Source of the DNA: an uncultured bacterium
Lineage (GTDB): Bacteria; Acidobacteriota; HRBIN11; JAKEFK01
Assembly (NCBI GenBank): GCA_963777505.1
Contig: CAVZQN010000011.1
Coordinates: 195,775 to 259,774, forward strand
Direction: 5' to 3'
DNA length: 64,000 nucleotides
The position numbers were made by a program, and so were the translations under genes. The notes under the pieces are model-generated. The model made no database searches and was not told the DNA's origin. It saw only the letters and a list, made by a program, of their open reading frames with translations. Of the stretch, positions 1-64,000 are shown in pieces. How positions within the stretch are numbered: position 1 is the first letter of the stretch; each line of letters starts with the position of its first letter.

Positions 1-15
1 GTCCAACTTGAATTT

Positions 16-1029
16 TCATTGAAGTTGTTTCCCAAGAACTTCGGCAATTTGTTTTAAAGATGAGCGAAGCTGATCAAATTCACTAAAGTTGAGACTTTGT
101 GGACCATCGCTTTTTGCATGTTCGGCTTGATTGTGAACTTCAATCATTATGCCGTCTGCTCCAGCTGCTAATGCTGCACGGGAAAGAGGGAGTATCAGAC
201 TGCGTTTTCCTGAAGCATGACTTGGATCCACAAAAATGGGTAAATGTGAGATCTGCTTGATTAAAGGTACTGCGCTGATGTCGAGTGTGTTTCGAGTCGC
301 AGTTTCAAAAGTTCGAATTCCGCGTTCGCATAAAATGACTTTTGGATTTCCTTCTTGAAGGATATATTCCGCTGCCAGTAAGAATTCTTCCACAGTCGCG
401 TTCATTCCTCGCTTTAACAAAACAGGTTTCTTTTGTTTTCCTGCCGTTTTTAACAGGCGGAAATTTTGCATGTTGCGAGTTCCGATTTGAATCACATCCG
501 CATACTCGGAAACGATTTGAACGTCACTGGATGATACAGCTTCAGTAACAATTTTCATGTCGTGTTTATTTGCGGCTTTTCTCAGGAGCTTTAACCCTTC
601 TTCACCCAGACCCTGAAATGAATATGGCGATGTTCGTGGCTTAAATGCGCCTCCCCGTAGAAACTTAACTCCAGATTGTGAAAGCTGATTCGCAATCCCT
701 AAAATTTGCTCTTCAGACTCTACTGCACATGGACCTGCAATGATCGTAAAGTTTTGCGAATGAATCTGAAAATTACCGACAGAAATTGTAGTTTCATGTT
801 CTGCGTTTTTCTTCGCTGCAATGTCATAGGCCGGCGTAATGCGATATACGTTTGCAACACCTGGTTGGGTTAAGAAAAAATCGTTCGTCAGGATGTTTTG
901 CTTGCTCTGAATCCTGAGGATTGGCTCGCCATTTTCATACAGAAGATACGAACAATCATGTTGACGCAGCTTCTGCAGGAGCGAATTTAGGTCATCCTGC
1001 GATATATTTTTCTTGAGAACGACTATCAT
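16..1029 (-). CDS. aroF: DAHP synthase (type I-beta) with N-terminal regulatory domain
   Basis: Motifs [53 protein letters not shown]. Confidence 0.95.
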
Positions 1030-1092
1030 GAGGGTAAGTTTACTGTCGGGGATGGTAATGATACCACATATTTGTATTTGCTACGGGATAAG

Positions 1093-1478
1093 GCAGGGGA
1101 GCAGAGGAGCGGAGGAGCAGGGGGATTTTAGGAATAGATTTGTTCGTAGCTGCGCGCATAGGAAAGGGAGCGGGACGGGGAGCGGGGAGAGTGCAGGTGT
1201 TTGTAGCTTCGCGATGGGTAGTGCGTAGCTACAAAGAACTTGCGTACACCGATCTCCCTTTCACCCCAGCACCCCTGCTCCCCTGCATTTGAAGCAAAGC
1301 TATAATTACTTAGGTGAATCAACGTTTATACTTGGACTACAACGCTTCAACATCCATCGATCAGCAGGGGAGAGCGTATGCGTGAAGGTGTTTGTAGCTT
1401 CGCGATGGGTAGTGCGTAGCTACAAAGAACTTGCGTACGCCGATCTCCCTTTCTCCCCAGCACCCCTGCTCCCCTGCA
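1093..1478. repeat. REP/MITE-like intergenic elements with GCAGGGGAGCAG...CTGCTCCCCTGC ends and internal TTTGTAGCT...AGCTACAAA hairpins
   Basis: Inverted repeats at about 1093 and 1269-1286, repeated 191 bp downstream; a related motif recurs at about 19553. Confidence 0.75.
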
Positions 1479-1543
1479 TTTGAAGCAAAGCTATAATTAC
1501 TTAGATGAATCAACGCATATACCTAGATTACAATGCCTCCACA
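1195..1543 (+). repeat. 191-bp-period tandem duplication containing the iscS promoter and first 13 codons
   Basis: Copy 1 starts at 1195 and copy 2 at 1386; GTG 1314 corresponds to ATG 1505. Confidence 0.9.
1492..1497 (+). promoter_or_regulatory. -10 box (TATAAT) 7 nt before the iscS ATG; probable leaderless promoter
   Basis: TATAAT-TACTTAG-ATG with no Shine-Dalgarno. Confidence 0.7.
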
Positions 1544-2638
1544 CCGCTGGATCCTCGTGTCGCAGAAGCTATGTCATCCGCAGTGTTAATGTACGGCAAT
1601 CCATCGAGTATTCATCAAGAAGGCCGTCAAGCTCGGGCACTTGTGGATCAAGCACGAGTGAATCTCGCCAATTTAACGAATTGTGATTATCGTCGTCTTG
1701 TATTTACATCAGGCGGTACTGAATCGATCAATCTTGCAATTTTAGGAGCAGCCCGAGCTAACCGTAGTCGCGGCAAACACCTGATTACATCCGCAATCGA
1801 ACATTCAGCAGTATTAAATTCTTTTCATCAACTTGAACGGGAAGGATTTGAAGTCTCCTATCTTTCACCTACTTCAGATGGGATCATTGAACCTGATGCA
1901 CTTCGTGCTGCTATACGGAATGATTCCATACTCGTTTCAATCATGATGGCGAATAATGAAATCGGAACGATTCAACCCGTTTCGGACCTTTCAGCAATTG
2001 CTCATGAAAATCGAGCGCTATTCCATACAGATGCAGTTCAAGCGCTTGGAAAAATTTTAGTCGATATTGAACAAATTCACCCCGACCTGGTTTCGTTTTC
2101 CAGCCACAAAATCTATGGTCCTAAAGGTGCTGGTGCGCTTTATTGTTCCGCGGAAACTGAAATCGAGCCATTAATTCGAGGCGGTACACACGAACAGGGT
2201 TTGCGTGCTGGAACTGAAAACGTTGCTGCAATTCATGGCTTTGGCTATGCAGCCGACCTTCTGGTACATGAAGGACTCCCTGATCTTTTTCCCTTTCGGA
2301 AATTGCTCGAAAGCGGGCTAAAAAATGAGGAGGTAGAAATTATCTGTCAGAATGCTCCCCGTCTACCGAATACCGTAAATTTTTACTTTCCACGATGGAA
2401 AGGCGAATCTCTCGTCATGGCTTTAGATTTGGAGGGGTTTGCGGTATCAAATGGATCAGCATGTTCAGCTGGTATTATTGAACCTTCTCATGTCATAAGA
2501 GCTTTGGGTTATAATGAAGACGTTGCGCGTAGCGTAATTCGGGCGAGTTTTGGGAAATTTACGCAGGCGAATGAAATCGATAGGTTTCTCGAATTTGTGC
2601 ATCGTCTGGCTCAGAGGGTGGAAAGAACGATGTCATAG
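1505..2638 (+). CDS. iscS: Cysteine desulfurase (IscS/NifS family)
   Basis: IYLDYNAST, FTSGGTES, HTDAVQ, SSHKIYGPKG (PLP lysine), NGSACS; upstream of mnmA. Confidence 0.93.
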   Translation: MNQRIYLDYNASTPLDPRVAEAMSSAVLMYGNPSSIHQEGRQARALVDQARVNLANLTNCDYRRLVFTSGGTESINLAILGAARANRSRGKHLITSAIEHSAVLNSFHQLEREGFEVSYLSPTSDGIIEPDALRAAIRNDSILVSIMMANNEIGTIQPVSDLSAIAHENRALFHTDAVQALGKILVDIEQIHPDLVSFSSHKIYGPKGAGALYCSAETEIEPLIRGGTHEQGLRAGTENVAAIHGFGYAADLLVHEGLPDLFPFRKLLESGLKNEEVEIICQNAPRLPNTVNFYFPRWKGESLVMALDLEGFAVSNGSACSAGIIEPSHVIRALGYNEDVARSVIRASFGKFTQANEIDRFLEFVHRLAQRVERTMS

Positions 2639-2682
2639 AATGGCATCAAAACGTGAGGCTTGGGGAGAATAGAGGAGACGCA

Positions 2683-3291
2683 ATGATCATCGAGTGCACA
2701 ACCTGCGGATCAAAGTATAAATACGACGAAAGTAAACTCGCAGGTGCGGACAGTAAGAAATTAAAATGTCCGAAGTGTAAAGGCGTTATTGAAGTTGTAA
2801 ATCAAAATGTGCGAGCCGCCGCAGCACTTCGCGATCCCGATCCAGACAACAAATGGGAACAGACTTTTACCGCAGTGAATCCTGCCTCACAATCAGAAGC
2901 GCATAATCCTGCGGACACAGCAGCCTCATCTGAACCAGCAAAGACCTCCAAGCTAAGGAAAGAGATGCTGGAAGGATTAAAGCTTCCGGAAACGCGCAAG
3001 CTGTCGCTTGCTTTAATTTCAGGAAACAATGCTGGCGAAATTTACCAGATCAGTAAACCAAGAATGGTGATCGGTCGCGGTGAAGCCGATATTTTGATTC
3101 AAGATTTGGAAGCTTCTCGCACGCATGCTGAAATCGATGTAATCGGTGATCGTGTTGTATTGCACGATTTAAATAGCACAAATGGCACGTTTGTAGATGA
3201 ACAAAAAATTACATCGGTATCGCTTGAAAACCATAATGAATTCCGAATCGGCTCCACAGTCTTCATGCTGATCATTACAGACGTCGAATAA
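2683..3291 (+). CDS. Zinc-ribbon (MJ0042-like) plus C-terminal FHA domain protein
   Basis: CTTC...CPKC at N-terminus; FHA motifs IGR, SRTHA, STNGT; AGAGGAG SD before ATG 2683. Confidence 0.85.
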   Translation: MIIECTTCGSKYKYDESKLAGADSKKLKCPKCKGVIEVVNQNVRAAAALRDPDPDNKWEQTFTAVNPASQSEAHNPADTAASSEPAKTSKLRKEMLEGLKLPETRKLSLALISGNNAGEIYQISKPRMVIGRGEADILIQDLEASRTHAEIDVIGDRVVLHDLNSTNGTFVDEQKITSVSLENHNEFRIGSTVFMLIITDVE

Positions 3292-3360
3292 TTTCATTTA
3301 ACCGCAAAGACACAAAGATTCTTGCGAGTCCATATATTTAGCATTAATATCTAAGCCCTT

Positions 3361-4440
3361 ATGAAAGAGAGAATTTTGGTAGCAATGAGCGGGGGAGTTG
3401 ATAGCTCCGTTGCGGCAGCACTGCTTGTTGAAAATGGTTATGATGTCGTCGGAATGACGATGCAGCTTTGGGATTACGGTTCCCGCGCAAAGCGTCATGG
3501 GAATCGATGCTGCGCTTCCGAAGACATCGAAGATGCCCGGCGTGTGGCTAATCATTTGGGCATCCCATTTTATGCCATTAATTTTCAGAAGGAATTTTTT
3601 GATCAAGTTGTTCGTCCATTTATGGATGATTACATTTCCGGTCGAACGCCGATTCCTTGTGTCAATTGCAATAGCGGATTGAAGTTTCATGAACTTGTAC
3701 AAGTCGCAGATCGGCTGCAAGCGGAACATGTTGCCACCGGACACTATGTCCGGCTTCAACACGATTCCGATAGCGGACGTTACATGCTTCGAAAGGCGCG
3801 GGACACCCGGAAGGATCAATCCTATTTTCTTTTCAATCTAAACCAGGATCAGTTGAAGCGAGCCATGTTTCCTCTGGCTGAATACACCAAGAGTGAGGTT
3901 CGCGAAATTGCACGCCGGCTTAAATTGCCTGTCGCTGAGAAGCCCGAGAGTCAGGAATTATGTTTCTTGCAAGGTGAATCACAGGGTTCATTTATTCAAC
4001 GTCATATTCCAAACTTAGCACTGAACGGGGATCTTATTGATTCAAATGGGAATCGAATTGGATCGCATGAAGGAATTCACAACTTCACAGTTGGACAACG
4101 CCGTGGTCTTGGTATAGCTGTAGGCAAACCTCAATATGTCGTTGGAATTGATCCGGAGAATCGTACAGTGCAAGTTGGTTCTGATGATGAATTGCTCAGC
4201 AGTGGAATGAATGTGAATCGCGTAAACTGGCTTGCCATTTCAGAACCGCGGGAGAAGCTTGCGGGAAGTGTTCGCATTCGCTATAAGCATGATGAAAGTG
4301 CCGCCACGATTCATCCGGAAGGATCCAAATGCCGGATTGAATTTGATGAGAAGCAACGGGCAATTACACCTGGCCAGGCCGCTGTCTTTTATAATGGCGA
4401 TCTTGTACTGGGCGGTGGCTGGATTGAATCAGCATATTAG
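3361..4440 (+). CDS. mnmA: tRNA-specific 2-thiouridylase
   Basis: AMSGGVDSS, TPIPCVNCN, ATGHY, KDQSYFL, TPGQAAVFY. Confidence 0.97.
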   Translation: MKERILVAMSGGVDSSVAAALLVENGYDVVGMTMQLWDYGSRAKRHGNRCCASEDIEDARRVANHLGIPFYAINFQKEFFDQVVRPFMDDYISGRTPIPCVNCNSGLKFHELVQVADRLQAEHVATGHYVRLQHDSDSGRYMLRKARDTRKDQSYFLFNLNQDQLKRAMFPLAEYTKSEVREIARRLKLPVAEKPESQELCFLQGESQGSFIQRHIPNLALNGDLIDSNGNRIGSHEGIHNFTVGQRRGLGIAVGKPQYVVGIDPENRTVQVGSDDELLSSGMNVNRVNWLAISEPREKLAGSVRIRYKHDESAATIHPEGSKCRIEFDEKQRAITPGQAAVFYNGDLVLGGGWIESAY

Positions 4441-4450
4441 CCGCAAAGAC

Positions 4451-5803
4451 TCAAAGATAGGATTTAACCACCGATTCGACATCAGTTTGAATGACTTTCA
4501 AACGTTCAGGTGTATCTGCTTCAAACCTGAGGACCAGCGCGGGCTGTGTGTTGGAAGCACGCACTAAACCCCAACCATCGCCAAAATTTACTCTTACGCC
4601 ATCAACATCTACAATCGGATACTTCCCGCGATAGTACGCCGTTGCTTTCTCCACAACTGCAAATTTTTTGTCATCGGCACAATTCACCCGGATTTCTGGA
4701 GTGCTATAAGTTATTGGAACATCTCGCAAAAATTCGGATAGCGGAAGATTTGTTTTGGATAGAATTCGTAAAACCCGAAGACTTGCGTAAATTGCGTCAT
4801 CGTACCCAAAATATTCATCAGCAAAGAAGAGGTGTCCGCTCATTTCGCCTGCCACCGCTGCATTCGTTTCTTTCATTTTGCTTTTGATTAAGGAATGTCC
4901 GGCTTTCCACATAATTGGAATGCCGCCATGTTTCTTAATATCATCTTCGAGTGTTTTCGAACATTTCACCTCAAAAATAACTGTGCTTTTTGGGTGGCGG
5001 GTGAGTATATCGCGGGCGAAAATAATTAGGAGTTGATCCCCCCACAAAATATTTCCTTTATCATCTATAACGCCCAACCTATCGGAATCTCCGTCGTAAG
5101 CAAGGCCAACTTCAGCTTTTTGTTCTTTGACCGCAGCAATAAGATCAACCAGGTTGTGTGGATCTGTTGGATCTGGATGATGATTTGGAAAACGTCCATC
5201 AGGCGTGCAAAATAATTCGATCGTCTTGCACCCCATTGACTGAATGAGATCCGGTGCTACCAGAGATGCAGTACCGTTACCGCAGTCAATCGCAGTAAAC
5301 AATGGCCTATCAAACTTGATCCGTTCCCGCATGAAATTTTTATATTGATCGATGATTCCTTCATAATTCTGAGCACTTCCTTCGCCTGTAATGAAGTCAT
5401 CCGCTTCAATCATTTCCCGGACTTTTTGAATGTCCTGACCATAGATACTGGATTTGCCAACGCAAAGTTTGAATCCGTTGTATTCGGAAGGATTATGGCT
5501 TGCAGTAATCATCACACCGCCATCAACTTCAAGTTGGAAAAGTGCGAAGTAAAGTAATGGTGTTGGAACGACTCCAATATCGATAATTTCGCAACCGGTT
5601 GAGATTAATCCCTGGTGAGTAATTTCATTGAAGCGATCTGAAGTCAAACGAACATCACGGCCAACGGCAAGTCTTTTCTTTCCTAAACGCCTTACATATG
5701 TTCCAAAAGCTTTTGCAATTCCAAGCGCGGTCTCTTCTGTTAATTCTTTTTCAACGAGTCCTCGTATGTCATACTCGCGAAAAATATTCCGTTGTACTTG
5801 CAT
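4451..5803 (-). CDS. Phosphomannomutase/phosphoglucomutase (AlgC-like)
   Basis: FREYDIRG, ITASHNP, DGDSDR, GEMSGH, RASNTQP. Confidence 0.95.
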   Translation of the reverse strand: MQVQRNIFREYDIRGLVEKELTEETALGIAKAFGTYVRRLGKKRLAVGRDVRLTSDRFNEITHQGLISTGCEIIDIGVVPTPLLYFALFQLEVDGGVMITASHNPSEYNGFKLCVGKSSIYGQDIQKVREMIEADDFITGEGSAQNYEGIIDQYKNFMRERIKFDRPLFTAIDCGNGTASLVAPDLIQSMGCKTIELFCTPDGRFPNHHPDPTDPHNLVDLIAAVKEQKAEVGLAYDGDSDRLGVIDDKGNILWGDQLLIIFARDILTRHPKSTVIFEVKCSKTLEDDIKKHGGIPIMWKAGHSLIKSKMKETNAAVAGEMSGHLFFADEYFGYDDAIYASLRVLRILSKTNLPLSEFLRDVPITYSTPEIRVNCADDKKFAVVEKATAYYRGKYPIVDVDGVRVNFGDGWGLVRASNTQPALVLRFEADTPERLKVIQTDVESVVKSYL

Positions 5804-5845
5804 AGCTCCTCCGTAATAAAAACCGCGATGATGTTATGAGTATAT

Positions 5846-6697
5846 TTATAAGTTAAATAACTTCAAAGCATTCGTGCGGGTAATTTTTTCAATCGCTTCA
5901 TCACTCAATGATAGCTTCGAAAATTGTTCGAAGTTAGCGCGCATACCAGGCACCATAGGCGCAGGCCAATCTGTTCCAAACAAAGTCTTATCTGCAATAT
6001 CCGCTAGCTTTGGAAAATAATCCAAAACTTTTGATGGCGGAATACTTGAAACATCCATCATTACATTTGGAAATCTTCGAATCAGAAAAATACATGTTTC
6101 CATCCACAGCGGACGTCCTCCATGAGCCAAGATAATTTTTAATCGTGGAAAATCAACCGCAACATCATCAACATATATCGGGTCTGCGAAGCGGTTTCGA
6201 GCTCCACTAAAAATGGATGTACCCGTATGGAACATTACCGGAATTCCGTCTTCTTCACACCGTCGATAAAGGTAGCTAAGTGATTCATTTCCTTCAAGAT
6301 ATTCGTTTGGGTAAACGCTCTGATGAGAGGGATGAATTTTGATCCCGCCTAATTTAAGCTTTCCAATCAATTCATCGATTCTCGATTCTTGCCCTGTTTT
6401 AATGCGGGGATCGATGGACCCAAACGGAATCAATCGCTTGCGATTTTCATTTGAAAAATTCGAAATGAATTCGTTTACCTCAGGTGTGAAGCCCATAATG
6501 TGCGGGCTGACATAATTAATCAGCGCGGCTGCTTCGACTCCTTCTGAATCCATATATTTCAGAAATTCTGAAGGTGAGTCCATCACCTTTGAAATGATTT
6601 CAAGATCTTTGCGATCGCGTTTCATGCGTTCCACAATTTCAGGTTTCATCATGCGCCATGGTTGAACATGAATGTGTGCATCAATAAAAAATTTCAT
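5846..6697 (-). CDS. Amidohydrolase_2 family metal-dependent hydrolase
   Basis: IDAHIH, KIHP, FHTG, LAHGG, FGTDWP. Confidence 0.9.
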   Translation of the reverse strand: MKFFIDAHIHVQPWRMMKPEIVERMKRDRKDLEIISKVMDSPSEFLKYMDSEGVEAAALINYVSPHIMGFTPEVNEFISNFSNENRKRLIPFGSIDPRIKTGQESRIDELIGKLKLGGIKIHPSHQSVYPNEYLEGNESLSYLYRRCEEDGIPVMFHTGTSIFSGARNRFADPIYVDDVAVDFPRLKIILAHGGRPLWMETCIFLIRRFPNVMMDVSSIPPSKVLDYFPKLADIADKTLFGTDWPAPMVPGMRANFEQFSKLSLSDEAIEKITRTNALKLFNL

Positions 6698-6804
6698 AAT
6701 TTAATTTTTAACCGCAAAGACTCTGAGGTAAATTTTATTTCATTTGAACTTTACTTCACACTGCTGTAAGATGCTAACACTTTTCCCCAAAAACAAATTG
6801 AAAT

Positions 6805-7629
6805 ATGAATGCTGATAGAGTTCTTGCCAGGGCAGAAGCCTGGAAGAAAAAATCCCATTGTCTGTCGATGAATCTCCGATTGAGATCCATTGGTGAAGCG
6901 CGAAAGTTTGTTAAAGAGCACTCGATTGTACTTTGGGATGAAAAAGCGGAAGTTCCAAATTTGTTGGATGCAATTTTAGGAAGGATCGCAAACGGAAAAG
7001 AACGTCAGCAAAGTAAAGCAACAGAAAATTGTAAATTATGGCGCCGCCAGTTGTTGTCTGATCCGGAATTTCTGGAATGCAGGTTATTTCGAAAATATTC
7101 AACGGCGGTTTATCAAGACTTGTGGCCATACATTACTGTTTTTTCAAGATTGAACTGTAAAGCTGCTGAAGAAGGTGGAGAGCTTTCGCGTGATGCCAGG
7201 AAAATTTTCAACTACTTAAAAAAGGAAGGCCCTTCAGGAATCGATACAATCAAAAAGGGTTTGAAATTCACATCTTCAACCGAAGGAAGGCAATTTCAGA
7301 AAGCGAAACTAGAATTACAGTCGCTTCTGATTCTGGTAACCGGAGGCGATTCTCCGCAGGGTCACACCCTTGGATTATGGGAAAACTTAGTTCCAAAAAA
7401 TGTGCGGTCTAGCGCAGACAAGATTACCCCAAAAGAAGCGGGAGCCAGATTATTAGGGGCGGCATTAACATCCTCGGTTCTTGTCAATGAAAAGCAGCTT
7501 CCCAGGCTCTTTACATGGGCAAATGACGAATCTGTCGATTGGGCGAAAGCTTTATTGGAAAGTCGCACTTTCATGCGTGTCCCTCGTAAAACTGAAACCT
7601 GGATTGTCCCTCGTAAAATCCTCCGATAA
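6805..7629 (+). CDS. Hypothetical protein, possibly AlkZ/YcaQ-related winged-helix protein
   Basis: 274-aa ORF; LSRDARKIFNYLKKEGP segment resembles the wHTH of AlkZ-related proteins (tentative). Confidence 0.5.
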   Translation: MNADRVLARAEAWKKKSHCLSMNLRLRSIGEARKFVKEHSIVLWDEKAEVPNLLDAILGRIANGKERQQSKATENCKLWRRQLLSDPEFLECRLFRKYSTAVYQDLWPYITVFSRLNCKAAEEGGELSRDARKIFNYLKKEGPSGIDTIKKGLKFTSSTEGRQFQKAKLELQSLLILVTGGDSPQGHTLGLWENLVPKNVRSSADKITPKEAGARLLGAALTSSVLVNEKQLPRLFTWANDESVDWAKALLESRTFMRVPRKTETWIVPRKILR

Positions 7630-7782
7630 GCCTCTGTGCCTCGAGTTAAACCTTTGCGTCTTTGCGGTTTCATTGTCCCTCGTAAGATCCTGCTCTAACC
7701 CTCTGTGCCTCGAGTTAAACCTCTGCGTCTCTGCGGTTATAGAGTCTCTGCGTCTCGAGTTAACCTCTGCGTCTTTGCGGTT
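7603..7782 (+). repeat. 69-bp-period duplication of the gene 3' end plus REP-like CTYTGCGTCTYTGCGGTT units
   Basis: Copies start at 7603 and 7672, with a partial third unit at about 7746. Confidence 0.9.
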
Positions 7783-7839
7783 TAAAATTGACATTTCTGC
7801 TCGTGTCAGCTTAAATACATTGCTGTTGGAGATCGATTC

Positions 7840-8991
7840 ATGAAAAAAGGTTTGCTGTTTGTTGCGCTATTTCTGTGTTTTGTACTGCCTTTGTTTGCAC
7901 AAGATACGAGACAGATTACAGCTGAAGGTGTTGCCTCAGTTGGAAACGATCCTGCAGCCGCTCGTGATAAGGCGATTGAGGATGCTTTAAGAAGGGCTGT
8001 TGAGCAAGCAGTAGGAACGATGGTTGAATCTGAAACCGCCGTTGAGAACTATAAACTGCTCAGTGATCGAATTTATTCACGCTCTTCAGGATATGTAAAG
8101 AATTACAACGTCGTATCCGAAAAGCAGGAAGGCGGATTGATTCGTGTAACAATTTCAGCCGATGTAAGTTCTGGTGATTTAAATAACGATCTTGCTGGCA
8201 TCGGGCTTCTTCAAAGAAGAATGAAATATCCCCGCGTCATGGTCTCCATCATTGAAGACAATCTTTTGACGACTGCTGATTATTGGAATACATACACAGT
8301 TTCGACATCGCAAGCCGAAAGTACAGTAAACATTAAGATGAAAGATAAAGGCTTCAACATGGTAGATCCGAATTTTATGAGGAAGTCTTTGAACGCAGCT
8401 GAAGCAAAAGACGCATGGGAGGGAGACTACGCTACTGCCGGCAAATTTGGACAGCGGCTTGGTGCGGAAATCGTGATTGTGGGTCAAGCAACATCCACAA
8501 GAGCGGCCAATAACATAATGGGTTCCGATCTGCTGTCTGTAAGCAGCACAATTAATGCAACTGCAGTAAAAGCTGGAACTGGCGAAATGATTGCTCAAGC
8601 ATCCGGCAAAGGAACTGCTGCTCATATCAATGAAGTTGCCGCACTCCAGGAAAGCCTAAAAAAGGCTTCTGATCAGGTGGCTGATCAGCTTATTACCGGA
8701 ATTATAGAAACATGGCAAAAGGAATCGTCAGGAACACGCGCTGTTGCTTTGCAAGTGAACGATATCTCACCAGCAGAACTGGAGCGTCTTAAAACCGCTA
8801 TCGAAAAATTAAGAGGCGTTGCCGAAGTTCAAGTACGCAACTATTCCAGCGGTTCTGCCGATATTACTATTCAGGCTAAAACGGATGGGCAAGAACTCTC
8901 TTCACTTATTTCAAAGACGTCATTTCCAGGATTCAAACTTATCCTGGTCGATGCCTCCGTTGATCGCCTTGAATACAATGTCGTTCACTGA
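7840..8991 (+). CDS. Exported protein with FlgT N-terminal-like domain and TolB-N/CsgG-like middle domain
   Basis: Signal peptide; AEGVAS...ARDKAIEDALRRAVEQAVG...SSGYVKNY. Confidence 0.7.
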   Translation: MKKGLLFVALFLCFVLPLFAQDTRQITAEGVASVGNDPAAARDKAIEDALRRAVEQAVGTMVESETAVENYKLLSDRIYSRSSGYVKNYNVVSEKQEGGLIRVTISADVSSGDLNNDLAGIGLLQRRMKYPRVMVSIIEDNLLTTADYWNTYTVSTSQAESTVNIKMKDKGFNMVDPNFMRKSLNAAEAKDAWEGDYATAGKFGQRLGAEIVIVGQATSTRAANNIMGSDLLSVSSTINATAVKAGTGEMIAQASGKGTAAHINEVAALQESLKKASDQVADQLITGIIETWQKESSGTRAVALQVNDISPAELERLKTAIEKLRGVAEVQVRNYSSGSADITIQAKTDGQELSSLISKTSFPGFKLILVDASVDRLEYNVVH

Positions 8992-9004
8992 GGTATAAGT
9001 CAAA

Positions 9005-9643
9005 ATGAGATACTCAAGATTTTTAGTCTTAATTCTGATTTTTCTTCCTTTCTGTGTATTTGCTGAGGATCGTTATTCCGATCGTCAATACAACGCAGAT
9101 GTAACTTTTTATGCTGGTGGATTTCTGGGCGATAGTTTCATCCTGAGTCCTCCTCAATTGTTGAGCGATTTCGGAGCTAGCACTCTGGATGATGATTTCA
9201 TCGGTGGATTTCGTCTCGCATATCACCTTAATCCTTATCTCGCGATGGAAGGATCTTTAGGGTTTACTCCTGCAAATGTTTTTTCTGAAGTATTTGTTGA
9301 TGGTGGCTTAACGGGTACGGCTACAATCCGGGTTGATACATATGTATTCAGCGCAAATCTTGTAGGAAATTTAGTGAAGCGCGGTCCAATCCGTCCGTTT
9401 TTAACAGGTGGAGTTAGCGCGGTACATTTTGATTTTAGAGATTCGCCATTTTTCTTCGGTCTTAATCCATCAGAAACAGACATGGCTTTTAATGCAGGCG
9501 GCGGCTTACGGATTCCATTTCGCCAAGACATGAGCATGCGTTTTGATGGAAGATATTATTGGTTAACTCCGGATTTTTCCGGGGATGATGATCCTCGTTT
9601 TATGGAATTGTCAGGTGGCGTACAAATTGATTTTGACTTTTAA
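9005..9643 (+). CDS. Outer-membrane beta-barrel protein (OmpA-like 8-strand)
   Basis: Signal peptide, alternating beta pattern, PFLTGG and FNAGGG, C-terminal Phe. Confidence 0.85.
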   Translation: MRYSRFLVLILIFLPFCVFAEDRYSDRQYNADVTFYAGGFLGDSFILSPPQLLSDFGASTLDDDFIGGFRLAYHLNPYLAMEGSLGFTPANVFSEVFVDGGLTGTATIRVDTYVFSANLVGNLVKRGPIRPFLTGGVSAVHFDFRDSPFFFGLNPSETDMAFNAGGGLRIPFRQDMSMRFDGRYYWLTPDFSGDDDPRFMELSGGVQIDFDF

Positions 9644-9670
9644 CAATTGGTTAGGTTGGAGGGTAAGTCG

Positions 9671-10561
9671 ATGAAACGTTTTTTAGTGATGTTCTTGTCT
9701 GTCGCATTGCTGGCGGCATTAGTTCAGGTTTCTCCGGCAGAAGCAGCGGGCAAGAAAATTCGTGTAGCTGTTTTTGATTTTGAAAACCACAGCCAATGGC
9801 ATTGGTGGGGGGACAACCTAGGCAAAGCTGCCGGTAATGAATTCGTAACACACCTTGTAAATAGTGGCGAATTTACTGTAATTGAACGCGAGAAGATTCA
9901 GGCAGTTCTTGCAGAACAAGGTCTTGGGGCTTCGGGTGCTGTGACTCCATCAACAGCTCCAAAAATTGGAAAAATGCTAGGAGTGCAATTGCTGTTTACC
10001 GGTTCGATTACTTCATTTAGTATTAAGAAAACTGGTGGAAGCATTGCTGGTTTTGGTGCATCGTTTGGAAAAGCAGAATCGAAGCTTGATGTAAGAATGA
10101 TTGATACAACCACAGGTGAAATTCTTCTTGCAGCAACAGGCGCAGGAAATAAGAAAATGGGCGGAGCATCTTTCCAAGGGACGAGCTTTGAACAGCAATA
10201 TGATGAAGGAGTCGCAAGTGAAGCGCTACGTCCAGCAGTAGAACAGGTTACAAAACAGGTCCTGGCGCAGAAGGATAAATTGACGCATCTTGCTCCAGTT
10301 GCCGGTGCCGGAAAAGTCGTTGATGTAAAAGCAGCCAATAAAATTTACATTGATGGCGGTCAGGAAGGCGGCGTAAATGTTGGCGATACATATGCCGTAT
10401 ACCGCGTAACTGAAGAAATTAAAGATGAAGATGGGAACGTTCTTGATACAGTTACAGAAAAAGTGGGTCAGATCGTAGTGACACAAGTCTTAACGAAATC
10501 AGCGATCGCAGAAACAAGAAGCGGAACCATTAAGAAGGGCGATACTTACAGAAAAGAGTAA
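9671..10561 (+). CDS. CsgG/HfaB family protein with FlgT C-terminal-like domain
   Basis: VAVFDFEN, FTVIEREKIQAVLAEQ, RMIDTTTGEI; IYIDGG...VNVGDTY; GGAGG SD. Confidence 0.85.
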   Translation: MKRFLVMFLSVALLAALVQVSPAEAAGKKIRVAVFDFENHSQWHWWGDNLGKAAGNEFVTHLVNSGEFTVIEREKIQAVLAEQGLGASGAVTPSTAPKIGKMLGVQLLFTGSITSFSIKKTGGSIAGFGASFGKAESKLDVRMIDTTTGEILLAATGAGNKKMGGASFQGTSFEQQYDEGVASEALRPAVEQVTKQVLAQKDKLTHLAPVAGAGKVVDVKAANKIYIDGGQEGGVNVGDTYAVYRVTEEIKDEDGNVLDTVTEKVGQIVVTQVLTKSAIAETRSGTIKKGDTYRKE

Positions 10562-10584
10562 TTCGTCCGGAGCATTGATTTCAT

Positions 10585-10617
10585 AAAGGCCCGCTGCAGG
10601 CGGGCCTTTTCTTTTTT
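10585..10617 (+). terminator. Rho-independent terminator
   Basis: AAAGGCCCGC-TGCAG-GCGGGCCTTT followed by a T tract. Confidence 0.9.
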
Positions 10618-10629
10618 ACGGCAGAACGC

Positions 10630-11229
10630 ATGATAAAAATACAATTAACCACCGCAACGATATTAACGTTGTTGCGAATGTTCTTAATTCCATTTGTTGC
10701 GATGGGGATCCTGTATAACCGTTACGGTCTTGCGTTGATTATTTTTCTAGTCTCCGGTGTAACTGATCTCTTGGACGGTTTTATCGCGCGGAGATTTCAG
10801 CAAAAAACGAAGCTGGGTGCATTACTGGATCCGATGGCGGATAAAATGTTGCTGTCTGCATCCTTTTTGTTACTGACATTTCCCAAAGACTTAACCGTGG
10901 CGATCCCGCTCTGGCTAGCAATTATGGTATTTAGCCGTGATATTTTTATCGTGGTGAGCGCAGTCGCTGTAACTTTAACTACCGGATTCAAAAAATTTGA
11001 GCCATCGATCTATGGCAAAGCAAGCACGTTTATACAAATTGCGTGCGTACTTACAGTGCTTGTGTTGAATTATTTGCGATGGGACCCAGACTGGGTTCAA
11101 TGGCTATTTTATCTGACGTTTGCTCTCACGCTTTTTTCCGGAGTTCACTACATATATATTTTTACGCAAAGATATGCGGAGTTTGAAGGATCACAGGGTC
11201 AAGATAATAGAAACAACCCTGCAGGATAG
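10630..11229 (+). CDS. CDP-alcohol phosphatidyltransferase (PgsA/cardiolipin synthase-like)
   Basis: DLLDGFIARRFQQKTKLGALLDPMADK signature. Confidence 0.92.
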   Translation: MIKIQLTTATILTLLRMFLIPFVAMGILYNRYGLALIIFLVSGVTDLLDGFIARRFQQKTKLGALLDPMADKMLLSASFLLLTFPKDLTVAIPLWLAIMVFSRDIFIVVSAVAVTLTTGFKKFEPSIYGKASTFIQIACVLTVLVLNYLRWDPDWVQWLFYLTFALTLFSGVHYIYIFTQRYAEFEGSQGQDNRNNPAG

Positions 11230-11267
11230 ACAATCGCCGGTTTCTATGCGTTAAATTAGCAAGCCTT

Positions 11268-12368
11268 ATGGATGTTAAGAAGCCGAAGTGGATGAGAATC
11301 GGAGTCATTGCTGTAATTATTCTTGCAGCAATTTTCTTCTATAAATTGCGCGGCGTTTTATGGCCATTCGTTTTTTCCTTCTTTATTGCGTACATCCTGA
11401 ATCCCTGGGTAGATTTTTTTCAGCGGCGCCGTTTTTCGCGAACTGTTTCAGTCTTCATCGTATTCGGCATCGTTGTGGTGATGTTCATTGGTTTCTTATT
11501 AATTCTTGTGCCGCAGATTATGACCGAAGTCGATCATGTGCGTGAGAAATTTCCCCAATACGTTGAGGTAGCCCGTTCAAAATTATTGCCGTGGTTTCAA
11601 GATTGGCTTAAAGAACATCCTGATATTCAAAAGAATATGCAGGATTACTACGAAAAATCGTTGAAACCGCGAATACCCGCACTGTTAACGCCAGTGCTTG
11701 CATTTCTTGGTTCCATGTTTTCCGGGGTTGCTAGTTTTATCGTTGAAATGTTGAATGTCTTGCTTGTACCGGTGCTTGCGTTTTACATGCTTTCTGATTT
11801 TCCACGGATCAAGCAGCGATTTATGGAATTGTTTCCGCCAAGACACCAATCTTCGGTACAAACAAAGATCGTGGAAGTCGATGACGCGCTGGGAGGATAT
11901 TTACGCGGACAGCTTACGGTCTCGTTATGTCTTGCGGTCATCTACATCATAGGTCTGCTGATTCTGCGAGTGCCGCTCGCAATTCCTATCGGAATCTTTT
12001 CAGGACTCGCCAACATGGTCCCTTATCTGGGTATTATTTTGGGTATCAGCATGTCATTTATTTTTTCGTTTGTTGATAATCAGGATTGGCATCGATTGAT
12101 TTGGATTGTTGTTGTTTATTCACTTGCGCAATTGCTGGAAGGTGTTGCGATTGGTCCGCTGATTGTTGGAAAGCGAACCGGTTTGCATCCCGTGCTGATC
12201 ATGCTCGCACTTGTAGTTGGTGGAACGCTGTTTGGATTTATTGGGATGCTTCTCGCAGTGCCTGTATTTGCGATGGCCAGTGTGTTCATCAAGTCGGCAT
12301 ATTTCTGGTATCTCAATTCAGAATGGTATCAAGAACGGAAAACACCAAAACCCACCATTGCTGAATAG
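11268..12368 (+). CDS. AI-2E family transporter
   Basis: AYILNP, GYLRGQL, VPYLG, GLHPV, GMLLAVP; multiple TM segments. Confidence 0.92.
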   Translation: MDVKKPKWMRIGVIAVIILAAIFFYKLRGVLWPFVFSFFIAYILNPWVDFFQRRRFSRTVSVFIVFGIVVVMFIGFLLILVPQIMTEVDHVREKFPQYVEVARSKLLPWFQDWLKEHPDIQKNMQDYYEKSLKPRIPALLTPVLAFLGSMFSGVASFIVEMLNVLLVPVLAFYMLSDFPRIKQRFMELFPPRHQSSVQTKIVEVDDALGGYLRGQLTVSLCLAVIYIIGLLILRVPLAIPIGIFSGLANMVPYLGIILGISMSFIFSFVDNQDWHRLIWIVVVYSLAQLLEGVAIGPLIVGKRTGLHPVLIMLALVVGGTLFGFIGMLLAVPVFAMASVFIKSAYFWYLNSEWYQERKTPKPTIAE

Positions 12369-12393
12369 GAATTAACCGCAAAGACGCAGAGCT

Positions 12394-13293
12394 ATGATAA
12401 ATGTAACTGAACAGCAAGTTAGAGAATTATTGCCAGTATCTGAATGTATTGATGTACTTCGTGATGCTTTTTCGCGCGACTTCATCAACATTCCACGTTA
12501 TCGATTAAAGTCCGCAAATTCGCTGCTGAGTGTAATGTCGGCTTCGATTCCGGATCTGGGCATCATGGGCTTGAAATCGTATAGCAGTACACACGAAGCC
12601 AGTTATTTTGTCGTGTTGTTGTTTAATGAGCGCGATGGCAAGTTGATGGGAACATTCGAGGCAGATGCACTTGGACAAATCCGTACAGGCGCCGCAAGCG
12701 GTCTCGCAACTTTATTTTTAAGCAGACAGGATTCTACAATCGGTGCAATCATCGGTACAGGCTTTCAGGCAGAAACACAGCTGCTCGCTATTGATCATGT
12801 TAGAAATTTAAAAGAAGTTAGAATCCATTCACGATCGGAAGAAAATCGTTCAAAGTTTGTAGATAAAATGCAGTCTCGTGTAAAGGCTCGACTTGTTGCA
12901 AAAAACACCGCTGAAGAGGCAGTTCGTGACGCAGATATTATTTGCACGATCACAGCGTCAAAGACACCTGTCGTTCTTGGTGACTGGATTAAGCCTGGAG
13001 CGCATCTGAATGCCGCCGGAACGAACTGGGCATCGAAACGTGAGGTAGATGAAGCGACTGTAAAACGCAGCACATTGATTGTCGTTGACCATCGAGAACA
13101 AAGCAAAATTGAGGCAGGCGACCTGATTGGTATCGTTGAAGATTGGAATAGTGTTTACGAATTAACCGACGTAGTTCGAGGTCGTATTGGGCGGACCTCA
13201 CCGGAGCAAATCACATTCTTTAAGTCCAACGGTCTTGCTGTTGAAGATATTGCATCGGCCTTCCATCTATACAAGAAAATTATTCAACAGTGA
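12394..13293 (+). CDS. Ornithine cyclodeaminase/mu-crystallin family protein
   Basis: RTGAASG, IGTGFQA, TFFKSNGLAVED. Confidence 0.92.
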   Translation: MINVTEQQVRELLPVSECIDVLRDAFSRDFINIPRYRLKSANSLLSVMSASIPDLGIMGLKSYSSTHEASYFVVLLFNERDGKLMGTFEADALGQIRTGAASGLATLFLSRQDSTIGAIIGTGFQAETQLLAIDHVRNLKEVRIHSRSEENRSKFVDKMQSRVKARLVAKNTAEEAVRDADIICTITASKTPVVLGDWIKPGAHLNAAGTNWASKREVDEATVKRSTLIVVDHREQSKIEAGDLIGIVEDWNSVYELTDVVRGRIGRTSPEQITFFKSNGLAVEDIASAFHLYKKIIQQ

Positions 13294-13331
13294 AAAAGCC
13301 TTTCCACAAACTTCCAGTGTCTGATTCAAAG

Positions 13332-14372
13332 ATGAAGCTTTTGTTTCTTTTACTATTCTTTGCGATGGTTACATCCTCATTTGCAGCCTCCGATCTCGAA
13401 CTCAATCAGGTAACGCCAACGATCGACTCTAACGAACAGCTCCTCCGACTTCAGCTAACGATTTCGAATCGTGGGACAGCTTCTTCCGAAAACATACGCT
13501 GCAGGCTGAGTCTTTACTCCGGACAACAACTCGTAGAATCCGTCATTTATCAGTTGCAGCCGTTAGGTTCAGGTGAGTCGCGGGAAGAAAATTTAGACTG
13601 GAAGATTACTGCCTCGGGCGCAAATGCAATTGGCGTTGAGCTGTTTGATGAACTTCTTCCAGATGAATACCCTTCAAATAATTTTGTGAAATTGGCATTT
13701 CGATTTCCTGGAGTAGCTAAATCGGATTTAGAGCTAGTTGAAGTGAAGTTTCCTGAAGAACAGAAATTGGAAGGAAAGAGCGCTGTGTTTCGAGTGTTGA
13801 TTCGTAATAAAGGTCCGGTTGAAATCAGATCATCAATCCTGAAAATCGACCTTACTCAATTTCGACAGTCTGTTGTTTCCATGACTAAGAAATTAGGACG
13901 ACTGGAGCCAGGCGAAGAGAAAGAAGTGAAAGCCGTGTTGAGTCTTCCGATTGATGGCATATCCGTGGAACAAGTCTTGTTTGAAGCTCGCTGCGATATT
14001 CAGGATTCTTCGGTTGAGGAAGATGACTTGTCTAATAATGTATTTTCGAAACCATTGCTGCTCAGTATACGAATGCCGGATTTGATCGTGAAAGATATGA
14101 GAGTTGATGGACGCGGAAATCTTGCATTTTGGGTCGTCAATCGCGGCACTGCCCGATCGTTACCGACAGTCACTGCGCTGTATGTGAATGGCGCATTGGT
14201 TCGCCGGTTCAACACTCCTGAGATGGGAGTTAGTAAATCGCGGCGGCATGTTTATGGTGGTACAAAAGTGCCGGTCGGGACGCAAGTAGCTGTTGTTGCA
14301 GATTTCAATGCTGATCTAAGTGAATCATCCGAAGAAAATAACCGGCTGAATTTTACTGTCCCTTCCAAGTAG
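13332..14372 (+). CDS. Exported protein with three CARDB (Ig-like) domains
   Basis: Signal peptide MKLLFLLLFF; three DL...N.G...E...NN repeats. Confidence 0.8.
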   Translation: MKLLFLLLFFAMVTSSFAASDLELNQVTPTIDSNEQLLRLQLTISNRGTASSENIRCRLSLYSGQQLVESVIYQLQPLGSGESREENLDWKITASGANAIGVELFDELLPDEYPSNNFVKLAFRFPGVAKSDLELVEVKFPEEQKLEGKSAVFRVLIRNKGPVEIRSSILKIDLTQFRQSVVSMTKKLGRLEPGEEKEVKAVLSLPIDGISVEQVLFEARCDIQDSSVEEDDLSNNVFSKPLLLSIRMPDLIVKDMRVDGRGNLAFWVVNRGTARSLPTVTALYVNGALVRRFNTPEMGVSKSRRHVYGGTKVPVGTQVAVVADFNADLSESSEENNRLNFTVPSK

Positions 14373-14402
14373 AAGAAAAGATTTACCACAGAGACACGGA
14401 GG

Positions 14403-15790
14403 TTAATCTTTTTCGATGCTGAGGCGTTTCATCATTTTGCGCAATCCAAATGGAGTGACATTCAGTTGCTCCGCAGCTTTTGGTACATTCCCTTGATGAT
14501 GATCCAGTACCCGAAGGATTAATCTTTTTGTAAATTCATCCACAGTCGTTCTTAGATCAAACTTTCCTTCTTGCAGCGTTACATCCATCAGATCGCTGAC
14601 ACTACCGCCGCCGCTTCCAAGTAACTTTTCCGGCACCAGATGAACATCAAGAACTTCACCAGGATGAGCCAACGCGACCATCGCTTTCAAAATGTTAATG
14701 AGTTCCCGGACATTTCCCGGATAGGAATAACTCATCAACAGCGCAAGTAATCGTTTACTGATTCCGGTCAGCCTCTTATTTTCTTTTGCGGAAATTTGAT
14801 ACAACAGAGCAGGAATCAGGACTTCGAGATCATCCTTCCGTTCACGAAGCGGCGGAATATAAATTTCGATTGCGGCAAGCCTGTGATAGAGATCCTCACG
14901 AAGCTTTCCTTGACGCATTAAATCCTGAGGGTCTTCGTTGGTTGCAGAAAGAACACGAAAGTTTACCGGGATGCGGCGATTCTCACCAATCGGAGTAACC
15001 GATTTGTCCTCAATTGATCGCAGAATTTTTGGCTGTAATGCAATTGGAAAAGAGCCGAGTTCATCTAAAAACAAAGTCCCATCTTCTGCAGCCATAATCT
15101 TTCCCTTGCGCTGATTCACATTCGTTGCTGCTTTTTCTACGATTCCAAATAATTCAGCTTCGACAAGTTCGGATGGTAAGGCTGCGCAATTCACCGGTAT
15201 AAATGGTCCCCCAGATCGTTTACTGGAAAGGTGGACCATGTTGGATAGAAAATCTTTTCCAGTGCCTGTCTCACCGATGAACAGGATATTGATATCGCTA
15301 TCGGCAATAGAATGCAGTTTTTTGTACGTCTCCATCATTGCCTGCGATTTTCCAAGAATCATTCCGGGAGGCAGCACAAGTTTTGGAAATGAAAATGGAA
15401 TTCCTTCTGCGCGAAGTTCGACTTGCCCAATCGATCTGTTTCTGGAATGTTTCCCAAAACTCTTGGATCATCGGGAAGATTGATCTTTTGAATTTCTTCA
15501 GAAGTTGGTTCTACGCGGATTGTAATCGCACCAGTTTCGATCACATCACCAGGTTTGAGGATTTGCGAAGAAACCTTCTTGCCGTTTAGCAACACACCAT
15601 TCGTGCTTCCTAGATCCTGTAAAAGCCATCCGGAACCTTTTTTGGTCAATGAAAAATGACGACGAGAAATTCCCTTATATGGAAGATAAATCGCATTATC
15701 CGGCAGAGAGCCGGCGGTCACTTCTGGGACATCATCCGAAAGAGGGAAGGGAATCCTTCGTTCGTTACAGATCGCAACGAGTTGAATCAC
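14403..15790 (-). CDS. FHA-domain sigma54-type enhancer-binding protein, split by one frameshift near 15430
   Basis: FHA (ISRRH, STNG) in 15359-15790; AAA+ (GETGTGK, VNCAAL, LFLDE, ATN, REDLYHRL, YPGNVREL) and Fis HTH in 14403-15377; the AAA+ frame stays open upstream into the FHA ORF. Confidence 0.85.
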
Positions 15791-15845
15791 ATGTGTTTTG
15801 TATCACAACCCGGGAGAATTCCATAGAAATGTACTCATCAATTCC

Positions 15846-15880
15846 GCAACTGCCGTTGTTGAAGAAGCAACGCGAATTGC
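15846..15880. promoter_or_regulatory. Tandem inverted-repeat sites, candidate bEBP upstream activator sequences
   Basis: GCAAC-TGCC-GTTGT (15846) and GCAAC-GCGA-ATTGC (15867), 21 bp apart, about 80-115 bp upstream of the predicted start site. Confidence 0.5.
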
Positions 15881-15931
15881 TGCATTTGAGGCTCTTTCGA
15901 CGGAGACTCGGATGAAAATCATCGATTTCTG

Positions 15932-15948
15932 ACGGCATGGTCTTTGCT
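15932..15948 (+). promoter_or_regulatory. Sigma54 (-24/-12) promoter
   Basis: CGGCATGGTCTTTGC: GG 15934-35, 10 nt, GC 15946-47, upstream of ATG 15972. Confidence 0.75.
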
Positions 15949-15971
15949 CGGTACGTCTCGGGTACTCAAGC

Positions 15972-17942
15972 ATGATTTTGTTGAGATGTATGATGCTACT
16001 TTTTCTCTCCGAGACTTTATTCGCGCAGAATCCTGTCATTCTTACGCTTCTACACCAGACACCGACTGCCGATAGTGAAACTTCAATCAATACGCCACTG
16101 ATTCAAGTGAGATTTGATGATCCTGAAGCGAAGCTGCAATTGGAGAAATTATTGATTGAGGTCGATCGAAATGATGTGACTTCAATTGCGCAATTTTCAG
16201 ATAGCACACTGACTTATCAACCCGCTGCTCCATTAAATACAGGAACACATGAAATCAAAATCAACGGTACGCTCAATGACGGAACGGCGTTTCAAGAAGT
16301 GAAATGGAGTTTCAAAGTTACGGATCCTGAAGTGCCTCGTAACTTAAGTCTTGAGATTCAACCAACAATTTCGTTTGAACAAGCTCTCTATTTAGATGCC
16401 CCTGGCAAAGAAAACGAAACCCTGCTATCGAACATAAATTTCAACTCCCGGACGAGTGGTCCGGTAACAAGCTCACTGGTTTCAACATTTCAAGGACAGG
16501 ATCAGATTGTTGCAGGAAGAACAAGATTCGATCTCGCTACACTTCAGGCAAATTTTAATACACGCACAACAAATCTTTTTTTAGGTGATGTCGTTCTAAA
16601 TCAGGATCAATTGGGCATCAATAATCTTGCGCGCCGTGGAATTATGTTCCAACAAGGATTGCCGTTCTTGAAATCATCCTTTGATGTTTTCTCTGTTCGT
16701 TCAGAAACAATCTTTGGTTTCAGGCATGGACTAGGAATTTCAAACAGCGATCAAAGAGTTGACGGCGGTTCTTTCTTTTTTTCGCCAACAAGAAATGAAA
16801 GTTTAGGTTTGCGGCTTTACTATTTGCGAGGCGAAAACGCGCTCGCACAAGGGTTTAATTTCGGAGGCGTGACTGTAGGCGAGAAAGGGAATGCGTATGG
16901 TCTCAATGTAACGAGCCTTCTTTTCCAGGGGAAGATCCGTGCTGAAGCATTTTCGGGATGGAGCGATTTCGACTTAAACAGCACTGATGAAATTGAAGGG
17001 AATCCAGACCGTGGATTCCTTGGGCGCATTTCCTACACTCCCAATCCATTTACGTTTAAGGGTCGTCCTTCTTCTTTTATTTTACAAACCGAAATTCAGG
17101 ACATCGGATTGTTTTACAGGTCACTTGGAAATCCATTTCTTGTTGCGGATCGGCGTGGCTTAAATCTGACTTCAACCTGGACAGTTGGGGCAATCAGCCT
17201 GATTGGCGGCGCTTCCAGGTTTCACGATAACGTCAAAAATTCTCCTTTGCTTGCGAAAGTAAACAACACCGGATACACCGCAGGAGTTGCAATAACACCA
17301 GTTCCCACAGGCACATCTTTTACACTTCCTTCGTTTGCGTTGAACTACACACGCACAGAACAAGACAGCGAAAACGAACCCGTGGCATTTATGGGAATCA
17401 AAAACCGTATCAACAATTTTGCAAGCATCCTTTCCTGGAACGTCCACAGATTAAATCTGGGACTGAACGCCAATCATTCAATGAATCGTGACGAAAACAA
17501 TCGTGTGCCTGATACGAATGTAACTCAAGCGACGCTTGCTTTGTCCTACGTTTCTTCCGCGGCCATGAATTTCGGACCTTCGATTGCATATACGCGTCAA
17601 TCCGATCTGGATTCAAGAATCAATCAACAACTGTGGACATATTCGCTGACTTCCAGCCTTCCACTTTTTCGTCCGGATTTCATTTTGAACAATCAAATCA
17701 GCTTGTCTACAGTGGACAGTTCAAACTCACTTTCACTGAGTTCGAATTTTAGTGGAACGGCTCAATTGTTATGGAATTTAAATCAGACCTGGCAGAATCG
17801 AGGAACACAAACTCTTTCACTGCGCATCTCATATAACCGTAATCTCATTGAAGCGCCATTCTTTACGCTTACAAAAGGATTGGAAGTCTTTGCGGCCGTC
17901 AGTTTTGGCTGGCCGTTACTGAACACCTGGGAGGGAAAATGA
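15972..17942 (+). CDS. Predicted large outer-membrane beta-barrel with N-terminal Ig-like domain
   Basis: Signal peptide; YQPAAPLNTGTHEIKI...WSFKV Ig-like segment; long run of amphipathic beta strands. Confidence 0.65.
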   Translation: MILLRCMMLLFLSETLFAQNPVILTLLHQTPTADSETSINTPLIQVRFDDPEAKLQLEKLLIEVDRNDVTSIAQFSDSTLTYQPAAPLNTGTHEIKINGTLNDGTAFQEVKWSFKVTDPEVPRNLSLEIQPTISFEQALYLDAPGKENETLLSNINFNSRTSGPVTSSLVSTFQGQDQIVAGRTRFDLATLQANFNTRTTNLFLGDVVLNQDQLGINNLARRGIMFQQGLPFLKSSFDVFSVRSETIFGFRHGLGISNSDQRVDGGSFFFSPTRNESLGLRLYYLRGENALAQGFNFGGVTVGEKGNAYGLNVTSLLFQGKIRAEAFSGWSDFDLNSTDEIEGNPDRGFLGRISYTPNPFTFKGRPSSFILQTEIQDIGLFYRSLGNPFLVADRRGLNLTSTWTVGAISLIGGASRFHDNVKNSPLLAKVNNTGYTAGVAITPVPTGTSFTLPSFALNYTRTEQDSENEPVAFMGIKNRINNFASILSWNVHRLNLGLNANHSMNRDENNRVPDTNVTQATLALSYVSSAAMNFGPSIAYTRQSDLDSRINQQLWTYSLTSSLPLFRPDFILNNQISLSTVDSSNSLSLSSNFSGTAQLLWNLNQTWQNRGTQTLSLRISYNRNLIEAPFFTLTKGLEVFAAVSFGWPLLNTWEGK

Positions 17943-19126
17943 AAATCTTCAAAAGAATATTTCTTGTGGCATCGTTACTCTATACATTTCCATTATTTGC
18001 TCAGTTGAGTGTGGTCAACGTGCCAACCGGCGCGGCGGTCGTTCTGATTCAACCTTCAGCAGTTTTCATTAGTTGGAATGCTCGCTCCGGAGCTGCAAAT
18101 CCATCGACTGTGATTTCGGAAGAAGGTTTGTTTGTTTTGGACAATCAAGTTTTAGGACGCGTCGGAACTCCACTCACCGGATCCATTGCACCAAACGGGA
18201 ACGCAAGCCTGACCGAAACACTGTTAGTTCCCCCTGATATCGCGAACCGCGTATTCCATCAAAACGCGAATACGTTTTTCTACCGCCGCATATTCCGCTC
18301 AACTGCGGATGGCTCCACTGCTACCGCTGCGCTAACATGCCGCGTATCTACTAGCGCATTTGGTAATTTCTCAATTGCTTCAGTCACATTATTTTTTGAT
18401 AACGAAAGAGGTCAAGCAACTTTTCAACAAAATGATTTGAAAGCTCATGCATTTGCAGAAATCCACTACAACGGAAGTGGTTTGATCAAAGCTGCATGGG
18501 AAGTGCAGGAACCTTCGACTTTGTCCTTTCGGATTCTACAACAAGTGAATTACCATTTGAGTTTTGGAGATCGGATCCTTTTTCGAAGTCCGGATTTACC
18601 TCCGTTACCAACGCTTTTGGCGGGAGTCCATCAATTAAGATTCAGGATTCTTGAACCAGTTTCAGGTTTTGAATATCCCATCGTTTCTTATTTTGTTACT
18701 CCCGCACCAGGAGAAACAAAAGAAAAAGCAGATTCAAAATTGAGTTTGATTGTACCTGCTGATCTTGGGACGATGATCAAAGGATCTTCTTTTCAATGGG
18801 AGGGAGAGATTGAGGGAAGCAAAATCATAAAAATTTCAGTTTACGAAAAGTCCTCTGTCTCTCTGACAACGCCTGCGAACTTTTCATACGATGAAAAATC
18901 AACTTCAGGAACTGTAAATCTAAATACGTCCGATTTAACGCTTGTAAGAGGTGTTGAAGTATTTTCAGCTGTGCTTGCTTCGAGTACCCGAAGTTACATT
19001 CCTAAAGATACGCAGTGGAAGAGGCTCCTTCCAGGCACAAAATATCTCTGGCAGGTCGCTGCTCTTGATGTTGAAGGAAAAGTCATTGGTGAAAGCAATC
19101 TTCGTGTTTTTCAGGCAAAGCAATAA
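17939..19126 (+). CDS. Exported beta-sandwich (Ig/Fn3-like) hypothetical protein
   Basis: Signal peptide; LLPGTKYLWQVAALD Fn3-like motif; ATGA overlap with the upstream gene. Confidence 0.7.
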   Translation: MKIFKRIFLVASLLYTFPLFAQLSVVNVPTGAAVVLIQPSAVFISWNARSGAANPSTVISEEGLFVLDNQVLGRVGTPLTGSIAPNGNASLTETLLVPPDIANRVFHQNANTFFYRRIFRSTADGSTATAALTCRVSTSAFGNFSIASVTLFFDNERGQATFQQNDLKAHAFAEIHYNGSGLIKAAWEVQEPSTLSFRILQQVNYHLSFGDRILFRSPDLPPLPTLLAGVHQLRFRILEPVSGFEYPIVSYFVTPAPGETKEKADSKLSLIVPADLGTMIKGSSFQWEGEIEGSKIIKISVYEKSSVSLTTPANFSYDEKSTSGTVNLNTSDLTLVRGVEVFSAVLASSTRSYIPKDTQWKRLLPGTKYLWQVAALDVEGKVIGESNLRVFQAKQ

Positions 19127-19138
19127 TGGAGTGATGTT

Positions 19139-19551
19139 ATGAATCAATACTTACGCATTTTGGTTTTTATGATTCTTTTCGGGATAGGCAATATTTTTGG
19201 TTTAGAAAACGATAAACCTGAAGTTGTAATGCAACTTGCAAAAGAAGGAACTGTATTGTCAAACAATATTGCTGTTTTGACACAGGAAGCGAATAATTTC
19301 TTGAACCGTTTGTCTACCGATAAGGTTTATGCAGCGCGACTGTTGGATGCAGTTGGCAGAAACGATCAAGCGGGCGTTCTGGCAGTGATGAAAGAAACAT
19401 TACCTCGTGGCATTGTGTCGGATTTAAGAATGAATTCGGGTTTTGAATTTGCATTTTCTGTTGGAAACGGATTTGTACCCAGAAGGTTTATGTCTGTGTA
19501 TCAAGCTCCGGCGCATGCTTGGGTAAACGAGCATCAGTGGAGGTTCGTTAA
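19139..19551 (+). CDS. Small exported hypothetical protein, probable frameshift near 19470
   Basis: Signal peptide; an alternative frame ends QKVYVCVSSSGACLGKRASVEVR* just before the repeat, whereas the listed ORF reads through the repeat into the convergent gene. Confidence 0.55.
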
Positions 19552-19622
19552 GGCAGGGGAGCAGGGGGGCGAGGACGTGGGCAGAGGGGCAAGTGCCGAG
19601 GAGCAGGGGACGTCATCACTCA

Positions 19623-22600
19623 TCACCGCATCTGAGCGATCAGAGGTTCATATTTTCTTTTTAGATTTGAATTCAGCGTGATGGCTTTTTGAACTGCCTC
19701 TCTTGCAAGACGGAAGGATTCATCACGCTTTTGTTGATCTGTTTCTGTTTGTGCTTGAAGCCAGTGTAATTTTCCCATCGTTACGGCAACCTCAGCGAAT
19801 GAAGGACGAAGATCGAGGATTTTCCGGCAGGTTGTAAGTCCATCATCAATCACATTCTGTGTTGGTTTATTTCGACGTTGAAACCAGGTTGCCTGTGCTT
19901 CGCGAATTTCGGCAAGAACTGCGAGAGCCGGGGTATTCGTTGCGTTGCGTTGCAACGATTGCTCAACAAATTGCAATGCTTTTTCTAAATTTTTTTCCGG
20001 CGAACGGTCTGAACGGAGATTCCATTGTCCCGCGAGTACTTCAATTTCCGCGCCCAAAACAGGAAGATCGGAATCAGGAAATTCCGAAATTGCTTTCTTT
20101 GCGATTCCCCTGGCCTTATTTAATAACGGTGAAGGATCGGTGCCGTGATTCATGTTGTAATCAGCTTGAGTGCAATACGCATCCAGAATGGTGCTATACG
20201 CAAGCGAGCCCTCGTTCGAACCCGATTCGAGTGTTTTTCTTGAATATTCGATCGGCGTGTTTAGATCACCGGGATCCTGACCTTGATAGATTCTGTATTT
20301 TGCATTTGCAACCAGGGCGGATGCCATGATGCTATAAACAGTTGCAAATCCCTCACCGCCAAGTTCAAGAGCCTTTTTCGAGTTCTCGATTGCACGATTG
20401 CTGGAATCTTCCGGATTTTTACCTCGGTTCAATCCACTTGTTGCTTTATTTACATGTGCTGTTGCAAGATTCAAAAATGGGACCGGATGTTTGGGACTTG
20501 CCAGATGAGCTTTAGTCAAAGCCTCAATCGCGCGATCTAAGGTGGAGTCAGGATCGATACCGTTTTTGATCTGGTAATCCCCCAAAATGATATAAGCATT
20601 TCCAAGTGTATTCAGCGAACCAACGGAGTTAGGCAACATTTCTGCGGATTTTGTTGAGTTTTGAATTGACAGTTCAAGCTTCGATCGAGGATCTTTAAAA
20701 TGCTGAACATCATATTGAGCCCAATCCACATATAAAACGGCAAGGTTGTTGTAGGTCGCCCAATACGGTTTTATTTTCGTGGCACTGTTAAAGTGTTCAA
20801 TCGCCCGTACCGCGGAAGGATTCGGATCACGCCCTGAGCTTTGATCAATCATCATTTTCATGTGGTAAGCATTGCCTAACTCGAATTGCGCACCAAAATC
20901 ATTTTTCTTTCTTTGAACGGCGGCTTGAGCAAATTGAATTGCATTATTCAGCGTATTTTCCGAGTATTCGCCACGATAATAAAGTTCATCAGTCCATCGC
21001 CAACTGATCTGAGCCTTCCAACTGTAAGCGATAACGCTATCGGGATCTACTTCCAAAGCCAGATCACAAGCGGCAAGTCCTTTATCCATGGGTTGTTTCA
21101 AATCGCCGCCTCTGGACGACTCAACTTTCATAACTTGCAGCCATTTCCAGCAATCACTTTCATAGAGAGCCGGTTCACTTCTCGCGATTTGCATCGCACG
21201 CAGGAATGAATTTCCAGCATCGGAAAAATATTTGAGTGCAGCCTCATTATTGGATCGATCGAATTGTTCGATTCCTAAAGCCATATAAATATCGCCTTCC
21301 AGTTTTCCGGCTTCATAGAGCCACCATAATTTTTGAGCACTTCGTGCTTTTTCGAGTGCCTCAGGATATTTCTTTTCATAAAACTTGATCAGTCCTTCAA
21401 TGTAATTCCGCACTTCTGGTTCGGATCCCTGACTTTGGCTCAGATAGTTCAGGATGCGATCGCGATATTTTGTTTCAATATCCTTAATGGTTGATTTTTT
21501 TCCTGAAAGATTTTCTGCGCGTTGGGCAACTTCGAGTTCTTGCTGATATTGATGGCCAAGTGTTATACCGAGTGCATATGCATTTTCAGGAGTTTGATAA
21601 CCTGCGTCCCATGCTTTTTGTAAATATCTTTGCGCTTCATCGAGTTTGGATAGCTCCATCAAACCGCGTCCATATGCATAGTTTCCCGGACCCTCCGCAA
21701 GTGTGCCAGCTTCTTGAATGCGCTGAAGGATCGAATTCATTTTCCGATTGACTTGTTCTTTGTCTTCAGTGAGATTGTGTAACGGCGCCATTCTGGCAAC
21801 TCTCATTCGCCATTCCATGTTTTCTGCAAGCTGCATAAATTCTTTTGCAATTCGAACTTGTTGTGCAGCACGCCACCATGAAAAAATTCCAATACCACCA
21901 AGAACGATGACTAAAAATGTAGAAACTGCAAGAATTGCCGCAGCTGCTTGATGTTTCCGGATTTTTTTATTGAGTCTGTATGTCAGACTTGCCGGACGTG
22001 CCAGGATGGAATCACCATTGAGATACCGTTCAAGATCTTCTGCAAGCGCTTTTGCCGAATCGTAACGGCGATCCGGGTTGCGTTCCATGCATTTCGTTAC
22101 AATCGTTTCAAGATCGCGTGGAATCTCCGGCGCGAGTTTTCGAAGGGGAGTCGGGTCACCTTGTGATAGCTTTACAATCACCTCCATACTGTTTCCTTCG
22201 TACGGAGGCTTATTTGAAAGAACGTAATATAAGGTCGCTCCTAAACTGTAAACATCACTTCGACGATCCAGTTTTTGACTTTCTCCCCATGCTTGTTCTG
22301 GCGGCATAAATGCAGGAGTGCCTAAAATCATTCCTGTAACAGTTAATCCTTCCATTGCAATTTCGCGTGCCAGTCCGAAATCAAGCACATACGGATGCCA
22401 TCCTGCATCTGTTTTTTCAACCATTATGTTGGAAGGTTTTATGTCGCGATGAATGATTCCCATTTTGTGTGCACTATGAAGTGCTTCGGCAATTTTCTGA
22501 ATCGCTAACACTCTTTGTTCAAGCGACATTTTTTGTGAAGCAGTTGAAAGGACTTCACCCTCAATCAATTGCATAGCAATGAAGTACTTTCCGGAAAAAT

Positions 22601-22913
22601 TGCCTACTTCATGAATTTTGCAAACGTTGGTGTGTTCAAGCTGTGCCTGTGCGCGGGCTTCGCGGATGAAACGTTTCTCCGTTTCGGAATCTCCTTCTAA
22701 GATGAACTTCAGCGCGACTTTCCGGTTTAATGCAAGATCAATCGCTTTATAGACTCTGGATGTTGATCCTTTTCCAAGAAATTCCAGAACTTTATAGCGA
22801 TCCCATCCTTCAAATTGAAGTTCAGTGGAAGCACTTTGCTCCTGGGATTCTTGCGAAACACGGCGCGGGATAACCGTAGTTTGGTCAGACGAAGTGATAT
22901 CTTCTTCTTTCAT
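19623..22913 (-). CDS. Membrane-anchored Hanks-type Ser/Thr kinase with C-terminal TPR region
   Basis: VALK, HRDIKPSN, DFG, DVYSLG; TM AAAAILAVSTFLVIVLGGIGIF; about 700 aa of TPR-like repeats. Confidence 0.92.
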   Translation of the reverse strand: MKEEDITSSDQTTVIPRRVSQESQEQSASTELQFEGWDRYKVLEFLGKGSTSRVYKAIDLALNRKVALKFILEGDSETEKRFIREARAQAQLEHTNVCKIHEVGNFSGKYFIAMQLIEGEVLSTASQKMSLEQRVLAIQKIAEALHSAHKMGIIHRDIKPSNIMVEKTDAGWHPYVLDFGLAREIAMEGLTVTGMILGTPAFMPPEQAWGESQKLDRRSDVYSLGATLYYVLSNKPPYEGNSMEVIVKLSQGDPTPLRKLAPEIPRDLETIVTKCMERNPDRRYDSAKALAEDLERYLNGDSILARPASLTYRLNKKIRKHQAAAAILAVSTFLVIVLGGIGIFSWWRAAQQVRIAKEFMQLAENMEWRMRVARMAPLHNLTEDKEQVNRKMNSILQRIQEAGTLAEGPGNYAYGRGLMELSKLDEAQRYLQKAWDAGYQTPENAYALGITLGHQYQQELEVAQRAENLSGKKSTIKDIETKYRDRILNYLSQSQGSEPEVRNYIEGLIKFYEKKYPEALEKARSAQKLWWLYEAGKLEGDIYMALGIEQFDRSNNEAALKYFSDAGNSFLRAMQIARSEPALYESDCWKWLQVMKVESSRGGDLKQPMDKGLAACDLALEVDPDSVIAYSWKAQISWRWTDELYYRGEYSENTLNNAIQFAQAAVQRKKNDFGAQFELGNAYHMKMMIDQSSGRDPNPSAVRAIEHFNSATKIKPYWATYNNLAVLYVDWAQYDVQHFKDPRSKLELSIQNSTKSAEMLPNSVGSLNTLGNAYIILGDYQIKNGIDPDSTLDRAIEALTKAHLASPKHPVPFLNLATAHVNKATSGLNRGKNPEDSSNRAIENSKKALELGGEGFATVYSIMASALVANAKYRIYQGQDPGDLNTPIEYSRKTLESGSNEGSLAYSTILDAYCTQADYNMNHGTDPSPLLNKARGIAKKAISEFPDSDLPVLGAEIEVLAGQWNLRSDRSPEKNLEKALQFVEQSLQRNATNTPALAVLAEIREAQATWFQRRNKPTQNVIDDGLTTCRKILDLRPSFAEVAVTMGKLHWLQAQTETDQQKRDESFRLAREAVQKAITLNSNLKRKYEPLIAQMR

Positions 22914-23056
22914 GCTCCCCCTTCTTTGGGCATGTAAGAGCTACTTCATTTGTACCATAAAGCGAATCTTCGTGTCTCTGCGGATAAGGTCTTTGTGACT
23001 GCTTGGTGGTATTTGCGATTTGTAACGCTGGCATCCTGCCGGCCGAGCTAGAGCTC

Positions 23057-23704
23057 TTACGATCCAATTTCCGAAAATTGGATATTCAGAACACGGTACT
23101 TCTCCCAATCTTTGAAATCGTAATGCCACCATTCAGGATCAAACACCAAAAAATCTTCCGACTCCATTGCCGATCGGAGCAAATCGCGTAAGCGTCGTTG
23201 TTCGTCGGTACCGCCTTTGTAATTGATATGTGATCTGTCTGTCATTTCATCGTAGGCACCAGGCATCTCAACTGCCTGACCTGTTTTCAAATCAAACAAA
23301 GTTAGATCGACAGCACAGCCGCGATTGTGACGCGATCCTTTCTTAGGATCGGCAACAAATATCTTCTTATCTTTCGGTGTAGCATCCCAAAACATTTTCG
23401 TTACAGACCACGGACGATAACCATCGTGAATCAGAAGTCCATAACCTTGAAGCTTTAGTTTTTGATGGGCCCGCACCAGCGCTTCCGCAGCAGGGCGCTG
23501 CAAAAATGCTCGCGCTTCCGTATACATTGGACGTCCCATAAAATTATTGGACGTTGCATAACGGATGTCCAAACGTAATGTCGGTTCGAGCTTGATGAGC
23601 TCCACAAGATCAGCTTGGCGGAAGTCTCCTGTTTCTTGTGGCGGCCGATGAGCGCATTGAAGTGTGAATAAAAGAAGTAACAGAAAATAAGAAAGCTTTC
23701 TCAT
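23057..23704 (-). CDS. ddpX: D-Ala-D-Ala dipeptidase (M15D, VanX/DdpX family)
   Basis: IRYATSNNF, DGYRP, SRHNRGCAVDLT, EWWHY. Confidence 0.92.
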   Translation of the reverse strand: MRKLSYFLLLLLFTLQCAHRPPQETGDFRQADLVELIKLEPTLRLDIRYATSNNFMGRPMYTEARAFLQRPAAEALVRAHQKLKLQGYGLLIHDGYRPWSVTKMFWDATPKDKKIFVADPKKGSRHNRGCAVDLTLFDLKTGQAVEMPGAYDEMTDRSHINYKGGTDEQRRLRDLLRSAMESEDFLVFDPEWWHYDFKDWEKYRVLNIQFSEIGS

Positions 23705-23790
23705 GGACGCAATATTACCATCGAAATGTATTTGCCTGCGTCATGTTTATATAACCGATAAAATGGTTTCACCGGTTATATTGGTTTTCG

Positions 23791-24750
23791 TTAGTCAAAA
23801 TCAATGGGGCTTTGGATACCCTCAACTCCTTTTAAGATGTGAGTGTAAATCATTGTAGTCCTGACATCTTTGTGACCAAGTAATTGTTGAACAGTTCGGA
23901 TGTCATAGCCTTTTTGGAGCAAGTGAGTTGCAAAACTATGGCGAAAGGAGTGGCAGTTGCCGGGTTTGATGATGTTCGACTTTTTGATTGCTGACTTAAC
24001 GGCTTTTTGAAGCAAAGATTCGCCGGGATGGTGTCGTCGGACCTTTTTTGAACGAGGATCTATTGAGCGCTTCAAAGCAGGAAAGACATATTGCCAGGCG
24101 AATGATTTAGCGGCGGAAGGATACTTATATGCCAGGGCAAAAGGTAAATAAACCGCTCCAAAACCTTCAGCGAGATCTTGTTCATGAAGTAGTTTCACCT
24201 TTTTGAGTTGCAATTGAAGTTGTGGTTTTAAAGACATCGGTAAAACTGTGATCCGTGCATTTTGACCTTTGGAATCTTGTACGATGATTTGATTCCGGTT
24301 AAAGTCAAGATCTTTAACGCGCAGTCGCAAGCACTCCATCAGCCGCAAACCTGATCCATAAAGTAAACTTGCCATTAATCGATAGGTTCCTTCCATGTTG
24401 GATAAGATTGTTTTTAGTTCTTGTTGAGTGAAGACTATCGGGTACTTCTTTTTAGATTTTGCCCGTAGGATATTGTCGATTTTAGGAAGTTCAAGATTCA
24501 GGACATCCTTGTAAAGGAAAATCAAAGCGCAGAGAGCCTGGTTTTGTGCGGAGGCGGATACTTTATTGTGCACCGCAGGTGACTTAAAAAGTTTCGGAGC
24601 TTTCGGCACCTAGCAGAGCTGGATCTTTTTGATGATTGAACAAATAGTATCGTTTGATCCAGTTCAAGTAACTATTTTCGGTCCTGAGACTGAGGGTTTG
24701 AGTCGTGCTGTTTGCCGGATCCGGTCGGATAATTTTGGCGGACGGTTCAT
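23791..24750 (-). pseudogene. intI: Integron integrase IntI with three single-base frameshifts in the 5' region
   Basis: [24 protein letters not shown], and the integron-specific insert [20 protein letters not shown]; N-terminus reconstructed from ATG 24750 (AGGAG SD) across frames. Confidence 0.92.
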
Positions 24751-24774
24751 AGAGTTTTCTCCTGCCCGCCATAA

Positions 24775-24803
24775 TGGAATTATCTGCCAATTTGGCGTAT
24801 AAT
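24775..24803 (+). promoter_or_regulatory. Candidate cassette promoter Pc
   Basis: TGGAAT-17 bp-TATAAT pointing toward attI. Confidence 0.65.
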
Positions 24804-24814
24804 CAGCCCTAAAG

Positions 24815-24852
24815 GCGTGTTATGGCAACTTGCAATATATTAGTAGTTAGGC
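24815..24852 (+). other. attI site (core GTTAGGC at 24846-24852)
   Basis: G/TTAGGCCGC is complementary to the cassette-1 end GCGGCCGAAC; lies just upstream of divergent intI. Confidence 0.85.
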
Positions 24853-24862
24853 CGCACTATGA

Positions 24863-25224
24863 ATGCATGACTTACCTATTCATTTGGATATTCTCCGGGC
24901 CTTTTGGCTATTTTTTAGCGGTGTCGGAATAATTCTGGGCCTATATCAGCAGAGCTACATACTGATCGTTTTTGCAATTGTTGTGTTCGTCGGCTCCATT
25001 CTCTTAAAAAAGCGACCCACTGTTGGTCGCATTGTCCTTCTACTCCACTTTGCTTTACAAATTTTAATGACACCCAAAATTTCATTGTTGTTGGTGTGAA
25101 ACCGATATTAATTCTGCAATTCATTTTGGGCTGTATATTCGTTTATGTTCTTTGGCGGTTTAATCCAAATCATGTTGCGGCCGAACAAATCACTGCAGCG
25201 GACACGTCCTCGGGCTCTCGCTAA
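24863..25224 (+). CDS. Cassette 1: membrane protein, probably frameshifted near 25060
   Basis: Hydrophobic ORF 24863-25099; a shifted frame continues ...FIVVGVKPILILQFILGCIFVYVLW into attC1. Confidence 0.55.
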
Positions 25225-25266
25225 CGCTCGAGCCCTGCGGCGTGCCGCTGAGTTCAAGCGTTCGCT
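25180..25266 (+). other. attC1 (87 bp)
   Basis: GCCGAAC...ACTGCAGCGGACACG...CGTGCCGCTGAGT...GTTCGCT with extrahelical bases. Confidence 0.9.
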
Positions 25267-25285
25267 GGCCGATAACACTTCACTC

Positions 25286-25759
25286 ATGACACTCAAGACC
25301 CTTTGTTGTCCATACTGTAAGGAAACGATTAGCGCGGCAAGAGGTCTTGTAAGGTGCAGAGCGTGCCGCACATTTCATCATCAACATTGTTGGGAATCCA
25401 ATGGGCAATGTTCAGTGTATGGCTGTAAAGGAGTTGCCCTCCACTATAGAGGAAGATTTGGCAGGTTCGCCAAGTGGCCAATCAACGCAATTATTGTGGT
25501 CTCATTTACTGTAGCGGTCCTGCTTAGTGCTGCCGTCTTTGAAATTCCCTGGTTAGCGCATTTGACTTTTACGCTTGCTGGCTTTTCAACTTCATATCTA
25601 TTTTTTAGCGCCTATCGCGATCCAGAGCGCAGCGATGTTACTCGTTGGTTATGGGATTCGTGTGAGAGGCAGTCAATTAGGGGTGCCAAATATTTGTGGA
25701 TTCTATCAATCGGTTCAATAATCATTGCCATTGCAAATCTCGCATCGTTGTTCACTTGA
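25286..25759 (+). CDS. Cassette 2: prokaryotic RING-finger (Prok-RING_1-like) plus TM helices
   Basis: CPYCKETI...CRACRTFHHQHCWESNGQCSVYGC followed by three hydrophobic segments. Confidence 0.75.
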   Translation: MTLKTLCCPYCKETISAARGLVRCRACRTFHHQHCWESNGQCSVYGCKGVALHYRGRFGRFAKWPINAIIVVSFTVAVLLSAAVFEIPWLAHLTFTLAGFSTSYLFFSAYRDPERSDVTRWLWDSCERQSIRGAKYLWILSIGSIIIAIANLASLFT

Positions 25760-25775
25760 CAGTTTCTAATCGGCC

Positions 25776-25960
25776 AGCGAACAAGTCATTGCAGCCGACG
25801 CCTCCTGCGCCTCTTCAGGCGCCCGCTTTGCAATTTGCTAAAAATACATTTTTGAAAAAGAAAACATAAATCGGCTATCATCGATTGTGCTGGAACAAGC
25901 TTCGCAAAGCGTGCGCCTTCATTCGGCGCAGTTCGGCGCGGCTGAATTCCAGCGTTCGGC
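25776..25960 (+). other. attC2 (185 bp, promoter-bearing)
   Basis: AGCGAAC...GTTCGGC; TTGAAA(25852)-18-TATCAT(25876) in the loop. Confidence 0.88.
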
Positions 25961-25966
25961 CTCATA

Positions 25967-26362
25967 ATGGGACAGAAGAATATACCCGGGATAATTATTT
26001 CTGCTCAGTGCGCAATCGTTTTCATATTTTTTATACAGATAAGAATTGAGTATCAACAACCTCATTCACTTACAAACCTACTGGTTCTCTCACTAATTGC
26101 GATAGCTGTTTTGTCTGCAGCTGCAGGATTATACTTTCGTAGCCGTATTGCTAGAATCGTCGCATCTCTTCTTCTTATTTATGTAGGGTTCAGAGGCTTT
26201 TATCTCTTTCATGGGATGTATCAGTTAATTAAACCAATAGATTTAATTGAAACGTTTGTGTTTGGCATTCTAAACCTTGCTCATGCGTATTGCATCTATT
26301 TGGCAATTGCCTTGTTTCTGAGTCGCCAAGCAAAACTGTACTTTAGTAGCGAACGCATTTGA
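25967..26362 (+). CDS. Cassette 3: four-TM hypothetical membrane protein
   Basis: ORF fills the cassette; stop abuts attC3. Confidence 0.8.
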   Translation: MGQKNIPGIIISAQCAIVFIFFIQIRIEYQQPHSLTNLLVLSLIAIAVLSAAAGLYFRSRIARIVASLLLIYVGFRGFYLFHGMYQLIKPIDLIETFVFGILNLAHAYCIYLAIALFLSRQAKLYFSSERI

Positions 26363-26363
26363 G

Positions 26364-26547
26364 GCCGAACAAGTCATTCGAGCGGACAACACCCGCGTCT
26401 CGCTCAGTCTTACTGCTTGCAAATACTTTTAAAGGCATTTTGCTTACGAAAAAGTTTTTCGGTTATCATGGTCCGTGCTGGTGAAGAGTTGCAAGCAGCA
26501 AGCCTTCACTCGCCTGCGGCTGTTGCCGCTCAATTCCAGCGTTCGGC
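26364..26547 (+). other. attC3 (184 bp, promoter-bearing)
   Basis: GCCGAAC...ATTCGAGCGGACAAC / GTTGCCGCTCAAT...GTTCGGC; TTGCTT(26440)-18-TATCAT(26464). Confidence 0.9.
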
Positions 26548-26553
26548 CACGCT

Positions 26554-26951
26554 ATGGACACGATGATCATAACCAGAGAACATGTCTGTCGAAAGCTTAT
26601 CGATTGGCGTGAAGGTAGAATCACCTCCGCTGACATTTACGAATGGGCCGGATCTCTGTATCCCAATACCGATCATGATTACGAGGATTGGGAGGGAGAT
26701 CAACAATCGGAGTCAGCACAAACGAAGTTCTCGGTGCTCTGGTCATGTTGAACTATGAATCTGAATGTCCCGAAGATGCAGAAATCTTCATAGAATTCCT
26801 GTCCACACCGGTGGGTCGCTTTCACGAAGGTTATGCGGTTCTCCTGAAAAAACTCGATGCCATAGACTATGACAAACGCAGGGTAATGTTGCGCGACGAT
26901 CCACTCTATGCTCCGTTCCTCTCTCAACCACACAATGATAAACTGGTCTAG
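26554..26951 (+). CDS. Cassette 4: acidic hypothetical protein with one frameshift near 26700
   Basis: ORFs 26554-26751 and 26688-26951 overlap and together fill the cassette. Confidence 0.65.
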
Positions 26952-26956
26952 GCGTG

Positions 26957-27041
26957 GCCGAACAACTCATTGCACCGGACGCTCACCGCGTCTTCGCTTC
27001 GCTCATCCGCGGATTCGCGCCTGTGAATTCCAGCGTTAGCG
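26957..27041 (+). other. attC4 (85 bp)
   Basis: GCCGAAC...GTTAGCG hairpin. Confidence 0.88.
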
Positions 27042-27069
27042 GCGGTTTGAGTTCAAAGCGAGCTGTATC

Positions 27070-27468
27070 ATGGGAGTCACTGGAGAATCCGACGCAATAG
27101 ATTCAATTCTACAGACATCGAGCCTTCGCCCTTACAAAGTGTGGCATGTTGGGGACGAACGAATACAGGGAAATGGTAAGGCAGGTATTCATGAGAGCTC
27201 TGGCTTCAACATCGATATAAGCAAAAATGATGAGCTCTCTGAAGCAATTAAGGATGCAATAGCTTTTCTCAACAGTTGGAAGACCGAGCTACAAAAACTC
27301 TGTCAAACACAAGGCCTTGAACCTTCCGTTATTGATTTCGGATTATTTTGTGGAATTCATTACTTCGCTCATCATGATCATCTTCCTGCCACACTGATTC
27401 AACTGGCGGCTGAGAGTGGTCTAGCAATCGAGCTATCTCATTACAGATCAGATTATAACGCCAGCTAA
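27070..27468 (+). CDS. Cassette 5: DUF4279-like hypothetical protein
   Basis: VWHVGDER...SGFNIDIS...LIQLAAESGLAIELSHY pattern; stop lies in the attC5 left core. Confidence 0.6.
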   Translation: MGVTGESDAIDSILQTSSLRPYKVWHVGDERIQGNGKAGIHESSGFNIDISKNDELSEAIKDAIAFLNSWKTELQKLCQTQGLEPSVIDFGLFCGIHYFAHHDHLPATLIQLAAESGLAIELSHYRSDYNAS

Positions 27469-27632
27469 CAAGTCATTCGAGCGGACAACACCCGCTCTTG
27501 ATTCAGATATTTGCCTTGCCTAATGAAAATAAACCTACAGGTTAGTGAAAGTCTCGGTTCATGATCGTTGGTGGCAGCAAGCAGCAAGCCTTCATTCGCT
27601 GGCGGCGTTGCCGCTCAACTCCAGCGTTATAC
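27463..27632 (+). other. attC5 (170 bp, long family, degenerate loop)
   Basis: AGCTAAC-AAGTCATTCGAGCGGACAACACCCGC...GCAAGCAGCAAGCCTTCA...GTTATAC. Confidence 0.85.
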
Positions 27633-27672
27633 GGCTTGAGCACAAACTTCAGTAACAGAATTGGAGGATAAC

Positions 27673-28065
27673 ATGACGCCCTATATCGACGGATTCGTAC
27701 TCCCCGTGCCGCGCGACCAGCTAAAGTCGTATAGAGAAGTTGTTGAAAAGGTAGCGGAGATTTGGAAGGAACATGGCGCACTCGATTACTCAGAATATGT
27801 TGGTGACGATTCAAATTTGGAGGGCACCCGATCTTTCCCTGATGTCGCGAACACAAAGGAGGATGAAGTCGTCATCTTTGGATGGGTCGCATTCGAATCT
27901 CGTGAAGCGCGTGATCTTGCTAATAAGAGGGTCGCAGCCGACCCAAGGATGTCGGATTTGATCAATCCACTGACGAATACATCGAGGCCGGTTTTTGATG
28001 CTAAGCGGATGGTGTATGGAGGATTCCGGTCGCTCGTTCAATCATCTAGTCAGAACGCCGTATAA
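27673..28065 (+). CDS. Cassette 6: DUF1428 (YbaA-like) protein
   Basis: YIDGFVLPVP, WKEHGALDYSEYVGDD, FDAKRMVYGGF; GGAGG SD. Confidence 0.9.
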   Translation: MTPYIDGFVLPVPRDQLKSYREVVEKVAEIWKEHGALDYSEYVGDDSNLEGTRSFPDVANTKEDEVVIFGWVAFESREARDLANKRVAADPRMSDLINPLTNTSRPVFDAKRMVYGGFRSLVQSSSQNAV

Positions 28066-28131
28066 CAAGCAAATGCAGCCGACAAATTTTCCGCTGCGCT
28101 CCAAATTTGCGGCTGATTTGCGGCGTTCGGC
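28060..28131 (+). other. attC6 (72 bp, different sequence family)
   Basis: GTATAAC-AAGCAAATGCAGCCGAC...GCGGCTGATTTGCGGC-GTTCGGC. Confidence 0.9.
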
Positions 28132-28598
28132 GTGACGAAATTCTGCGAATTTTTCTTTTATTAGTATTTGTTTTGCCCTTTTTTGCTTGTAGCGGTCGCA
28201 CAAAGTCCAATCCAAAATCTGCCTCGAACTTCGAAGCTTTTCCTCCCGATTATGACCCCGAGCTTTTCGAGGTGCCATTCTGTGATTTGGATCAACGACA
28301 CATCGGACAACTCATCGCCTTGCATGGCGTCTTGATCAATAAGAATAACAATTGGCTGCTACAAGCTGGTGCTGAGTGTAATAGCAACAATGAACTAGTT
28401 GTACACGTTGAATCTCACAAGTCTTGTGCCGGAGATGACGTTTCAGAAAAACTTAGCGAAATCAATAATGATGACAACATAACAGGAAATGTTCTGGTTT
28501 ATGGCACACTGCTAAGATCGCAATCGACGTATGCATTCAATGTCACGTGTTTTGACTATGTTCAAATAATTAAGCCATGTAACAGTGGACTCGACTAA
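28131..28598 (+). CDS. Cassette 7: predicted lipoprotein (start codon unclear)
   Basis: Hydrophobic stretch ending FFA-CS lipobox-like; ORF fills the cassette. Confidence 0.6.
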   Translation, partial: RDEILRIFLLLVFVLPFFACSGRTKSNPKSASNFEAFPPDYDPELFEVPFCDLDQRHIGQLIALHGVLINKNNNWLLQAGAECNSNNELVVHVESHKSCAGDDVSEKLSEINNDDNITGNVLVYGTLLRSQSTYAFNVTCFDYVQIIKPCNSGLD

Positions 28599-28608
28599 CC
28601 GAAGTCAC

Positions 28609-28699
28609 GCCGAACAAATCGTTCGAGCGGACAACACCCGCGTCTCATTCAGTCTTGCTGCTTGCATTAAGCTCAATTGCATTTTGCTTACTAAAAATC
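28609..28699 (+). other. attC7, left arm only (long family, truncated within the promoter loop)
   Basis: Similar to the attC3 left arm through TTTTGCTTAC.AAAAA, then unrelated sequence. Confidence 0.8.
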
Positions 28700-28795
28700 G
28701 CGACTTGAAGGAATATAAGGTTAATATCCTATCGTTTAAGGTTGTGAAGAATGCTGACATTATTATGAGCGAGGAAGGATTAATCAAGGTCCCGA

Positions 28796-29807
28796 TTGCG
28801 TCTGAGTAGCGGCACCGTATTAGAATCAATCGTAGAGACGCGCGCGGAGAGATTGCGTGATTTTTTTCGAGGTCAGAGCGGAGCGGTTCATGTTGCATTT
28901 GAAGTGGGGACGCAATCAGCCTGGCTGTACGAGATTCTAAAGTCACTGGTGAGCAGCATAACGGTTTGTGATGTTCGCAAGAATAAACGGCGAGGGAACA
29001 AGAGCGATCGCATCGACGCGCACAAGTTAGCCAGCTGGCTGCGGCTCGGCGAATTAAACAAGATCTATCAAGGGGATCGAAACACTCGCAAACTGAGGGA
29101 CTTGGCTCATGGTTATTTAGCCACAGTCAGTGATTCGATTCGGGTAATGAATCGGATTAAGGCGCTTTACCGAGGTTGGTCGATCCGCTGTGCGGGCCCA
29201 GATGTTTATTACAAACGAAATCGGCAACAGTGGCTTTCAAAACTTCCAATTGATGAAAGTAGGATGCGAGCTCTTCTCTATCTACACTCAGTTAGATTTA
29301 CTCAAAGAACAACGCAAAGAAATCAAGAAAGTATTTTTAAAGGAAGCCAGACGTTATCCAATACAAAAGATTTTGCGTGGGATTCCCGGTTTTGGTCCAA
29401 TCCGTGCAGCTTTGTGATAGCTGTCGTTGGAACTCCGCACCGTTTTCGAACCGACCGTCAGCTTTGCAGTTACAGTGGATTATCGGTTGTCATTCATTCC
29501 ACTTCTGATCATGACATCATCGGCGGCCGGATCATTCGAAAACAGCACAAGCATGCCACCCGCGGACTTACGCGGGATTATAACCGTATCTTAAAAATGG
29601 TTTTTAAGAGTGCGGCAGTGGAAGCAATCCGAAAAGATCCAATGAAAACATTGTACCGGCGAAAAATTGCCAAAGGGATTCAGCCAGATGGCACTTCTTT
29701 CGATTGCCAGAAAACTTGCAACAATCACTCTGATACTTTGGAAGCGAGGTGAAACATTTAACACAGCGAAAAAGCAAGTCGTTCGAGCGGACATCAACCG
29801 CGTCTAG
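28796..29807 (+). pseudogene. IS110-family transposase remnant (5'-truncated, several frameshifts)
   Basis: VAFE, KSDRIDA (DEDD RuvC-like), IPGFGPIRAA, YSGL and IARKL occur in different frames; first catalytic Asp motif absent. Confidence 0.85.
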
Positions 29808-29931
29808 CTCAGGCTTGCTGCTTGGACCAAGTTTCAAATGCATTTTGCTTGCGGAAAAAGTTTTTCGGTTATCATGGTCCGTGCTGGTAAAGAGTAGCAA
29901 GCAGCAAGCCTTCACTCGCCTGCGGCCGCTC
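29765..29931 (+). other. Degenerate long-family attC (attC8) retaining the promoter loop
   Basis: Close internal match to attC3; TTGCTT(29845)-19-TATCAT(29870); both core sites damaged. Confidence 0.8.
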
Positions 29932-29982
29932 TTGTGTAACTTAAAAACGCCTAACAACGGCATGCAATCGTAGGAGAGTTAT

Positions 29983-30597
29983 ATGAGGAAACTTATTGCG
30001 TCAACATTTACATCACTGGACGGTGTCATGCAGGCGCCAGGAGGACCGGAGGAAGATCCAACCGAAAACTTCACATTAGGTGGTTGGACCTTCGCTTTCG
30101 AAGACGAAGCAATGGATCTTTCTGAGGCAGGTTTCGATGGTAAAGATCGAGAGCTTTTACTCGGCCGCAAAACCTACGAAATATTCGCGGGATATTGGCC
30201 TCACCAACCAGAGGATAATCCGATTGCGAGGACATTCAACGCGGCAAAAAAACATGTGGCGTCCCGGACTTTGAAGTCATTGCAATGGAACAATTCGTCG
30301 GTACTTAGCGGTGACATCGTTTCAGCGATAACCGCGCTCAAGGCTCAGCCCGGACAAGACCTTCAAATCATTGGCAGCGGCAATCTGATTCAGACACTAC
30401 AAGCCGCAACACTCATTGACGAATACCACGTATGGACGTACCCGGTAGTTCTTGGCGGTGGAAAGCGATTGTTTGAAAATGGTGCAAGGCCATGTGCACT
30501 GCGGCTCGTGGCTTCGAAGGTTTCAAAAACTGGCGTTGTGATGAGCACCTATGTTCCAGCTGGCGATATTCGGCTTGGCACAGTTGGCGAATCCTAG
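29983..30597 (+). CDS. Dihydrofolate reductase/RibD C-terminal family protein
   Basis: TSLDGVMQAPGGPEED, LLGRKTYE, GSGNLIQTL, PVVLGGGKRLF. Confidence 0.92.
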   Translation: MRKLIASTFTSLDGVMQAPGGPEEDPTENFTLGGWTFAFEDEAMDLSEAGFDGKDRELLLGRKTYEIFAGYWPHQPEDNPIARTFNAAKKHVASRTLKSLQWNNSSVLSGDIVSAITALKAQPGQDLQIIGSGNLIQTLQAATLIDEYHVWTYPVVLGGGKRLFENGARPCALRLVASKVSKTGVVMSTYVPAGDIRLGTVGES

Positions 30598-30600
30598 CCG

Positions 30601-30725
30601 CAACACTCCGTCTCGCTCAGGTCTGCCGCTTGCATTCAACTAAAATTCGCTTGTGGCAGGGAAAACTCTAGTCCGTTAGAATTATCTATGCTGGGAACAC
30701 AAGCAAGCGACAATCGGCGTCCAAT
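30601..30725 (+). other. attC remnant (long family) with -10-like box
   Basis: CAACACTCCGTCTCGCTCAGG..CGCTTGC...TAGAAT(30677)...ATGCTGG...GCAAGCG; no core sites. Confidence 0.6.
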
Positions 30726-30767
30726 TCTGAAGGAAATTCTAGTGATGCCACCAAAGGAGTTTCTGTC

Positions 30768-31226
30768 TTGACTACATATGAAGTCTATGCCGTTTTTTTC
30801 GCTATTCTGCAGCTCCTCATTTCGGGCCTCGGATTCATTGTTATCGCTTGGACGCTCCGTGTTCTCGTTCGATCAATCGATGCACAGTCGAGTTCCGGAG
30901 TAGCAGTACGGCAATTGGAGTTCGACAAGGTCGTTCTTACTTATCCTTGTCTCTACAAGTACTTCTACCAGGGGCAGGACATCAGCTCCGACGACCCTGA
31001 GTATCCTCGCGCTATGGCTGCGACCCAACTTCTTGCCAACTACTTCGATGGTTACTTCCAGCAACAAGGCAAGTACCGACAGATGTGGCCGGACAAGAAG
31101 TGGAAAAGCTACATCCAAGATCACGTCGCAAAGAGCCCGGTGTTACGTCGCTACATAATTGAGAACAATACCTGGTTCTCTTCTGAATTCGTGCAGATGT
31201 GCCAGTCAGTTGGACTACAGCGATGA
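30768..31226 (+). CDS. Hypothetical protein with N-terminal TM helix (cassette-like)
   Basis: AAGGAG SD before TTG start; lies between attC remnants. Confidence 0.7.
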   Translation: MTTYEVYAVFFAILQLLISGLGFIVIAWTLRVLVRSIDAQSSSGVAVRQLEFDKVVLTYPCLYKYFYQGQDISSDDPEYPRAMAATQLLANYFDGYFQQQGKYRQMWPDKKWKSYIQDHVAKSPVLRRYIIENNTWFSSEFVQMCQSVGLQR

Positions 31227-31269
31227 TGATTCAGAAACCTTTTAGCAACTTCCTAGACAAGTGTGATCC

Positions 31270-31378
31270 TCTTCAGTCGCTTGCATCGCATCATGCATTT
31301 TGAAAAAGAAAACATAAATCGGCTATCATCATTGTGCTAGGTGAAGCTCAGTAAATCTAATCGGCGAAGCTGAATTTC
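31270..31378 (+). promoter_or_regulatory. attC remnant reduced to the promoter loop
   Basis: 33 nt (31298-31330) identical to attC2 25850-25882; TTGAAA-18-TATCAT. Confidence 0.75.
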
Positions 31379-31395
31379 TAAAGGAGTCATAAAAA

Positions 31396-31845
31396 ATGGC
31401 AGAGGTCAAAACTAAGCTCAACAAAGCCAGCGTCACAAAATTTCTCGATAGTGTCGCGGACGAAGTTAAACGCAAAGATTCATACACGATTTTAGACTTG
31501 ATGAAAAAAATAACCAAAGCCGAACCGAAAATGTGGGGTAGCAGTATTGTCGGTTTCGGGTCTTACCATTACCTGGGTAAAAGTGGACGTGAAGGCGATT
31601 GGCCTGTCGCAGGTTTTTCGCCGCGTAAACAAAACCTTACCTTATATATATTAGGTGGTTGGGAACAAAATGCAGAGTTGCTCGATAAATTGGGCAAGCA
31701 CTCGTTGGGCAAAGGCTGTTTATACATCAATCGCTTGAAAGATCTGCAAATGCCGGTATTGAAAAGATTGATTACCGAATCCTTCAAGCAAGCGAAAAAA
31801 CTAGCTCAAGCAGAGGCAAAGAAACAAGCAAAGCAGAAAAAATAG
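31396..31845 (+). CDS. DUF1801 domain protein
   Basis: PKMWGSSIVGFGSYHY, GFSPRKQNLTLY, LGKHSLGKGCLYI. Confidence 0.9.
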   Translation: MAEVKTKLNKASVTKFLDSVADEVKRKDSYTILDLMKKITKAEPKMWGSSIVGFGSYHYLGKSGREGDWPVAGFSPRKQNLTLYILGGWEQNAELLDKLGKHSLGKGCLYINRLKDLQMPVLKRLITESFKQAKKLAQAEAKKQAKQKK

Positions 31846-31896
31846 ACGTGATGCGGAAAATGATTTTTCAAACCGGAGCTCTCAATTATCAAAAAA

Positions 31897-32604
31897 ATGC
31901 CGAATAAACCTCTCCACATCGGAATCGTTGCCTGCTCCGCTGAAGGAGCAGCATTGTGCTACAGAACCATTTGCACAGAAGGTGCACACTTACTTGGGCA
32001 ACACGCACATCCAGAAGTTTCAATGCACACGCACTCTTTTTCTGACTACGTAGCCAGCATTGACCGTGATGATTGGAAAGGGGTCGGCGATCTGATGCTT
32101 TCCTCCGCGAATAAACTAGCTAATATGGGCGCAGATTTTCTGATTTGTCCTGATAACACGATCCATCAGTCCTTATCCTATATAAAGGATGCCTTGCCAC
32201 TTCCATGGTTGCACATAGCGCATGTTGTTGCCGCGCGAGCAAAGGAGCTTGGTTACCAACGACTTGGTCTTACTGGAACACGATGGCTTGTTGAGAGTGA
32301 TGTCTATCCAACCGTCCTGGAACAGAACAAACTGTCTTATGTTCGGCCGAGTAAGGAAGAACGTGACGAAATCAATCGCATCATCATGGATGAATTGGTT
32401 CCAGGAATATTTAAACAAGAAGCGGTAGAGTATTTTCAAAATGTAATGATGCGACTGAAGGACCAGGCTTGTGATGCAGTCGTTCTGGGATGTACCGAAA
32501 TTCCCATAATTATGAATGACACGAATTCACCTCTTCCAACCCTCGACTCAACACGACTGCTGGCGCGAGCCGCACTTCAACGGGCCATTGCAGGAAAGAC
32601 TTGA
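31897..32604 (+). CDS. Aspartate/glutamate racemase family protein
   Basis: ICPDNTIH, VLGCTEIP, LDSTRLLA. Confidence 0.9.
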   Translation: MPNKPLHIGIVACSAEGAALCYRTICTEGAHLLGQHAHPEVSMHTHSFSDYVASIDRDDWKGVGDLMLSSANKLANMGADFLICPDNTIHQSLSYIKDALPLPWLHIAHVVAARAKELGYQRLGLTGTRWLVESDVYPTVLEQNKLSYVRPSKEERDEINRIIMDELVPGIFKQEAVEYFQNVMMRLKDQACDAVVLGCTEIPIIMNDTNSPLPTLDSTRLLARAALQRAIAGKT

Positions 32605-32682
32605 AACCATCATGCTGATTTATGCGTGATGCGCGATATTAGTATTGTTCTTTAATCATTTCAATGTGATAATGCACGGTTC

Positions 32683-35600
32683 ATGATCGGTAATCGTCTC
32701 GCCAATCGCTACGAAATTATCAAAGAGTTAGGCCGCGGGGGCATGGGGGTTGTATACCTTGCCCACGATCCAGTTTTGGATCGCAATGTTGCCATCAAAG
32801 TAGTCATGCCGGATGTCGTAAGTCCGGAAAGTGCTGAACGCTTTAAGCGAGAAGCACGTGTGGTGGCAAAAATGGATCATCCTTCCATAGTTAGTGTTCA
32901 TGACAGCGGTGAACACGAAGGCTCCCTTTTCTTTGTAATGCCTTTTGTAGAAGGTGCAAATCTTCGTTCGATGCTGAAAAATGAAAGTTTAAGTCTCGGT
33001 GATTTGATTGAAGTTGCAGTTCAGATTGCCGATGCGCTTGAATACAGCCATTCGCGCGGTGTTGTGCATCGTGACATCAAACCTGAAAATTTGATGGTTA
33101 CACATAAGGAAGGGGAGGGAATTCGAGTCCGTGTTACTGATTTTGGTCTCGCAATGGCGCCAGCTCAAGAGCGGATCACAAAGACAGCAACGATTGTTGG
33201 AACTCTTGCATACATGAGTCCCGAACAGGTTGCGGGAAAAGAAATTGATTCGCGCTCTGATATTTATGCATTCGGTACCGTCTTATATGAATGTCTGGTT
33301 GGTGAACCTCCTTTTGCAGGTGAGGTTCAGGTTCTTCTTTATAGAATCGCGCATGAAATTCCAGCACCTCCTCATACATTGCAACGTGACGTTGATGTGG
33401 AAATTGAAGATGTAATTTTACGAGCTCTAGAAAAAGATCCTGCCAGAAGACCAACGGGTAAAGAAATTGCGGAAAGACTGACTACGTATCGCAGAAAGCT
33501 CCTGACCAGCGGCCGCAATCGTGCAATGCTTCCTTCTTCAATGACGCTCAGTTTTCAAATGCCGCGTCCGTCGATGCGTCCTTTTGTTGGACGCGAAAAG
33601 GAATTTGCAGATTTACAGAAACGGCTCAATGCTGCTATTTTGGGCGAATGCCAATTCGTTCTTGTTTCGGGTGAAGCTGGAATTGGGAAAAGCAGGCTGG
33701 TTGAAGAATTAGAAAATCTCTCGCGTGTTCGTTCGATTCCGGTTTATCATGGCCGTTTTGTGGAAGTCAGTCATCCTTTGCCGTATCAAGGATTTGGCGA
33801 AGTCATCCAGGAATATTTCCGTACGAAACCCTCTTCTGTTACTCCAGTTGATTTTTCGGATCTTGCATCCGAATTGATCGCGCTCTTTCCTGTGCTCGCA
33901 GAAGTTAAAGAACTGTCTACGCATTCGGAAGAGACAGCAAAAACAATCCAGGAAGCCGGCGCGCGAAAATTTGAAGATCGCACTTATATATTTGAATTAC
34001 TTGCGCGAACCATTACACGGATTGCCGGCGGAAAACCGATTGTCCTTTTATTCGAAGACCTCCACGCTGCAAATGTGTCGATCGAAGCTCTTGATTACAT
34101 CGTAAGAAGACTCGGTCCAACATCGACGCTCATTGTCGGAACTTATCGCACTACCGAAGTTGATAAACGTCATCCACTGATGAATTTGCTCAGTGGTTTT
34201 AAAGGGGATAAACGTTTCACTCAACTTCAACTCGCTCCTTTGTCTCCATCAGGGCATCGCGAATTCTTGGAATTACTGATGGGCGGATCAAAACTCGGCG
34301 ATGATCTCGTCCAAAAATTTTATGATGCAACGGAAGGCAACCCGTACTTTACTTCTGAACTTGTACGATCGTTGATCGATTCCGGAGGCATTGTTCGTGA
34401 TGATACAGGCTCATACAAACTTTCAAGCGAGACAGCTCTTTCAGTTGAAGAACTTCCGGTAACGATTCAGCAAACTGTGGAAGAAAGGATTGAAAGACTT
34501 CCGAAGGATCTTCGTGAAGTTCTTTCAGTGGCATCCGTTCTGGGAAAGAATTTTGAGTATCGTGATCTTGAAAGGCTTCTTCCTGAAGAAGAGAATCCTG
34601 AACCCGCTGTTGAGCAGTTAATTCGTGAAAGTTTTATTGAAGAAGACCGCCAATCGCGTTCTGACCGTTTGACGTTTTCCAGCGGAGTTTTGCGCGACGT
34701 TTTGTATTCTTCACTTCCAAGACGAAGACGGCGTGCGCTTCATAAAAAGCATGCGGAAGAAATTGAAAAAAGAAATTCGGGGCGGCTGGAGCGTGTGTAT
34801 CCTCAATTGTTTGAACATAATGTTCAGGGGGATGTTCCGGAAAAAGTCGTTGAATACGGCTTTTTGCTCGCAAAGAAATCACTCGAGGCATTCAGTCCGA
34901 CCGATGCCATAACAGTTCTGCAAACCGTTCTGGACTTTCTGGAAGAAGAAGGCGGAAATCGATCGGCGGAAGTTGAAGCAAAGAGTTTGCTGGCATCAGC
35001 TCATCAGATGATGGGAAATGTCGATGTGGCCTTAGAAGAGATGCAGTCTGCTATCCAAATTCTGGAAAAGGTAAAAGATGTATCGGGTCTTGTGGTTGCT
35101 GTTCTTACAGCTGCTGAAATTGCATGGCAAGGAAGAAAAGTTAATGAAACCAGGAAATGGGTGGAGAAGGGTCTTGACCTTGCTTCAATGGAAAAAGATT
35201 CGGGTAGTGTAACGCGTCTCCTTTCCATGGCAGCAACGATTGCGAATCTACGGGGCGAATACGATAAAGCTCGCGAATATTTGAGTGAAGCAGAGCGATA
35301 TACTCCTGCACAAGAAGCACAGGAAGAAGTTACACAAGGCGGTAGATTGATTGTTGCCGTTACAAATCCTTGTAAAGCACGTCATCCTGCGAATGCATTT
35401 TTTAACGAAGAAACCGAAACTCTTTCAAACGTTTATGAAACGTTGGTTACAACGAACGCTCATGGAAACTTGATTCCACATTTGTGTGAACGTTGGGAAG
35501 CATTGGAAAATGGAGCTGTTTTTCAATTTACAATTCGCAGTGATGTGCGGCTGCACAATGGAAAAAAATTAACAGCCCAGGATGTAAAAGAGTCGTTTTC

Positions 35601-38310
35601 GCATGCAATCAAAACTCCATCGGAGGCCTTGATTCCTGCCTTTGCAACGATTCGTGGTGCATCTGAATATCGTAATGGAACAGCATCCGAGTTGGTTGGG
35701 ATTTCCGGGCTTTCCGATAACCTGATTCAGATCGAATTATTAAATCCGCTTCCAATTTATCCAGCTTTGCTGACTGATATTCGTTCTGCAATCGCTGTAA
35801 AAACTGAAGGCAAAACACAGGATGAAGATATTTTTCTAGGCACCGGACAGTTCGAAATTGAAGCATTCAAAAATGATGCAATCGTATTGAATAAAAATCG
35901 AAACTATTGGAAGGGGAGTGCGCCTCATATAGATTCCCTTGAGATTCGAACAGCCCTAAGCTCGGCAGAAGTGGCTCAGGGTTTCCGTTCCGGGAAATTC
36001 GATCTTGTGCGCGATCTTCTGCCTCAGGATCTTGAAGAAATACTTCGCGATAGACAGTTGAGAGCTGCCCTTGTTGAGGCGCCCAAGAAAAATACATATT
36101 TCGTCGTTTTTAATTCGTTCAGTGAAATTGGCAAAAATCTGAATGTACGCCGCGCACTCGCAGGCGTAATTCGCGCGCGCGATCTTGTCCGAAGCACTCT
36201 CGGCCGTTTCGCTGAACCAGCCGAAGGAATTTTACCGCCAGGAATTTTAGGCCATGATCCAGGCCGAAGATCTCAACCGATTGGTGCGGAGAAAGCTGCT
36301 GAATTAATTCAATCTTGTGGTCTGACACCTCCAATCCGCATTAAAGCCGCAGTTCATCCCATCATTCAAGATCGTTATGCATCATTCCTTAAGGATCTAT
36401 TGCGAAGCTGGTCGCAACTTGGAATAGAAACGACGAACACGACTCTTGATATGGAGTCGTATAACAAGGCTTTTTCGACAAACGAAGGAATTGATGTGCT
36501 AATCGGAAGATGGATCGCAGACTACGATGATCCTGATGCCTTTACATATGGACTCTTTCATTCAGAATTCGGAGAACTACGCGCGTATCATTGCTCAAAA
36601 GATCTGGATGATCTGATGTCGGAAGCAAGAAGCAAAAGTGAACCTCCTGACCGGGAAAGGATTTATCGGAAGATTGAGAGTGTTTTTCATGATACGGCCG
36701 CACTACAACCACTCTTTCATGAAATCGATTATAGAGTTGCAAGTCCGAAGATACGAAGACTGACACTTCGTAGCAGTCCACCTTACGTGAACTATTCAGA
36801 ACTTTCAAAAACAGAAATGGTTTTTGAACCAGTAGTTCGAAAAACTCATGGAGGTACGTTACGAATACCGTCCATTGCGGAGTTGAAGACTTTTAATCCG
36901 GCGAGTATGGTGACTGGCAGCGAATCCAGTTTGTTTTCTACAGTATTCGAAACACTGACACAAGCTGCCGAAGGAGCCAGAATCGTACCCTGGCTTGCTT
37001 CATCTTTCCAGGCTGAAGATGGTGCAAAGAGATTCCGTTTTCATCTGCGTAGTGATGTGAGATTTCACAACGGCCGGAGACTTACGGCAAGAGATGTGCG
37101 ATATTCCTTTGAGCATCTTCTCCTGACAGCCGGAAGCGCCTATCGTTCACTTCTTTCTCCTATTCGCGGGGCACGCGAAATGTTGGACGGTCAAACGAAG
37201 GAATTGAAAGGATTCCGGATTCTTTCTGCATCGGAGTTTATCGTCGATTTGGAAGAGCCAATTCCTTTCTTTCCTGCACTCCTTGCATTTGGAGTCGCCT
37301 CAATTATTCCTGAAGGCACGGAGCAATTTTTAGGAAGTTGGAGAGAAGGTTGTGTTGGAACGGGTCCACATCGAGTCACCTCATTTGAACCGGGACGTAC
37401 ATTAAAAGTTGAAGCAAACCCGAACTACTGGAGAAGCGGTCTTCCAAAAAGTGATGCATTAGAATTCACAATGGGAACATCTCCGAAAGATGTTTTGGAA
37501 GGTTTTAAGAGCGGAGAATTTTCAGTTGCGACAGATCTTCATCCTAGCGATGCAGAAGCTTTGCTGCACAGTTCCAGTATGGATGTGAAATATCAAGATA
37601 TCCCAAGTCTTTCGACATATTATATTGTGTTCAATACACGGCGTACTCCCTTTTCCGATGAATCCATGCGACGTCGTTTCACGGAGGCATTGGAAGTAGA
37701 TCCCTTGATCCGCCGTACTTTGGGCCGGCTTGCAGTACCAGCAATGAGTTTGACGCCTCCCGCTCTTCTTGGACATCAACCGACCCGTAGAGCTGTAACA
37801 TCCTCTCACCCCAAGAAGAATCAACCTCCAATTGAAGTAACAGCAATGGTTCATTCTATTTTTGAAGGACAATATGGATCCTTGAAGAATGAAATTTTTA
37901 GAATTCTTAGTGAAGCCGGATTTACCCTGAATCTTCTTGAAACAAAAGCAGAATATTATGAGCCAGTTGGAATTCCATCAACAGATGTGATTCTTACAAG
38001 ATGGCTTGCGGATTATCCGGACGCCGATACATTTTTTTATGGATTGCTTCATTCTGAAAAAGGATGGGAAGGAAAATTTTGCGGTGGACCTGAATTGGAT
38101 AGCCTTATTGATGGTGCACGAAGGGAATCTGATTCTAAAAAAAGGCACTCTTTGTTCAGGCAGATTGAAGAATTACTTCAACAGCGGGCTCTATTGCTCC
38201 CGTTATTTCATGAACAGACTTATTGCTTTACACGTCCCGAAGTAGAAGGTCTGGAATTGAGTTTCTTCTCACCATATATCTACTGGGAAAAACTCTGGAT
38301 CCGACAATAA
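32683..38310 (+). CDS. Ser/Thr kinase + AAA_16/STAND ATPase + helical repeats + two family-5 solute-binding domains
   Basis: GRGGMG, HRDIKPEN, DFG; GEAGIGKS (aa 330) and LLFEDLH; SBP5-like repeats from about aa 886 and 1390 (YETL/FETL, VRLHNG/VRFHNG, GTG, WIADY/WLADY). Confidence 0.9.
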   Translation: MIGNRLANRYEIIKELGRGGMGVVYLAHDPVLDRNVAIKVVMPDVVSPESAERFKREARVVAKMDHPSIVSVHDSGEHEGSLFFVMPFVEGANLRSMLKNESLSLGDLIEVAVQIADALEYSHSRGVVHRDIKPENLMVTHKEGEGIRVRVTDFGLAMAPAQERITKTATIVGTLAYMSPEQVAGKEIDSRSDIYAFGTVLYECLVGEPPFAGEVQVLLYRIAHEIPAPPHTLQRDVDVEIEDVILRALEKDPARRPTGKEIAERLTTYRRKLLTSGRNRAMLPSSMTLSFQMPRPSMRPFVGREKEFADLQKRLNAAILGECQFVLVSGEAGIGKSRLVEELENLSRVRSIPVYHGRFVEVSHPLPYQGFGEVIQEYFRTKPSSVTPVDFSDLASELIALFPVLAEVKELSTHSEETAKTIQEAGARKFEDRTYIFELLARTITRIAGGKPIVLLFEDLHAANVSIEALDYIVRRLGPTSTLIVGTYRTTEVDKRHPLMNLLSGFKGDKRFTQLQLAPLSPSGHREFLELLMGGSKLGDDLVQKFYDATEGNPYFTSELVRSLIDSGGIVRDDTGSYKLSSETALSVEELPVTIQQTVEERIERLPKDLREVLSVASVLGKNFEYRDLERLLPEEENPEPAVEQLIRESFIEEDRQSRSDRLTFSSGVLRDVLYSSLPRRRRRALHKKHAEEIEKRNSGRLERVYPQLFEHNVQGDVPEKVVEYGFLLAKKSLEAFSPTDAITVLQTVLDFLEEEGGNRSAEVEAKSLLASAHQMMGNVDVALEEMQSAIQILEKVKDVSGLVVAVLTAAEIAWQGRKVNETRKWVEKGLDLASMEKDSGSVTRLLSMAATIANLRGEYDKAREYLSEAERYTPAQEAQEEVTQGGRLIVAVTNPCKARHPANAFFNEETETLSNVYETLVTTNAHGNLIPHLCERWEALENGAVFQFTIRSDVRLHNGKKLTAQDVKESFSHAIKTPSEALIPAFATIRGASEYRNGTASELVGISGLSDNLIQIELLNPLPIYPALLTDIRSAIAVKTEGKTQDEDIFLGTGQFEIEAFKNDAIVLNKNRNYWKGSAPHIDSLEIRTALSSAEVAQGFRSGKFDLVRDLLPQDLEEILRDRQLRAALVEAPKKNTYFVVFNSFSEIGKNLNVRRALAGVIRARDLVRSTLGRFAEPAEGILPPGILGHDPGRRSQPIGAEKAAELIQSCGLTPPIRIKAAVHPIIQDRYASFLKDLLRSWSQLGIETTNTTLDMESYNKAFSTNEGIDVLIGRWIADYDDPDAFTYGLFHSEFGELRAYHCSKDLDDLMSEARSKSEPPDRERIYRKIESVFHDTAALQPLFHEIDYRVASPKIRRLTLRSSPPYVNYSELSKTEMVFEPVVRKTHGGTLRIPSIAELKTFNPASMVTGSESSLFSTVFETLTQAAEGARIVPWLASSFQAEDGAKRFRFHLRSDVRFHNGRRLTARDVRYSFEHLLLTAGSAYRSLLSPIRGAREMLDGQTKELKGFRILSASEFIVDLEEPIPFFPALLAFGVASIIPEGTEQFLGSWREGCVGTGPHRVTSFEPGRTLKVEANPNYWRSGLPKSDALEFTMGTSPKDVLEGFKSGEFSVATDLHPSDAEALLHSSSMDVKYQDIPSLSTYYIVFNTRRTPFSDESMRRRFTEALEVDPLIRRTLGRLAVPAMSLTPPALLGHQPTRRAVTSSHPKKNQPPIEVTAMVHSIFEGQYGSLKNEIFRILSEAGFTLNLLETKAEYYEPVGIPSTDVILTRWLADYPDADTFFYGLLHSEKGWEGKFCGGPELDSLIDGARRESDSKKRHSLFRQIEELLQQRALLLPLFHEQTYCFTRPEVEGLELSFFSPYIYWEKLWIRQ

Positions 38311-38386
38311 AAGATGAAAGATGAACGATGAAATATGAAAGAAGCTCCTAGAGCTCCCTTTCATCGTTCATCTTTCCTCTTTCATC
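38311..38386. repeat. Inverted heptamer arrays (GATGAAA)x4 ... (TTTCATC)x4
   Basis: Directly visible; could form a long imperfect hairpin. Confidence 0.85.
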
Positions 38387-38392
38387 ATACTT

Positions 38393-39280
38393 ATGAAAGC
38401 TCTACTTAGGTTCTTTGTCGCTTTATTCTTTCTGTCAATCTCATCTGCCCAGAACAAACCGCCTCAAGTGCTTCTTCGGATCGATGACAATGGAATGAAT
38501 CACGCAGTTGTTGCGGCATCAAAACAGCTTGCTGAAACTGGCATTCCTTTTTCTACATCGGTGATGTTTACATGTCCCTGGTATCAAGAAGCTGTAGATG
38601 TATTGAAACAATTTCCAAATGTTTCAGTGGGTGTGCATCTTGTGCTGAACAGTGAATGGAAGTATTACCGTTGGGGGCCGGTGTTAGGCAAAACCGCCGT
38701 GCCAAGCCTCGTAGATGGCGACGGATATTTTCTGCCTTCAACGGATGGATTTTTGGCGAGCTCATACAAGCTCGATGAGGTTGAAAAAGAATTATCGGCA
38801 CAAATAGATCGCGCAAAAAAGTCAGGATTAAAGCTGGATTATGTTGATTATCATATGTGGACGGCTATCGCGACTCCGCAACTAAGAGCGATTGTAGAAA
38901 AACTTGCCAAACAGAATCATCTTGGAATTTCCCGCTATTTCAACGAAGAGTATCAATCCATGTTTGATGTGTCACTTGAAACAAAAAGCGACGAATTTTT
39001 TAAACGTCTTCAGAATTTGCCAAATCATAAGGTGAATTTGATCGTGATGCATATTGCGCAAGATACGCCAGAGATGCAAGCACTTGTTGATATGAATAAT
39101 CCGGATCAACGTTCAGAAACAAAACCGCTGGTCGCAATGCATCGTTCAGCGGAATTGAAAATTCTGCTTTCCAAACGTTTTCAAGACCTTGTGAAAACCG
39201 GCGCGATTCAGCTGGTCACATACAGAGACATTGTAAAGACTCAGGGCTTAGATTCTATGAAGGCTCCGGAAGATGATTAG
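38393..39280 (+). CDS. YdjC/ChbG family carbohydrate deacetylase, exported
   Basis: RIDDNG, GVHLVLNSEW, DYHM; signal peptide. Confidence 0.88.
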   Translation: MKALLRFFVALFFLSISSAQNKPPQVLLRIDDNGMNHAVVAASKQLAETGIPFSTSVMFTCPWYQEAVDVLKQFPNVSVGVHLVLNSEWKYYRWGPVLGKTAVPSLVDGDGYFLPSTDGFLASSYKLDEVEKELSAQIDRAKKSGLKLDYVDYHMWTAIATPQLRAIVEKLAKQNHLGISRYFNEEYQSMFDVSLETKSDEFFKRLQNLPNHKVNLIVMHIAQDTPEMQALVDMNNPDQRSETKPLVAMHRSAELKILLSKRFQDLVKTGAIQLVTYRDIVKTQGLDSMKAPEDD

Positions 39281-40689
39281 TTGCTTTGCGTTTCCGCGGT
39301 TTGCGCTTCTAGAAATGTGCGGACGACTTCTTCGATCCCATCACGTCCGTAAATAAAAAATAATTCATTTGATCGTGGAGCGCGTCTCAAATAGTCAACT
39401 TCAGGAACGCGCGGATAATCGGGACGAAACAACAAGCCTGACATATCGCAGGTGTCCTGTTCATCAGGCGAAAGACGAAGGTCGTGCATCGATTCCAGCG
39501 CAAACAATTTTCGCAGCTGAAGGCTCCGGTTCACTGGATGTGAATATACACCTTCAATCATCATGTCATTGATTGACCAGGGCGGAAGTGACATGACTGT
39601 ACCTGCCGGACCAAAAGGATATCGATTTTTAGATGCATGATTTGTGTAAAGTAAAAATTTTGCACTCTGATTCCACTTCTCAAGCGCCTGTACAAGAGCG
39701 ACAGTCGCGTAATCGTGATCAAGATGCGTATCTAATAAGGGATGTGGAGTCACAATGATTGCCGGCTTCACTTTGCGAAGAATTTCGGTGAGATCTTCAA
39801 CCAGATGATTCCATGTATTCGTGCGGGATGATGTCGGCAGCAACTTTCCAATATTGGCGCGCCTGTAAGGCGCAACATCCTGGTTAGGTCCGTACAATTC
39901 AGGAATGACTTGATCGGGTGATTGGTACATTGTTGAAAGCTGCGCGTCAAAATATCCAAGATTGAAAGTACGTTCCGGAGGAATCTGCCCTTGCCATGGA
40001 ACTGTAACGCTATCAACAGCGCGCAAATAACCTTTCAGTAAATAATGCTCCGCTGGATCGCTTACGTTCGCGCGATAATTCATGTCTCCTGCATTGCCGG
40101 ATGTGATTGTGATAATTGTTGCATCGCGATCCGCATACAGACCGAATGCTGCGATTTCAGCATCATCAGGATGTGGGGCCAGGATTAAAATTTTGCTTCG
40201 AAGATCCAGGTTGTTTGTAAAAAGGCGCAATGTTGCTGTCGCTGCTTCGAGTGTAATGGCGTGAGTGCGGAGCTCTACGGAAGTTCCTTCAACAAGTTGT
40301 TCGCGGAGTTCGCTGAGATTGAGCCATCGATATCCTAACGCATTCCCATCCAGATAGTGCTGAATTCGCAATGTCCCCGCTGTTATTTCTATCCATGGGA
40401 TCGCTTCAGCACCCCAACTGCGAACACCTAGAAATATTGTGTCCCATTTACGTGCTGCCGGACCAGGCCATTCAAAACGCAAACCGTCAGGTGTTCGAAC
40501 GAGTTCTACTTGCTGTTCAGTGCTGCCATCCGCGGAGAAAATATAGCGATCATCAGGCACAGTTGCTTCTGGCACAGATGGGGCTGGGGGTATGTTAATC
40601 TGCTGCGGCGACGGCTCCTGCCGATCACGGGCCTGAATTGAACCTACAATTGCAAATGTTAGAAAGATCAGTATTAATACCCGGTTCAT
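39277..40689 (-). CDS. PIG-L family deacetylase, exported
   Basis: ILAPHPDDAE, HLDH; signal peptide from MNRVLIL. Confidence 0.85.
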   Translation of the reverse strand: MNRVLILIFLTFAIVGSIQARDRQEPSPQQINIPPAPSVPEATVPDDRYIFSADGSTEQQVELVRTPDGLRFEWPGPAARKWDTIFLGVRSWGAEAIPWIEITAGTLRIQHYLDGNALGYRWLNLSELREQLVEGTSVELRTHAITLEAATATLRLFTNNLDLRSKILILAPHPDDAEIAAFGLYADRDATIITITSGNAGDMNYRANVSDPAEHYLLKGYLRAVDSVTVPWQGQIPPERTFNLGYFDAQLSTMYQSPDQVIPELYGPNQDVAPYRRANIGKLLPTSSRTNTWNHLVEDLTEILRKVKPAIIVTPHPLLDTHLDHDYATVALVQALEKWNQSAKFLLYTNHASKNRYPFGPAGTVMSLPPWSINDMMIEGVYSHPVNRSLQLRKLFALESMHDLRLSPDEQDTCDMSGLLFRPDYPRVPEVDYLRRAPRSNELFFIYGRDGIEEVVRTFLEAQTAETQSN

Positions 40690-40797
40690 GAGTTGTCCCA
40701 TCATTATACCTGCGATAGAGTTGGCTATATATTTCTTCTTTGCATCGACAAACAGCGTTCTGGGATTATTTTTGATCCATAGAGTTGGAGGGCAGCC

Positions 40798-41478
40798 ATG
40801 ATTCCAATTGGTGATGATAACACCGGTCGTGTAAGAACACCCTGGGTCACTTACTTATTAATCGCGTTAAACGTAATCGCATTTTTTGTTGAAATTACAC
40901 AGCCATCCGAAGCGCAGCTTCAAAACTTTTTTGAGAAGTGGGCTGTTGTGCCCCAGGAATATGCTCAGAAGGCCGATCTACCTCCACAAGCTCCAGGTCC
41001 ATTTTGGGTTACTTTGTTCACATCCATGTTTCTCCACGGCGGATGGATGCACTTGATCGGAAACATGCTGTACTTGTGGATCTTTGGTGACAACCTTGAG
41101 GATCGATGGGGTCACGCAAAATATTTGTTTGTTTACCTTGTGTCCGGAATCATTGCGAGTCTTGCGCACATCTTCTTCAATTTATCTTCCACCATTCCAA
41201 GTTTAGGTGCGAGTGGCGCCATTTCAGGAATTCTTGGCGCATATATGGTTTTGTTTCCAAAAAATAGGATCCGCGTGTTAAGCCGAATGGGTATGGTTCA
41301 TGTTCCTGCATTGTACGTTCTGGGCATCTGGATTGTAATTCAGTTCATAAGTCAGATGAGTGCCGGTGAAGGTGCAGGCGTTGCATATTGGGCTCATATC
41401 GGCGGGTTTATTGCGGGCATTATTTTTGCCTTCTTGTTTGGACGCAAAGAAGTTGGGACAATACGTCCGGCTATTTAA
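40798..41478 (+). CDS. Rhomboid family intramembrane serine protease
   Basis: SMFLHGGWMHLIGNM, GASGA, AHIGGF. Confidence 0.95.
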   Translation: MIPIGDDNTGRVRTPWVTYLLIALNVIAFFVEITQPSEAQLQNFFEKWAVVPQEYAQKADLPPQAPGPFWVTLFTSMFLHGGWMHLIGNMLYLWIFGDNLEDRWGHAKYLFVYLVSGIIASLAHIFFNLSSTIPSLGASGAISGILGAYMVLFPKNRIRVLSRMGMVHVPALYVLGIWIVIQFISQMSAGEGAGVAYWAHIGGFIAGIIFAFLFGRKEVGTIRPAI

Positions 41479-41523
41479 ACTTTGTGCCGTTGTGATTAAA
41501 ATCATTCTTGAGGAGGGTGGTGT

Positions 41524-42108
41524 ATGCCTTTTATCCGAGTGATCCCTCACGAACAAGCAGAAGCTCCATTAAAAGAACAATATGATAACGCGTTAAAACG
41601 TGCCGGCAGGATCTGGAATATTGTTGGCATCATGAGCCAGAACCCGGCGATCATGAAAGCTTCCATCGATATTTATCTTGCGATCATGTACGGACCTTCA
41701 CCGTTAAACCGTTCACAAAGGGAAATGCTTGCAGTGGTGACATCAGCTGCAAACAAATGTATCTATTGAATACGCGCACATGCCGATGACCTCCGTGTAG
41801 AGGTTGCAAAAGATTTTGGGTGGACAGACAAGGCTTACGCAGAACAGAACATTCGTCATCTTGCAAAAAACTGGCGAAAGGCAGAACTCACTCCTGAAAA
41901 TTCTGCACTCTGCGAGTTTGCGGAAAAATTAACATTAAAACAGCATGAGATCACCCGGGAAGACGTTCAACGTCTCAAGAATCACGGTTTCGATGATCGT
42001 GCTGTTCATGATATCGCGCAGGTAGTCAGTTACTTCAACTACATCACAAGGATTGCGGATGGGCTTGGTGTAGAACAAGAGTCATTCATCCAGGAATGGG
42101 AGCTATAA
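41524..42108 (+). CDS. AhpD/CMD-like peroxidase-related selenoprotein (194 aa, Sec at TGA 41767-41769)
   Basis: NKCIY-TGA-IRAH (CxxU); frame stays open to TAA 42108 encoding FAEKLT...RLKNHGFDD...YFNYITRIADGLG. Confidence 0.9.
41785..41808 (+). promoter_or_regulatory. Candidate bacterial SECIS hairpin
   Basis: TGACCTC-CGTGTA-GAGGTTG stem-loop starting about 17 nt after the in-frame TGA, G/GT in the loop. Confidence 0.7.
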
Positions 42109-42115
42109 TGTGTCC

Positions 42116-42697
42116 ATGTTAAAACTTCCAAAACAAACTTTCCTGATAGCGATACTGGTTTTAATGTCTCTACCAATGCTGGCAATTTCAGCCGTTAAAG
42201 ATGATTTGCGTGAGAGGTGTCTGGCTGCGATTGAAAGCAGTGGAGTCGATGCAAAACGCAGCGAATTAAAAGCGACAGTGATGGACCTTCCGGGCGGAAA
42301 GTACATGTTTGAGTTTAAAGATGCAGCAGGGGGATCATTCTTTTGTGATATTTGTGAAGATAACAATCCTAAAGTTCAATGCAGTACCATCGGTCTCAGG
42401 TTAATGTATCGGCCTAAGGATGGTGAAGCGGACGATCTTCCAGCTGAGCTGGACAAAAAATGCACGTATTTTCTGCAAAAAGAATTATCCGAAAACAAAA
42501 GCGGAATGGACGTCAATCACGAACTAGTAAAGCGCGTCTCAATCAATCCTGCCCATACTGATACTCGATGGGTTTACAAGATGGGTCTCGATGGGGAAGA
42601 GTTTCAGTGCGTCATCCGCAAGAGTGACGGTACTTTCAGGGTTGAGCGGAAACAAGGCGAGGATTGGCGGCCGCTTGCCGCAGGAACGTTATTTTAA
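42116..42697 (+). CDS. Exported Cys-containing hypothetical protein
   Basis: Signal peptide; TATAAT 6 nt before ATG 42116. Confidence 0.75.
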   Translation: MLKLPKQTFLIAILVLMSLPMLAISAVKDDLRERCLAAIESSGVDAKRSELKATVMDLPGGKYMFEFKDAAGGSFFCDICEDNNPKVQCSTIGLRLMYRPKDGEADDLPAELDKKCTYFLQKELSENKSGMDVNHELVKRVSINPAHTDTRWVYKMGLDGEEFQCVIRKSDGTFRVERKQGEDWRPLAAGTLF

Positions 42698-42715
42698 TCT
42701 CAAAGGAGTAATACT

Positions 42716-43246
42716 ATGTTAATAGTACTATTTGTAGCTATGGCTTTTGCTGCTCCGTTGCAGAAAGACCGGTGTGCACCCGCCGATCATGAGCCTACCT
42801 CCGATATGGTGTGTGTCAATCGCAACGGTCACTGCGCTGTCATCACGGTAGAGAATCAGACCACGGTTCCTCTATCGGATGAATCCGTTGCATCAAAAAT
42901 TCATGCAATCAAACACGGTGAAGATGTCTGCTGGCAATTAAAAACACCCGTTTCTACAAAATTCCAAGTGAGTGCAAAACCTGGCGGAGTCAATCCTAAA
43001 TTTTTGGGAAATGTTCAGGGTATCCAGGTCAATCTATACCATTTAGATGATTATGATCCTGCAGTGGATAGTCGTTTGGATTCATTGAATGGTGTATCGA
43101 TGGAGCCCGCAGGCGCAGGTGTGTGGCAACTGAAATCAGAAAACAAATTGCCTGCCGGTGAATATGTAGCCGTATTCCGTTTGGATGGGACCAATAATTG
43201 GGATAAACAGGCTGTGCTGCTGAAATTAGATCCGGGAATCAAATAG
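42716..43246 (+). CDS. Exported hypothetical protein
   Basis: AAGGAG SD, short signal peptide, four Cys. Confidence 0.75.
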   Translation: MLIVLFVAMAFAAPLQKDRCAPADHEPTSDMVCVNRNGHCAVITVENQTTVPLSDESVASKIHAIKHGEDVCWQLKTPVSTKFQVSAKPGGVNPKFLGNVQGIQVNLYHLDDYDPAVDSRLDSLNGVSMEPAGAGVWQLKSENKLPAGEYVAVFRLDGTNNWDKQAVLLKLDPGIK

Positions 43247-43308
43247 CTCAACCGCCAAGACGCCAAGAAAAAAAGAAAAATAAACTCGGCGCACTCGGCG
43301 TTAAAAAA

Positions 43309-44331
43309 TTATTTGATTCCGACGACCATTGAGTCAGGGCCGGCGAGGTGTTCTACGCGAGTGTTGCGGAATCCGGCTTCTTTCATCCATCCGCTGCAAT
43401 CAGCGCCTGTAAAGTCAAAGCCTCCACGGGTTTCAATTAACATATTCAAACTCATTAATAATCCGAACGTATTTGTGCGACGTTCATCATCAATGATCGC
43501 TTCACATACGATGAATGCTCCACCGGAAGGCAGTGCATCGTAAGCCTTCTTAATCAACATCTTTTTTTCTTCCAGGTTCCAGTCATGCAAAATGTGGCCC
43601 ATGATGATCACATCCGCGGCAGGCAAAGGATCTTCAAAAAAGCTCCCGGACTTAAAACGTAACCGGTCGCTCAAGCCAAAAGATGCAACATACTCTTCGA
43701 ATATCGGTCCGACAACAGGAAGATCGAAATTGAAACCGTTCAGGTGTTTATGTTCCAGCGCAAGTTGAACAGCGACACCTCCTTGAGCGCCACCAACATC
43801 GACAAAGCTGCGATATTCTTTCCATGGGAATTGTTTCGCTAACGCTCTTCCAATTCCCATACTCAGACCTGTCATTGCCGAAAGGAATTGTCGTAATCTG
43901 GCAGGATCAGAATAAAGAGTGTCAAACAAATCTCCACCCGTCTTCGCCTCATTTTGAGGTTCACCAGTGCGCAGGCCTTCTGTTAAGTTGTTCCAGAATC
44001 CAAAAAGACGCGCATTACACATTTCTAACATTCCGCCGAGATAGCTTGGCTTCGCACGATCTAGAAAGAGATCGGTTTCAGGTGTGTTTGAATATAAATC
44101 GCCATTTCTTTGTAACATTCCTAATGCCACTAGAGCATCAAGAAAATCTCCTATTGAACGATGATGTAACTTGAAGTCCTCTAAGATGGCTTGTTGTGAT
44201 GCAGGACCCTTTGCTAATTTCGTAAAAAGGCCTAATTCAATCGCACTCAAAAGAACTTTCGATCCCCAGAAACCAATTCCAAGTTTAATAATGGAATCGG
44301 GTGTCATTTCTTGATTCAAAGCTTCCTCCAC
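43309..44331 (-). CDS. SAM-dependent O-methyltransferase (Methyltransf_2 with dimerisation domain)
   Basis: [21 protein letters not shown]. Confidence 0.92.
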
Positions 44332-44383
44332 TCTCTGTTTATTTTTGGCAGATTGTTATTCTAACAGTTCTTTGATGGAGGAA

Positions 44384-44408
44384 GTAGGGGCGGCCTTTGT
44401 GGCCGCCC
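44384..44408. repeat. GTAG-type REP hairpin (also 49113-49137, variant at about 61498)
   Basis: GTAGGGGCGGCCTTTGTGGCCGCCC versus GTAGGGGCGACCCTTGTGGTCGCCC (compensatory change). Confidence 0.85.
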
Positions 44409-44415
44409 CGAAGAA

Positions 44416-45549
44416 CTAACTACCTGGGATTACGATGGCCGATAATCCATACACGAATTTACTACCTGGCTGAATAATCGGATCACTGCAGGAAAGAAGA
44501 GTACTAAATCCGGAATTTTTCTTTCCAGTTTCCGCATTGAAATGAAAAGCTTTCAATGAAGTCGATCGACATGAGTTTGTTTGCTCAACATAAAATACAT
44601 GCGCTCCGCCGTTCGCTTTGGCGTTGTTTGTTGAGACCGCTGTTTGTTCTATAGCTGTTGTAAACATGTTAAAGAAGACAACGGTTCCTAATAAATCAGC
44701 CTGTTTTGCAGGAACCAGTATTACTGAATTTCCAACAGGTCTTGCTGTTTGCCGATCGATCTTTTGAGCTTTCAACACAACTCTTGTAGCCGCAGAAGGA
44801 GAATTTGTTTCTGAAGCCAATCTTTCAACAAACATAAGAAAGAAAAAATTTTCAGGATCCGGATCAAGAAACGCATCAATAAGATCCACTGAAACGACTT
44901 CACTTAAAAAAAGGCCAAAAAGTGGATTGTCCAATGTTTCCCCATAGATGGCAAATGCGTATTCGTCTCGTGCTATGACGTACCCAAGGCTAAAGAACTC
45001 TTCATCGCCTACAGTCGGGTTATTCCGGTTGTTTGCGACGACTGGCCGTCTGCCGAAACTGGTATCAATCGGATCGAATCCTGGAGGAATATTAAATAAT
45101 TTGCCTTGGGAGCCGCCCATGTTTCCATTTGAGGCTCTGGAACGAAGTATCACATTGTTGGTGGAATCAATTGAGAACTGATCGCCATCGGGAAGGATGT
45201 TGAAGTTGAAGAACGATGTTAAAACAGGTGGATTTTTCTTGATAGCGCCAACTGCATCAAGTCCTGAACCCAACGTCATGCTGAACGCCTTAATTTTGTT
45301 CGTTGTGTCCCGTTGGTTCCATGCCAGCTGATAATTTCCACCTTGAAGCGGTGCAAGTGCAGTAAGGCCACCCGGGCTGGTCAGATTAAAAGTGGCGCGA
45401 TCAACAACAGTGTATTTATTGTTGGCAAAATTAACCTTGAGTACCACGAGTTTGCTATCAGTGGTATGAAAGGCAACGAGAATATCCTCGGCAGAACAGA
45501 ATGTGCACGCAAAGAGAACGATGAACAGCACAAATAGGATCGAACGCAT
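44416..45549 (-). CDS. Exported beta-rich hypothetical protein
   Basis: AGGAGGAG SD, signal peptide MRSILFVLF. Confidence 0.75.
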   Translation of the reverse strand: MRSILFVLFIVLFACTFCSAEDILVAFHTTDSKLVVLKVNFANNKYTVVDRATFNLTSPGGLTALAPLQGGNYQLAWNQRDTTNKIKAFSMTLGSGLDAVGAIKKNPPVLTSFFNFNILPDGDQFSIDSTNNVILRSRASNGNMGGSQGKLFNIPPGFDPIDTSFGRRPVVANNRNNPTVGDEEFFSLGYVIARDEYAFAIYGETLDNPLFGLFLSEVVSVDLIDAFLDPDPENFFFLMFVERLASETNSPSAATRVVLKAQKIDRQTARPVGNSVILVPAKQADLLGTVVFFNMFTTAIEQTAVSTNNAKANGGAHVFYVEQTNSCRSTSLKAFHFNAETGKKNSGFSTLLSCSDPIIQPGSKFVYGLSAIVIPGS

Positions 45550-45715
45550 AACTCCTCCTAGAAGGTACATTCCCCTTCATTAGGTCATTACGCATTTCGA
45601 TCCAAAATCACGCCAAAAATAATTTCCTCGTCGAGATCCCGCTTGTTCTTCGTTATGTCCCACACCCAACCTTTTTGTTTGCCGAACGCGGTCAAAATGT
45701 TATTATTCGATGCTT

Positions 45716-47764
45716 ATGAAAAAGACATTTCACGTATTTCTTGCTCTTTCTTTCGTTCTTCCAGCCGCGATCCAATCGCCGGAAGCTGCTGAAATAACTG
45801 ACGCTTCAACGTATCTCGATCAATTTGTCGATCGTTCAGTTGACCCGGGTGAAGATTTTTTCCGCTTTTCAGTAGGGAAATGGATTCAAAACAATCCAAT
45901 CCCTTCGAATGAAAATTCCTGGGGAATTGGCCGTGTTGTTTATGAAGAAACGTACCAGCGTGTTTTGAAGATTAACGAAGAAGCTTCCGCAGATCCAAAC
46001 GCTACAAAAGGTACCAATGCACAAAAGATCGGTGATTTTTGGTACACAGCAATGGATACCAAAACGATTGAAGAACAAGGAATCGCGCCGTTAAAAGAAG
46101 AGTTTGATCGCATTGATGCAGTTCATGACAGACAGAGCCTTCTGGATACGATCGCACGGCTGAAATACATTGGCGTTGCCGCGTTGTTTAGCCCGGCGAT
46201 TTTCCAGGATGAAAAGAACAGCGAGAAATTTGCACTCCATCTTTATCAAGGCGGAATCGGTCTACCGGAACGCGATTATTATTTCGAAACCGATGAACGA
46301 ACGACGAAGATCCGTTCGGAATACGCGAAGCATCTTGCGAAGATGTTTGAACTGCTTGGCGATGATACAGCGACCGCGAAAAAGAATTCAGATACGGTCC
46401 TACGGATGGAAACAGATCTTGCGAAAGCCTCCCGTAAACTCGAAGCGCTGCGCGACGCACAGGCAAATTACAACGCGATGAAAGTCAGCGAACTTAAGAC
46501 CCTGACACCATCCCTGGATTGGAAAGATTTTTTCGCGAAAGGGAATATTCACAATTTAGATTCGGTCATTGTAGGACAGCCTGAATTCTTTAAGCAGGTG
46601 GAAGATTCGATTCAGAAAGAGAGTATTGAAAACTGGAAAGCATATTTGCGATGGCATTTGATCAATGCATATGCGGACAAGCTTAGCGATCGTTTCGATG
46701 CGCAAGATTTTTATTTTTATGGCACGATTCTGAACGGAACACCCGAGCAACGGCCGCGCTGGAAGCGGATGTTGGACCAGGAAGAAAGTTACTTAGGGTT
46801 TGCACTCGGCCAATTGTATGTAACACGTCACTTCTCGGCCAAAACAAAAGCACGGTACGAAAAACTTACGGATGAAATTTTTGCAGCATTTCGTGAACGG
46901 ATCAAAAAGCTGGAATGGATGACGGAAGAAACAAAACAAGCATCCCTGAGAAAATTGAGCTCCGTAACCAAGAAGGTGGGATATCCCGAAAAATGGCGAG
47001 ATTATTCCAAATACGAAATTGATCGTAGTTCGTTTGCAGCAAATTGTTTGAAAGGAAATATTTGGAAAAGCGAATACGCGATTGCAAAACTTTCCCGGCC
47101 CGTTGATCGCACCGAATGGCAGATGACTCCGCAGACTTACAACGCGTACTACAATCCAGGGAACAATGAAATCGTTCTACCGGCTGCGATTTTTATTTTG
47201 CCTGGAATTGAAGATGAATATGTTGATGATGCAATCGTTTATGCTTACGCCGGTGGAACTACAATCGGGCATGAGCTTGTTCACGGATTTGATGATCAAG
47301 GCCGTCAGTTCGATGAAAAAGGAAATTTAAAAAACTGGTGGAATAAGCAAGACGAAGAAGAATTTAAGAAGCGCGCAAAAGTGATCATCGAACAATTTAA
47401 TGGATACATTGCAGTGGATGATCTGCCTGTCAATGGAGATGCAACGCAAGGGGAGAATATTGCTGATCTCGGTGGCATCCTTGTTGGATGGGAGGCATTC
47501 AAGAAAACGGAGCAATATAAGAGCGGCAAAAAGATCGGCGGGTTTACTCCAGCCCAACGTTACTTCATCGGCTGGACAATTGGTTGGATGAACAACATTC
47601 GTCCTGAAAATCTTGCTCTGCGCGTGAAAACTGACGTACATGCGCCAAGCTTTTTGCGCGTTAATGGTCCAGTATCCAATATGACTGAATTTTATGAAGC
47701 TTTTGAAGTGAAACCAGGCGAAAAAATGTACAGAGATGAAAAACGTCGCGTTCGTATCTGGTGA
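45716..47764 (+). CDS. M13 (neprilysin/PepO-like) metalloendopeptidase
   Basis: NAYYNP, GHELVHGFDDQG, GENIADLGG, HAP. Confidence 0.95.
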   Translation: MKKTFHVFLALSFVLPAAIQSPEAAEITDASTYLDQFVDRSVDPGEDFFRFSVGKWIQNNPIPSNENSWGIGRVVYEETYQRVLKINEEASADPNATKGTNAQKIGDFWYTAMDTKTIEEQGIAPLKEEFDRIDAVHDRQSLLDTIARLKYIGVAALFSPAIFQDEKNSEKFALHLYQGGIGLPERDYYFETDERTTKIRSEYAKHLAKMFELLGDDTATAKKNSDTVLRMETDLAKASRKLEALRDAQANYNAMKVSELKTLTPSLDWKDFFAKGNIHNLDSVIVGQPEFFKQVEDSIQKESIENWKAYLRWHLINAYADKLSDRFDAQDFYFYGTILNGTPEQRPRWKRMLDQEESYLGFALGQLYVTRHFSAKTKARYEKLTDEIFAAFRERIKKLEWMTEETKQASLRKLSSVTKKVGYPEKWRDYSKYEIDRSSFAANCLKGNIWKSEYAIAKLSRPVDRTEWQMTPQTYNAYYNPGNNEIVLPAAIFILPGIEDEYVDDAIVYAYAGGTTIGHELVHGFDDQGRQFDEKGNLKNWWNKQDEEEFKKRAKVIIEQFNGYIAVDDLPVNGDATQGENIADLGGILVGWEAFKKTEQYKSGKKIGGFTPAQRYFIGWTIGWMNNIRPENLALRVKTDVHAPSFLRVNGPVSNMTEFYEAFEVKPGEKMYRDEKRRVRIW

Positions 47765-47770
47765 TAAATC

Positions 47771-47877
47771 TTTGTAGTAAGGCACGCGGCGAATTGCCGG
47801 AGGCAGATGAGGCAGTGCCGTGTTAGTAAAGCTCACGGCACTGCTTCGCTAACGCTCAGCTGCGTGCTTACTACAAA
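47771..47877. repeat. REP doublet (REPIN-like long hairpin); second copy begins at 63955
   Basis: TTTGTAGTAAGGCACGC...GCAGTGCCGTG...CACGGCACTGC...GCGTGCTTACTACAAA. Confidence 0.85.
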
Positions 47878-47879
47878 AT

Positions 47880-48713
47880 TTATTTCTTCAAAGGCGTTTT
47901 CGAAAAGCCGTCAATAGCTTTCATCAAATTTGCTGTCAGAATTTCCAACGCCTTTCTCCCTTTCTCTGCTGATGCTTTTGTGGGATCACCGGTTAATCCT
48001 GTGGCCGAATAGTCTGGATCTTCAGGATCCACAGAATACAACCCGGGCTGATAGCCGGGATAATCTTTCGGCGGACGCTGGCCATAATCGACAACTGCTT
48101 TATTCATCTGAACAAGTTCAGGCTGAAGAAAAAGATTGATTGAAGTTTCCATTTCGTCAGCATGTCCACCGTACTTTTGTTCCTGAAGTGCGTCATATTG
48201 CGCATCTTCAAGGTCATCCCACGAAATAACCAGCGTTGGAACGCCTGTCTCATTTCGAATTTCTCGCGCAGCCAATGAAATCGGCAACCCGGTTGAGCGT
48301 GAAATCCCTGTGTTCAAAAAAAGAATCCGTTTAGCTCCGTGGTTCGCCAAAGACTTCGCAACAAGAAAAACATAACGTACGAAGACATCGCTCTCCGAGA
48401 TTTCAGTTCCGGGGAATTGTCTGAAAGCAGGAAACCATCCGTGTTGAATTGGAGGTGCAACAATCACGGAATGGGATTCGACAGCTTTTTTGCATAGATA
48501 TTCAACGACTTTGAAGTCCGCATTCATTGGAAGATGCGGTCCATGTTCCTTGGCTCCAGCCCCAAAAGGCACGATGACAACCGGCGCTTTTTGCAGCCAC
48601 TCTTTTGCCTCAGGCCATGTGAGGTTGCCGAGATACGCCCCTTGTTCAGCAGAATAAATATGATGCGCTTGAAATAAAGCTATGATCAGAATAAGGACAC
48701 GGAAAGTAGACAT
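47880..48713 (-). CDS. Creatininase family protein
   Basis: LTWPEA, EHGPHLP, FPGT, GHADEMETS, GDPTKASAEKG. Confidence 0.9.
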   Translation of the reverse strand: MSTFRVLILIIALFQAHHIYSAEQGAYLGNLTWPEAKEWLQKAPVVIVPFGAGAKEHGPHLPMNADFKVVEYLCKKAVESHSVIVAPPIQHGWFPAFRQFPGTEISESDVFVRYVFLVAKSLANHGAKRILFLNTGISRSTGLPISLAAREIRNETGVPTLVISWDDLEDAQYDALQEQKYGGHADEMETSINLFLQPELVQMNKAVVDYGQRPPKDYPGYQPGLYSVDPEDPDYSATGLTGDPTKASAEKGRKALEILTANLMKAIDGFSKTPLKK

Positions 48714-48757
48714 GATGCACCGCCTCCATGTTGTGATGCATCCATCTTAACCGCTAA

Positions 48758-48982
48758 TTATTTTTTCTTGGAGCTTTTCCGCTTTTTCTTAGGGACTTTA
48801 ACTCCATCCTTTCTTGCCTTGGATAAGCCAATTGCGATCGCTTGTTTTTTGGATTTGATTTTGTGTTTGCCGCTTCGTTTGTGATGCATTTCTTCGCGCA
48901 CATATTCACCGGCTTGTGTTGATGCTTTATTCCCGCGTCGTTTACTTGCCGCCGCTTTCTTCTTTGTTTTCTTTTCGGGCAT
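48758..48982 (-). CDS. Small basic DUF6496-like protein
   Basis: EEMHHKRSGKHKIKSKKQAIAIGLSKAR. Confidence 0.8.
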   Translation of the reverse strand: MPEKKTKKKAAASKRRGNKASTQAGEYVREEMHHKRSGKHKIKSKKQAIAIGLSKARKDGVKVPKKKRKSSKKK

Positions 48983-49090
48983 TTTTTAACTCCAATGTAA
49001 TTTTTTCTATTTACAACTTATTCCGGTAGTTCAAGACATCAATATCTATCCACTTAGATAGTTAGAACAACGTTGCCCCTCGAAAATTTA

Positions 49091-49107
49091 ATGGCACACT
49101 TCCTGCT
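49091..49107 (+). promoter_or_regulatory. Sigma54 (-24/-12) promoter
   Basis: TGGCACACTTCCTGC: GG 49093-94, 10 nt, GC 49105-06. Confidence 0.7.
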
Positions 49108-49163
49108 CTTAAGTAGGGGCGACCCTTGTGGTCGCCCGCATAAGAAAAAATAGGAGGAAATGA

Positions 49164-49710
49164 ATGATTAGAAACTTCGCATGTCTCGTATTTGCTTTTG
49201 TTTTATTTCAAACTCTAGTTTTTGCAGAGTCCAGGGATTGGAATAATGTAAAAAGGTACAAGAAAGGGGAGAGTATCAGTATATTGAAGAAATCAGGAGG
49301 GTCGCTGGATGCAGAAATTGAAAAGGTAGAGAGATACAAAAATTTTAGTCAAAAATAAGCGAAGTAGATTTGAAGTTGTTTTACGCGATGATATTTCCAA
49401 AATCTACCGGAATGGAATTCCACTCGGAAAATCCATTTGGAGGGGCATTTTGATCGGCGCTGCATCAGGATTTGTTGTTGGGCTTATTGCTGAGTCGCAA
49501 TATACCGGGGCAGATGACGTAGGTCTTGCCACGATAATGTTCACCGCGTCTGGTGCTCCCATTGGGGCAGGAATGGGTGCACTGCAAAGTCTTTCATCAA
49601 GAAAACTCATTTACAATTCAGATACCGAAAAGACTGAGCAGGCTGCGGTAAAAATCAATTCACCGTATTGTGGATTCAGTTCATTACGATCGGGTGCAGG
49701 GGCAGACTAG
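49164..49710 (+). CDS. Exported protein with glycine-zipper-like helices, frameshift near 49330
   Basis: AGGAGG SD and signal peptide; second frame is open from DTKILVKN through GILIGAASG...GAPIGAGMG. Confidence 0.6.
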
Positions 49711-50252
49711 TCTTTGATACTTTCTTGAATTAGGTTCAATGCCTGTTTGGGACCGATCCGGCTCAGTACCTTAAATTTGCGTTTTCTCATGACGTTATAC
49801 GAAATGAAAAAATGTTCTATTTGATCGAGCAACGTTGAATCAAGGTCCTTTAACAACTTGATCTTTCTATATCGGTGGCTTTCCGTTGCTACGCCGATCA
49901 AACGGTCGTTTCGCGTTGTTTTTCCTTTTACCGTTTGTTTGGCTGTGATACCTCCGATGAGTCTGCATTGAACCAAACATCCGGGTACTGCTGGGGAATC
50001 CATCAAAACCAGTACATCTAAAGGATCACCATCTTCCCCAGATGTAGAAGGAATAAACCCAAAATCGAATGGAAAGACAGCGCCTTCAGTTAAAATATGG
50101 CTCAGTTTTATGCAATTGAACTCTGGATCATATTTGTATTTATTTCGGCTTCCTTGCGCGGTTTCAATAATCACATTCAAATGACGTGTTGAATCGAACG
50201 GACGTAGTTCGTTTATCGTTTTTATTACGGTCTTTTTGTTGGTCGTATCCAT
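49707..50252 (-). CDS. ppa: Inorganic pyrophosphatase
   Basis: GSRNKYKYD, FGFIPST, DGDPLDVLV. Confidence 0.93.
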   Translation of the reverse strand: MDTTNKKTVIKTINELRPFDSTRHLNVIIETAQGSRNKYKYDPEFNCIKLSHILTEGAVFPFDFGFIPSTSGEDGDPLDVLVLMDSPAVPGCLVQCRLIGGITAKQTVKGKTTRNDRLIGVATESHRYRKIKLLKDLDSTLLDQIEHFFISYNVMRKRKFKVLSRIGPKQALNLIQESIKD

Positions 50253-50290
50253 GTTCAGAAACTTATACCCTGAACATGGGAAAGCAATAC

Positions 50291-53011
50291 TCAGTTGACT
50301 TGAATGTACCCAAACCGGCCCGTGGTTTTTATAGCTTGAAATCCAATAGTTCCATTTGGTACCGCGCCTGCAGGTAAGGTGAGAACTGGCACACCATCGA
50401 TAGACAACTGAAAGCTGGTTCCATCGTAACTGAGATTTACAACGTAATTCACGTTCGGATCAATCGTTTGAATCGCTTTTCCTTTAGCAACAACAACTCC
50501 GCCTGAACGCTGCTTTAAGACCCAACGATTCTTTTCTTCTCTCATCATCAACTCGACCTTGTCGCCATTGCCCTGATGCCACGCGAAAACCGAAACACGA
50601 TTGAACGCACCACCGGCTGTTTGCATCTGAATTTCGATCGAACAAACGGAACATCCGGCAAAGACTGGAGTCGCAAAAGCAACCGCTTTCTTTCCCGATG
50701 GAGTTCCAGCTAACACGCCACCAGTTTCGGTCCATGCTGGCTTTTCATATGTCCAATCGAGTACTCCATCTTCAAATTCATCACAGAAAAGACAGGAGAC
50801 GTCGTTGATGTTGATCGAATAAGTTTTTGTTCCATCGCAACCGTTGGTGTCAACCGCAGTAACGGTAAAGTTCGAAGTTCCTGATGTATCTGGAGTCCCT
50901 GAGATCACACCGGAAGAACTCAATGTCAAATTAGAGGGCAATGAACCCGTTGTCACAGTGTATGTATATGGAGCTGTTCCACCGCTTGCAGTTAGAGTTT
51001 GATTGTAGGCTTGCCCGACTTCACCATCAGGCAGCGTTGAAGGAGCAATGGTAATCGTAGGGCATGTGAAGTTAACGATTGTGAAATTCGCATTGGAGAT
51101 GTCGAAGAAAATATTTCCGGCGGCGGCGATCTTCACTCGTGCCGTAGTTGTTGGATTTGCAGGAACATTGATCATTTCTGAACCATCATTCGGTGTATTC
51201 GAAGCCAAAGTAATTGGGAAACTGTTTCCACCATCAGTGGATAACAAGATGTCGACATTCAGGGCATTGACCGGTGCTCCTGAAGTTCCAGCAACATTCC
51301 ATGTCACAGTTTGCTGAGTGCCTGTATTCCACGTAACTGCAGTATTGGGTTGTGTCACTAGAAATGGACCGGCTCCAGAAGTTACATTGACTTGCATGCT
51401 ATCGATTTCTTGCCCACCCGCGCCGGCATGATTGTCGCGTACGCTGAAACGGAAATTTAATGCGCGGGTTGTTGTTGGAAGTGATTCTCCAATTGTGTTC
51501 GTGTTATTCAGAATATCGGAAAGCTTTGGAAATGTTCTTTGAGGTGAAGTAACAGGATCAAAGGATCGAAAGATCGGCCTGTTTCCATTATCTGTATTGG
51601 GTGGAGAAGCGGTACCTAGATTGAGTTGCTCCCAGCAATAGGTAAGCGTATCGCCATCTGAGTCACTGCCTGAACCTGTAAGCGTAAAGGGTGTGGATCT
51701 TGGAATTGTATAATTGCTTCCAGCTTCTGCTGTCGGAGTAGAATGTCCGGCATTCGTTAAGACAGCACAGGAAGAGCCTCCTCCGGTACTGACAAAAGCA
51801 AACATTTCATTAAAACTGCCTACATGAAAATAGTCATCACTATTGGGTTGAAGATTTTCGGCTCCACAGATTCCTGCATAAGACATAATCGTTGAACCGC
51901 TTCCAGGTTCGTATGCTGTACTTGCATTACGGTTTCCACCGCATGAGCCCGTAGTGCCATTAAAAGAATGATTGCCATCAAATTGGTGTCCCATTTCGTG
52001 GGAAACATAATCAACATCAAATACATCACCTTCAGGATTGTCTAACGAAGTCACACCAAAAGCCTTTTGTCCGTTTGCACAAACGACTCCTAATCCTGCA
52101 ACACCGCCACCGCCATTACTTCCAAAGACATGTCCAATGTCGTAATTTGCGCTGCCAATTCTTGTGTCGAGTGTGGTTTGATTTTGACCCAACATCGCAC
52201 CCGCATTCCCATCAGAATAAGGATCCGTTGCGGGGTTTGTAAAAATTACGCTGGTTTCATTTGCCACTAGATTCATGCGGACAGCGAAGTCGCGTTCATA
52301 GATTCCATTGACGCGATTCATTGATGTTGTGATCGCTGCGAGCGCATCGTTGACTGTCCCTCCATGAAATTGGGTGTATTCTCCAGTCGCGCCGATCGCA
52401 ACCCGATACGAACGTAAATTAACAACCGCTAATGGAGCCGTCATTTCGATTTGCTTATCGCGATTCACTGAATTTCCAACATGACATTCAAAAGGCTTTA
52501 TATTCAAATCTTTTTTGTAATAACTCATGTAATGGAAGGCATCTTTTGTACGGTATGGATCGATCAATACGGTACCTTTAGGGGAAAGTACCATTGCATG
52601 AAAACCATGTGGCGTTAGATCGCACCGAAGGGTTGCTGAAGGATCATCAATGCCATTACCAATAAACGTCTTGATTTCGGGAAAGCGGGCTGCGAGTCCC
52701 GGTTCCATGATCGTTGACTCTTCAATGCGAAATCGTCGATATGTACCGTCAGGAAATGGCAGCTCAATGTGTACTGATGAATTTTTCGCGGCAGGAGAAA
52801 ATTCAGGCGGAGCCTGCCTTAGAAGCATTTGCAATGTGGGTAAATTCAACCGATATGTCTGATAGCGGTCTGGAAAAATTCTTCGATCGCCGGCAGAGGC
52901 CGGGATGTTTTGCTCAGAAATACTCTCCCACACTTGATCGGAAGATGATTGAGCAAATGCAAACGAACTTAGGAAAATAACAAAAAATGCAATCAGCCTG
53001 ATTTGAATCAT
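50291..53011 (-). CDS. Exported reprolysin-like (M12B) zinc metallopeptidase with Ig domains
   Basis: HEMGHQFDGNH, GSTIMSY Met-turn, He_PIG-like LPDGEVGQAY...ISGTP. Confidence 0.9.
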   Translation of the reverse strand: MIQIRLIAFFVIFLSSFAFAQSSSDQVWESISEQNIPASAGDRRIFPDRYQTYRLNLPTLQMLLRQAPPEFSPAAKNSSVHIELPFPDGTYRRFRIEESTIMEPGLAARFPEIKTFIGNGIDDPSATLRCDLTPHGFHAMVLSPKGTVLIDPYRTKDAFHYMSYYKKDLNIKPFECHVGNSVNRDKQIEMTAPLAVVNLRSYRVAIGATGEYTQFHGGTVNDALAAITTSMNRVNGIYERDFAVRMNLVANETSVIFTNPATDPYSDGNAGAMLGQNQTTLDTRIGSANYDIGHVFGSNGGGGVAGLGVVCANGQKAFGVTSLDNPEGDVFDVDYVSHEMGHQFDGNHSFNGTTGSCGGNRNASTAYEPGSGSTIMSYAGICGAENLQPNSDDYFHVGSFNEMFAFVSTGGGSSCAVLTNAGHSTPTAEAGSNYTIPRSTPFTLTGSGSDSDGDTLTYCWEQLNLGTASPPNTDNGNRPIFRSFDPVTSPQRTFPKLSDILNNTNTIGESLPTTTRALNFRFSVRDNHAGAGGQEIDSMQVNVTSGAGPFLVTQPNTAVTWNTGTQQTVTWNVAGTSGAPVNALNVDILLSTDGGNSFPITLASNTPNDGSEMINVPANPTTTARVKIAAAGNIFFDISNANFTIVNFTCPTITIAPSTLPDGEVGQAYNQTLTASGGTAPYTYTVTTGSLPSNLTLSSSGVISGTPDTSGTSNFTVTAVDTNGCDGTKTYSININDVSCLFCDEFEDGVLDWTYEKPAWTETGGVLAGTPSGKKAVAFATPVFAGCSVCSIEIQMQTAGGAFNRVSVFAWHQGNGDKVELMMREEKNRWVLKQRSGGVVVAKGKAIQTIDPNVNYVVNLSYDGTSFQLSIDGVPVLTLPAGAVPNGTIGFQAIKTTGRFGYIQVN

Positions 53012-53096
53012 GAGTCCACTCCCTTTGGTATTATGCTACTGTAATTTGATTGTGGCGGAAAGAGGTGAACGAGCTTCGTGCAATGCTTTGAAACTC

Positions 53097-53161
53097 GATA
53101 GCCCCCGGCGTGGCCGGGGGTAAATGACTGGAGAAATGAACTCCCGCTTCAAGCGGGCGAT
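53097..53161. repeat. Double-hairpin REP-like element (also 61565-61630)
   Basis: TAGCCCCCGGC...GCCGGGGG followed by CCCGC....GCGGGC in both copies. Confidence 0.75.
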
Positions 53162-53276
53162 TGATATGCGAGTCATTATTTAAGCCGGGGATCAACGGAA
53201 CTGGTGCTTCCAGCCGGCCATAAATGAAACCACTTAACCGCAGAGACACAAAGCTTTGTTACTTCAGAGGTGAAGG

Positions 53277-53549
53277 ATGTTGTTCATGATCATTGAACAT
53301 TTTAAAGAAGGGGCTGTAAAAGACATTTATCAAAGATTTGATGAGAAGGGCAGAATGATGCCGGAAGAAGTTACCTACATCAATAGTTGGGTGGAGAATG
53401 ATTTCAAACGATGTTATCAGGTGATGGAATGTTCCGATCGGGCATTGCTCGATGAATGGATATCGAATTGGAAGGATCTTGTTGATTTTGAAGTAATCCC
53501 TGTTATGACATCCGCAGAAGCCCGCCAGCGCTGGAAAAAGATAACCTAA
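53277..53549 (+). CDS. DUF3303 family protein
   Basis: MLFMIIEHF, GRMMPE, RCYQVMEC, WKDLVDFEVIPV. Confidence 0.85.
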   Translation: MLFMIIEHFKEGAVKDIYQRFDEKGRMMPEEVTYINSWVENDFKRCYQVMECSDRALLDEWISNWKDLVDFEVIPVMTSAEARQRWKKIT

Positions 53550-53959
53550 ATATCGACGATGTTCACTTCAGAGGTTAGGGTTCGATGAACGGGACATCGT
53601 TTCGCAATTTCGCGCAAGCGTGATTGTTGTTCGTCTGTCAAATTCCCTTCTAATTTGATTTCGCGCTTAATTTGATCGATCTTGCCTTCCTTTGTTTCAC
53701 ATTCTGAGCAATCTTTTGCGTAGATTTTTTCGATCGATAAATTAACATGCACATTTTGCAGATCCCAGTTCTTGTTCTGTGCGTACAATTTCAGGGTCAT
53801 TGATGTACAAGCGCCAAGAGCAGCAAGCAAAAGTGAATATGGATCGGGACCTTGATCGGTTCCGCCTGCTTCAAATGGCTCGTCTGCAACGAGGTTGTGA
53901 TTTCCTGCAACAATCTGTTGCTTTAATTGCTCTTTGGAATGAACAGTTACCGTTGCCAT
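53546..53959 (-). CDS. OsmC family protein
   Basis: ADEP..AGG.DQGPDP, LGACT, RCPVHRTL. Confidence 0.92.
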   Translation of the reverse strand: MATVTVHSKEQLKQQIVAGNHNLVADEPFEAGGTDQGPDPYSLLLAALGACTSMTLKLYAQNKNWDLQNVHVNLSIEKIYAKDCSECETKEGKIDQIKREIKLEGNLTDEQQSRLREIAKRCPVHRTLTSEVNIVDI

Positions 53960-54016
53960 TAGTTCCTCCGTTAAGATTTAGCATCAGGGATCGGGGCGTC
54001 ACGCCTGCTAAAAATT

Positions 54017-54066
54017 GCGGACTGGAAGTCCGCGGTCCCTTATGCAGGCTGGAAGCCTGCGGTCCC
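54017..54066. repeat. Two tandem REP hairpins GCRGRCTGGAAGYCYGCGGTCCC
   Basis: Directly visible direct repeat of palindromic units. Confidence 0.8.
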
Positions 54067-54150
54067 ATAATACTATCGAATAAGTGGACTTGTTGAATAT
54101 GTCAAATGTGGTCGTTTACACAATCCATTTTTTTGACGGATGATTAAAGC

Positions 54151-54552
54151 ATGGCAATCGAATACAAGGTGAATTATCCAATTTCAGTTGAACAAGCAAT
54201 CGATGTTTATGTCCGTTCAACGCTTGGTGAACGAAGGCCAGTTAGCCGTCCGGATATTTTTCGGAAAATGCTGGAGCATGCTGACCTTTTAATTACTGCT
54301 TGGGATGGAGATCTTCTGGTGGGTGTCGCGCGAACTCTAACCGATTTTGCTTATTGCGCATACCTCGCCGATCTTGCAGTAGATGAAGCGTATCAAAAGC
54401 AAGGGATCGGAAAGCACCTCATCGAGTTGACTGCGACAAATCTGGAACCATCCGCATACATTACGCTACTCGCTGCACCCAAAGCAACGGAATACTACGC
54501 AAAAGTTGGATTTGAACATCACGCAAGCGCATGGATGATGAGACTACGATAA
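54151..54552 (+). CDS. GNAT family N-acetyltransferase
   Basis: AYLADLAVDEAYQKQGIG, YYAKVGF. Confidence 0.92.
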   Translation: MAIEYKVNYPISVEQAIDVYVRSTLGERRPVSRPDIFRKMLEHADLLITAWDGDLLVGVARTLTDFAYCAYLADLAVDEAYQKQGIGKHLIELTATNLEPSAYITLLAAPKATEYYAKVGFEHHASAWMMRLR

Positions 54553-54564
54553 AATAGTCTATTC

Positions 54565-56130
54565 ATGGTAGAACGAGAAATTCCAGATTCAGTCATCAGA
54601 CGTCTGCGTGCGAATTTAAGCGCTGCTCAGATTCCGATCACCGATCAGGATTTGGAAGGAATGATCGAGCGCGGCTTCTTACAAGTTCCGCTCACCTTTG
54701 AAGAATTCATCGAATCGATTGATACTGCGATCATTCCTGACTATCTCAGTGTCTCCGCGGTAAAACCAACTGAGTCTGCCATCGCACAAGATGTCCCTGG
54801 TTCGATAGAGGATACTGCAGCAAAAATAAAGCGCGGCGAGGTCTCCGTAACGGAGTTGGTTGAACGAACGTTAAGCCGCATTGAAGAACGCAATCCAATC
54901 CTGAATGCATTTCAGCTGGTTTGTTCAGATTACGCGAGATCAAAAGCGAAGGAAATGGATCGTGAAATTGCAGCAGGAAAGTATCGCGGACTTTTGCATG
55001 GCATTCCTGTCGCAGTGAAGGATCTGCTTGCGATGAAAGGCACGATAACCACTGCAGGCTCAAAAATTTTCGCCGATCGGATTACGAATTATGATTCAGC
55101 TGCCGTTGAACGGCTGGAGGCTGCCGGCGCAATTATTGTTGGCAAGACGCGCATGTCTGAATTTGCCTACTCACCTGGATCAAACAATGCGCATTATGGT
55201 CCAACACACAACCCGCACAATTTGGAACATGATACAGGAGGATCGAGCAGCGGTTCCGGCGCTGCTGTGGCTGATGGGATTGTCGATATAGCCATTGGTT
55301 CGGATACCGGTGGATCGATCCGCATTCCTGCATCGCAATGTGGAATTGTCGGTTTAAAGCCGACATTTGGACGTGTCAGTTTATATGGAGCGGATACTCT
55401 TTCATGGTCATTGGATCATCTCGGACCGCTCGCGCGAAATGTCCGCGATGCCGCAATTTTGTTTACTGTTCTTGCGGGCTATGATCCACGAGATCCACGA
55501 ACCCGCAATATTCCCGTTCCGAGTCTTCAAGAATTGGAGATGGAAAGTCGTGGAATTCGAATTGGTGTGCTTTGCGAAGATGGATCAAATCGTCCGCTCG
55601 CAGAAAACGAAGCACTCGAAGCATGGCATTCAGGGTTAAAAGTGTTGGAGAAAAATGGAGCGGTGCTTGTCGATCTTAATTTGCCGGACTTCCATTCACT
55701 GCGCGTTTTGAATAGCTCAATCATTGCGATGGAAGCAGCTTCATTTCATGCGCCGATGCTGCGGCAAAGGTTATACGATACCGGTGAATTTTTCAGACAA
55801 CGTGTGCTGGCAGCATTTGCATTTGGTCCAACTGCATTTGTGCGCGCCAATCAAGCACGCGCATTGCTGCGGCAACGAATGGACAAAATTTTTCAGCATG
55901 TCGATCTGCTTAGCACACCTACAATGCCATCCGGTGCACCGCGTCTCGGAATTCCTGGATCGACTTCGCTAACTGGTCCATTCAATCTACTCGGATGGCC
56001 AACGATCAGCGTTCCTGTTGGCAAAACTTCCGAAGGCTTGCCTCTCGGTTTACAACTTGCGGGCAAACCCTGGGATGAGGCGATGGTGCTTAAAGCCGCT
56101 CGTGTTTTAGAATTATCTTTACAATCATGA
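54565..56130 (+). CDS. Amidase signature family protein (GatA-like)
   Basis: PVAVKD, GGSSSGSG, GSDTGGSIRIPA. Confidence 0.93.
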   Translation: MVEREIPDSVIRRLRANLSAAQIPITDQDLEGMIERGFLQVPLTFEEFIESIDTAIIPDYLSVSAVKPTESAIAQDVPGSIEDTAAKIKRGEVSVTELVERTLSRIEERNPILNAFQLVCSDYARSKAKEMDREIAAGKYRGLLHGIPVAVKDLLAMKGTITTAGSKIFADRITNYDSAAVERLEAAGAIIVGKTRMSEFAYSPGSNNAHYGPTHNPHNLEHDTGGSSSGSGAAVADGIVDIAIGSDTGGSIRIPASQCGIVGLKPTFGRVSLYGADTLSWSLDHLGPLARNVRDAAILFTVLAGYDPRDPRTRNIPVPSLQELEMESRGIRIGVLCEDGSNRPLAENEALEAWHSGLKVLEKNGAVLVDLNLPDFHSLRVLNSSIIAMEAASFHAPMLRQRLYDTGEFFRQRVLAAFAFGPTAFVRANQARALLRQRMDKIFQHVDLLSTPTMPSGAPRLGIPGSTSLTGPFNLLGWPTISVPVGKTSEGLPLGLQLAGKPWDEAMVLKAARVLELSLQS

Positions 56131-57131
56131 GACTTTTAGCGTTGTTCATTCTTTTGCTTAATGCTTTTCCCATTTTTGCGGCATGCAATCCTGATGAGTA
56201 CTCAATGGATCCTTCGGCTGATCTCAAGTGCAAATTCATGAACTGGGAAGAACAGCCGACGAAATCGAATCTGATTCCGCTACTTCGATCCTTGTTCTAT
56301 GTATATGCAAGCAACGGCGAAGACCAGACGATGAAAAAGTTTTTCGATGGAATGAGGAAGGGGGATCAATCGTTCAGCCATGCGATTTCATTCCGCGATG
56401 AATTACTGCTCAAATACACGTTCGCAGATTCAAGCAATGTCGAAACATCCGGTATTTGGGCCATGCAAGCGTACGATGCGAGGATGTTATTCATCCTGAC
56501 TCAAACAGATCCGTATTCCATATCTCGAGACATAACGGCCGCAATGTATCTTTCAGTCTACGATGAGTTCAAGCGGTTTTTCTGTTTGCAGACGGACAGC
56601 GATTCAATCGGAATATTGCCTGCGAATGAATATGTACGTCTACTTGAGATTTTGCGCCGAATGGATTGGCTTCATGATCCATTTTTGAAGTCAACTAACT
56701 TGATGTATCAAGGAATTGTGAACATCAATCTTCAGGCCCGGGCGGAAGCTGACAAATCTTTAAACCAGGCGCGTGAATTATTAGATCGATGCTTTGATAC
56801 TGCCGATGGAAAACTCTCAAAGAAACGGATATTAAGATCCAGAGCCGCTGTAAATTTTGCATTAGAAAATATGATTGAAGCGCAGTCGGATTATTACAGA
56901 ATCTTGAAGATAGATCCGGAAGATGGCACAGCGCTGTTGGATTTAAGTTATGTTTTGAATGAAAGGGGTGAATGTAAGGAACGTGGCGTATGGATTGAAG
57001 CCTCAATCAGGTCAGATCAAACTGAATATGAAATTGTGATCCACTGCGGTAATCAGCTCTACGAATTCGATGAATACGTTACGGAACCACCAGCGGTTGC
57101 TACGCTATTTGGTTTGAGCTTGCGAGGTTAA
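56127..57131 (+). CDS. Exported hypothetical protein with TPR-like repeats
   Basis: Signal peptide; AQSDYYRILKIDPED TPR pattern. Confidence 0.65.
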   Translation: MRLLALFILLLNAFPIFAACNPDEYSMDPSADLKCKFMNWEEQPTKSNLIPLLRSLFYVYASNGEDQTMKKFFDGMRKGDQSFSHAISFRDELLLKYTFADSSNVETSGIWAMQAYDARMLFILTQTDPYSISRDITAAMYLSVYDEFKRFFCLQTDSDSIGILPANEYVRLLEILRRMDWLHDPFLKSTNLMYQGIVNINLQARAEADKSLNQARELLDRCFDTADGKLSKKRILRSRAAVNFALENMIEAQSDYYRILKIDPEDGTALLDLSYVLNERGECKERGVWIEASIRSDQTEYEIVIHCGNQLYEFDEYVTEPPAVATLFGLSLRG

Positions 57132-58395
57132 TTCGGAAGGTAATTTCGGAAACATCAGCAGTTCTTCAAATTCTTTCCAGCGTTTTTCTGAATCTCCGCC
57201 GCTTCTTGATTCAACATACTTTCTTGAAAGATCCTGACCCAGGTTGTAGTTGATCACATAACTCCTGTATTGATCAAAAAATCGCACGCGCCTTTTTGCA
57301 AGATCAGGTAGCATCAAGGCATATTTTTGCAGGATTTCTGCAGCCTGTTCACCATTGATTTCTCCATTGATATATTTTCGTGCGGCTATATTTCCTGCAT
57401 GTTCAAGCTTCTCAACCAGTGCCATAACTTTGTAATACGTATCAGCAGTTTCTAGGGTTCAGACCGGCTAAAGGAAATAAGACTTCTGTTTCATATTTCA
57501 CTCGCTCATTTCCAGGAAAAGCAACTTCAATGCCGTAGTTGGCAGTCCCTTCTGCGATCAATGAAAGGGGACTGAACAGCGGGTAAACCGAAAATTCTTT
57601 CCACCCTTTGTCCCGAACAAGATTTTTTTCAATTAGCAAATTTAAGACATGATGGCCGGGATAACCTTCATGACACGCGAGGTCAATCGCGCGATCAATG
57701 GCTATCGGAAGATCGGTGTTGACCTGAATGATGCTTCTATAATTTCCCTGGTACCAGTTGTAGCCACTCCATGATTTTCCTTGAACATATTCGACAGTGA
57801 AATTCTCTTCGGCAGGAAGCTGAATGTGCTTCGCCGTTCGCGACTTGCATTCCTGAATCGCCATTTTGAAAACAGTATCAACTTTTTCTTTAGGGATCAT
57901 GAAGCCTTTCTTGAATGCTTCGTAGCGAGGCTGGAGGTCACCGGTTCCTGGGATGAGTTTATCGATTTGGTTGAGAAGAGGCTGAAAATCTTCTTCCTTA
58001 TATATAGGCGCGACTGCATCGTATAAGGCCTGCGATTCTTCATCAAATGTCATTTTCTTCTTTTGTAAGATTTGGATACGCGCCAGAAGTGCCGCCAATT
58101 GCCGGCTGGTGAATTTTAATCGGCGCTGTTCAAGCGGATTCAGCTTCGAAGAATCGACATCTTTAAAAGCCTTCGCAAGCTCACTACTTTCAGATGCGAT
58201 TTGATCCAAAGTCTTGGGAGATTTTTTGACTTCCTCGCGCCATTCAGGCGGACCGTAATAGGCATCGACATAATCTTTATCAAGTTCTCCAAGAGCCAGA
58301 GCCAACTTTACATACCGCTCCGCTAAATTATTCAAATCGATTATCGGCGTAGTCATCATAAATGACAGAACGAATGCAATTGCTGTTTTAAACAT
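57105..58395 (-). CDS. DUF885-like putative zinc metallopeptidase, one frameshift near 57450
   Basis: HEGYPGHH and AEG motifs; removing one base joins LNP to ETADTYYKVMALVE...SYVINYNLG. Confidence 0.7.
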
Positions 58396-58462
58396 TTACG
58401 GATTGTACTACGAATTTTACCGCCAAGTCGCAAAGGATCTTGGCGTCAGGGCGGTTGATGAG

Positions 58463-59734
58463 CTAGTAACTTGCGGCGCGAAATGCGGGAAGGGAAGCCT
58501 GTGGACCAGAAGTATGCGGGCCGTCCGCGTCATCATGAACTTCTGTCAATAAACGATTCATCCGGATCCACGTTTGATCCCATGACAAATTCCAAAGATA
58601 TGCATCAACTTTGTTGAGCCAATCAGTTCCTAGGGCAAATGATTTCTGAATGCTCGTAATAAACCCCGCTGGATCATCGGCAATGCAAACTAATCCACGC
58701 TCTCCATAAGGACGTACAACTTCAGGAATTGAAGTTGAAACTACAGGCTTTCCTGCAGCTAGAAATTCTGTCGTTTTTGTCGGACTGATGTGACCAGTGG
58801 CATCATTTCGAACAAATGGAATGACTGCAACATCCCATCCTGAAACATAAGCCGGCAAACTTCTATAATCTCTTTCCCCAAGATAATAAATATTCGGACG
58901 CTTCGGAAGTTGTTCTGGATCAATTTTCAAAACCGGTCCCACAAAAACCCAATTCCATTCCGGACGCTGAGCCGCAACAGCATCGATCAGTTCGTGATCC
59001 ATTCTTTCATCAATCACACCGTAATAACCGATGCGCGGATTCGGAATTTCACGTTGATCTATAGGATCGATCTGAAAAGCCCGTGCTTTTGAAAAATGAT
59101 CAAAATCAATACTGCTTGGAAATGCATGAATATTTGAATGAAGCCGGGATCTTACCTGGAACAAAGTTAACCCTTCAGTAAAAACCAGATCGCTAATTGT
59201 CATCAGGTTACTCTCAGATTCCTGAGGTTCTGATGGCTCTCCATCGTATCCCAAAAGTTCATCCATGCAATCATAAACAATGAATTTCGGATTTAAATGC
59301 GAAGTGTATGGGAGAAACATTGGACTGTTATACCAACTAACGAAGCTGTTAATTTTTTGACGAAAAACGAAATCGGATAGAAGTTTCTGCTGAACACTGA
59401 TTCTATCCGCTTCAGGGGAAATATGCGGAGTAACCAGCAGTACACCAGATGCAAGTTTCGAAATGCGAAGAAGATTTGTCCCACGTTCAATGACCGGCGA
59501 CTCAATGAAAAAAACGCGTCGCGTTTTTGCCCAACGGCTCATCAAATACTGTGGTCTCTGAAAAACTTGATTCCATCGAATTTGAGAAAAGCAAACTAGA
59601 TCAAGATTTGAAGGAAGTACTCCATGCTGTGATTTAAAACAATTTGAATGTTCCGGCGCATAACAACACGCCTGCTTTCTCACCATTGGAACTCTGGTCT
59701 GTGAAAGGCTCCCTCGAATGATAATGTCTTGCAT
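58463..59734 (-). CDS. Glycosyltransferase (GT4-like)
   Basis: FQRPQYLM, VYDCMDEL, YYGVIDERMD, SPTKTTEFLAAGKPVVST; GAGGAG SD before ATG 59734. Confidence 0.88.
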   Translation of the reverse strand: MQDIIIRGSLSQTRVPMVRKQACCYAPEHSNCFKSQHGVLPSNLDLVCFSQIRWNQVFQRPQYLMSRWAKTRRVFFIESPVIERGTNLLRISKLASGVLLVTPHISPEADRISVQQKLLSDFVFRQKINSFVSWYNSPMFLPYTSHLNPKFIVYDCMDELLGYDGEPSEPQESESNLMTISDLVFTEGLTLFQVRSRLHSNIHAFPSSIDFDHFSKARAFQIDPIDQREIPNPRIGYYGVIDERMDHELIDAVAAQRPEWNWVFVGPVLKIDPEQLPKRPNIYYLGERDYRSLPAYVSGWDVAVIPFVRNDATGHISPTKTTEFLAAGKPVVSTSIPEVVRPYGERGLVCIADDPAGFITSIQKSFALGTDWLNKVDAYLWNLSWDQTWIRMNRLLTEVHDDADGPHTSGPQASLPAFRAASY

Positions 59735-60144
59735 GCCGGCTCCTCTTCTTCTGTTGCAGGGAGAATGAACTATGCAATTTGCCCCTTGCATTGAGTTTTA
59801 TTTGAGGGAGGTGGTACGTTAATCCGTTGATGGCTAGCGTAAATCCTTTCTCAAAATGCAAGGGATTGCATTTCGCCGCTCTCCAATTTCAATACTCTTT
59901 ATGTGCTCCTAATATTTGATGCTCACGTTTTCTCAAATACTTAATATCGTGAAACAAAGTTCCAAGGGTGTATCAGTTAAGTAAATTTTACGTATCAGAC
60001 TTTGTTTTCGCTTGTCTTATTCTCGTAAGATCGAGGAGGTAAGTCTGTCGACAAAACACAAATGTTTTGTAGTATTTTTTGTACGGCGAAGGTCGTAAAC
60101 ATGATGACGTAAAATTACCATCTGGAAAGGCCGCTAAAAGTCTT

Positions 60145-60399
60145 TTAGAGACTTTCGGGGCTAAGAATTTGTTGGCGTCGGAGGGCTTTCGCTTTATAAA
60201 GCTCCCGATCTGCGTAATCGATCAGTTGATCGGCTGATAATTCGTGACTGAATTCAGCAATCCCCATACTGACAGACAGGGTTTTGCCAAAAAAGGCGGT
60301 ACTTGTTATAACGATTCGCATTCGATCCGCTACAATCTCGACCCCGTAGCGATCTGTGCTCGGAAGGATCAATAAGAATTCCCCACCAAAACAGAGCAA
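60145..60399 (-). pseudogene. C-terminal half of a GGDEF domain
   Basis: FGGEFLLILP (one residue short), VSMGIA, ADRELYKAK; N-terminal half absent. Confidence 0.7.
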
Positions 60400-60625
60400 C
60401 TGGGGAAGGTGTTCGAAAGTAGTGTTTCTGTTTCAGCCGATATGGTTCCGCTGAGCGAGAGAATAATTATGATAAGAAAAGCAGCACAAAATGAAGCAAT
60501 GAGCGGTCTGGTTGAAGCTCTTAGTAAAGGGAACGGACTCCCCAATGTCATCCTTTTACTTGTCTCTTGTCGAGGAGTTTATTGGAGGCGGGACTGTATG
60601 TCAAATTTGTAGTATCCTGCTCTCG

Positions 60626-61411
60626 ATGATGAGCTTTTTCAGAGCCTTATTCATTCTAATTATTCCAACGATCCTTTTCGCTCAAAATTATCTTCAGTAT
60701 GAATTAGGCACTACATCCCGGCAGTGTGGACATCCTGGATATTCATTCGACATGAATAAGATTTACGAAACTGCGAACAAATATCCAAATCCACATATCC
60801 TGATTGTAACGGGTGAAGAAAGAACGAAAGTTGAAGAAGAAATCAAGCTTTGGAATGAAGAAGGCAAAAAGCCAAGAAAAGGAATGGATCCGTGTTCGAA
60901 TTGCAGTCAGGAATATGACGCGTGTGTCGTTTTCGATTACCTGGATGCGAATGTAGAAAATTGTTCCAATTGGACAGAGTGGAGAGACGATTGGGACCGA
61001 AAAGTTCATGATCTGATTGACAAAGGTTTAAGCAAGTTCACCTTTGCGGATCCAAACATCTATACGTTAAACTTTCGTCTTGCAGTTGGCCCGGATGGAA
61101 AAGTGATGACTGCAGGACGTCCAGTGACCCACGGGCAAGGTCCTGATCCAAACAGTCACACACCTCCATGGACGCAGCAGGATATGAATGATTTTGCAAG
61201 ATATGCACCTGTAACGCTATCGAATATGACTCAATGGTTTCAGGCAGAACTTTTGAAAATTAGAGCGTGTCCTTTTCCTAAAGGTTCACGCTGCGATATG
61301 TGGAGCGCACTCCTTCGGTTTTTCACAACGTTCCGGGAGAGGATAAAAAGAAGCCGTCGCCAGTTCCAAAAGAGCCCGGAGTTCGTTAAGTCCTTGTGTC
61401 TTTGCGGTTAA
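60626..61411 (+). CDS. Exported hypothetical protein (3' end possibly frameshifted)
   Basis: TATCCT 7 nt before ATG 60626; signal peptide; listed ORF ends inside a REP. Confidence 0.65.
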   Translation: MMSFFRALFILIIPTILFAQNYLQYELGTTSRQCGHPGYSFDMNKIYETANKYPNPHILIVTGEERTKVEEEIKLWNEEGKKPRKGMDPCSNCSQEYDACVVFDYLDANVENCSNWTEWRDDWDRKVHDLIDKGLSKFTFADPNIYTLNFRLAVGPDGKVMTAGRPVTHGQGPDPNSHTPPWTQQDMNDFARYAPVTLSNMTQWFQAELLKIRACPFPKGSRCDMWSALLRFFTTFRERIKRSRRQFQKSPEFVKSLCLCG

Positions 61412-61661
61412 TCATATCCTTTGAACCCTACGGAACTCCCAGTCACTAGGCTTTTCATTGTCGATTCCTGATTCTTCGGACGACTATATATTAGTTCGTA
61501 GGGGCGGGTCTCGTAACCGTCGAGGCCCGGCCTTGCGGTAGCGGGATGCGAAGGCCGGGCCTCAGTAGCCCCCGGCGTAAGCCGGGGGAAAAGAAGATAC
61601 CGAAACGACCAGCCCGCCAAAGGCGGGCGTAAGAGTCTGAAAACATAAAAGGAGAACAGAT

Positions 61662-62156
61662 ATGGATAAATCAACATTGTTATTTTTCTTAGAATTTTCC
61701 GATGTTGTCGTAAATCAAAATTGCGAAGGCATCACCAACGAGGAATCATTAATTGAACCCAAGGGTGGTGCACACAGTTTTAATTGGGTATTGGGACATT
61801 TCGTCCGAACTCGCAATGATATTTTGGACTTTATCTGGAAGAAGCCTCTCTATGAAAAATCCAAATTTGAAATTTATACTCCGAAGGATTTCGATCCCAA
61901 AAAGGCGGTTGATATTCAGGAACTCCAACGATCGTTCAATGCGTTGCAGAGCGAAATGAAAAATGGAATTGAAGCTATGACCGTGGAGAAGTTAACTCAA
62001 CAGACATCCATGGTTCCTGGAAAGGAACCCAACGATACAATTGGATCTGTTCTTGCAACGATTCTTTGGCATGAGGCGTATCATGCAGGACAGCTAGGCA
62101 TCATCAGACGGGTTGTTGGAAAGCCCGGGAAAATTAAAAATCCGTCAGGTGAATAG
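61662..62156 (+). CDS. DinB family protein
   Basis: NWVLGH, WHEAYHAGQ; AAGGAG SD. Confidence 0.9.
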   Translation: MDKSTLLFFLEFSDVVVNQNCEGITNEESLIEPKGGAHSFNWVLGHFVRTRNDILDFIWKKPLYEKSKFEIYTPKDFDPKKAVDIQELQRSFNALQSEMKNGIEAMTVEKLTQQTSMVPGKEPNDTIGSVLATILWHEAYHAGQLGIIRRVVGKPGKIKNPSGE

Positions 62157-62160
62157 GAAG

Positions 62161-62559
62161 ATGGTATGGATATTGTTAAGCTACGATAGCCGCAGATTTT
62201 TTGTTTTTTGGATCCGGATTTTTTTCGGAATATGGTTTCTTTATGCCGGACTTTTCAAATGGATTTCGATTGGACCGGAGGGATTGGTCAACATGGTCAC
62301 ATCGATGTTTGACAAAACCTGGTCGCCGCATTGGTTGAATGTATTGCTTGCCTGGATAATTTTGATCGCTGAGCCAGTTTTGTCGTTGTGGATCCTTTCA
62401 GGAAAGTGGCAGCGTTTAGCATGGACACTTACCTCAATTTTCATGTTTCAGCTTGTTGCAGGTCAAACTTTATTGATGAAACCTGATGTGATTGCGAATT
62501 GGCAATATCTTGTATTGACGGTTGTGTGTGCATCGTTAAGTGACCCAATGAAACAATAA
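62161..62559 (+). CDS. DoxX-like membrane protein
   Basis: RIFFGIWFLYAGLFK, AEPVL; four TM segments. Confidence 0.7.
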   Translation: MVWILLSYDSRRFFVFWIRIFFGIWFLYAGLFKWISIGPEGLVNMVTSMFDKTWSPHWLNVLLAWIILIAEPVLSLWILSGKWQRLAWTLTSIFMFQLVAGQTLLMKPDVIANWQYLVLTVVCASLSDPMKQ

Positions 62560-62562
62560 TCC

Positions 62563-63930
62563 CTACAATATGTGCCAGACCATTCCGACTACTTTCCATG
62601 TCGATTCGCGTTCCGAAAATACGATCAGAATCGAGTCATAGGGTGATTGCTGAAAACGAAAAATTGCAGCATACACATTCTGACGCGAACCTCCTGGTTG
62701 CGGCAGCGGCACGATCATATATGGCTTCTCAAATCCTGGAGCTTCGATTGCTTCGCTTAAGTCTTTTGCGAATAGCAGTGAGAACTCGTTTTGGGACTGC
62801 ATCGCTGTTTCAGGAAGCGCGCTATAGCCCTCAGCATTTGGAAGGCCGTGGCCGAGTTTGTTAACAAGTCCATGGTCTTGAACCAACCACATCATAAGAA
62901 ATTTTCCGATCCAGGACCGCGTAACATTGGAATCTAAATTCAAAGCATTTAGTTGCTTTGAAATTTCGTCTATCTGAATGAATTCCAAAGCGCCGTTGAT
63001 GCTGCGCTCTACGATCCACTTTCTCAGAAATGCTTCAATTACTTCTCTTAAAGCTTGCGGGATATTCTGAGCCTCTTTCTTTAGATTGGAGCCGGTTTCG
63101 CGGTAGCGTCGGAACTTGGGAGCGATTTGGCCTGGAGTATTAATATCTTCCAGGAAATTTGCATCCTTATATATATCGAACGGAATTTCACTATCAGATT
63201 TGAACCATTGACGTTTTGCTTCTTTGTCGCATGCTTCTGCAAATTTGCGAACGTCAACTTTAAGCTGAGGCCAGGATTCTGCAGGACTGTTTCGAAGTGA
63301 AGAGTGATAGTTGAGATAATCGGAGAGTGCGTAGTATACGGCTTCCGCCATTTCAACAGTTTCATCGGGAAAAACACAGGTGAGATCCGCATTATGACTG
63401 TACCAGCCATCTCGATCTGCGGGGTGACCATAGGATAAATTTGGATAGACTTTCGCATAAAAAGGGAAGAACGGTATATCGGGAACACCCTGGTGCGACC
63501 ATGAATCTTGAAGAGGATGAAGTGCTACACCGAAATCTTCAAGCGCATTTGAAACCGGACGTCCTTCTATTTTCGATTGGGATTCTTTGATGTGTTGTTC
63601 ATGCGCAGCAGCGTTGGAAGGTTGAACGCGACGTTTGTCGGGTTCGCCCGGTATGGGTCCATAGGAGGGGAAATGGATCCGTTGAATTTCTTTTGAAGCG
63701 TTGACATCACCGGTAGTCAGAACGTGCAACAAGACTGCCCAGGTGGCCGGACGATAGAGGCCGTCATCGACACTTTGATCGCCTTGCGCGATGGACTCCG
63801 CATTTCGCGGATGAAAGCCAGCTTTGATGGCTAACCAGTAAGTCAGACCATAATGAACATCTTTTTCGTAAGCGAATAAATTGTTTGTCAGGAAGAATAA
63901 GAGAAGTGTGATCAGACTCCGGTTGATCAT
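62563..63930 (-). CDS. Exported protein with His-rich, phospholipase C/DUF6765-like N-terminal domain
   Basis: HYGLTYWLA, DQSVD, HFP, GVALHPLQDSWSHQG; signal peptide from MINRSL. Confidence 0.55.
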   Translation of the reverse strand: MINRSLITLLLFFLTNNLFAYEKDVHYGLTYWLAIKAGFHPRNAESIAQGDQSVDDGLYRPATWAVLLHVLTTGDVNASKEIQRIHFPSYGPIPGEPDKRRVQPSNAAAHEQHIKESQSKIEGRPVSNALEDFGVALHPLQDSWSHQGVPDIPFFPFYAKVYPNLSYGHPADRDGWYSHNADLTCVFPDETVEMAEAVYYALSDYLNYHSSLRNSPAESWPQLKVDVRKFAEACDKEAKRQWFKSDSEIPFDIYKDANFLEDINTPGQIAPKFRRYRETGSNLKKEAQNIPQALREVIEAFLRKWIVERSINGALEFIQIDEISKQLNALNLDSNVTRSWIGKFLMMWLVQDHGLVNKLGHGLPNAEGYSALPETAMQSQNEFSLLFAKDLSEAIEAPGFEKPYMIVPLPQPGGSRQNVYAAIFRFQQSPYDSILIVFSERESTWKVVGMVWHIL

Positions 63931-64000
63931 TTGTGAAATTTTATCACCTAAAGGTTTGTAGTAAGGCACGCAGCTGAGCGAATGCGAAGCAGTGCCGTGA

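What the first reader, a model, noticed from the sequence alone, without database searches (positions are those of the whole stretch)
25776..31330. Oversized attC sites with a built-in sigma70-like promoter in the apical loop
attC2, 3 and 5 are 185, 184 and 170 bp, above the classical range of about 57-141 bp, yet keep normal R/L boxes and extrahelical bases. The extra length is a second stem (e.g. CTTACTGCTTGCAA/TTGCAAGCAGCAAG) whose unpaired loop holds TTGAAA-18-TATCAT (25852), TTGCTT-18-TATCAT (26440), TTGCTT-19-TATCAT (29845) or TTGAAA-18-TATCAT (31300). The two spacer types differ while TTG, TATCAT and spacing are kept, as expected from selection on promoter function. All face downstream. 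Inference: the recombination site doubles as a mobile promoter, so a cassette switches on whichever cassette follows it (and itself when circular), escaping the usual Pc distance gradient. I know promoter-bearing and gene-less cassettes but not an attC family built this way; novelty needs a literature check.
Basis: partly seen in the sequence, partly recalled or inferred. Interest (0 to 1): 0.85.

Follow-up and report, generated by a model that had tools for sequence, protein, structure and literature searches.

The report
Integron recombination sites carrying a promoter
A chromosomal integron uses unusually long (about 183 bp) cassette recombination sites whose top loop always holds a promoter-like sequence pointing at the next gene, which would let every stored gene cassette be switched on, not only those nearest the integron's single promoter.

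Summary
The window carries a chromosomal integron: intI at 23791-24790 (minus strand, apparent frameshift), then an attC array. attC2 and attC3 are 185 and 184 bp and fold as attC hairpins. attC5 (170 bp) is a decayed copy. Long sites are the main attC class of one bacterial family: 53 intact sites in 6 genomes, chosen by their R/L-box ends only, measure 174-188 bp. Stems are supported by covariation (96% of cells paired against 75% in shuffles). The R'/R'' chimera pattern shows past canonical G|TT recombination in 44 of 51 neighbour pairs. Inside the otherwise variable, roughly 79-column loop, TAnnAT is present in 53 of 53 sites, in 12 of 12 further genome sites, and in 120 of 124 metagenome sites picked by their arms alone. 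G at -14 occurs in 162 of 173 and T at -17 in 156 of 173. The -35 is weak. This is the signature of an extended -10 promoter, always facing the next, closely abutting cassette ORF. The host's tRNA promoters use the same consensus. No transcript data could be obtained, so promoter activity is inferred (confidence 0.65). I found no description of such an attC class in the searched literature. I classify it as a new variant of a known kind.

The parts
23791..24790 (-). Integron integrase gene intI, read in two frames (24790-24584 and 24609-23791). The apparent frameshift lies near an A5 run, so this is either a pseudogene or an assembly error.
   Evidence: TIGR02249 integron integrase matches at E 5.8e-113 (model positions 54-313) for 23791-24609. 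The N-terminal piece 24584-24790 matches model positions 10-49. Sequence.
24846..24852 (+). Putative attI crossover core GTTAGGC between intI and the first cassette.
   Evidence: Read from the sequence. This is inference only and was not tested.
25180..25266 (+). attC1, short class (87 bp), without a loop promoter.
   Evidence: Found by the paired R''L''/L'R' end search. Fold.
25776..25960 (+). attC2, intact long attC (185 bp), loop type A.
25852..25881 (+). Promoter-like element in the attC2 loop: TTGAAA-18-TATCAT, with G at -14. The expected start lies about 25888, and the next ORF starts at 25967.
26364..26547 (+). attC3, intact long attC (184 bp), loop type B.
26440..26469 (+). Promoter-like element in the attC3 loop: TTGCTT-18-TATCAT.
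26957..27041 (+). attC4, short class (85 bp).
27463..27632 (+). attC5, a decayed long attC (170 bp). The left distal stem is lost and the loop reads CATGAT instead of TAnnAT.
28060..28131 (+). attC6, short (72 bp). Its R'' GTATAAC is the complement of the R' GTTATAC of attC5.
28609..28696 (+). Left part of a type B long attC, broken between its -35-like and -10-like parts.
28697..29772 (+). Weakly matching, probably degraded IS110-family element that interrupts the site. The boundaries are approximate.
   Evidence: Pfam DEDD_Tnp_IS110 at 2.8e-10 and Transposase_20 at 4.6e-7. NCBIfam IS110 scores 56 bits, below its cut-off of 140.
29773..29930 (+). Type B long attC lacking L'/R'. It holds TTGCTT-19-TATCAT at 29844-29874 and is followed by the RibD_C gene at 29983.
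30600..30750 (+). Remnant of a third loop type (type C of G001). It holds GTGGCA-18-TAGAAT at 30653-30682 and is followed by the ORF at 30768.
31240..31345 (+). Type A remnant with TTGAAA-18-TATCAT at 31300-31329, identical over 33 nt to the attC2 loop. It is followed by the DUF1801 gene at 31396, which has an AAGGAG ribosome-binding site.

Best explanation
These are genuine attC recombination sites of an enlarged class, about 174-188 bp with a mode of 183-185. This class is the main attC type of the chromosomal integrons of one bacterial family. Each site has the usual R and L boxes, then a second covarying stem, then an open loop of about 79 alignment columns. The loop holds an outward-facing housekeeping-sigma promoter of the extended -10 kind: T-17, G-14, TAnnAT and a weak -35, on the cassette-coding strand. 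The -10 element ends 72-82 nt before the end of the site. The next cassette's start codon usually follows within 4-41 nt. Each cassette would therefore bring a promoter for whatever cassette lies downstream of it, so the array would be transcribed in many short units and not only from Pc.

Shown: the class exists, its structure covaries, it has recombined at the canonical G|TT in the past, the sigma-contact positions are very strongly conserved amid a variable loop, and orientation and spacing are fixed.

Inferred: RNA polymerase initiates there, and this matters for cassette expression.
For: Class and structure:
- Lengths are bimodal: 16 short sites (58-87 bp) and 53 intact long sites, out of 72 end-paired candidates. 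Two chance hits on contig C8 and the decayed attC5 were set aside.
- The consensus fold has 27 pairs, 18 of them with compensatory changes. 96.0% of cells are paired against 74.6 +/- 0.7 in shuffles, and the covariation score is 0.566 against 0.173, with 0 of 500 shuffles as high. Slid controls pair 27-43%.

Past recombination:
- The RRRY tail of R' fits the next site's R'' better than its own in 44 of 51 neighbour pairs. The reverse holds in 1 pair and 6 are equal.
- G001 has an intact 321-aa intI.

Promoter signature:
- TAnnAT is present in 53 of 53 sites: TATCAT 40, TAGAAT 6, TATGAT 4, TAAAAT 3.
- It is present in 12 of 12 further sites from G002, G004, G005 and G006, and in 120 of 124 distinct metagenome sites selected by arm sequence only.
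- In neighbouring 28-nt windows the motif occurs in 14, 2, 1, 0 and 1 of 124 sites. The reverse-strand equivalent occurs in 17 of 124. Among short sites it occurs in 1 of 16.
- G at -14 occurs in 162 of 173 sites and T at -17 in 156 of 173.
- In 135 loops dereplicated at 80% identity, these are the only strongly conserved loop positions apart from a T at -4 and a GG further downstream.
- The best -35 match at spacer 16-19 averages 3.9 of 6, against 2.2-3.4 at five control offsets. The spacer is 17-18 nt in 49 of 53 sites.

Context:
- The longest ORF after a site is co-oriented in 64 of 70 cases (3 opposite, 3 none). It starts within 41 nt in 53 of those 64, which leaves no room for a cassette-internal promoter.
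- The host uses the TTGACA-17-TATAAT consensus: 10 of 39 tRNA upstream regions match at 10 or more of 12 positions.
- In the VCR site the 65-nt VTS can be replaced by a triplet with only 1.6- to 2.4-fold effects on recombination (passages of PMC2727003). Strong sequence conservation in a VTS is therefore not expected from recombination alone.
- Several remnants that have lost one or both attC arms keep the element directly upstream of a co-oriented gene: window 31300, G000 C1:83127, L057:4047 and L051:14206.
Against: There is no expression evidence of any kind. No RNA run holds the locus, and the laid contigs cannot show transcript starts.

The -35 is poorly conserved, and the window's type B sites fail a standard consensus scan.

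T at -15, the other half of the canonical TGn extended -10 motif, is present in only 60 of 173 sites.

Promoter function does not obviously explain the conserved C at -16, T at -4 and the GTGCTGG/GG block just downstream.

Three remnants have lost the hexamer (attC5, C7:74141, L063:1743). Four of 124 metagenome sites lack it.

The sites are related by descent. Counts are therefore not independent events, and no tree-aware rate test was run.
Confidence: 0.65

Rival explanations
1. The conserved loop block serves recombination, not gene expression. It could be a binding site for a host or integron factor. It could also be an easily melted nucleation point, perhaps even an RNA-polymerase open complex, that helps a 180-bp site with a very large terminal structure to extrude or fold its bottom strand.
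For: The site is far larger than usual, so folding should be harder. The authors of PMC2727003 state they cannot exclude a role of the VTS in folding under replicative conditions. The conserved C-16, T-4 and GTGCTGG/GG positions are unexplained by a plain promoter. The block sits at a fixed distance of 72-82 nt from the site end.
Against: The conserved positions are the ones sigma contacts (-17, -14, -12, -11, -8, -7), while hexamer positions 3 and 4 vary, which is the pattern known for -10 elements. The motif is strictly strand-specific. Remnants without attC arms keep it in front of genes. Replacing the VCR VTS by a triplet barely changes recombination.
Confidence: 0.15
2. The block has no function. 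It is conserved only because all these sites descend recently from one ancestor, as attC repeats of sedentary integrons often do.
For: attC sites within one chromosomal integron are typically alike. Type A copies in G000 and G001 are 88-93% identical overall.
Against: Across 135 loops that are at most 80% identical, most loop positions have diverged widely (information 0.06-0.5 bit), while TA..AT is fixed and G-14 stands at 0.93. The stems show many compensatory changes, so there has been ample time for substitutions. The motif holds in 120 of 124 metagenome sites from many samples.
Confidence: 0.04
3. The promoter is real, but its product is not the downstream mRNA. It could make a short regulatory or primer RNA from the right arm of the site, for instance to prime complementary-strand synthesis on an excised cassette or to regulate recombination.
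For: The conserved initial transcribed block (GTGCTGG, GG) suggests the first transcribed bases matter. The GCTGG in the loop is complementary to the CCAGC of the spacer before R' in many sites (read).
Against: There is no conserved terminator or processing signal between the loop and the next ORF. The ORF starts within 41 nt of the site end in 53 of 64 co-oriented cases, so any transcript runs into it. The CCAGC partner varies (CCAGC, CCGGC, CGAGC, CGGGC) without matching changes in GCTGG, judged by eye and not counted.
Confidence: 0.08

Closest known systems
VCR-type attC repeats of sedentary chromosomal integrons (Vibrio cholerae repeats of about 128 bp with a 65-nt branched variable terminal structure)
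   Same: Both are a homogeneous, host-specific attC class in a chromosomal array. Both have R/L boxes, an unpaired central spacer, extrahelical bases and a large terminal structure above the L stem (passages of PMC2727003).
   Different: The sites here are about 55 bp longer. They have an extra covarying stem and an open loop of about 79 alignment columns with near-invariant sequence positions. The VCR terminal structure is described as the most variable part of the site and as dispensable, and no promoter is reported in it in the passages I read. The extrahelical base nearer the R box is C in 40 of 53 sites here, not the conserved G.
Cassette-borne promoters (PcmlA, qacE/qacI, qnrVC, toxin-antitoxin cassettes)
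   Same: Both are promoters inside the array that free expression from the distance to Pc (review PMC8876359, passages).
   Different: Those promoters lie in a long 5' UTR of the cassette and drive that cassette's own gene. They are cassette-specific. Here the promoter is part of the recombination site at the 3' end, drives the neighbouring cassette, and is a class-wide feature of the site.
Gene-less promoter cassettes of Vibrionaceae superintegrons (Blanco et al. 2024, PMC11014356)
   Same: Both are array-internal promoters that modulate neighbouring cassettes. That paper even saw 5'-RACE starts inside an attC (cassette F2) (passages).
   Different: There the promoters sit in dedicated ORF-less cassettes of 491-666 bp. 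The attC-internal starts were scattered, and the authors suggest they may reflect spurious transcription. Here the promoter-like element is one conserved, positioned element inside the attC of ORF-bearing cassettes.
Extended -10 sigma-70 promoters
   Same: Both have A-11 and T-7 fixed, T-12 fixed, G-14 nearly fixed and a weak, variable -35 at 17-18 nt. The definition of this promoter class is recalled textbook knowledge.
   Different: T at -15 is present in only 60 of 173 sites. A conserved T-17/C-16 and a conserved downstream block are present in addition. No activity has been shown.
Outward promoters of IS elements and group II introns inserted in integron arrays
   Same: Both are mobile DNA supplying a promoter to a downstream cassette (review PMC8876359, passages).
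   Different: The loop here is not an insertion. It occurs in every intact long site, and I saw no empty version of the same arms. The only other attC class seen has different stems. I saw no terminal repeats or transposase. Separate IS insertions do occur in these loops, at window 28697 and L051:4820.

Membership tests
attC (integron cassette recombination site) | Inverse core sites R'' (RYYYAAC) and R' (GTTRRRY) at the two ends | tested here: met
   AAC and GTT are near-invariant in 53 sites. The fourth base of R' is often C (GTTCGGC), a mild departure from RRRY.
attC (integron cassette recombination site) | Imperfect inverted repeat whose bottom strand folds into a hairpin with an L stem and an unpaired central spacer | tested here: met
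   Folds have z -4.0 and -4.9. 96% of cells are paired, and 18 of 27 pairs show compensatory changes.
attC (integron cassette recombination site) | Extrahelical bases on the R''-L'' arm: a conserved G in L'' and a T 6-8 nt away | tested here: inconclusive
   Two single-base bulges lie on the '' arm, 8 alignment columns apart (one is a gap column). The T is present in 53 of 53 sites. The other bulge is C in 40, G in 10, T in 2 and A in 1, so the canonical G is in the minority. The definition comes from PMC2727003.
attC (integron cassette recombination site) | Sits at the 3' end of cassettes in an array next to an integron integrase | tested here: met
   intI matches TIGR02249 at 5.8e-113. The array starts 25180. 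ORFs are co-oriented after 64 of 70 sites.
attC (integron cassette recombination site) | Crossover at G|TT of R', so that the R' tail belongs to the next cassette | tested here: met
   The next site's R'' fits better in 44 of 51 neighbour pairs, and the own R'' fits better in 1.
   Lengths are 174-188 bp in genomes and 176-197 bp in metagenomes. The longest attC in the passages I read was 132 bp (PMC3607928).
attC (integron cassette recombination site) | Recombined by an integron integrase in an assay | not testable with these tools
   This needs a conjugation or excision assay.
Sigma-70 type promoter (extended -10 class) | -10 hexamer with T-12, A-11 and T-7 | tested here: met
   Present in 53 of 53, 12 of 12 and 120 of 124 sites, with positional and strand controls.
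Sigma-70 type promoter (extended -10 class) | TG at -15/-14 | tested here: inconclusive
   G at -14 occurs in 162 of 173 sites, but T at -15 in only 60 of 173.
Sigma-70 type promoter (extended -10 class) | -35 element TTGACA at 17 +/- 1 nt | tested here: inconclusive
   The mean best match is 3.9 of 6, against 2.2-3.4 at control offsets. The spacer is 17-18 nt in 49 of 53 sites. The best base frequency in the -35 zone is 0.73.
Sigma-70 type promoter (extended -10 class) | The host polymerase uses this consensus | tested here: met
   10 of 39 tRNA upstream regions match TTGACA-N16-19-TATAAT at 10 or more of 12 positions, a short distance before the tRNA.
Sigma-70 type promoter (extended -10 class) | Transcription starts about 7 nt downstream | not testable with these tools
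   No RNA run holds the locus, and contigs cannot show starts.
Cassette-borne 5'-UTR promoter or gene-less promoter cassette | Promoter lies in the cassette's own 5' UTR or in an ORF-less cassette, outside the attC | tested here: not met
   The element lies inside the attC loop. The ORFs start 4-41 nt after the preceding site in 53 of 64 cases.

The most novel reading that the evidence does not exclude
This is an integron lineage in which the recombination site itself has become the unit of transcription. Every cassette carries the promoter for its downstream neighbour, and for itself once circular. The array would then be a string of independently expressed genes and not a mostly silent store. 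The same RNA-polymerase open complex in the loop might also help the oversized hairpin to form, coupling the expression of a cassette to its mobility.
Probability: 0.2. Interest if true: 0.9.

Novelty: new variant of a known kind. Interest (0 to 1): 0.78.

Why it matters
The working model of integrons holds that cassettes are promoterless, that expression falls with distance from Pc, and that distal cassettes are a silent reserve. Known exceptions are called anecdotal in PMC11511950. An attC class with a built-in, strongly conserved promoter would be a systematic exception, because expression would travel with the recombination site. It would also show that the variable terminal structure, regarded as the dispensable part of attC, can carry a selected sequence function.

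In practice, attC detectors tuned to shorter sites may undercount these arrays. The class also offers a natural design for recombination sites that double as expression signals. The idea can be tested directly with TSS mapping and reporter fusions.

Tried and rejected
- Rfam scan of 22000-34000 at E <= 1 gave 0 matches.
- The consensus promoter scan of 23500-33000 found 14 sites against 14.3 +/- 4.3 expected, so the scan alone gives no support.
- RNA evidence: no RNA holder is listed for 24800-32000. All 24 runs hold at most 0.09 of the sampled words.
- I laid X22-X24 (library says RNA-Seq, kind guessed) and X1. All are contigs and show no starts. The pieces from X22-X24 cover the DUF1428 cassette exactly from about 27625 to 28068-28070, that is from one attC boundary to the next. 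They look like cassette-bounded DNA pieces, not transcripts, and I do not use them as evidence on expression.
- Ortholog test of the arm-less remnants (G000 C1:83127 and window 31300) in G001-G004 and G006: no syntenic copy was found, so I could not ask whether the element is kept at a fixed locus.
- A small ORF in the loop (ATG in type B TATCATGG...) was rejected, because type A loops have no ATG there.
- IHF-like, sigma-54-like and Bacteroidota-type (-7 TAnnTTTG) readings were considered by eye against recalled consensus sequences. I dropped them because the variable and fixed positions do not fit, and because the host's tRNA promoters are of the TTGACA/TATAAT type.
- MITE or insertion origin of the loop: I saw no empty-site version of the same arms and no terminal repeats. 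I ran no dedicated test.
- A covariance model was not built. The end-pattern searches served instead.
- Organism name: not determined. The nearest integrases in named genomes are only 51-64% identical and come from many phyla.
- Supplementary files of PMC8352920 and PMC4889954 (attC model tables, attC lengths) could not be seen. They may list long attC sites, so my statement that the class is undescribed rests only on searches and the passages read.

Full report
WHAT IS IN THE WINDOW. An integron integrase gene lies on the minus strand at 23791-24790. It matches TIGR02249 at E 5.8e-113, and the N-terminal 40 model positions sit in a second frame, so there is an apparent frameshift near an A5 run. 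Downstream on the plus strand lies a cassette array. It holds attC1 25180-25266 (87 bp), attC2 25776-25960 (185 bp), attC3 26364-26547 (184 bp), attC4 26957-27041 (85 bp), attC5 27463-27632 (170 bp) and attC6 28060-28131 (72 bp). After that come the left part of another long site (28609-28696), broken by a weakly matching IS110-family element (about 28697-29772), and a long site lacking L'/R' (29773-29930). Two remnants follow at about 30600-30750 and 31240-31345. The cassette ORFs are small and mostly of unknown function: a prokaryotic RING finger, DUF4279, DUF1428, RibD_C and DUF1801.

CHECK OF THE OBSERVATION. The three sizes are right. The bottom strands of attC2 and attC3 fold into long hairpins at -44.7 and -41.6 kcal/mol, with z -4.0 and -4.9 and 0 of 200 shuffles as good for each. 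They show the R pairing, a bulged L stem, a second stem and a large open loop. attC5 does not fold this way (z -0.67) and has lost both its left distal stem and the hexamer, so it is a decayed copy. A fifth, GTGGCA-18-TAGAAT at 30653-30682, was missed. As plain consensus matches the motifs are unremarkable: the scan finds 14 sites in 9.5 kb against 14.3 +/- 4.3 in shuffles, and the TTGCTT sites fail its criteria. The case therefore rests on comparison with related sites.

THE LONG SITE IS A CLASS, NOT AN ODDITY. BLAST with attC2 found full-length relatives in all 6 other genomes of the same family. G001, a genome of the same genus, has an array with many copies at 88-93% identity. Copies in other genera are 77-83% identical. 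Outside the family only short, weak hits appeared. I then picked sites by their ends only, pairing an R''-L'' pattern with an L'-R' pattern, in the own genome and in fetched stretches of G001-G004 and G006. The lengths are bimodal: 16 short sites (58-87 bp, mostly 85-86) and 56 sites of 164 bp or more. Two of the long candidates, on contig C8, do not align as attC and were dropped as chance. attC5 was dropped as decayed. That leaves 53 intact long sites of 174-188 bp.

A strict IUPAC end pattern with a 120-150 nt gap matched 58 places in the 7 genomes of the family. It matched none in the 6 other genomes of the class, and none in 394 other genomes sampled from the phylum. The reversed-pattern control gave 0 everywhere. 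This means 'not found in those searched', and it depends on their having this box type. The arrays next to the 80 nearest named integrases (51-64% identity, many phyla) have attC sites of 56-117 bp by the same end search. The only exceptions are three artefactual pairs of 174, 247 and 302 bp.

THESE ARE REAL attC SITES. On 53 bottom strands the consensus fold has 27 pairs in three helices: the L stem, a short middle helix and the distal stem. 18 pairs show compensatory changes. 96.0% of cells are paired against 74.6 +/- 0.7 in shuffles. The covariation score is 0.566 against 0.173, with 0 of 500 shuffles as high, and slid controls pair only 27-43%. Columns 60-138 (79 alignment columns) are unpaired in the consensus. 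Two single-base bulges sit on the '' arm. One is T in 53 of 53 sites. The other is C in 40, G in 10, T in 2 and A in 1, so the canonical extrahelical G is the minority state (definition from PMC2727003).

Past recombination is visible in the sequence. The variable RRRY tail of each R' matches the complement of the next site's R'' better than that of its own R'' in 44 of 51 neighbour pairs. The reverse holds in 1 pair and 6 are equal. For pairs where both sites are long the counts are 23, 0 and 4 of 27. That is what crossover at G|TT produces, so cassettes bounded by long sites have been moved by an integron integrase. The window's own intI may be broken, but G001 has an intact 321-aa gene.

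THE LOOP ELEMENT. In the 53-site alignment the T, A, A, T columns of TAnnAT are the only near-invariant columns within the loop (at most 1 deviation). They are as conserved as the AAC, GAC and GTT of the boxes. All 53 sites carry TAnnAT: TATCAT 40, TAGAAT 6, TATGAT 4, TAAAAT 3. The hexamer ends 69-82 nt before the site end. Twelve further long sites from G002, G004, G005 and G006, found later, all carry it too.

As an independent sample I scanned the metagenome collection with a pattern made of the two ends plus the TTGC of the distal stem, and nothing from the loop. These gave 124 distinct sites in 79 loci, 176-197 bp long with a mode of 181-183. 120 of them have TAnnAT in the expected 28-nt window: TATCAT 94, TAAAAT 8, TAACAT 8, TAGAAT 3, TATTAT 3, TATGAT 3, TAATAT 1. 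The four exceptions are L202, L217, L220 and L234.

Controls on the same sites: the motif occurs in 14, 2, 1, 0 and 1 of 124 in other 28-nt windows. The reverse-strand equivalent in the expected window occurs in 17 of 124. Short sites carry the motif in 1 of 16. I anchored 173 loops on the hexamer and dereplicated them at 80% identity, which left 135. The strongly conserved positions are T-17 (0.88), C-16 (0.87), G-14 (0.93), T-12 and A-11 (1.0), positions 3 and 4 of the hexamer (0.81 and 0.79), A-8 and T-7 (1.0), a T at -4 (0.84), and a GG about 11-12 nt after the hexamer (0.76 each). The hexamer values of 1.0 follow from the anchoring. The rest of the loop, including the spacer, is largely randomised. 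The -35 zone is weak. Its best base reaches 0.73. The best TTGACA match at spacer 16-19 averages 3.9 of 6, against 2.2-3.4 at five control offsets, and the spacer is 17-18 nt in 49 of 53 sites.

READING. The fixed positions are those that the housekeeping sigma factor reads in an extended -10 promoter, and the two free hexamer positions are the ones that vary in natural -10 elements. That statement is recalled textbook knowledge. The element is strictly strand-specific and always points at the next cassette. After 64 of 70 sites the longest ORF is co-oriented (3 opposite, 3 none). In 53 of those 64 it starts within 41 nt of the site end, and only 12 of 64 have a Shine-Dalgarno-like motif. The attC loop is thus essentially the only non-coding room upstream of each gene. 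The host itself uses this promoter type: 10 of 39 tRNA upstream regions match TTGACA-N16-19-TATAAT at 10 or more of 12 positions, a short way before the tRNA. In the VCR site a 65-nt terminal structure can be swapped for a triplet with only 1.6- to 2.4-fold effects on recombination (PMC2727003, passages). Strong sequence constraint in this part of a site therefore calls for another function.

Decayed copies are suggestive but not countable. Several keep the left arm and the element and then break just after it, directly before a co-oriented gene: window 31300, G000 C1:83127 (no attC arms at all, in a divergent intergenic region), L051:14206, L057:4047 and L054:994. Three have lost the hexamer: attC5, C7:74141 and L063:1743.

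My best reading is that the long attC class doubles as a moderate, constitutive promoter for the downstream cassette. Transcripts starting in the loop would carry only the right arm of the site. They would therefore lack the stable RNA hairpin that a read-through transcript would form right next to the start codon. That last point is inference.

WHAT IS NOT SHOWN. There are no transcript data. No RNA run holds the stretch. The contigs laid from three runs whose libraries say RNA-Seq span exactly one cassette from site boundary to site boundary and look like cassette-bounded DNA. The conserved C-16, T-4 and GTGCTGG/GG positions are unexplained. Sites are related by descent, and I ran no tree-aware test. 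The rivals are a recombination or folding role for the block (0.15), a non-mRNA product (0.08) and pure shared ancestry (0.04).

COMPARISON WITH WHAT IS KNOWN. By the passages I read, known array-internal promoters lie in the 5' UTR of particular cassettes (cmlA, qacE/qacI, qnrVC, toxin-antitoxin cassettes) or come from IS elements and group II introns (PMC8876359). Others sit in dedicated gene-less cassettes of Vibrionaceae. In that work some 5'-RACE starts fell inside an attC, and the authors suggest this could reflect spurious transcription (PMC11014356). [quoted passage not shown] The longest attC in the passages I read is 132 bp, in Treponema (PMC3607928).

Full-text searches gave no relevant paper. 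I searched for phrases such as 'promoter within the attC' and 'attC promoter' (1 irrelevant hit), for 'long/large/longer attC', for attC with Acidobacteria, and for attC with TSS terms. Supplements were closed, and subscription journals are outside the library. 'Not described' therefore means not found in these searches.

VERDICT. I rate it a new variant of a known kind: an attC class with an embedded, conserved promoter-like element. Interest 0.78.

Noticed in passing
window 24584-24612: The integron integrase reads in two frames that overlap near an A5 run. It is either a pseudogene or a homopolymer assembly error. The same-genus genome G001 has an intact 321-aa intI (L050:10435-11400, minus strand).
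   Followed up: partly
window 28697-29772: A weakly matching IS110-family element sits inside a long attC loop, between its -35-like and -10-like parts. Pfam gives 2.8e-10, and NCBIfam gives 56 bits against a cut-off of 140. On its right it abuts a second long site that begins just after R''. In G001 another element interrupts a loop at GTGC (L051:4820, with the other half at L051:9831-9907 on the opposite strand). The loops therefore seem to attract insertions.
   Followed up: partly
L050:11440-11502 (G001): Between the intact intI and the first cassette of G001 lies TGCTATCAT, about 16 nt upstream of a GTTCGCT core. This is the same kind of extended -10 element as in the attC loops, facing the array. 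It is a candidate Pc that resembles the loop element. The window's own intI-attI spacer has TATAAT at 24799-24804 instead.
   Followed up: no
window 27625-28070: The DUF1428 cassette occurs with 0 differences in contigs of three soil runs (X22-X24). Those contigs start and stop at the attC boundaries. In X23 and X24 the sequence beyond 28070 differs, so the same cassette seems to occur with another attC context.
   Followed up: no
alignment A1 columns 176 and 184 (window attC2 and attC3 included): Of the two extrahelical bases, the T is invariant (53 of 53). The one nearer the R box is C in 40 of 53 sites and G in only 10, although G is described as the strand-selecting base in other attC sites.
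   Followed up: partly
window 25887-25895, 26475-26483, and the same place in all long sites: A conserved block GTGCTGG(G) begins 4-8 nt after the hexamer, about at the expected start site. Its GCTGG is complementary to the CCAGC of the spacer before R' in many sites. Its role is unexplained.
   Followed up: partly
window 25180-25266, 26957-27041; L050, L051, L055: A second, short attC class of 85-87 bp without the element is interleaved with the long sites in the same arrays. 16 of the 70 end-paired sites are short. The class is itself well conserved across genomes.
   Followed up: partly
window 26554-26951: The cassette after attC3 holds two overlapping ORFs in different frames (26554-26751 and 26688-26951). 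This may be one gene with a frameshift.
   Followed up: no
window 19623-22913 (-) and 32683-38310 (+): The integron is flanked by two very large Ser/Thr-kinase genes. One is 1096 aa with TPR repeats. The other is 1875 aa and joins a kinase, an AAA_16 ATPase, TPR repeats and a solute-binding protein family 5 domain.
   Followed up: no
G000 C1:49755-49903, C1:83119-83185, C4:321209-321382, C7:74141-74243, C10:85683-85856, C4:1777807-1777979: Solitary long sites and fragments lie outside the array elsewhere in the genome. One complete site is at C4:321209, and several half sites sit next to ordinary genes. ARAGORN also calls a tRNA-SeC at C1:83442, next to the C1:83127 fragment.
   Followed up: partly

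Follow-up and report, generated by a model that had tools for sequence, protein, structure and literature searches.

A 1875-residue protein encoded in the window, the whole 64,000-nucleotide stretch of DNA from an uncultured Acidobacteriota bacterium analyzed in this study, begins with a Hanks-type Ser/Thr kinase, continues with an AAA_16 P-loop NTPase that has a helical arm and then a brief TPR region, and ends in two full SBP_bac_5 domains. This architecture is best read as resembling PknK and MalT at its N-terminal end and as carrying a novel sensor at its C-terminal end. The protein is probably a soluble STAND Ser/Thr kinase of the PknK/MalT type, with a sensor made up of two diverged, complete cluster-C (OppA/DppA/MppA-like) Venus-flytrap domains. 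Proteins with the kinase-AAA_16-tandem-SBP_bac_5 layout form a large, unstudied family that is mislabelled as transporter parts; its homologues carry the name "ABC transporter substrate-binding protein" in hundreds of database entries, and a literature search found no description of a kinase-AAA_16-SBP_bac_5 family in print.

Domain architecture of the protein

The gene is a single uninterrupted frame from an ATG at 32683 to a stop codon at 38308-38310, open over 5625 bases, and its N-terminus (MIGNRLANRYEI) agrees with the family consensus. An earlier interpretation made without database searches (the sequence-only reading) had proposed an N-terminal kinase, a STAND ATPase, helical repeats and tandem family-5 solute-binding domains, and each of these was found using Pfam searches and structural models (Table 1). 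The stem-loop beyond the stop codon had a predicted RNA folding energy of -34.2 kcal/mol (z -8.9), with none of 200 shuffles as stable, and was not called on the + strand by a simple terminator scan. Consensus promoter and terminator sites near the gene were no commoner than in shuffles.

Table 1. Features of the gene and its 3' flank, with positions in the window
Feature	Coordinates	Strand	Basis or remark
Whole gene	32683..38310	+	1875 aa plus stop: kinase, STAND NTPase, TPR, two SBP_bac_5
Hanks-type Ser/Thr kinase (aa 10-264)	32710..33474	+	Pfam Pkinase
Poorly conserved linker, kinase-NTPase (aa 265-299)	33475..33579	+	Low confidence
P-loop NTPase (AAA_16) core of NOD (aa 300-481)	33580..34125	+	Pfam AAA_16
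Predicted helical and winged-helix-like region plus arm (aa 482-735)	34126..34887	+	AlphaFold2 model
TPR-like helical repeats (aa 736-880)	34888..35322	+	TPR_12, model
SBP_bac_5 domain 1, SBP1 (aa 886-1388)	35338..36846	+	Pfam, model; Asp1280 at DppA Asp408 position
SBP_bac_5 domain 2, SBP2 (aa 1389-1875)	36847..38307	+	Pfam, model; Asp1777 at OppA Asp419 position
Long stem-loop, possible terminator or REP-like element	38313..38386	+	Directly 3' of stop codon

The kinase matched Pfam Pkinase over residues 10-264 with 177 bits (cut-off 31.7) and possesses a G-loop (GRGGMG), K39, the HRD aspartate D131, N136, the DFG aspartate D153 and an SPE motif at 179-181. Comparison of its model with PknB (1mru_A) gave a Z of 27.7 and an rmsd of 3.0 over 251 aligned residues at 39% identity, and Foldseek returned target-normalized TM-scores of 0.74-0.83 against PknB and PknA. 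The full catalytic motif set and the bilobal fold predicted by the model identify it as a Hanks-type member. K39, D131, N136 and D153 are kept in 119 of the 120 listed family members and the other kinase motif positions in at least 116. The linker that follows is poorly conserved (mean 0.275 at residues 271-299, compared with 0.50-0.64 for the domains), with pLDDT below 50 at residues 285-297.

Pfam AAA_16 matched residues 300-481 with 64.1 bits (cut-off 32.6), including a Walker A motif, GEAGIGKS, at 330-337 and a Walker B motif, LLFEDLH, at 455-461. G333, G335, K336 and E458 are kept in 120/120 listed members; D459, kept in 106/120, is the exception to an overall retention of kinase and Walker motifs in at least 116/120. 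No NACHT or NB-ARC model was present among the 12 Pfam families listed at E values up to 0.01. The description "NLR-like" in the sequence-only reading thus holds only in the broad STAND sense, as the NTPase is AAA_16, of the PknK/MalT type that PMC4381067 names. After the NTPase, AlphaFold2 placed strands at residues 482-489 and 512-516, then helices and short hairpins up to residue 735. This modelled secondary structure appears to fit the NOD layout of helical domain, winged helix and arm, and the region has a conservation of 0.625. When a 13-row profile of the NOD and arm was searched against sequences of solved structures no match was significant (best E value 0.026, in the P-loop region only), and comparison of the 885-residue model with 48,161 chains by VIA-align and with the PDB by Foldseek returned kinase matches only. 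The TPR region matched TPR_12 at 740-796 narrowly (30.5 bits, cut-off 30.1), while TPR_MalT at 742-874 scored 21.8 bits, under its cut-off of 45. Seven regular helices were modelled at residues 739-871 with a pLDDT of about 88-95, and they point to a repeat-type sensor region C-terminal to the NOD.

The remainder of the protein matched Pfam SBP_bac_5 in two stretches with 350.7 bits (cut-off 32.4). SBP1 and SBP2 align with each other end to end (33% identity, E 1e-90), and each matches full-length periplasmic DppA, OppA and MppA chains. An AlphaFold2 model of residues 880-1875 had a pLDDT of 84.5 (SBP1 mostly 80-96), and the relative placement of the two domains was not confidently predicted (pTM 0.50). 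Foldseek comparison with 8upi, MppA, OppA and DppA gave E values of 1e-37 to 1e-30 and target-normalized TM-scores of 0.72-0.87, the structural alignments to solved SBPs showing only 17-23% identity. Both halves thus model as full bilobal OppA/DppA/MppA-like folds, in agreement with the two complete domains claimed by the sequence-only reading.

Two alignment results count against a ligand-sensing role. DppA Arg355, the carboxylate-binding residue, aligns with Gln1229, and a family-invariant Arg1231 lies two residues further; OppA Tyr109 aligns with a position not conserved among the family rows. DppA Asp408 aligns with D1280 and OppA Asp419 with D1777; both residues are invariant in 32 of 32 rows, and are at least 90% conserved among 120 members (D1280) and 118 members (D1777). 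In OppA and DppA these Asp residues form a salt bridge to a charged ligand terminus (PMC9967938, PMC3295651). The complete, bilobal models of both domains and their retained ligand-anchoring Asp argue against collapsed binding clefts, which would have counted against the sequence-only reading. Conserved columns numbered 51 with the same residue in both domains, 77 in SBP1 only and 56 in SBP2 only, which places each copy under its own constraint. The SBP halves look functional in these models, and we infer that, as diverged modules within the cytoplasm, they bind a small ligand that is probably peptide-like.

Cellular location, locus and family

Sequence analysis confirmed the predicted soluble, cytoplasmic nature of the protein. 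No signal peptide or TM segment was found, the highest 19-residue Kyte-Doolittle mean being 1.54, inside SBP2. Hydropathy profiles revealed no TM helix ahead of residue 886 of the protein, as the earlier interpretation had supposed. Of 120 family members, 18 have a segment with a mean of at least 1.6; these segments are scattered and coincide with buried strands, and no hydrophobic segment lies consistently between the TPR region and SBP1 across the 120. In a single member the N-terminus is extended by a hydrophobic segment, which is probably due to a wrong start call. An exported SBP was rejected on the basis of the N-terminal kinase, the absence of any segment reaching 1.6 and the agreement of the family-wide check. 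The expectation that no ABC permease genes would be adjacent was also borne out: no ABC permease or ATPase family was identified among the 24 ORFs scanned from 19.6 to 53 kb (13 kb upstream and 14.7 kb downstream), and none of these genes was present at loci L001, L005-L007, L062 and L063.

The gene had been described as abutting an integron tail. The integron is real, with an integrase at 23791-24609 on the minus strand (377 bits on TIGR02249, cut-off 265), and its array lies upstream, with eight attC-like left ends at 25184-29792 where 0.47 would be expected by chance in the whole window. Weaker attC repeat remnants reach about 31355, so the gene begins approximately 1.3 kb beyond the last of them. 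An integron cassette was rejected, as neither ends nor remnants occur after the 5.6-kb gene and the hairpin 3' of it is of a different kind, not attC. The gene, next to the integron, is part of a segment of some 41 kb that lacks collinearity with a genome of the same genus, and the ortholog from that genus is flanked by different genes. At five other loci the neighbors were ordinary metabolic and envelope genes, none common to the window, and no conserved neighboring phosphatase, FHA protein or transporter that would indicate a pathway was seen at the loci examined. The adjacency of the integron appears incidental.

To define the family, homologues of full or near-full length were collected (at least 120 listed), and all 120 listed have Pkinase, AAA_16 and SBP_bac_5. 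Matches that covered both the helical/TPR region and SBP1, and lay in frames of about 1860-2170 aa, were present in 25 of the 401 genomes sampled from the phylum. These 25 represent at least 12 coded families and include one unpublished genome (G024). All seven genomes of the window's own family were positive, mostly with two copies that form the same short and long pair. The fusion is therefore found well outside the window assembly, and is genuine and old. Mean identity to the query residue over the 120 members was highest in the kinase (0.64) and the NTPase (0.63), followed by SBP1 (0.51), the TPR region (0.50) and SBP2 (0.50); judged from these sequences, every module is under constraint. 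Intact copies occur on long contigs, the longest reaching 3 Mb (L001 and L062 are examples). A third copy in the genome of the window (contig C4, 1102051-1106092) is split, with two in-frame TGA codons and one SBP only.

A search with SBP1 among shorter proteins gave 137 matches, and many database entries of the family are fragments. Twelve inspected N-termini started in the TPR/helical region or inside an SBP. Because they start mid-domain or lie on short contigs, the short matches are probably family members that are truncated or have miscalled starts, and among those inspected there was no close free-standing relative of SBP1.

Proposed mechanism and alternative explanations

PMC4381067 sets out the STAND scheme, in which sensor, arm, NOD and effector are combined and an inducer drives multimerization, and names PknK as a kinase example. 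By analogy with this scheme we infer ligand binding, ligand identity, gating, two inputs, oligomerization and output as follows. In the resting state the NTPase module would be closed and the protein monomeric. A small cytoplasmic ligand whose amino group is free (short peptides or peptide-like metabolites are the likeliest candidates) would close one or both SBP clefts. Relayed by the TPR region and arm, this change would open the NTPase so that nucleotide can exchange and the protein can oligomerize. The clustered RD-type kinases might then trans-phosphorylate their activation loops (Thr166 and Thr168) and subsequently other targets. The NTPase-SBP5 module also occurs with other outputs, which fits a sensor role: the atlas contains two Guanylate_cyc + AAA_16 + SBP_bac_5 clusters (169 and 74 members), and in a Chloroflexota cluster of 73 every member has SBP_bac_5 and 42% also have AAA_16.

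The protein has features in common with several known systems. PknK of Mycobacterium tuberculosis and other kinase-AAA_16-TPR STANDs share the soluble N-terminal Hanks kinase followed by AAA_16 and helical repeats, and Pkinase + AAA_16 clusters are numerous in the atlas among Myxococcota, Actinomycetota and Chloroflexota. Compared with PknK at the level of layout, the C-terminal end is occupied by two complete SBP_bac_5 domains, together about 1000 residues, where PknK would have a long TPR sensor of the MalT kind. SgrR is an HTH regulator with a cytoplasmic SBP_bac_5 domain, and so has a family-5 binding domain as a regulator's sensor inside the cell. The protein described here differs in having two SBPs and a putative STAND-gated kinase output and in lacking an HTH; an SgrR-type regulator was rejected, the NCBIfam SgrR model scoring 59.3 bits against a cut-off of 476 with no HTH family in the Pfam list. 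OppA, DppA and MppA of cluster C (PDB 8upi, 4toz, 1b05 and 1dpp) have in common with it the complete fold, the family-5 signature and the amino-binding Asp, whereas here there is no signal peptide, lipobox or nearby ABC permease gene and the domains stand in tandem behind cytoplasmic ATP-using domains. MalT of Escherichia coli, the source of the working scheme, has a sensor and arm that hold the NOD closed until a small-molecule inducer triggers opening and multimerization (PMC4381067; PMC6468293). Its effector is a C-terminal DNA-binding domain, in contrast to the N-terminal kinase and putative Venus-flytrap sensor here. In mycobacteria, GlnH-GlnX-PknG places a soluble Ser/Thr kinase under the control of a solute-binding protein (PMC8050422, PMC6069109), and is described in the review PMC8050422 as the only characterized SBP-stimulated Ser/Thr kinase; there the SBP is a separate, extracytoplasmic protein acting via a membrane protein, whereas here it is fused and intracellular. 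As judged from automatic cluster labels without alignments, Guanylate_cyc-AAA_16-SBP_bac_5 proteins of Actinomycetota have the same NTPase-SBP5 module, there with a single SBP and a cyclase as effector. Pkinase-SBP_bac_5 proteins (about 930-1130 aa) have the same kinase-SBP5 pairing with no NTPase in between, and their SBP may lie outside the cell.

It is unlikely that the SBPs are instead protein-binding or scaffold modules that, for instance, dock kinase-substrate segments (unfolded or peptide) or hold the resting state while the signal enters via the TPR region and arm as in MalT. The MalT inducer does bind a TPR-like sensor together with the arm (PMC4381067), but the TPR stretch in this protein is short (about 145 residues). 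OppA has been reported with chaperone-like protein binding (PMC7442780, PMC9967938), yet the Asp that anchors the amino group is invariant in both SBPs, and from class to class both flytraps, each a full 500 residues, retain about 50% identity. Vicinamibacteria have kinase-AAA_16 relatives with about 800 further residues and no SBP_bac_5 match, from which it follows that the scaffold can work with other C-termini; the joining of the NTPase-SBP5 module to cyclases elsewhere is what would be expected of a portable sensor. There is very little likelihood that the window copy is an artefact or a decaying gene, whether a chimeric assembly or a pseudogenized kinase-transporter fusion. The split third copy and the many fragmentary database entries could be taken in this sense, but the fragments look like truncations, intact copies lie on long contigs, and misassembly or decay is refuted by the open frame, the 120 full or near-full homologues, the invariant catalytic motifs and the presence of the family in 25 of 401 genomes.

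A ligand-sensing STAND kinase also accounts for the data better than a role in defense, which is less likely. An Avs-like anti-phage STAND, with SBPs that recognize a phage-derived peptide or protein and a kinase effector that phosphorylates many targets or arrests growth, is improbable, and the defense option offered by the sequence-only reading found no specific support in PADLOC, the neighbors or the 25-genome range. STANDs with enzymatic effectors are described as common in defense, and the kinase domain does match PADLOC kinase models such as PD-T4-6 and mad6. However, the best 25 of the 35 PADLOC families matched all fall within residues 1-291 (the kinase), and an unrelated kinase of the window draws the same families. 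The integron adjoins the gene within the non-collinear stretch, but the five other loci have ordinary neighbors and nothing in common with the window. The distribution is patchy at the level of the phylum, whereas presence in all seven genomes of the window's family, mostly with the same short and long pair, is the pattern expected of an old duplication passed on vertically. The sensor domains, moreover, are conserved about as well as the TPR region (roughly 50% over classes), and the SBP fold is that of a small-ligand binder.

Significance of a probable internal solute-binding sensor

Identifying the signals of bacterial Ser/Thr kinases is described as an outstanding question (PMC6069109). 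The putative sensor of the ligand-sensing STAND kinase belongs to a domain type open to routine binding assays, and through it the input to an entire family of kinases can be tested. The review PMC8050422 regards solute-binding proteins as extracytosolic; from the sequences analyzed here, they would also be internal sensor domains of STAND switches. Naming such proteins "ABC transporter substrate-binding protein" would distort what is concluded about metabolism and transport in Acidobacteriota, a phylum dominant in soil.

We tentatively suggest that family-5 Venus-flytraps might be a general cross-phylum cytoplasmic sensor for different outputs, with the two diverged copies here providing two-ligand gating of a kinase. 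The STAND kinases of Acidobacteriota described here and the STAND cyclases of Actinomycetota point in this direction, as do the Chloroflexota SBP_bac_5 clusters, in which a minority also have AAA_16 (42% and 0%), and the chemoreceptors of many Acidobacteriota, which are anchored in the membrane and end in an SBP5 with no TM segment between. If this is true, the SBPs might gauge how much imported oligopeptide or recycled cell-wall peptide the cell contains, and the kinase might set growth in slow-growing soil bacteria accordingly.

The fusion protein, its family and its copies

The kinase gene holds 1875 open codons, and its product combines a kinase, an AAA_16 NTPase, repeats and tandem SBP_bac_5 domains (SBP1 and SBP2; see the table), so that the structural description in the sequence-only reading was right on every point. 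The AAA_16 score was twice its cut-off, and the NCBIfam models for named kinases, OppA, DppA, NikA and SgrR matched only in part and below threshold. The whole protein is predicted to be cytoplasmic, because its peak 19-residue hydropathy mean was 1.54 and lay within SBP2, and because its N-terminus is the kinase domain itself, in agreement with the family consensus; the earlier claim that it lacks a signal peptide or TM segment thus held.

The family was sought among 5.8 billion clustered proteins. Pkinase, AAA_16 and SBP_bac_5 were all present in each of the best 120 matches listed, which were 51-85% identical to the query at a query coverage of 99-100% in nearly all cases. Named sources among the matches listed were Acidobacteriota, Blastocatellia and Pyrinomonadaceae, and the database label on these was "ABC transporter substrate-binding protein". 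We also surveyed 401 genomes, sampled evenly across the phylum, counting frames of ~1860-2170 aa that matched across the helical/TPR region and SBP1. This survey revealed the family in 25 genomes (one of them, G024, unpublished) from at least 12 coded families. The sequence-only reading had named absence of the fusion from other genomes as the mark of a misassembly; its presence in all 120 matches and in 25 of 401 genomes refutes an artefact. The kinase-AAA_16-SBP_bac_5 fusion is real and widespread.

Two length classes were identified among the 120 aligned homologs, 74 of ~1850-1930 aa and 43 of ~2100-2170 aa, the long form having an additional N-terminal kinase domain. All seven sampled genomes of the window's own family were positive, mostly for both forms, and the window's genome carries three copies: the short form is the one studied here, contig C1 holds a long form, and contig C4 the third copy. 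In the long paralog a G-loop, VALK/VAIK, HRD and DFG are visible in both tandem kinase domains, and the first of these is therefore no obvious pseudokinase by its motifs. The third copy consists of two separate ORFs, one for kinase and AAA_16 (746 aa) and one for TPR and SBP (613 aa); its first match contains two in-frame TGA codons, and it has a single SBP domain. Either this copy is decaying or it represents a variant with one SBP. In genome G388 two family members on one strand are separated by ~3 kb, which points to local duplication.

Positions of the features, with mean identity to the query residue over 120 family members (window coordinates unless a residue range or locus is named)
Feature	Position	Mean identity	Remark
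Kinase gene	32683-38310 (+)		
Protein kinase domain	aa 10-264	0.64	Pfam
Kinase-NTPase linker		0.28	
AAA_16 P-loop NTPase	aa 300-481	0.63	Pfam
Helical region		0.63	
TPR-type repeats	aa ~740-880	0.50	Pfam
SBP1 (SBP_bac_5)	aa 886-1388	0.51	Pfam; C-terminal
SBP2 (SBP_bac_5)	aa 1389-1875	0.50	Pfam; C-terminal
Second large Ser/Thr kinase	19623-22913 (-)		1096 aa; kinase and TPR repeats
D-Ala-D-Ala dipeptidase gene	23057-23704		near kinase gene
Integron integrase	23791-24609 (-)		
attC-like left ends	within 25184-29792		eight
Exact 33-base repeat	25850-25882 and 31298-31330		
IS110-family transposase gene	28796-29752		within attC array
Amino-acid racemase gene	31897-32604		near kinase gene
Stem-loop	38313-38386		74 bases
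YdjC-type carbohydrate deacetylase gene	38393-39280		near kinase gene
PIG-L-type deacetylase gene	39277-40704		near kinase gene
M13 peptidase gene	45710-47764		near kinase gene
Long paralog, own genome	L062:8173-14622		contig C1; 2149 aa
Split third copy, own genome	L063:8028-12099		contig C4, 1102051-1106092
Chemoreceptor-SBP5 proteins	L064:2777-6028 (+); L065:2667-5882 (+); L066:3637-6819 (-)		~1060-1085 aa
Neighbouring family members, G388	88016-90607 (-) and 93698-96292 (-)		L067, contig C2, 84000-100000

Kinase, NTPase and solute-binding modules

Judged from the alignment, each module of the family is under constraint. The kinase G-loop, VAIK lysine, HRD, Asn and DFG were each retained in at least 116 of 120 members (K39, D131, N136 and D153 in 119), and Walker A K336 and Walker B E458 in all 120. 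Structure searches with the kinase model gave PknB, PknA and Stk1 kinases as the nearest structures. The kinase is of RD type with conserved Thr166 and Thr168, presumably comparable to the PknB phospho-threonines, in an activation loop modelled at low confidence.

In the model, the P-loop core leads into helices accompanied by short hairpins, then into a helical stretch that resembles an arm and into seven helices in regular repeat. The winged-helix/arm fold is putative: the hit lists of two structure searches of the model were taken up by kinases, and a profile of the NTPase module and arm (NOD-arm) found no relative among solved structures. The label "NLR-like" survived as a STAND of AAA_16 (PknK/MalT) type, so called on sequence-family grounds after the description in part of PMC4381067, and failed for an NLR in the narrow sense. 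Vicinamibacteria kinase-AAA_16 proteins were 37% identical over the NTPase/NOD region and continued for ~800 C-terminal residues with no SBP_bac_5 match; therefore the kinase-AAA_16 scaffold accepts different C-terminal ends.

SBP1 and SBP2 were 33% identical over the whole length of both, and each aligned with full-length chains of periplasmic DppA, OppA and MppA. AlphaFold2, given residues 880-1875 and an alignment of 32 rows (pLDDT 84.5, pTM 0.50), defined each domain well, their mutual placement excepted, which bears out the description of two complete OppA/DppA-type domains. Foldseek matched the model to liganded and unliganded peptide-binding proteins (E 1e-37 to 1e-30, target-normalised TM-scores 0.72-0.87), including 8upi, MppA (4toz, 3o9p), OppA (1b52, 2z23) and DppA (1dpp). 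By HMMER alignment D1280 of SBP1 corresponds to DppA Asp408 and D1777 of SBP2 to OppA Asp419, and neither residue varies in the 32 family members aligned. Published excerpts describe OppA Asp419 as anchoring the ligand alpha-amino group (PMC9967938) and DppA Asp408 as one of the salt bridges to charged ligand termini, its replacement in HbpA2 counting against peptide binding (PMC3295651). Not everything in the two sequences fits the classical peptide site. Gln1229 occupies the position of DppA Arg355, which we take to be a ligand-site residue, with a family-invariant Arg1231 two residues further, and OppA Tyr109 aligns with a position that varies in the family. Across the family, 51 columns were conserved as the same residue in both domains, five as different residues, 77 in SBP1 only and 56 in SBP2 only. 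A pattern of this kind is expected of copies that each keep a role of their own, and it does not prove two ligands.

The integron and the gene neighbourhood

The chromosomal integron at 23791-31355 is genuine. Its integrase scored 377 bits on TIGR02249, the called ORF spanning only model positions 54-313; eight attC-like left ends were found where 0.47 were expected, and remnants extend to ~31355. The kinase gene starts 1.3 kb past the last remnant, after a DUF1801 gene and the racemase gene. No attC-type repeat was found behind it; a strong stem-loop of near-perfect GATGAA-type repeats (-34.2 kcal/mol, z -8.9), a candidate terminator or repeated element of the genome, directly follows its stop codon. 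The second large kinase lies just beyond the dipeptidase gene that flanks the integrase, and a kinase query gave 124 matches in the whole genome.

The same-genus ortholog (locus L001) is 82% identical and has neighbours unrelated to those in the window (DUF308, an Rce1-like protease, CDP-alcohol transferase, decarboxylase and M19 dipeptidase). In the ortholog's genome (G041) the segments at 5-13.7 kb and 55-58 kb of the window adjoin (contig C4, 16.8-30.4 kb), and the ~41 kb between them (~14000-55000) is not collinear, its pieces lying on four other contigs or at distant sites. The kinase gene therefore lies in a rearranged stretch, and integron adjacency, as noted in the sequence-only reading, is no family property. 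The racemase, deacetylase, dipeptidase and M13 peptidase neighbours hint at peptide or cell-wall-fragment metabolism; none is conserved beside L001. The loci compared (L001, L005-L007 and the two paralog loci, L062 and L063) shared no conserved partner gene. TonB-dependent receptor genes near three of these loci were given no weight.

Known systems and proposed mechanism

For the switch part the nearest proteins on record are PknK and MalT, and for the sensor fold they are OppA, DppA and MppA; SgrR offers a precedent for a cytoplasmic family-5 domain. According to part of PMC8050422, GlnH-GlnX-PknG is the only characterised case of SBP control of a Ser/Thr kinase; there the SBP acts from outside the cell, whereas both SBPs here are predicted to be cytoplasmic. 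Among database clusters, some from Actinomycetota join the NTPase-SBP5 module to cyclase effectors, and others pair a kinase with SBP5 and lack the NTPase. Full-text literature searches, subscription journals not covered, returned no description of the kinase-AAA_16-SBP_bac_5 architecture, and by term look-up neither a solute-binding nor an AAA module is mentioned in two kinase surveys (PMC2877116, PMC6213207). A STAND kinase is already known, and the tandem cytoplasmic family-5 sensor is undescribed in the searchable literature.

A second SBP5 architecture occurs in the phylum. In three chemoreceptor-like proteins (L064-L066) a pair of TM helices, set close together at the N-terminus, precedes an MCP signalling domain, and an SBP_bac_5 domain forms the C-terminal end; no TM segment separates the MCP domain from the SBP_bac_5 domain, which is apparently cytoplasmic. 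Frames of this size matching the SBP part only were present in ~46 of 401 sampled genomes, the architecture being examined in these three.

A role in defence would draw on the gene's context in one genome, that of the window, and on kinase matches to defence models, which are generic ones; the steady presence of the family in whole lineages and its even conservation speak against such a role, and we consider it improbable. That the solute-binding domains serve as docking or scaffold modules is a slightly better prospect, though still an unlikely one.

The analysis shows the domain content, the location and the conservation of the protein, which is probably a ligand-gated STAND kinase. We infer that a small ligand from the cytoplasm, one bearing a free amino group, would shut one or both flytraps, and that this change would relieve NTPase autoinhibition via the TPR and arm. 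Nucleotide exchange and multimerisation would then follow, as in the model set out for MalT in parts of PMC4381067 and PMC6468293, and the clustered kinase domains would trans-phosphorylate.
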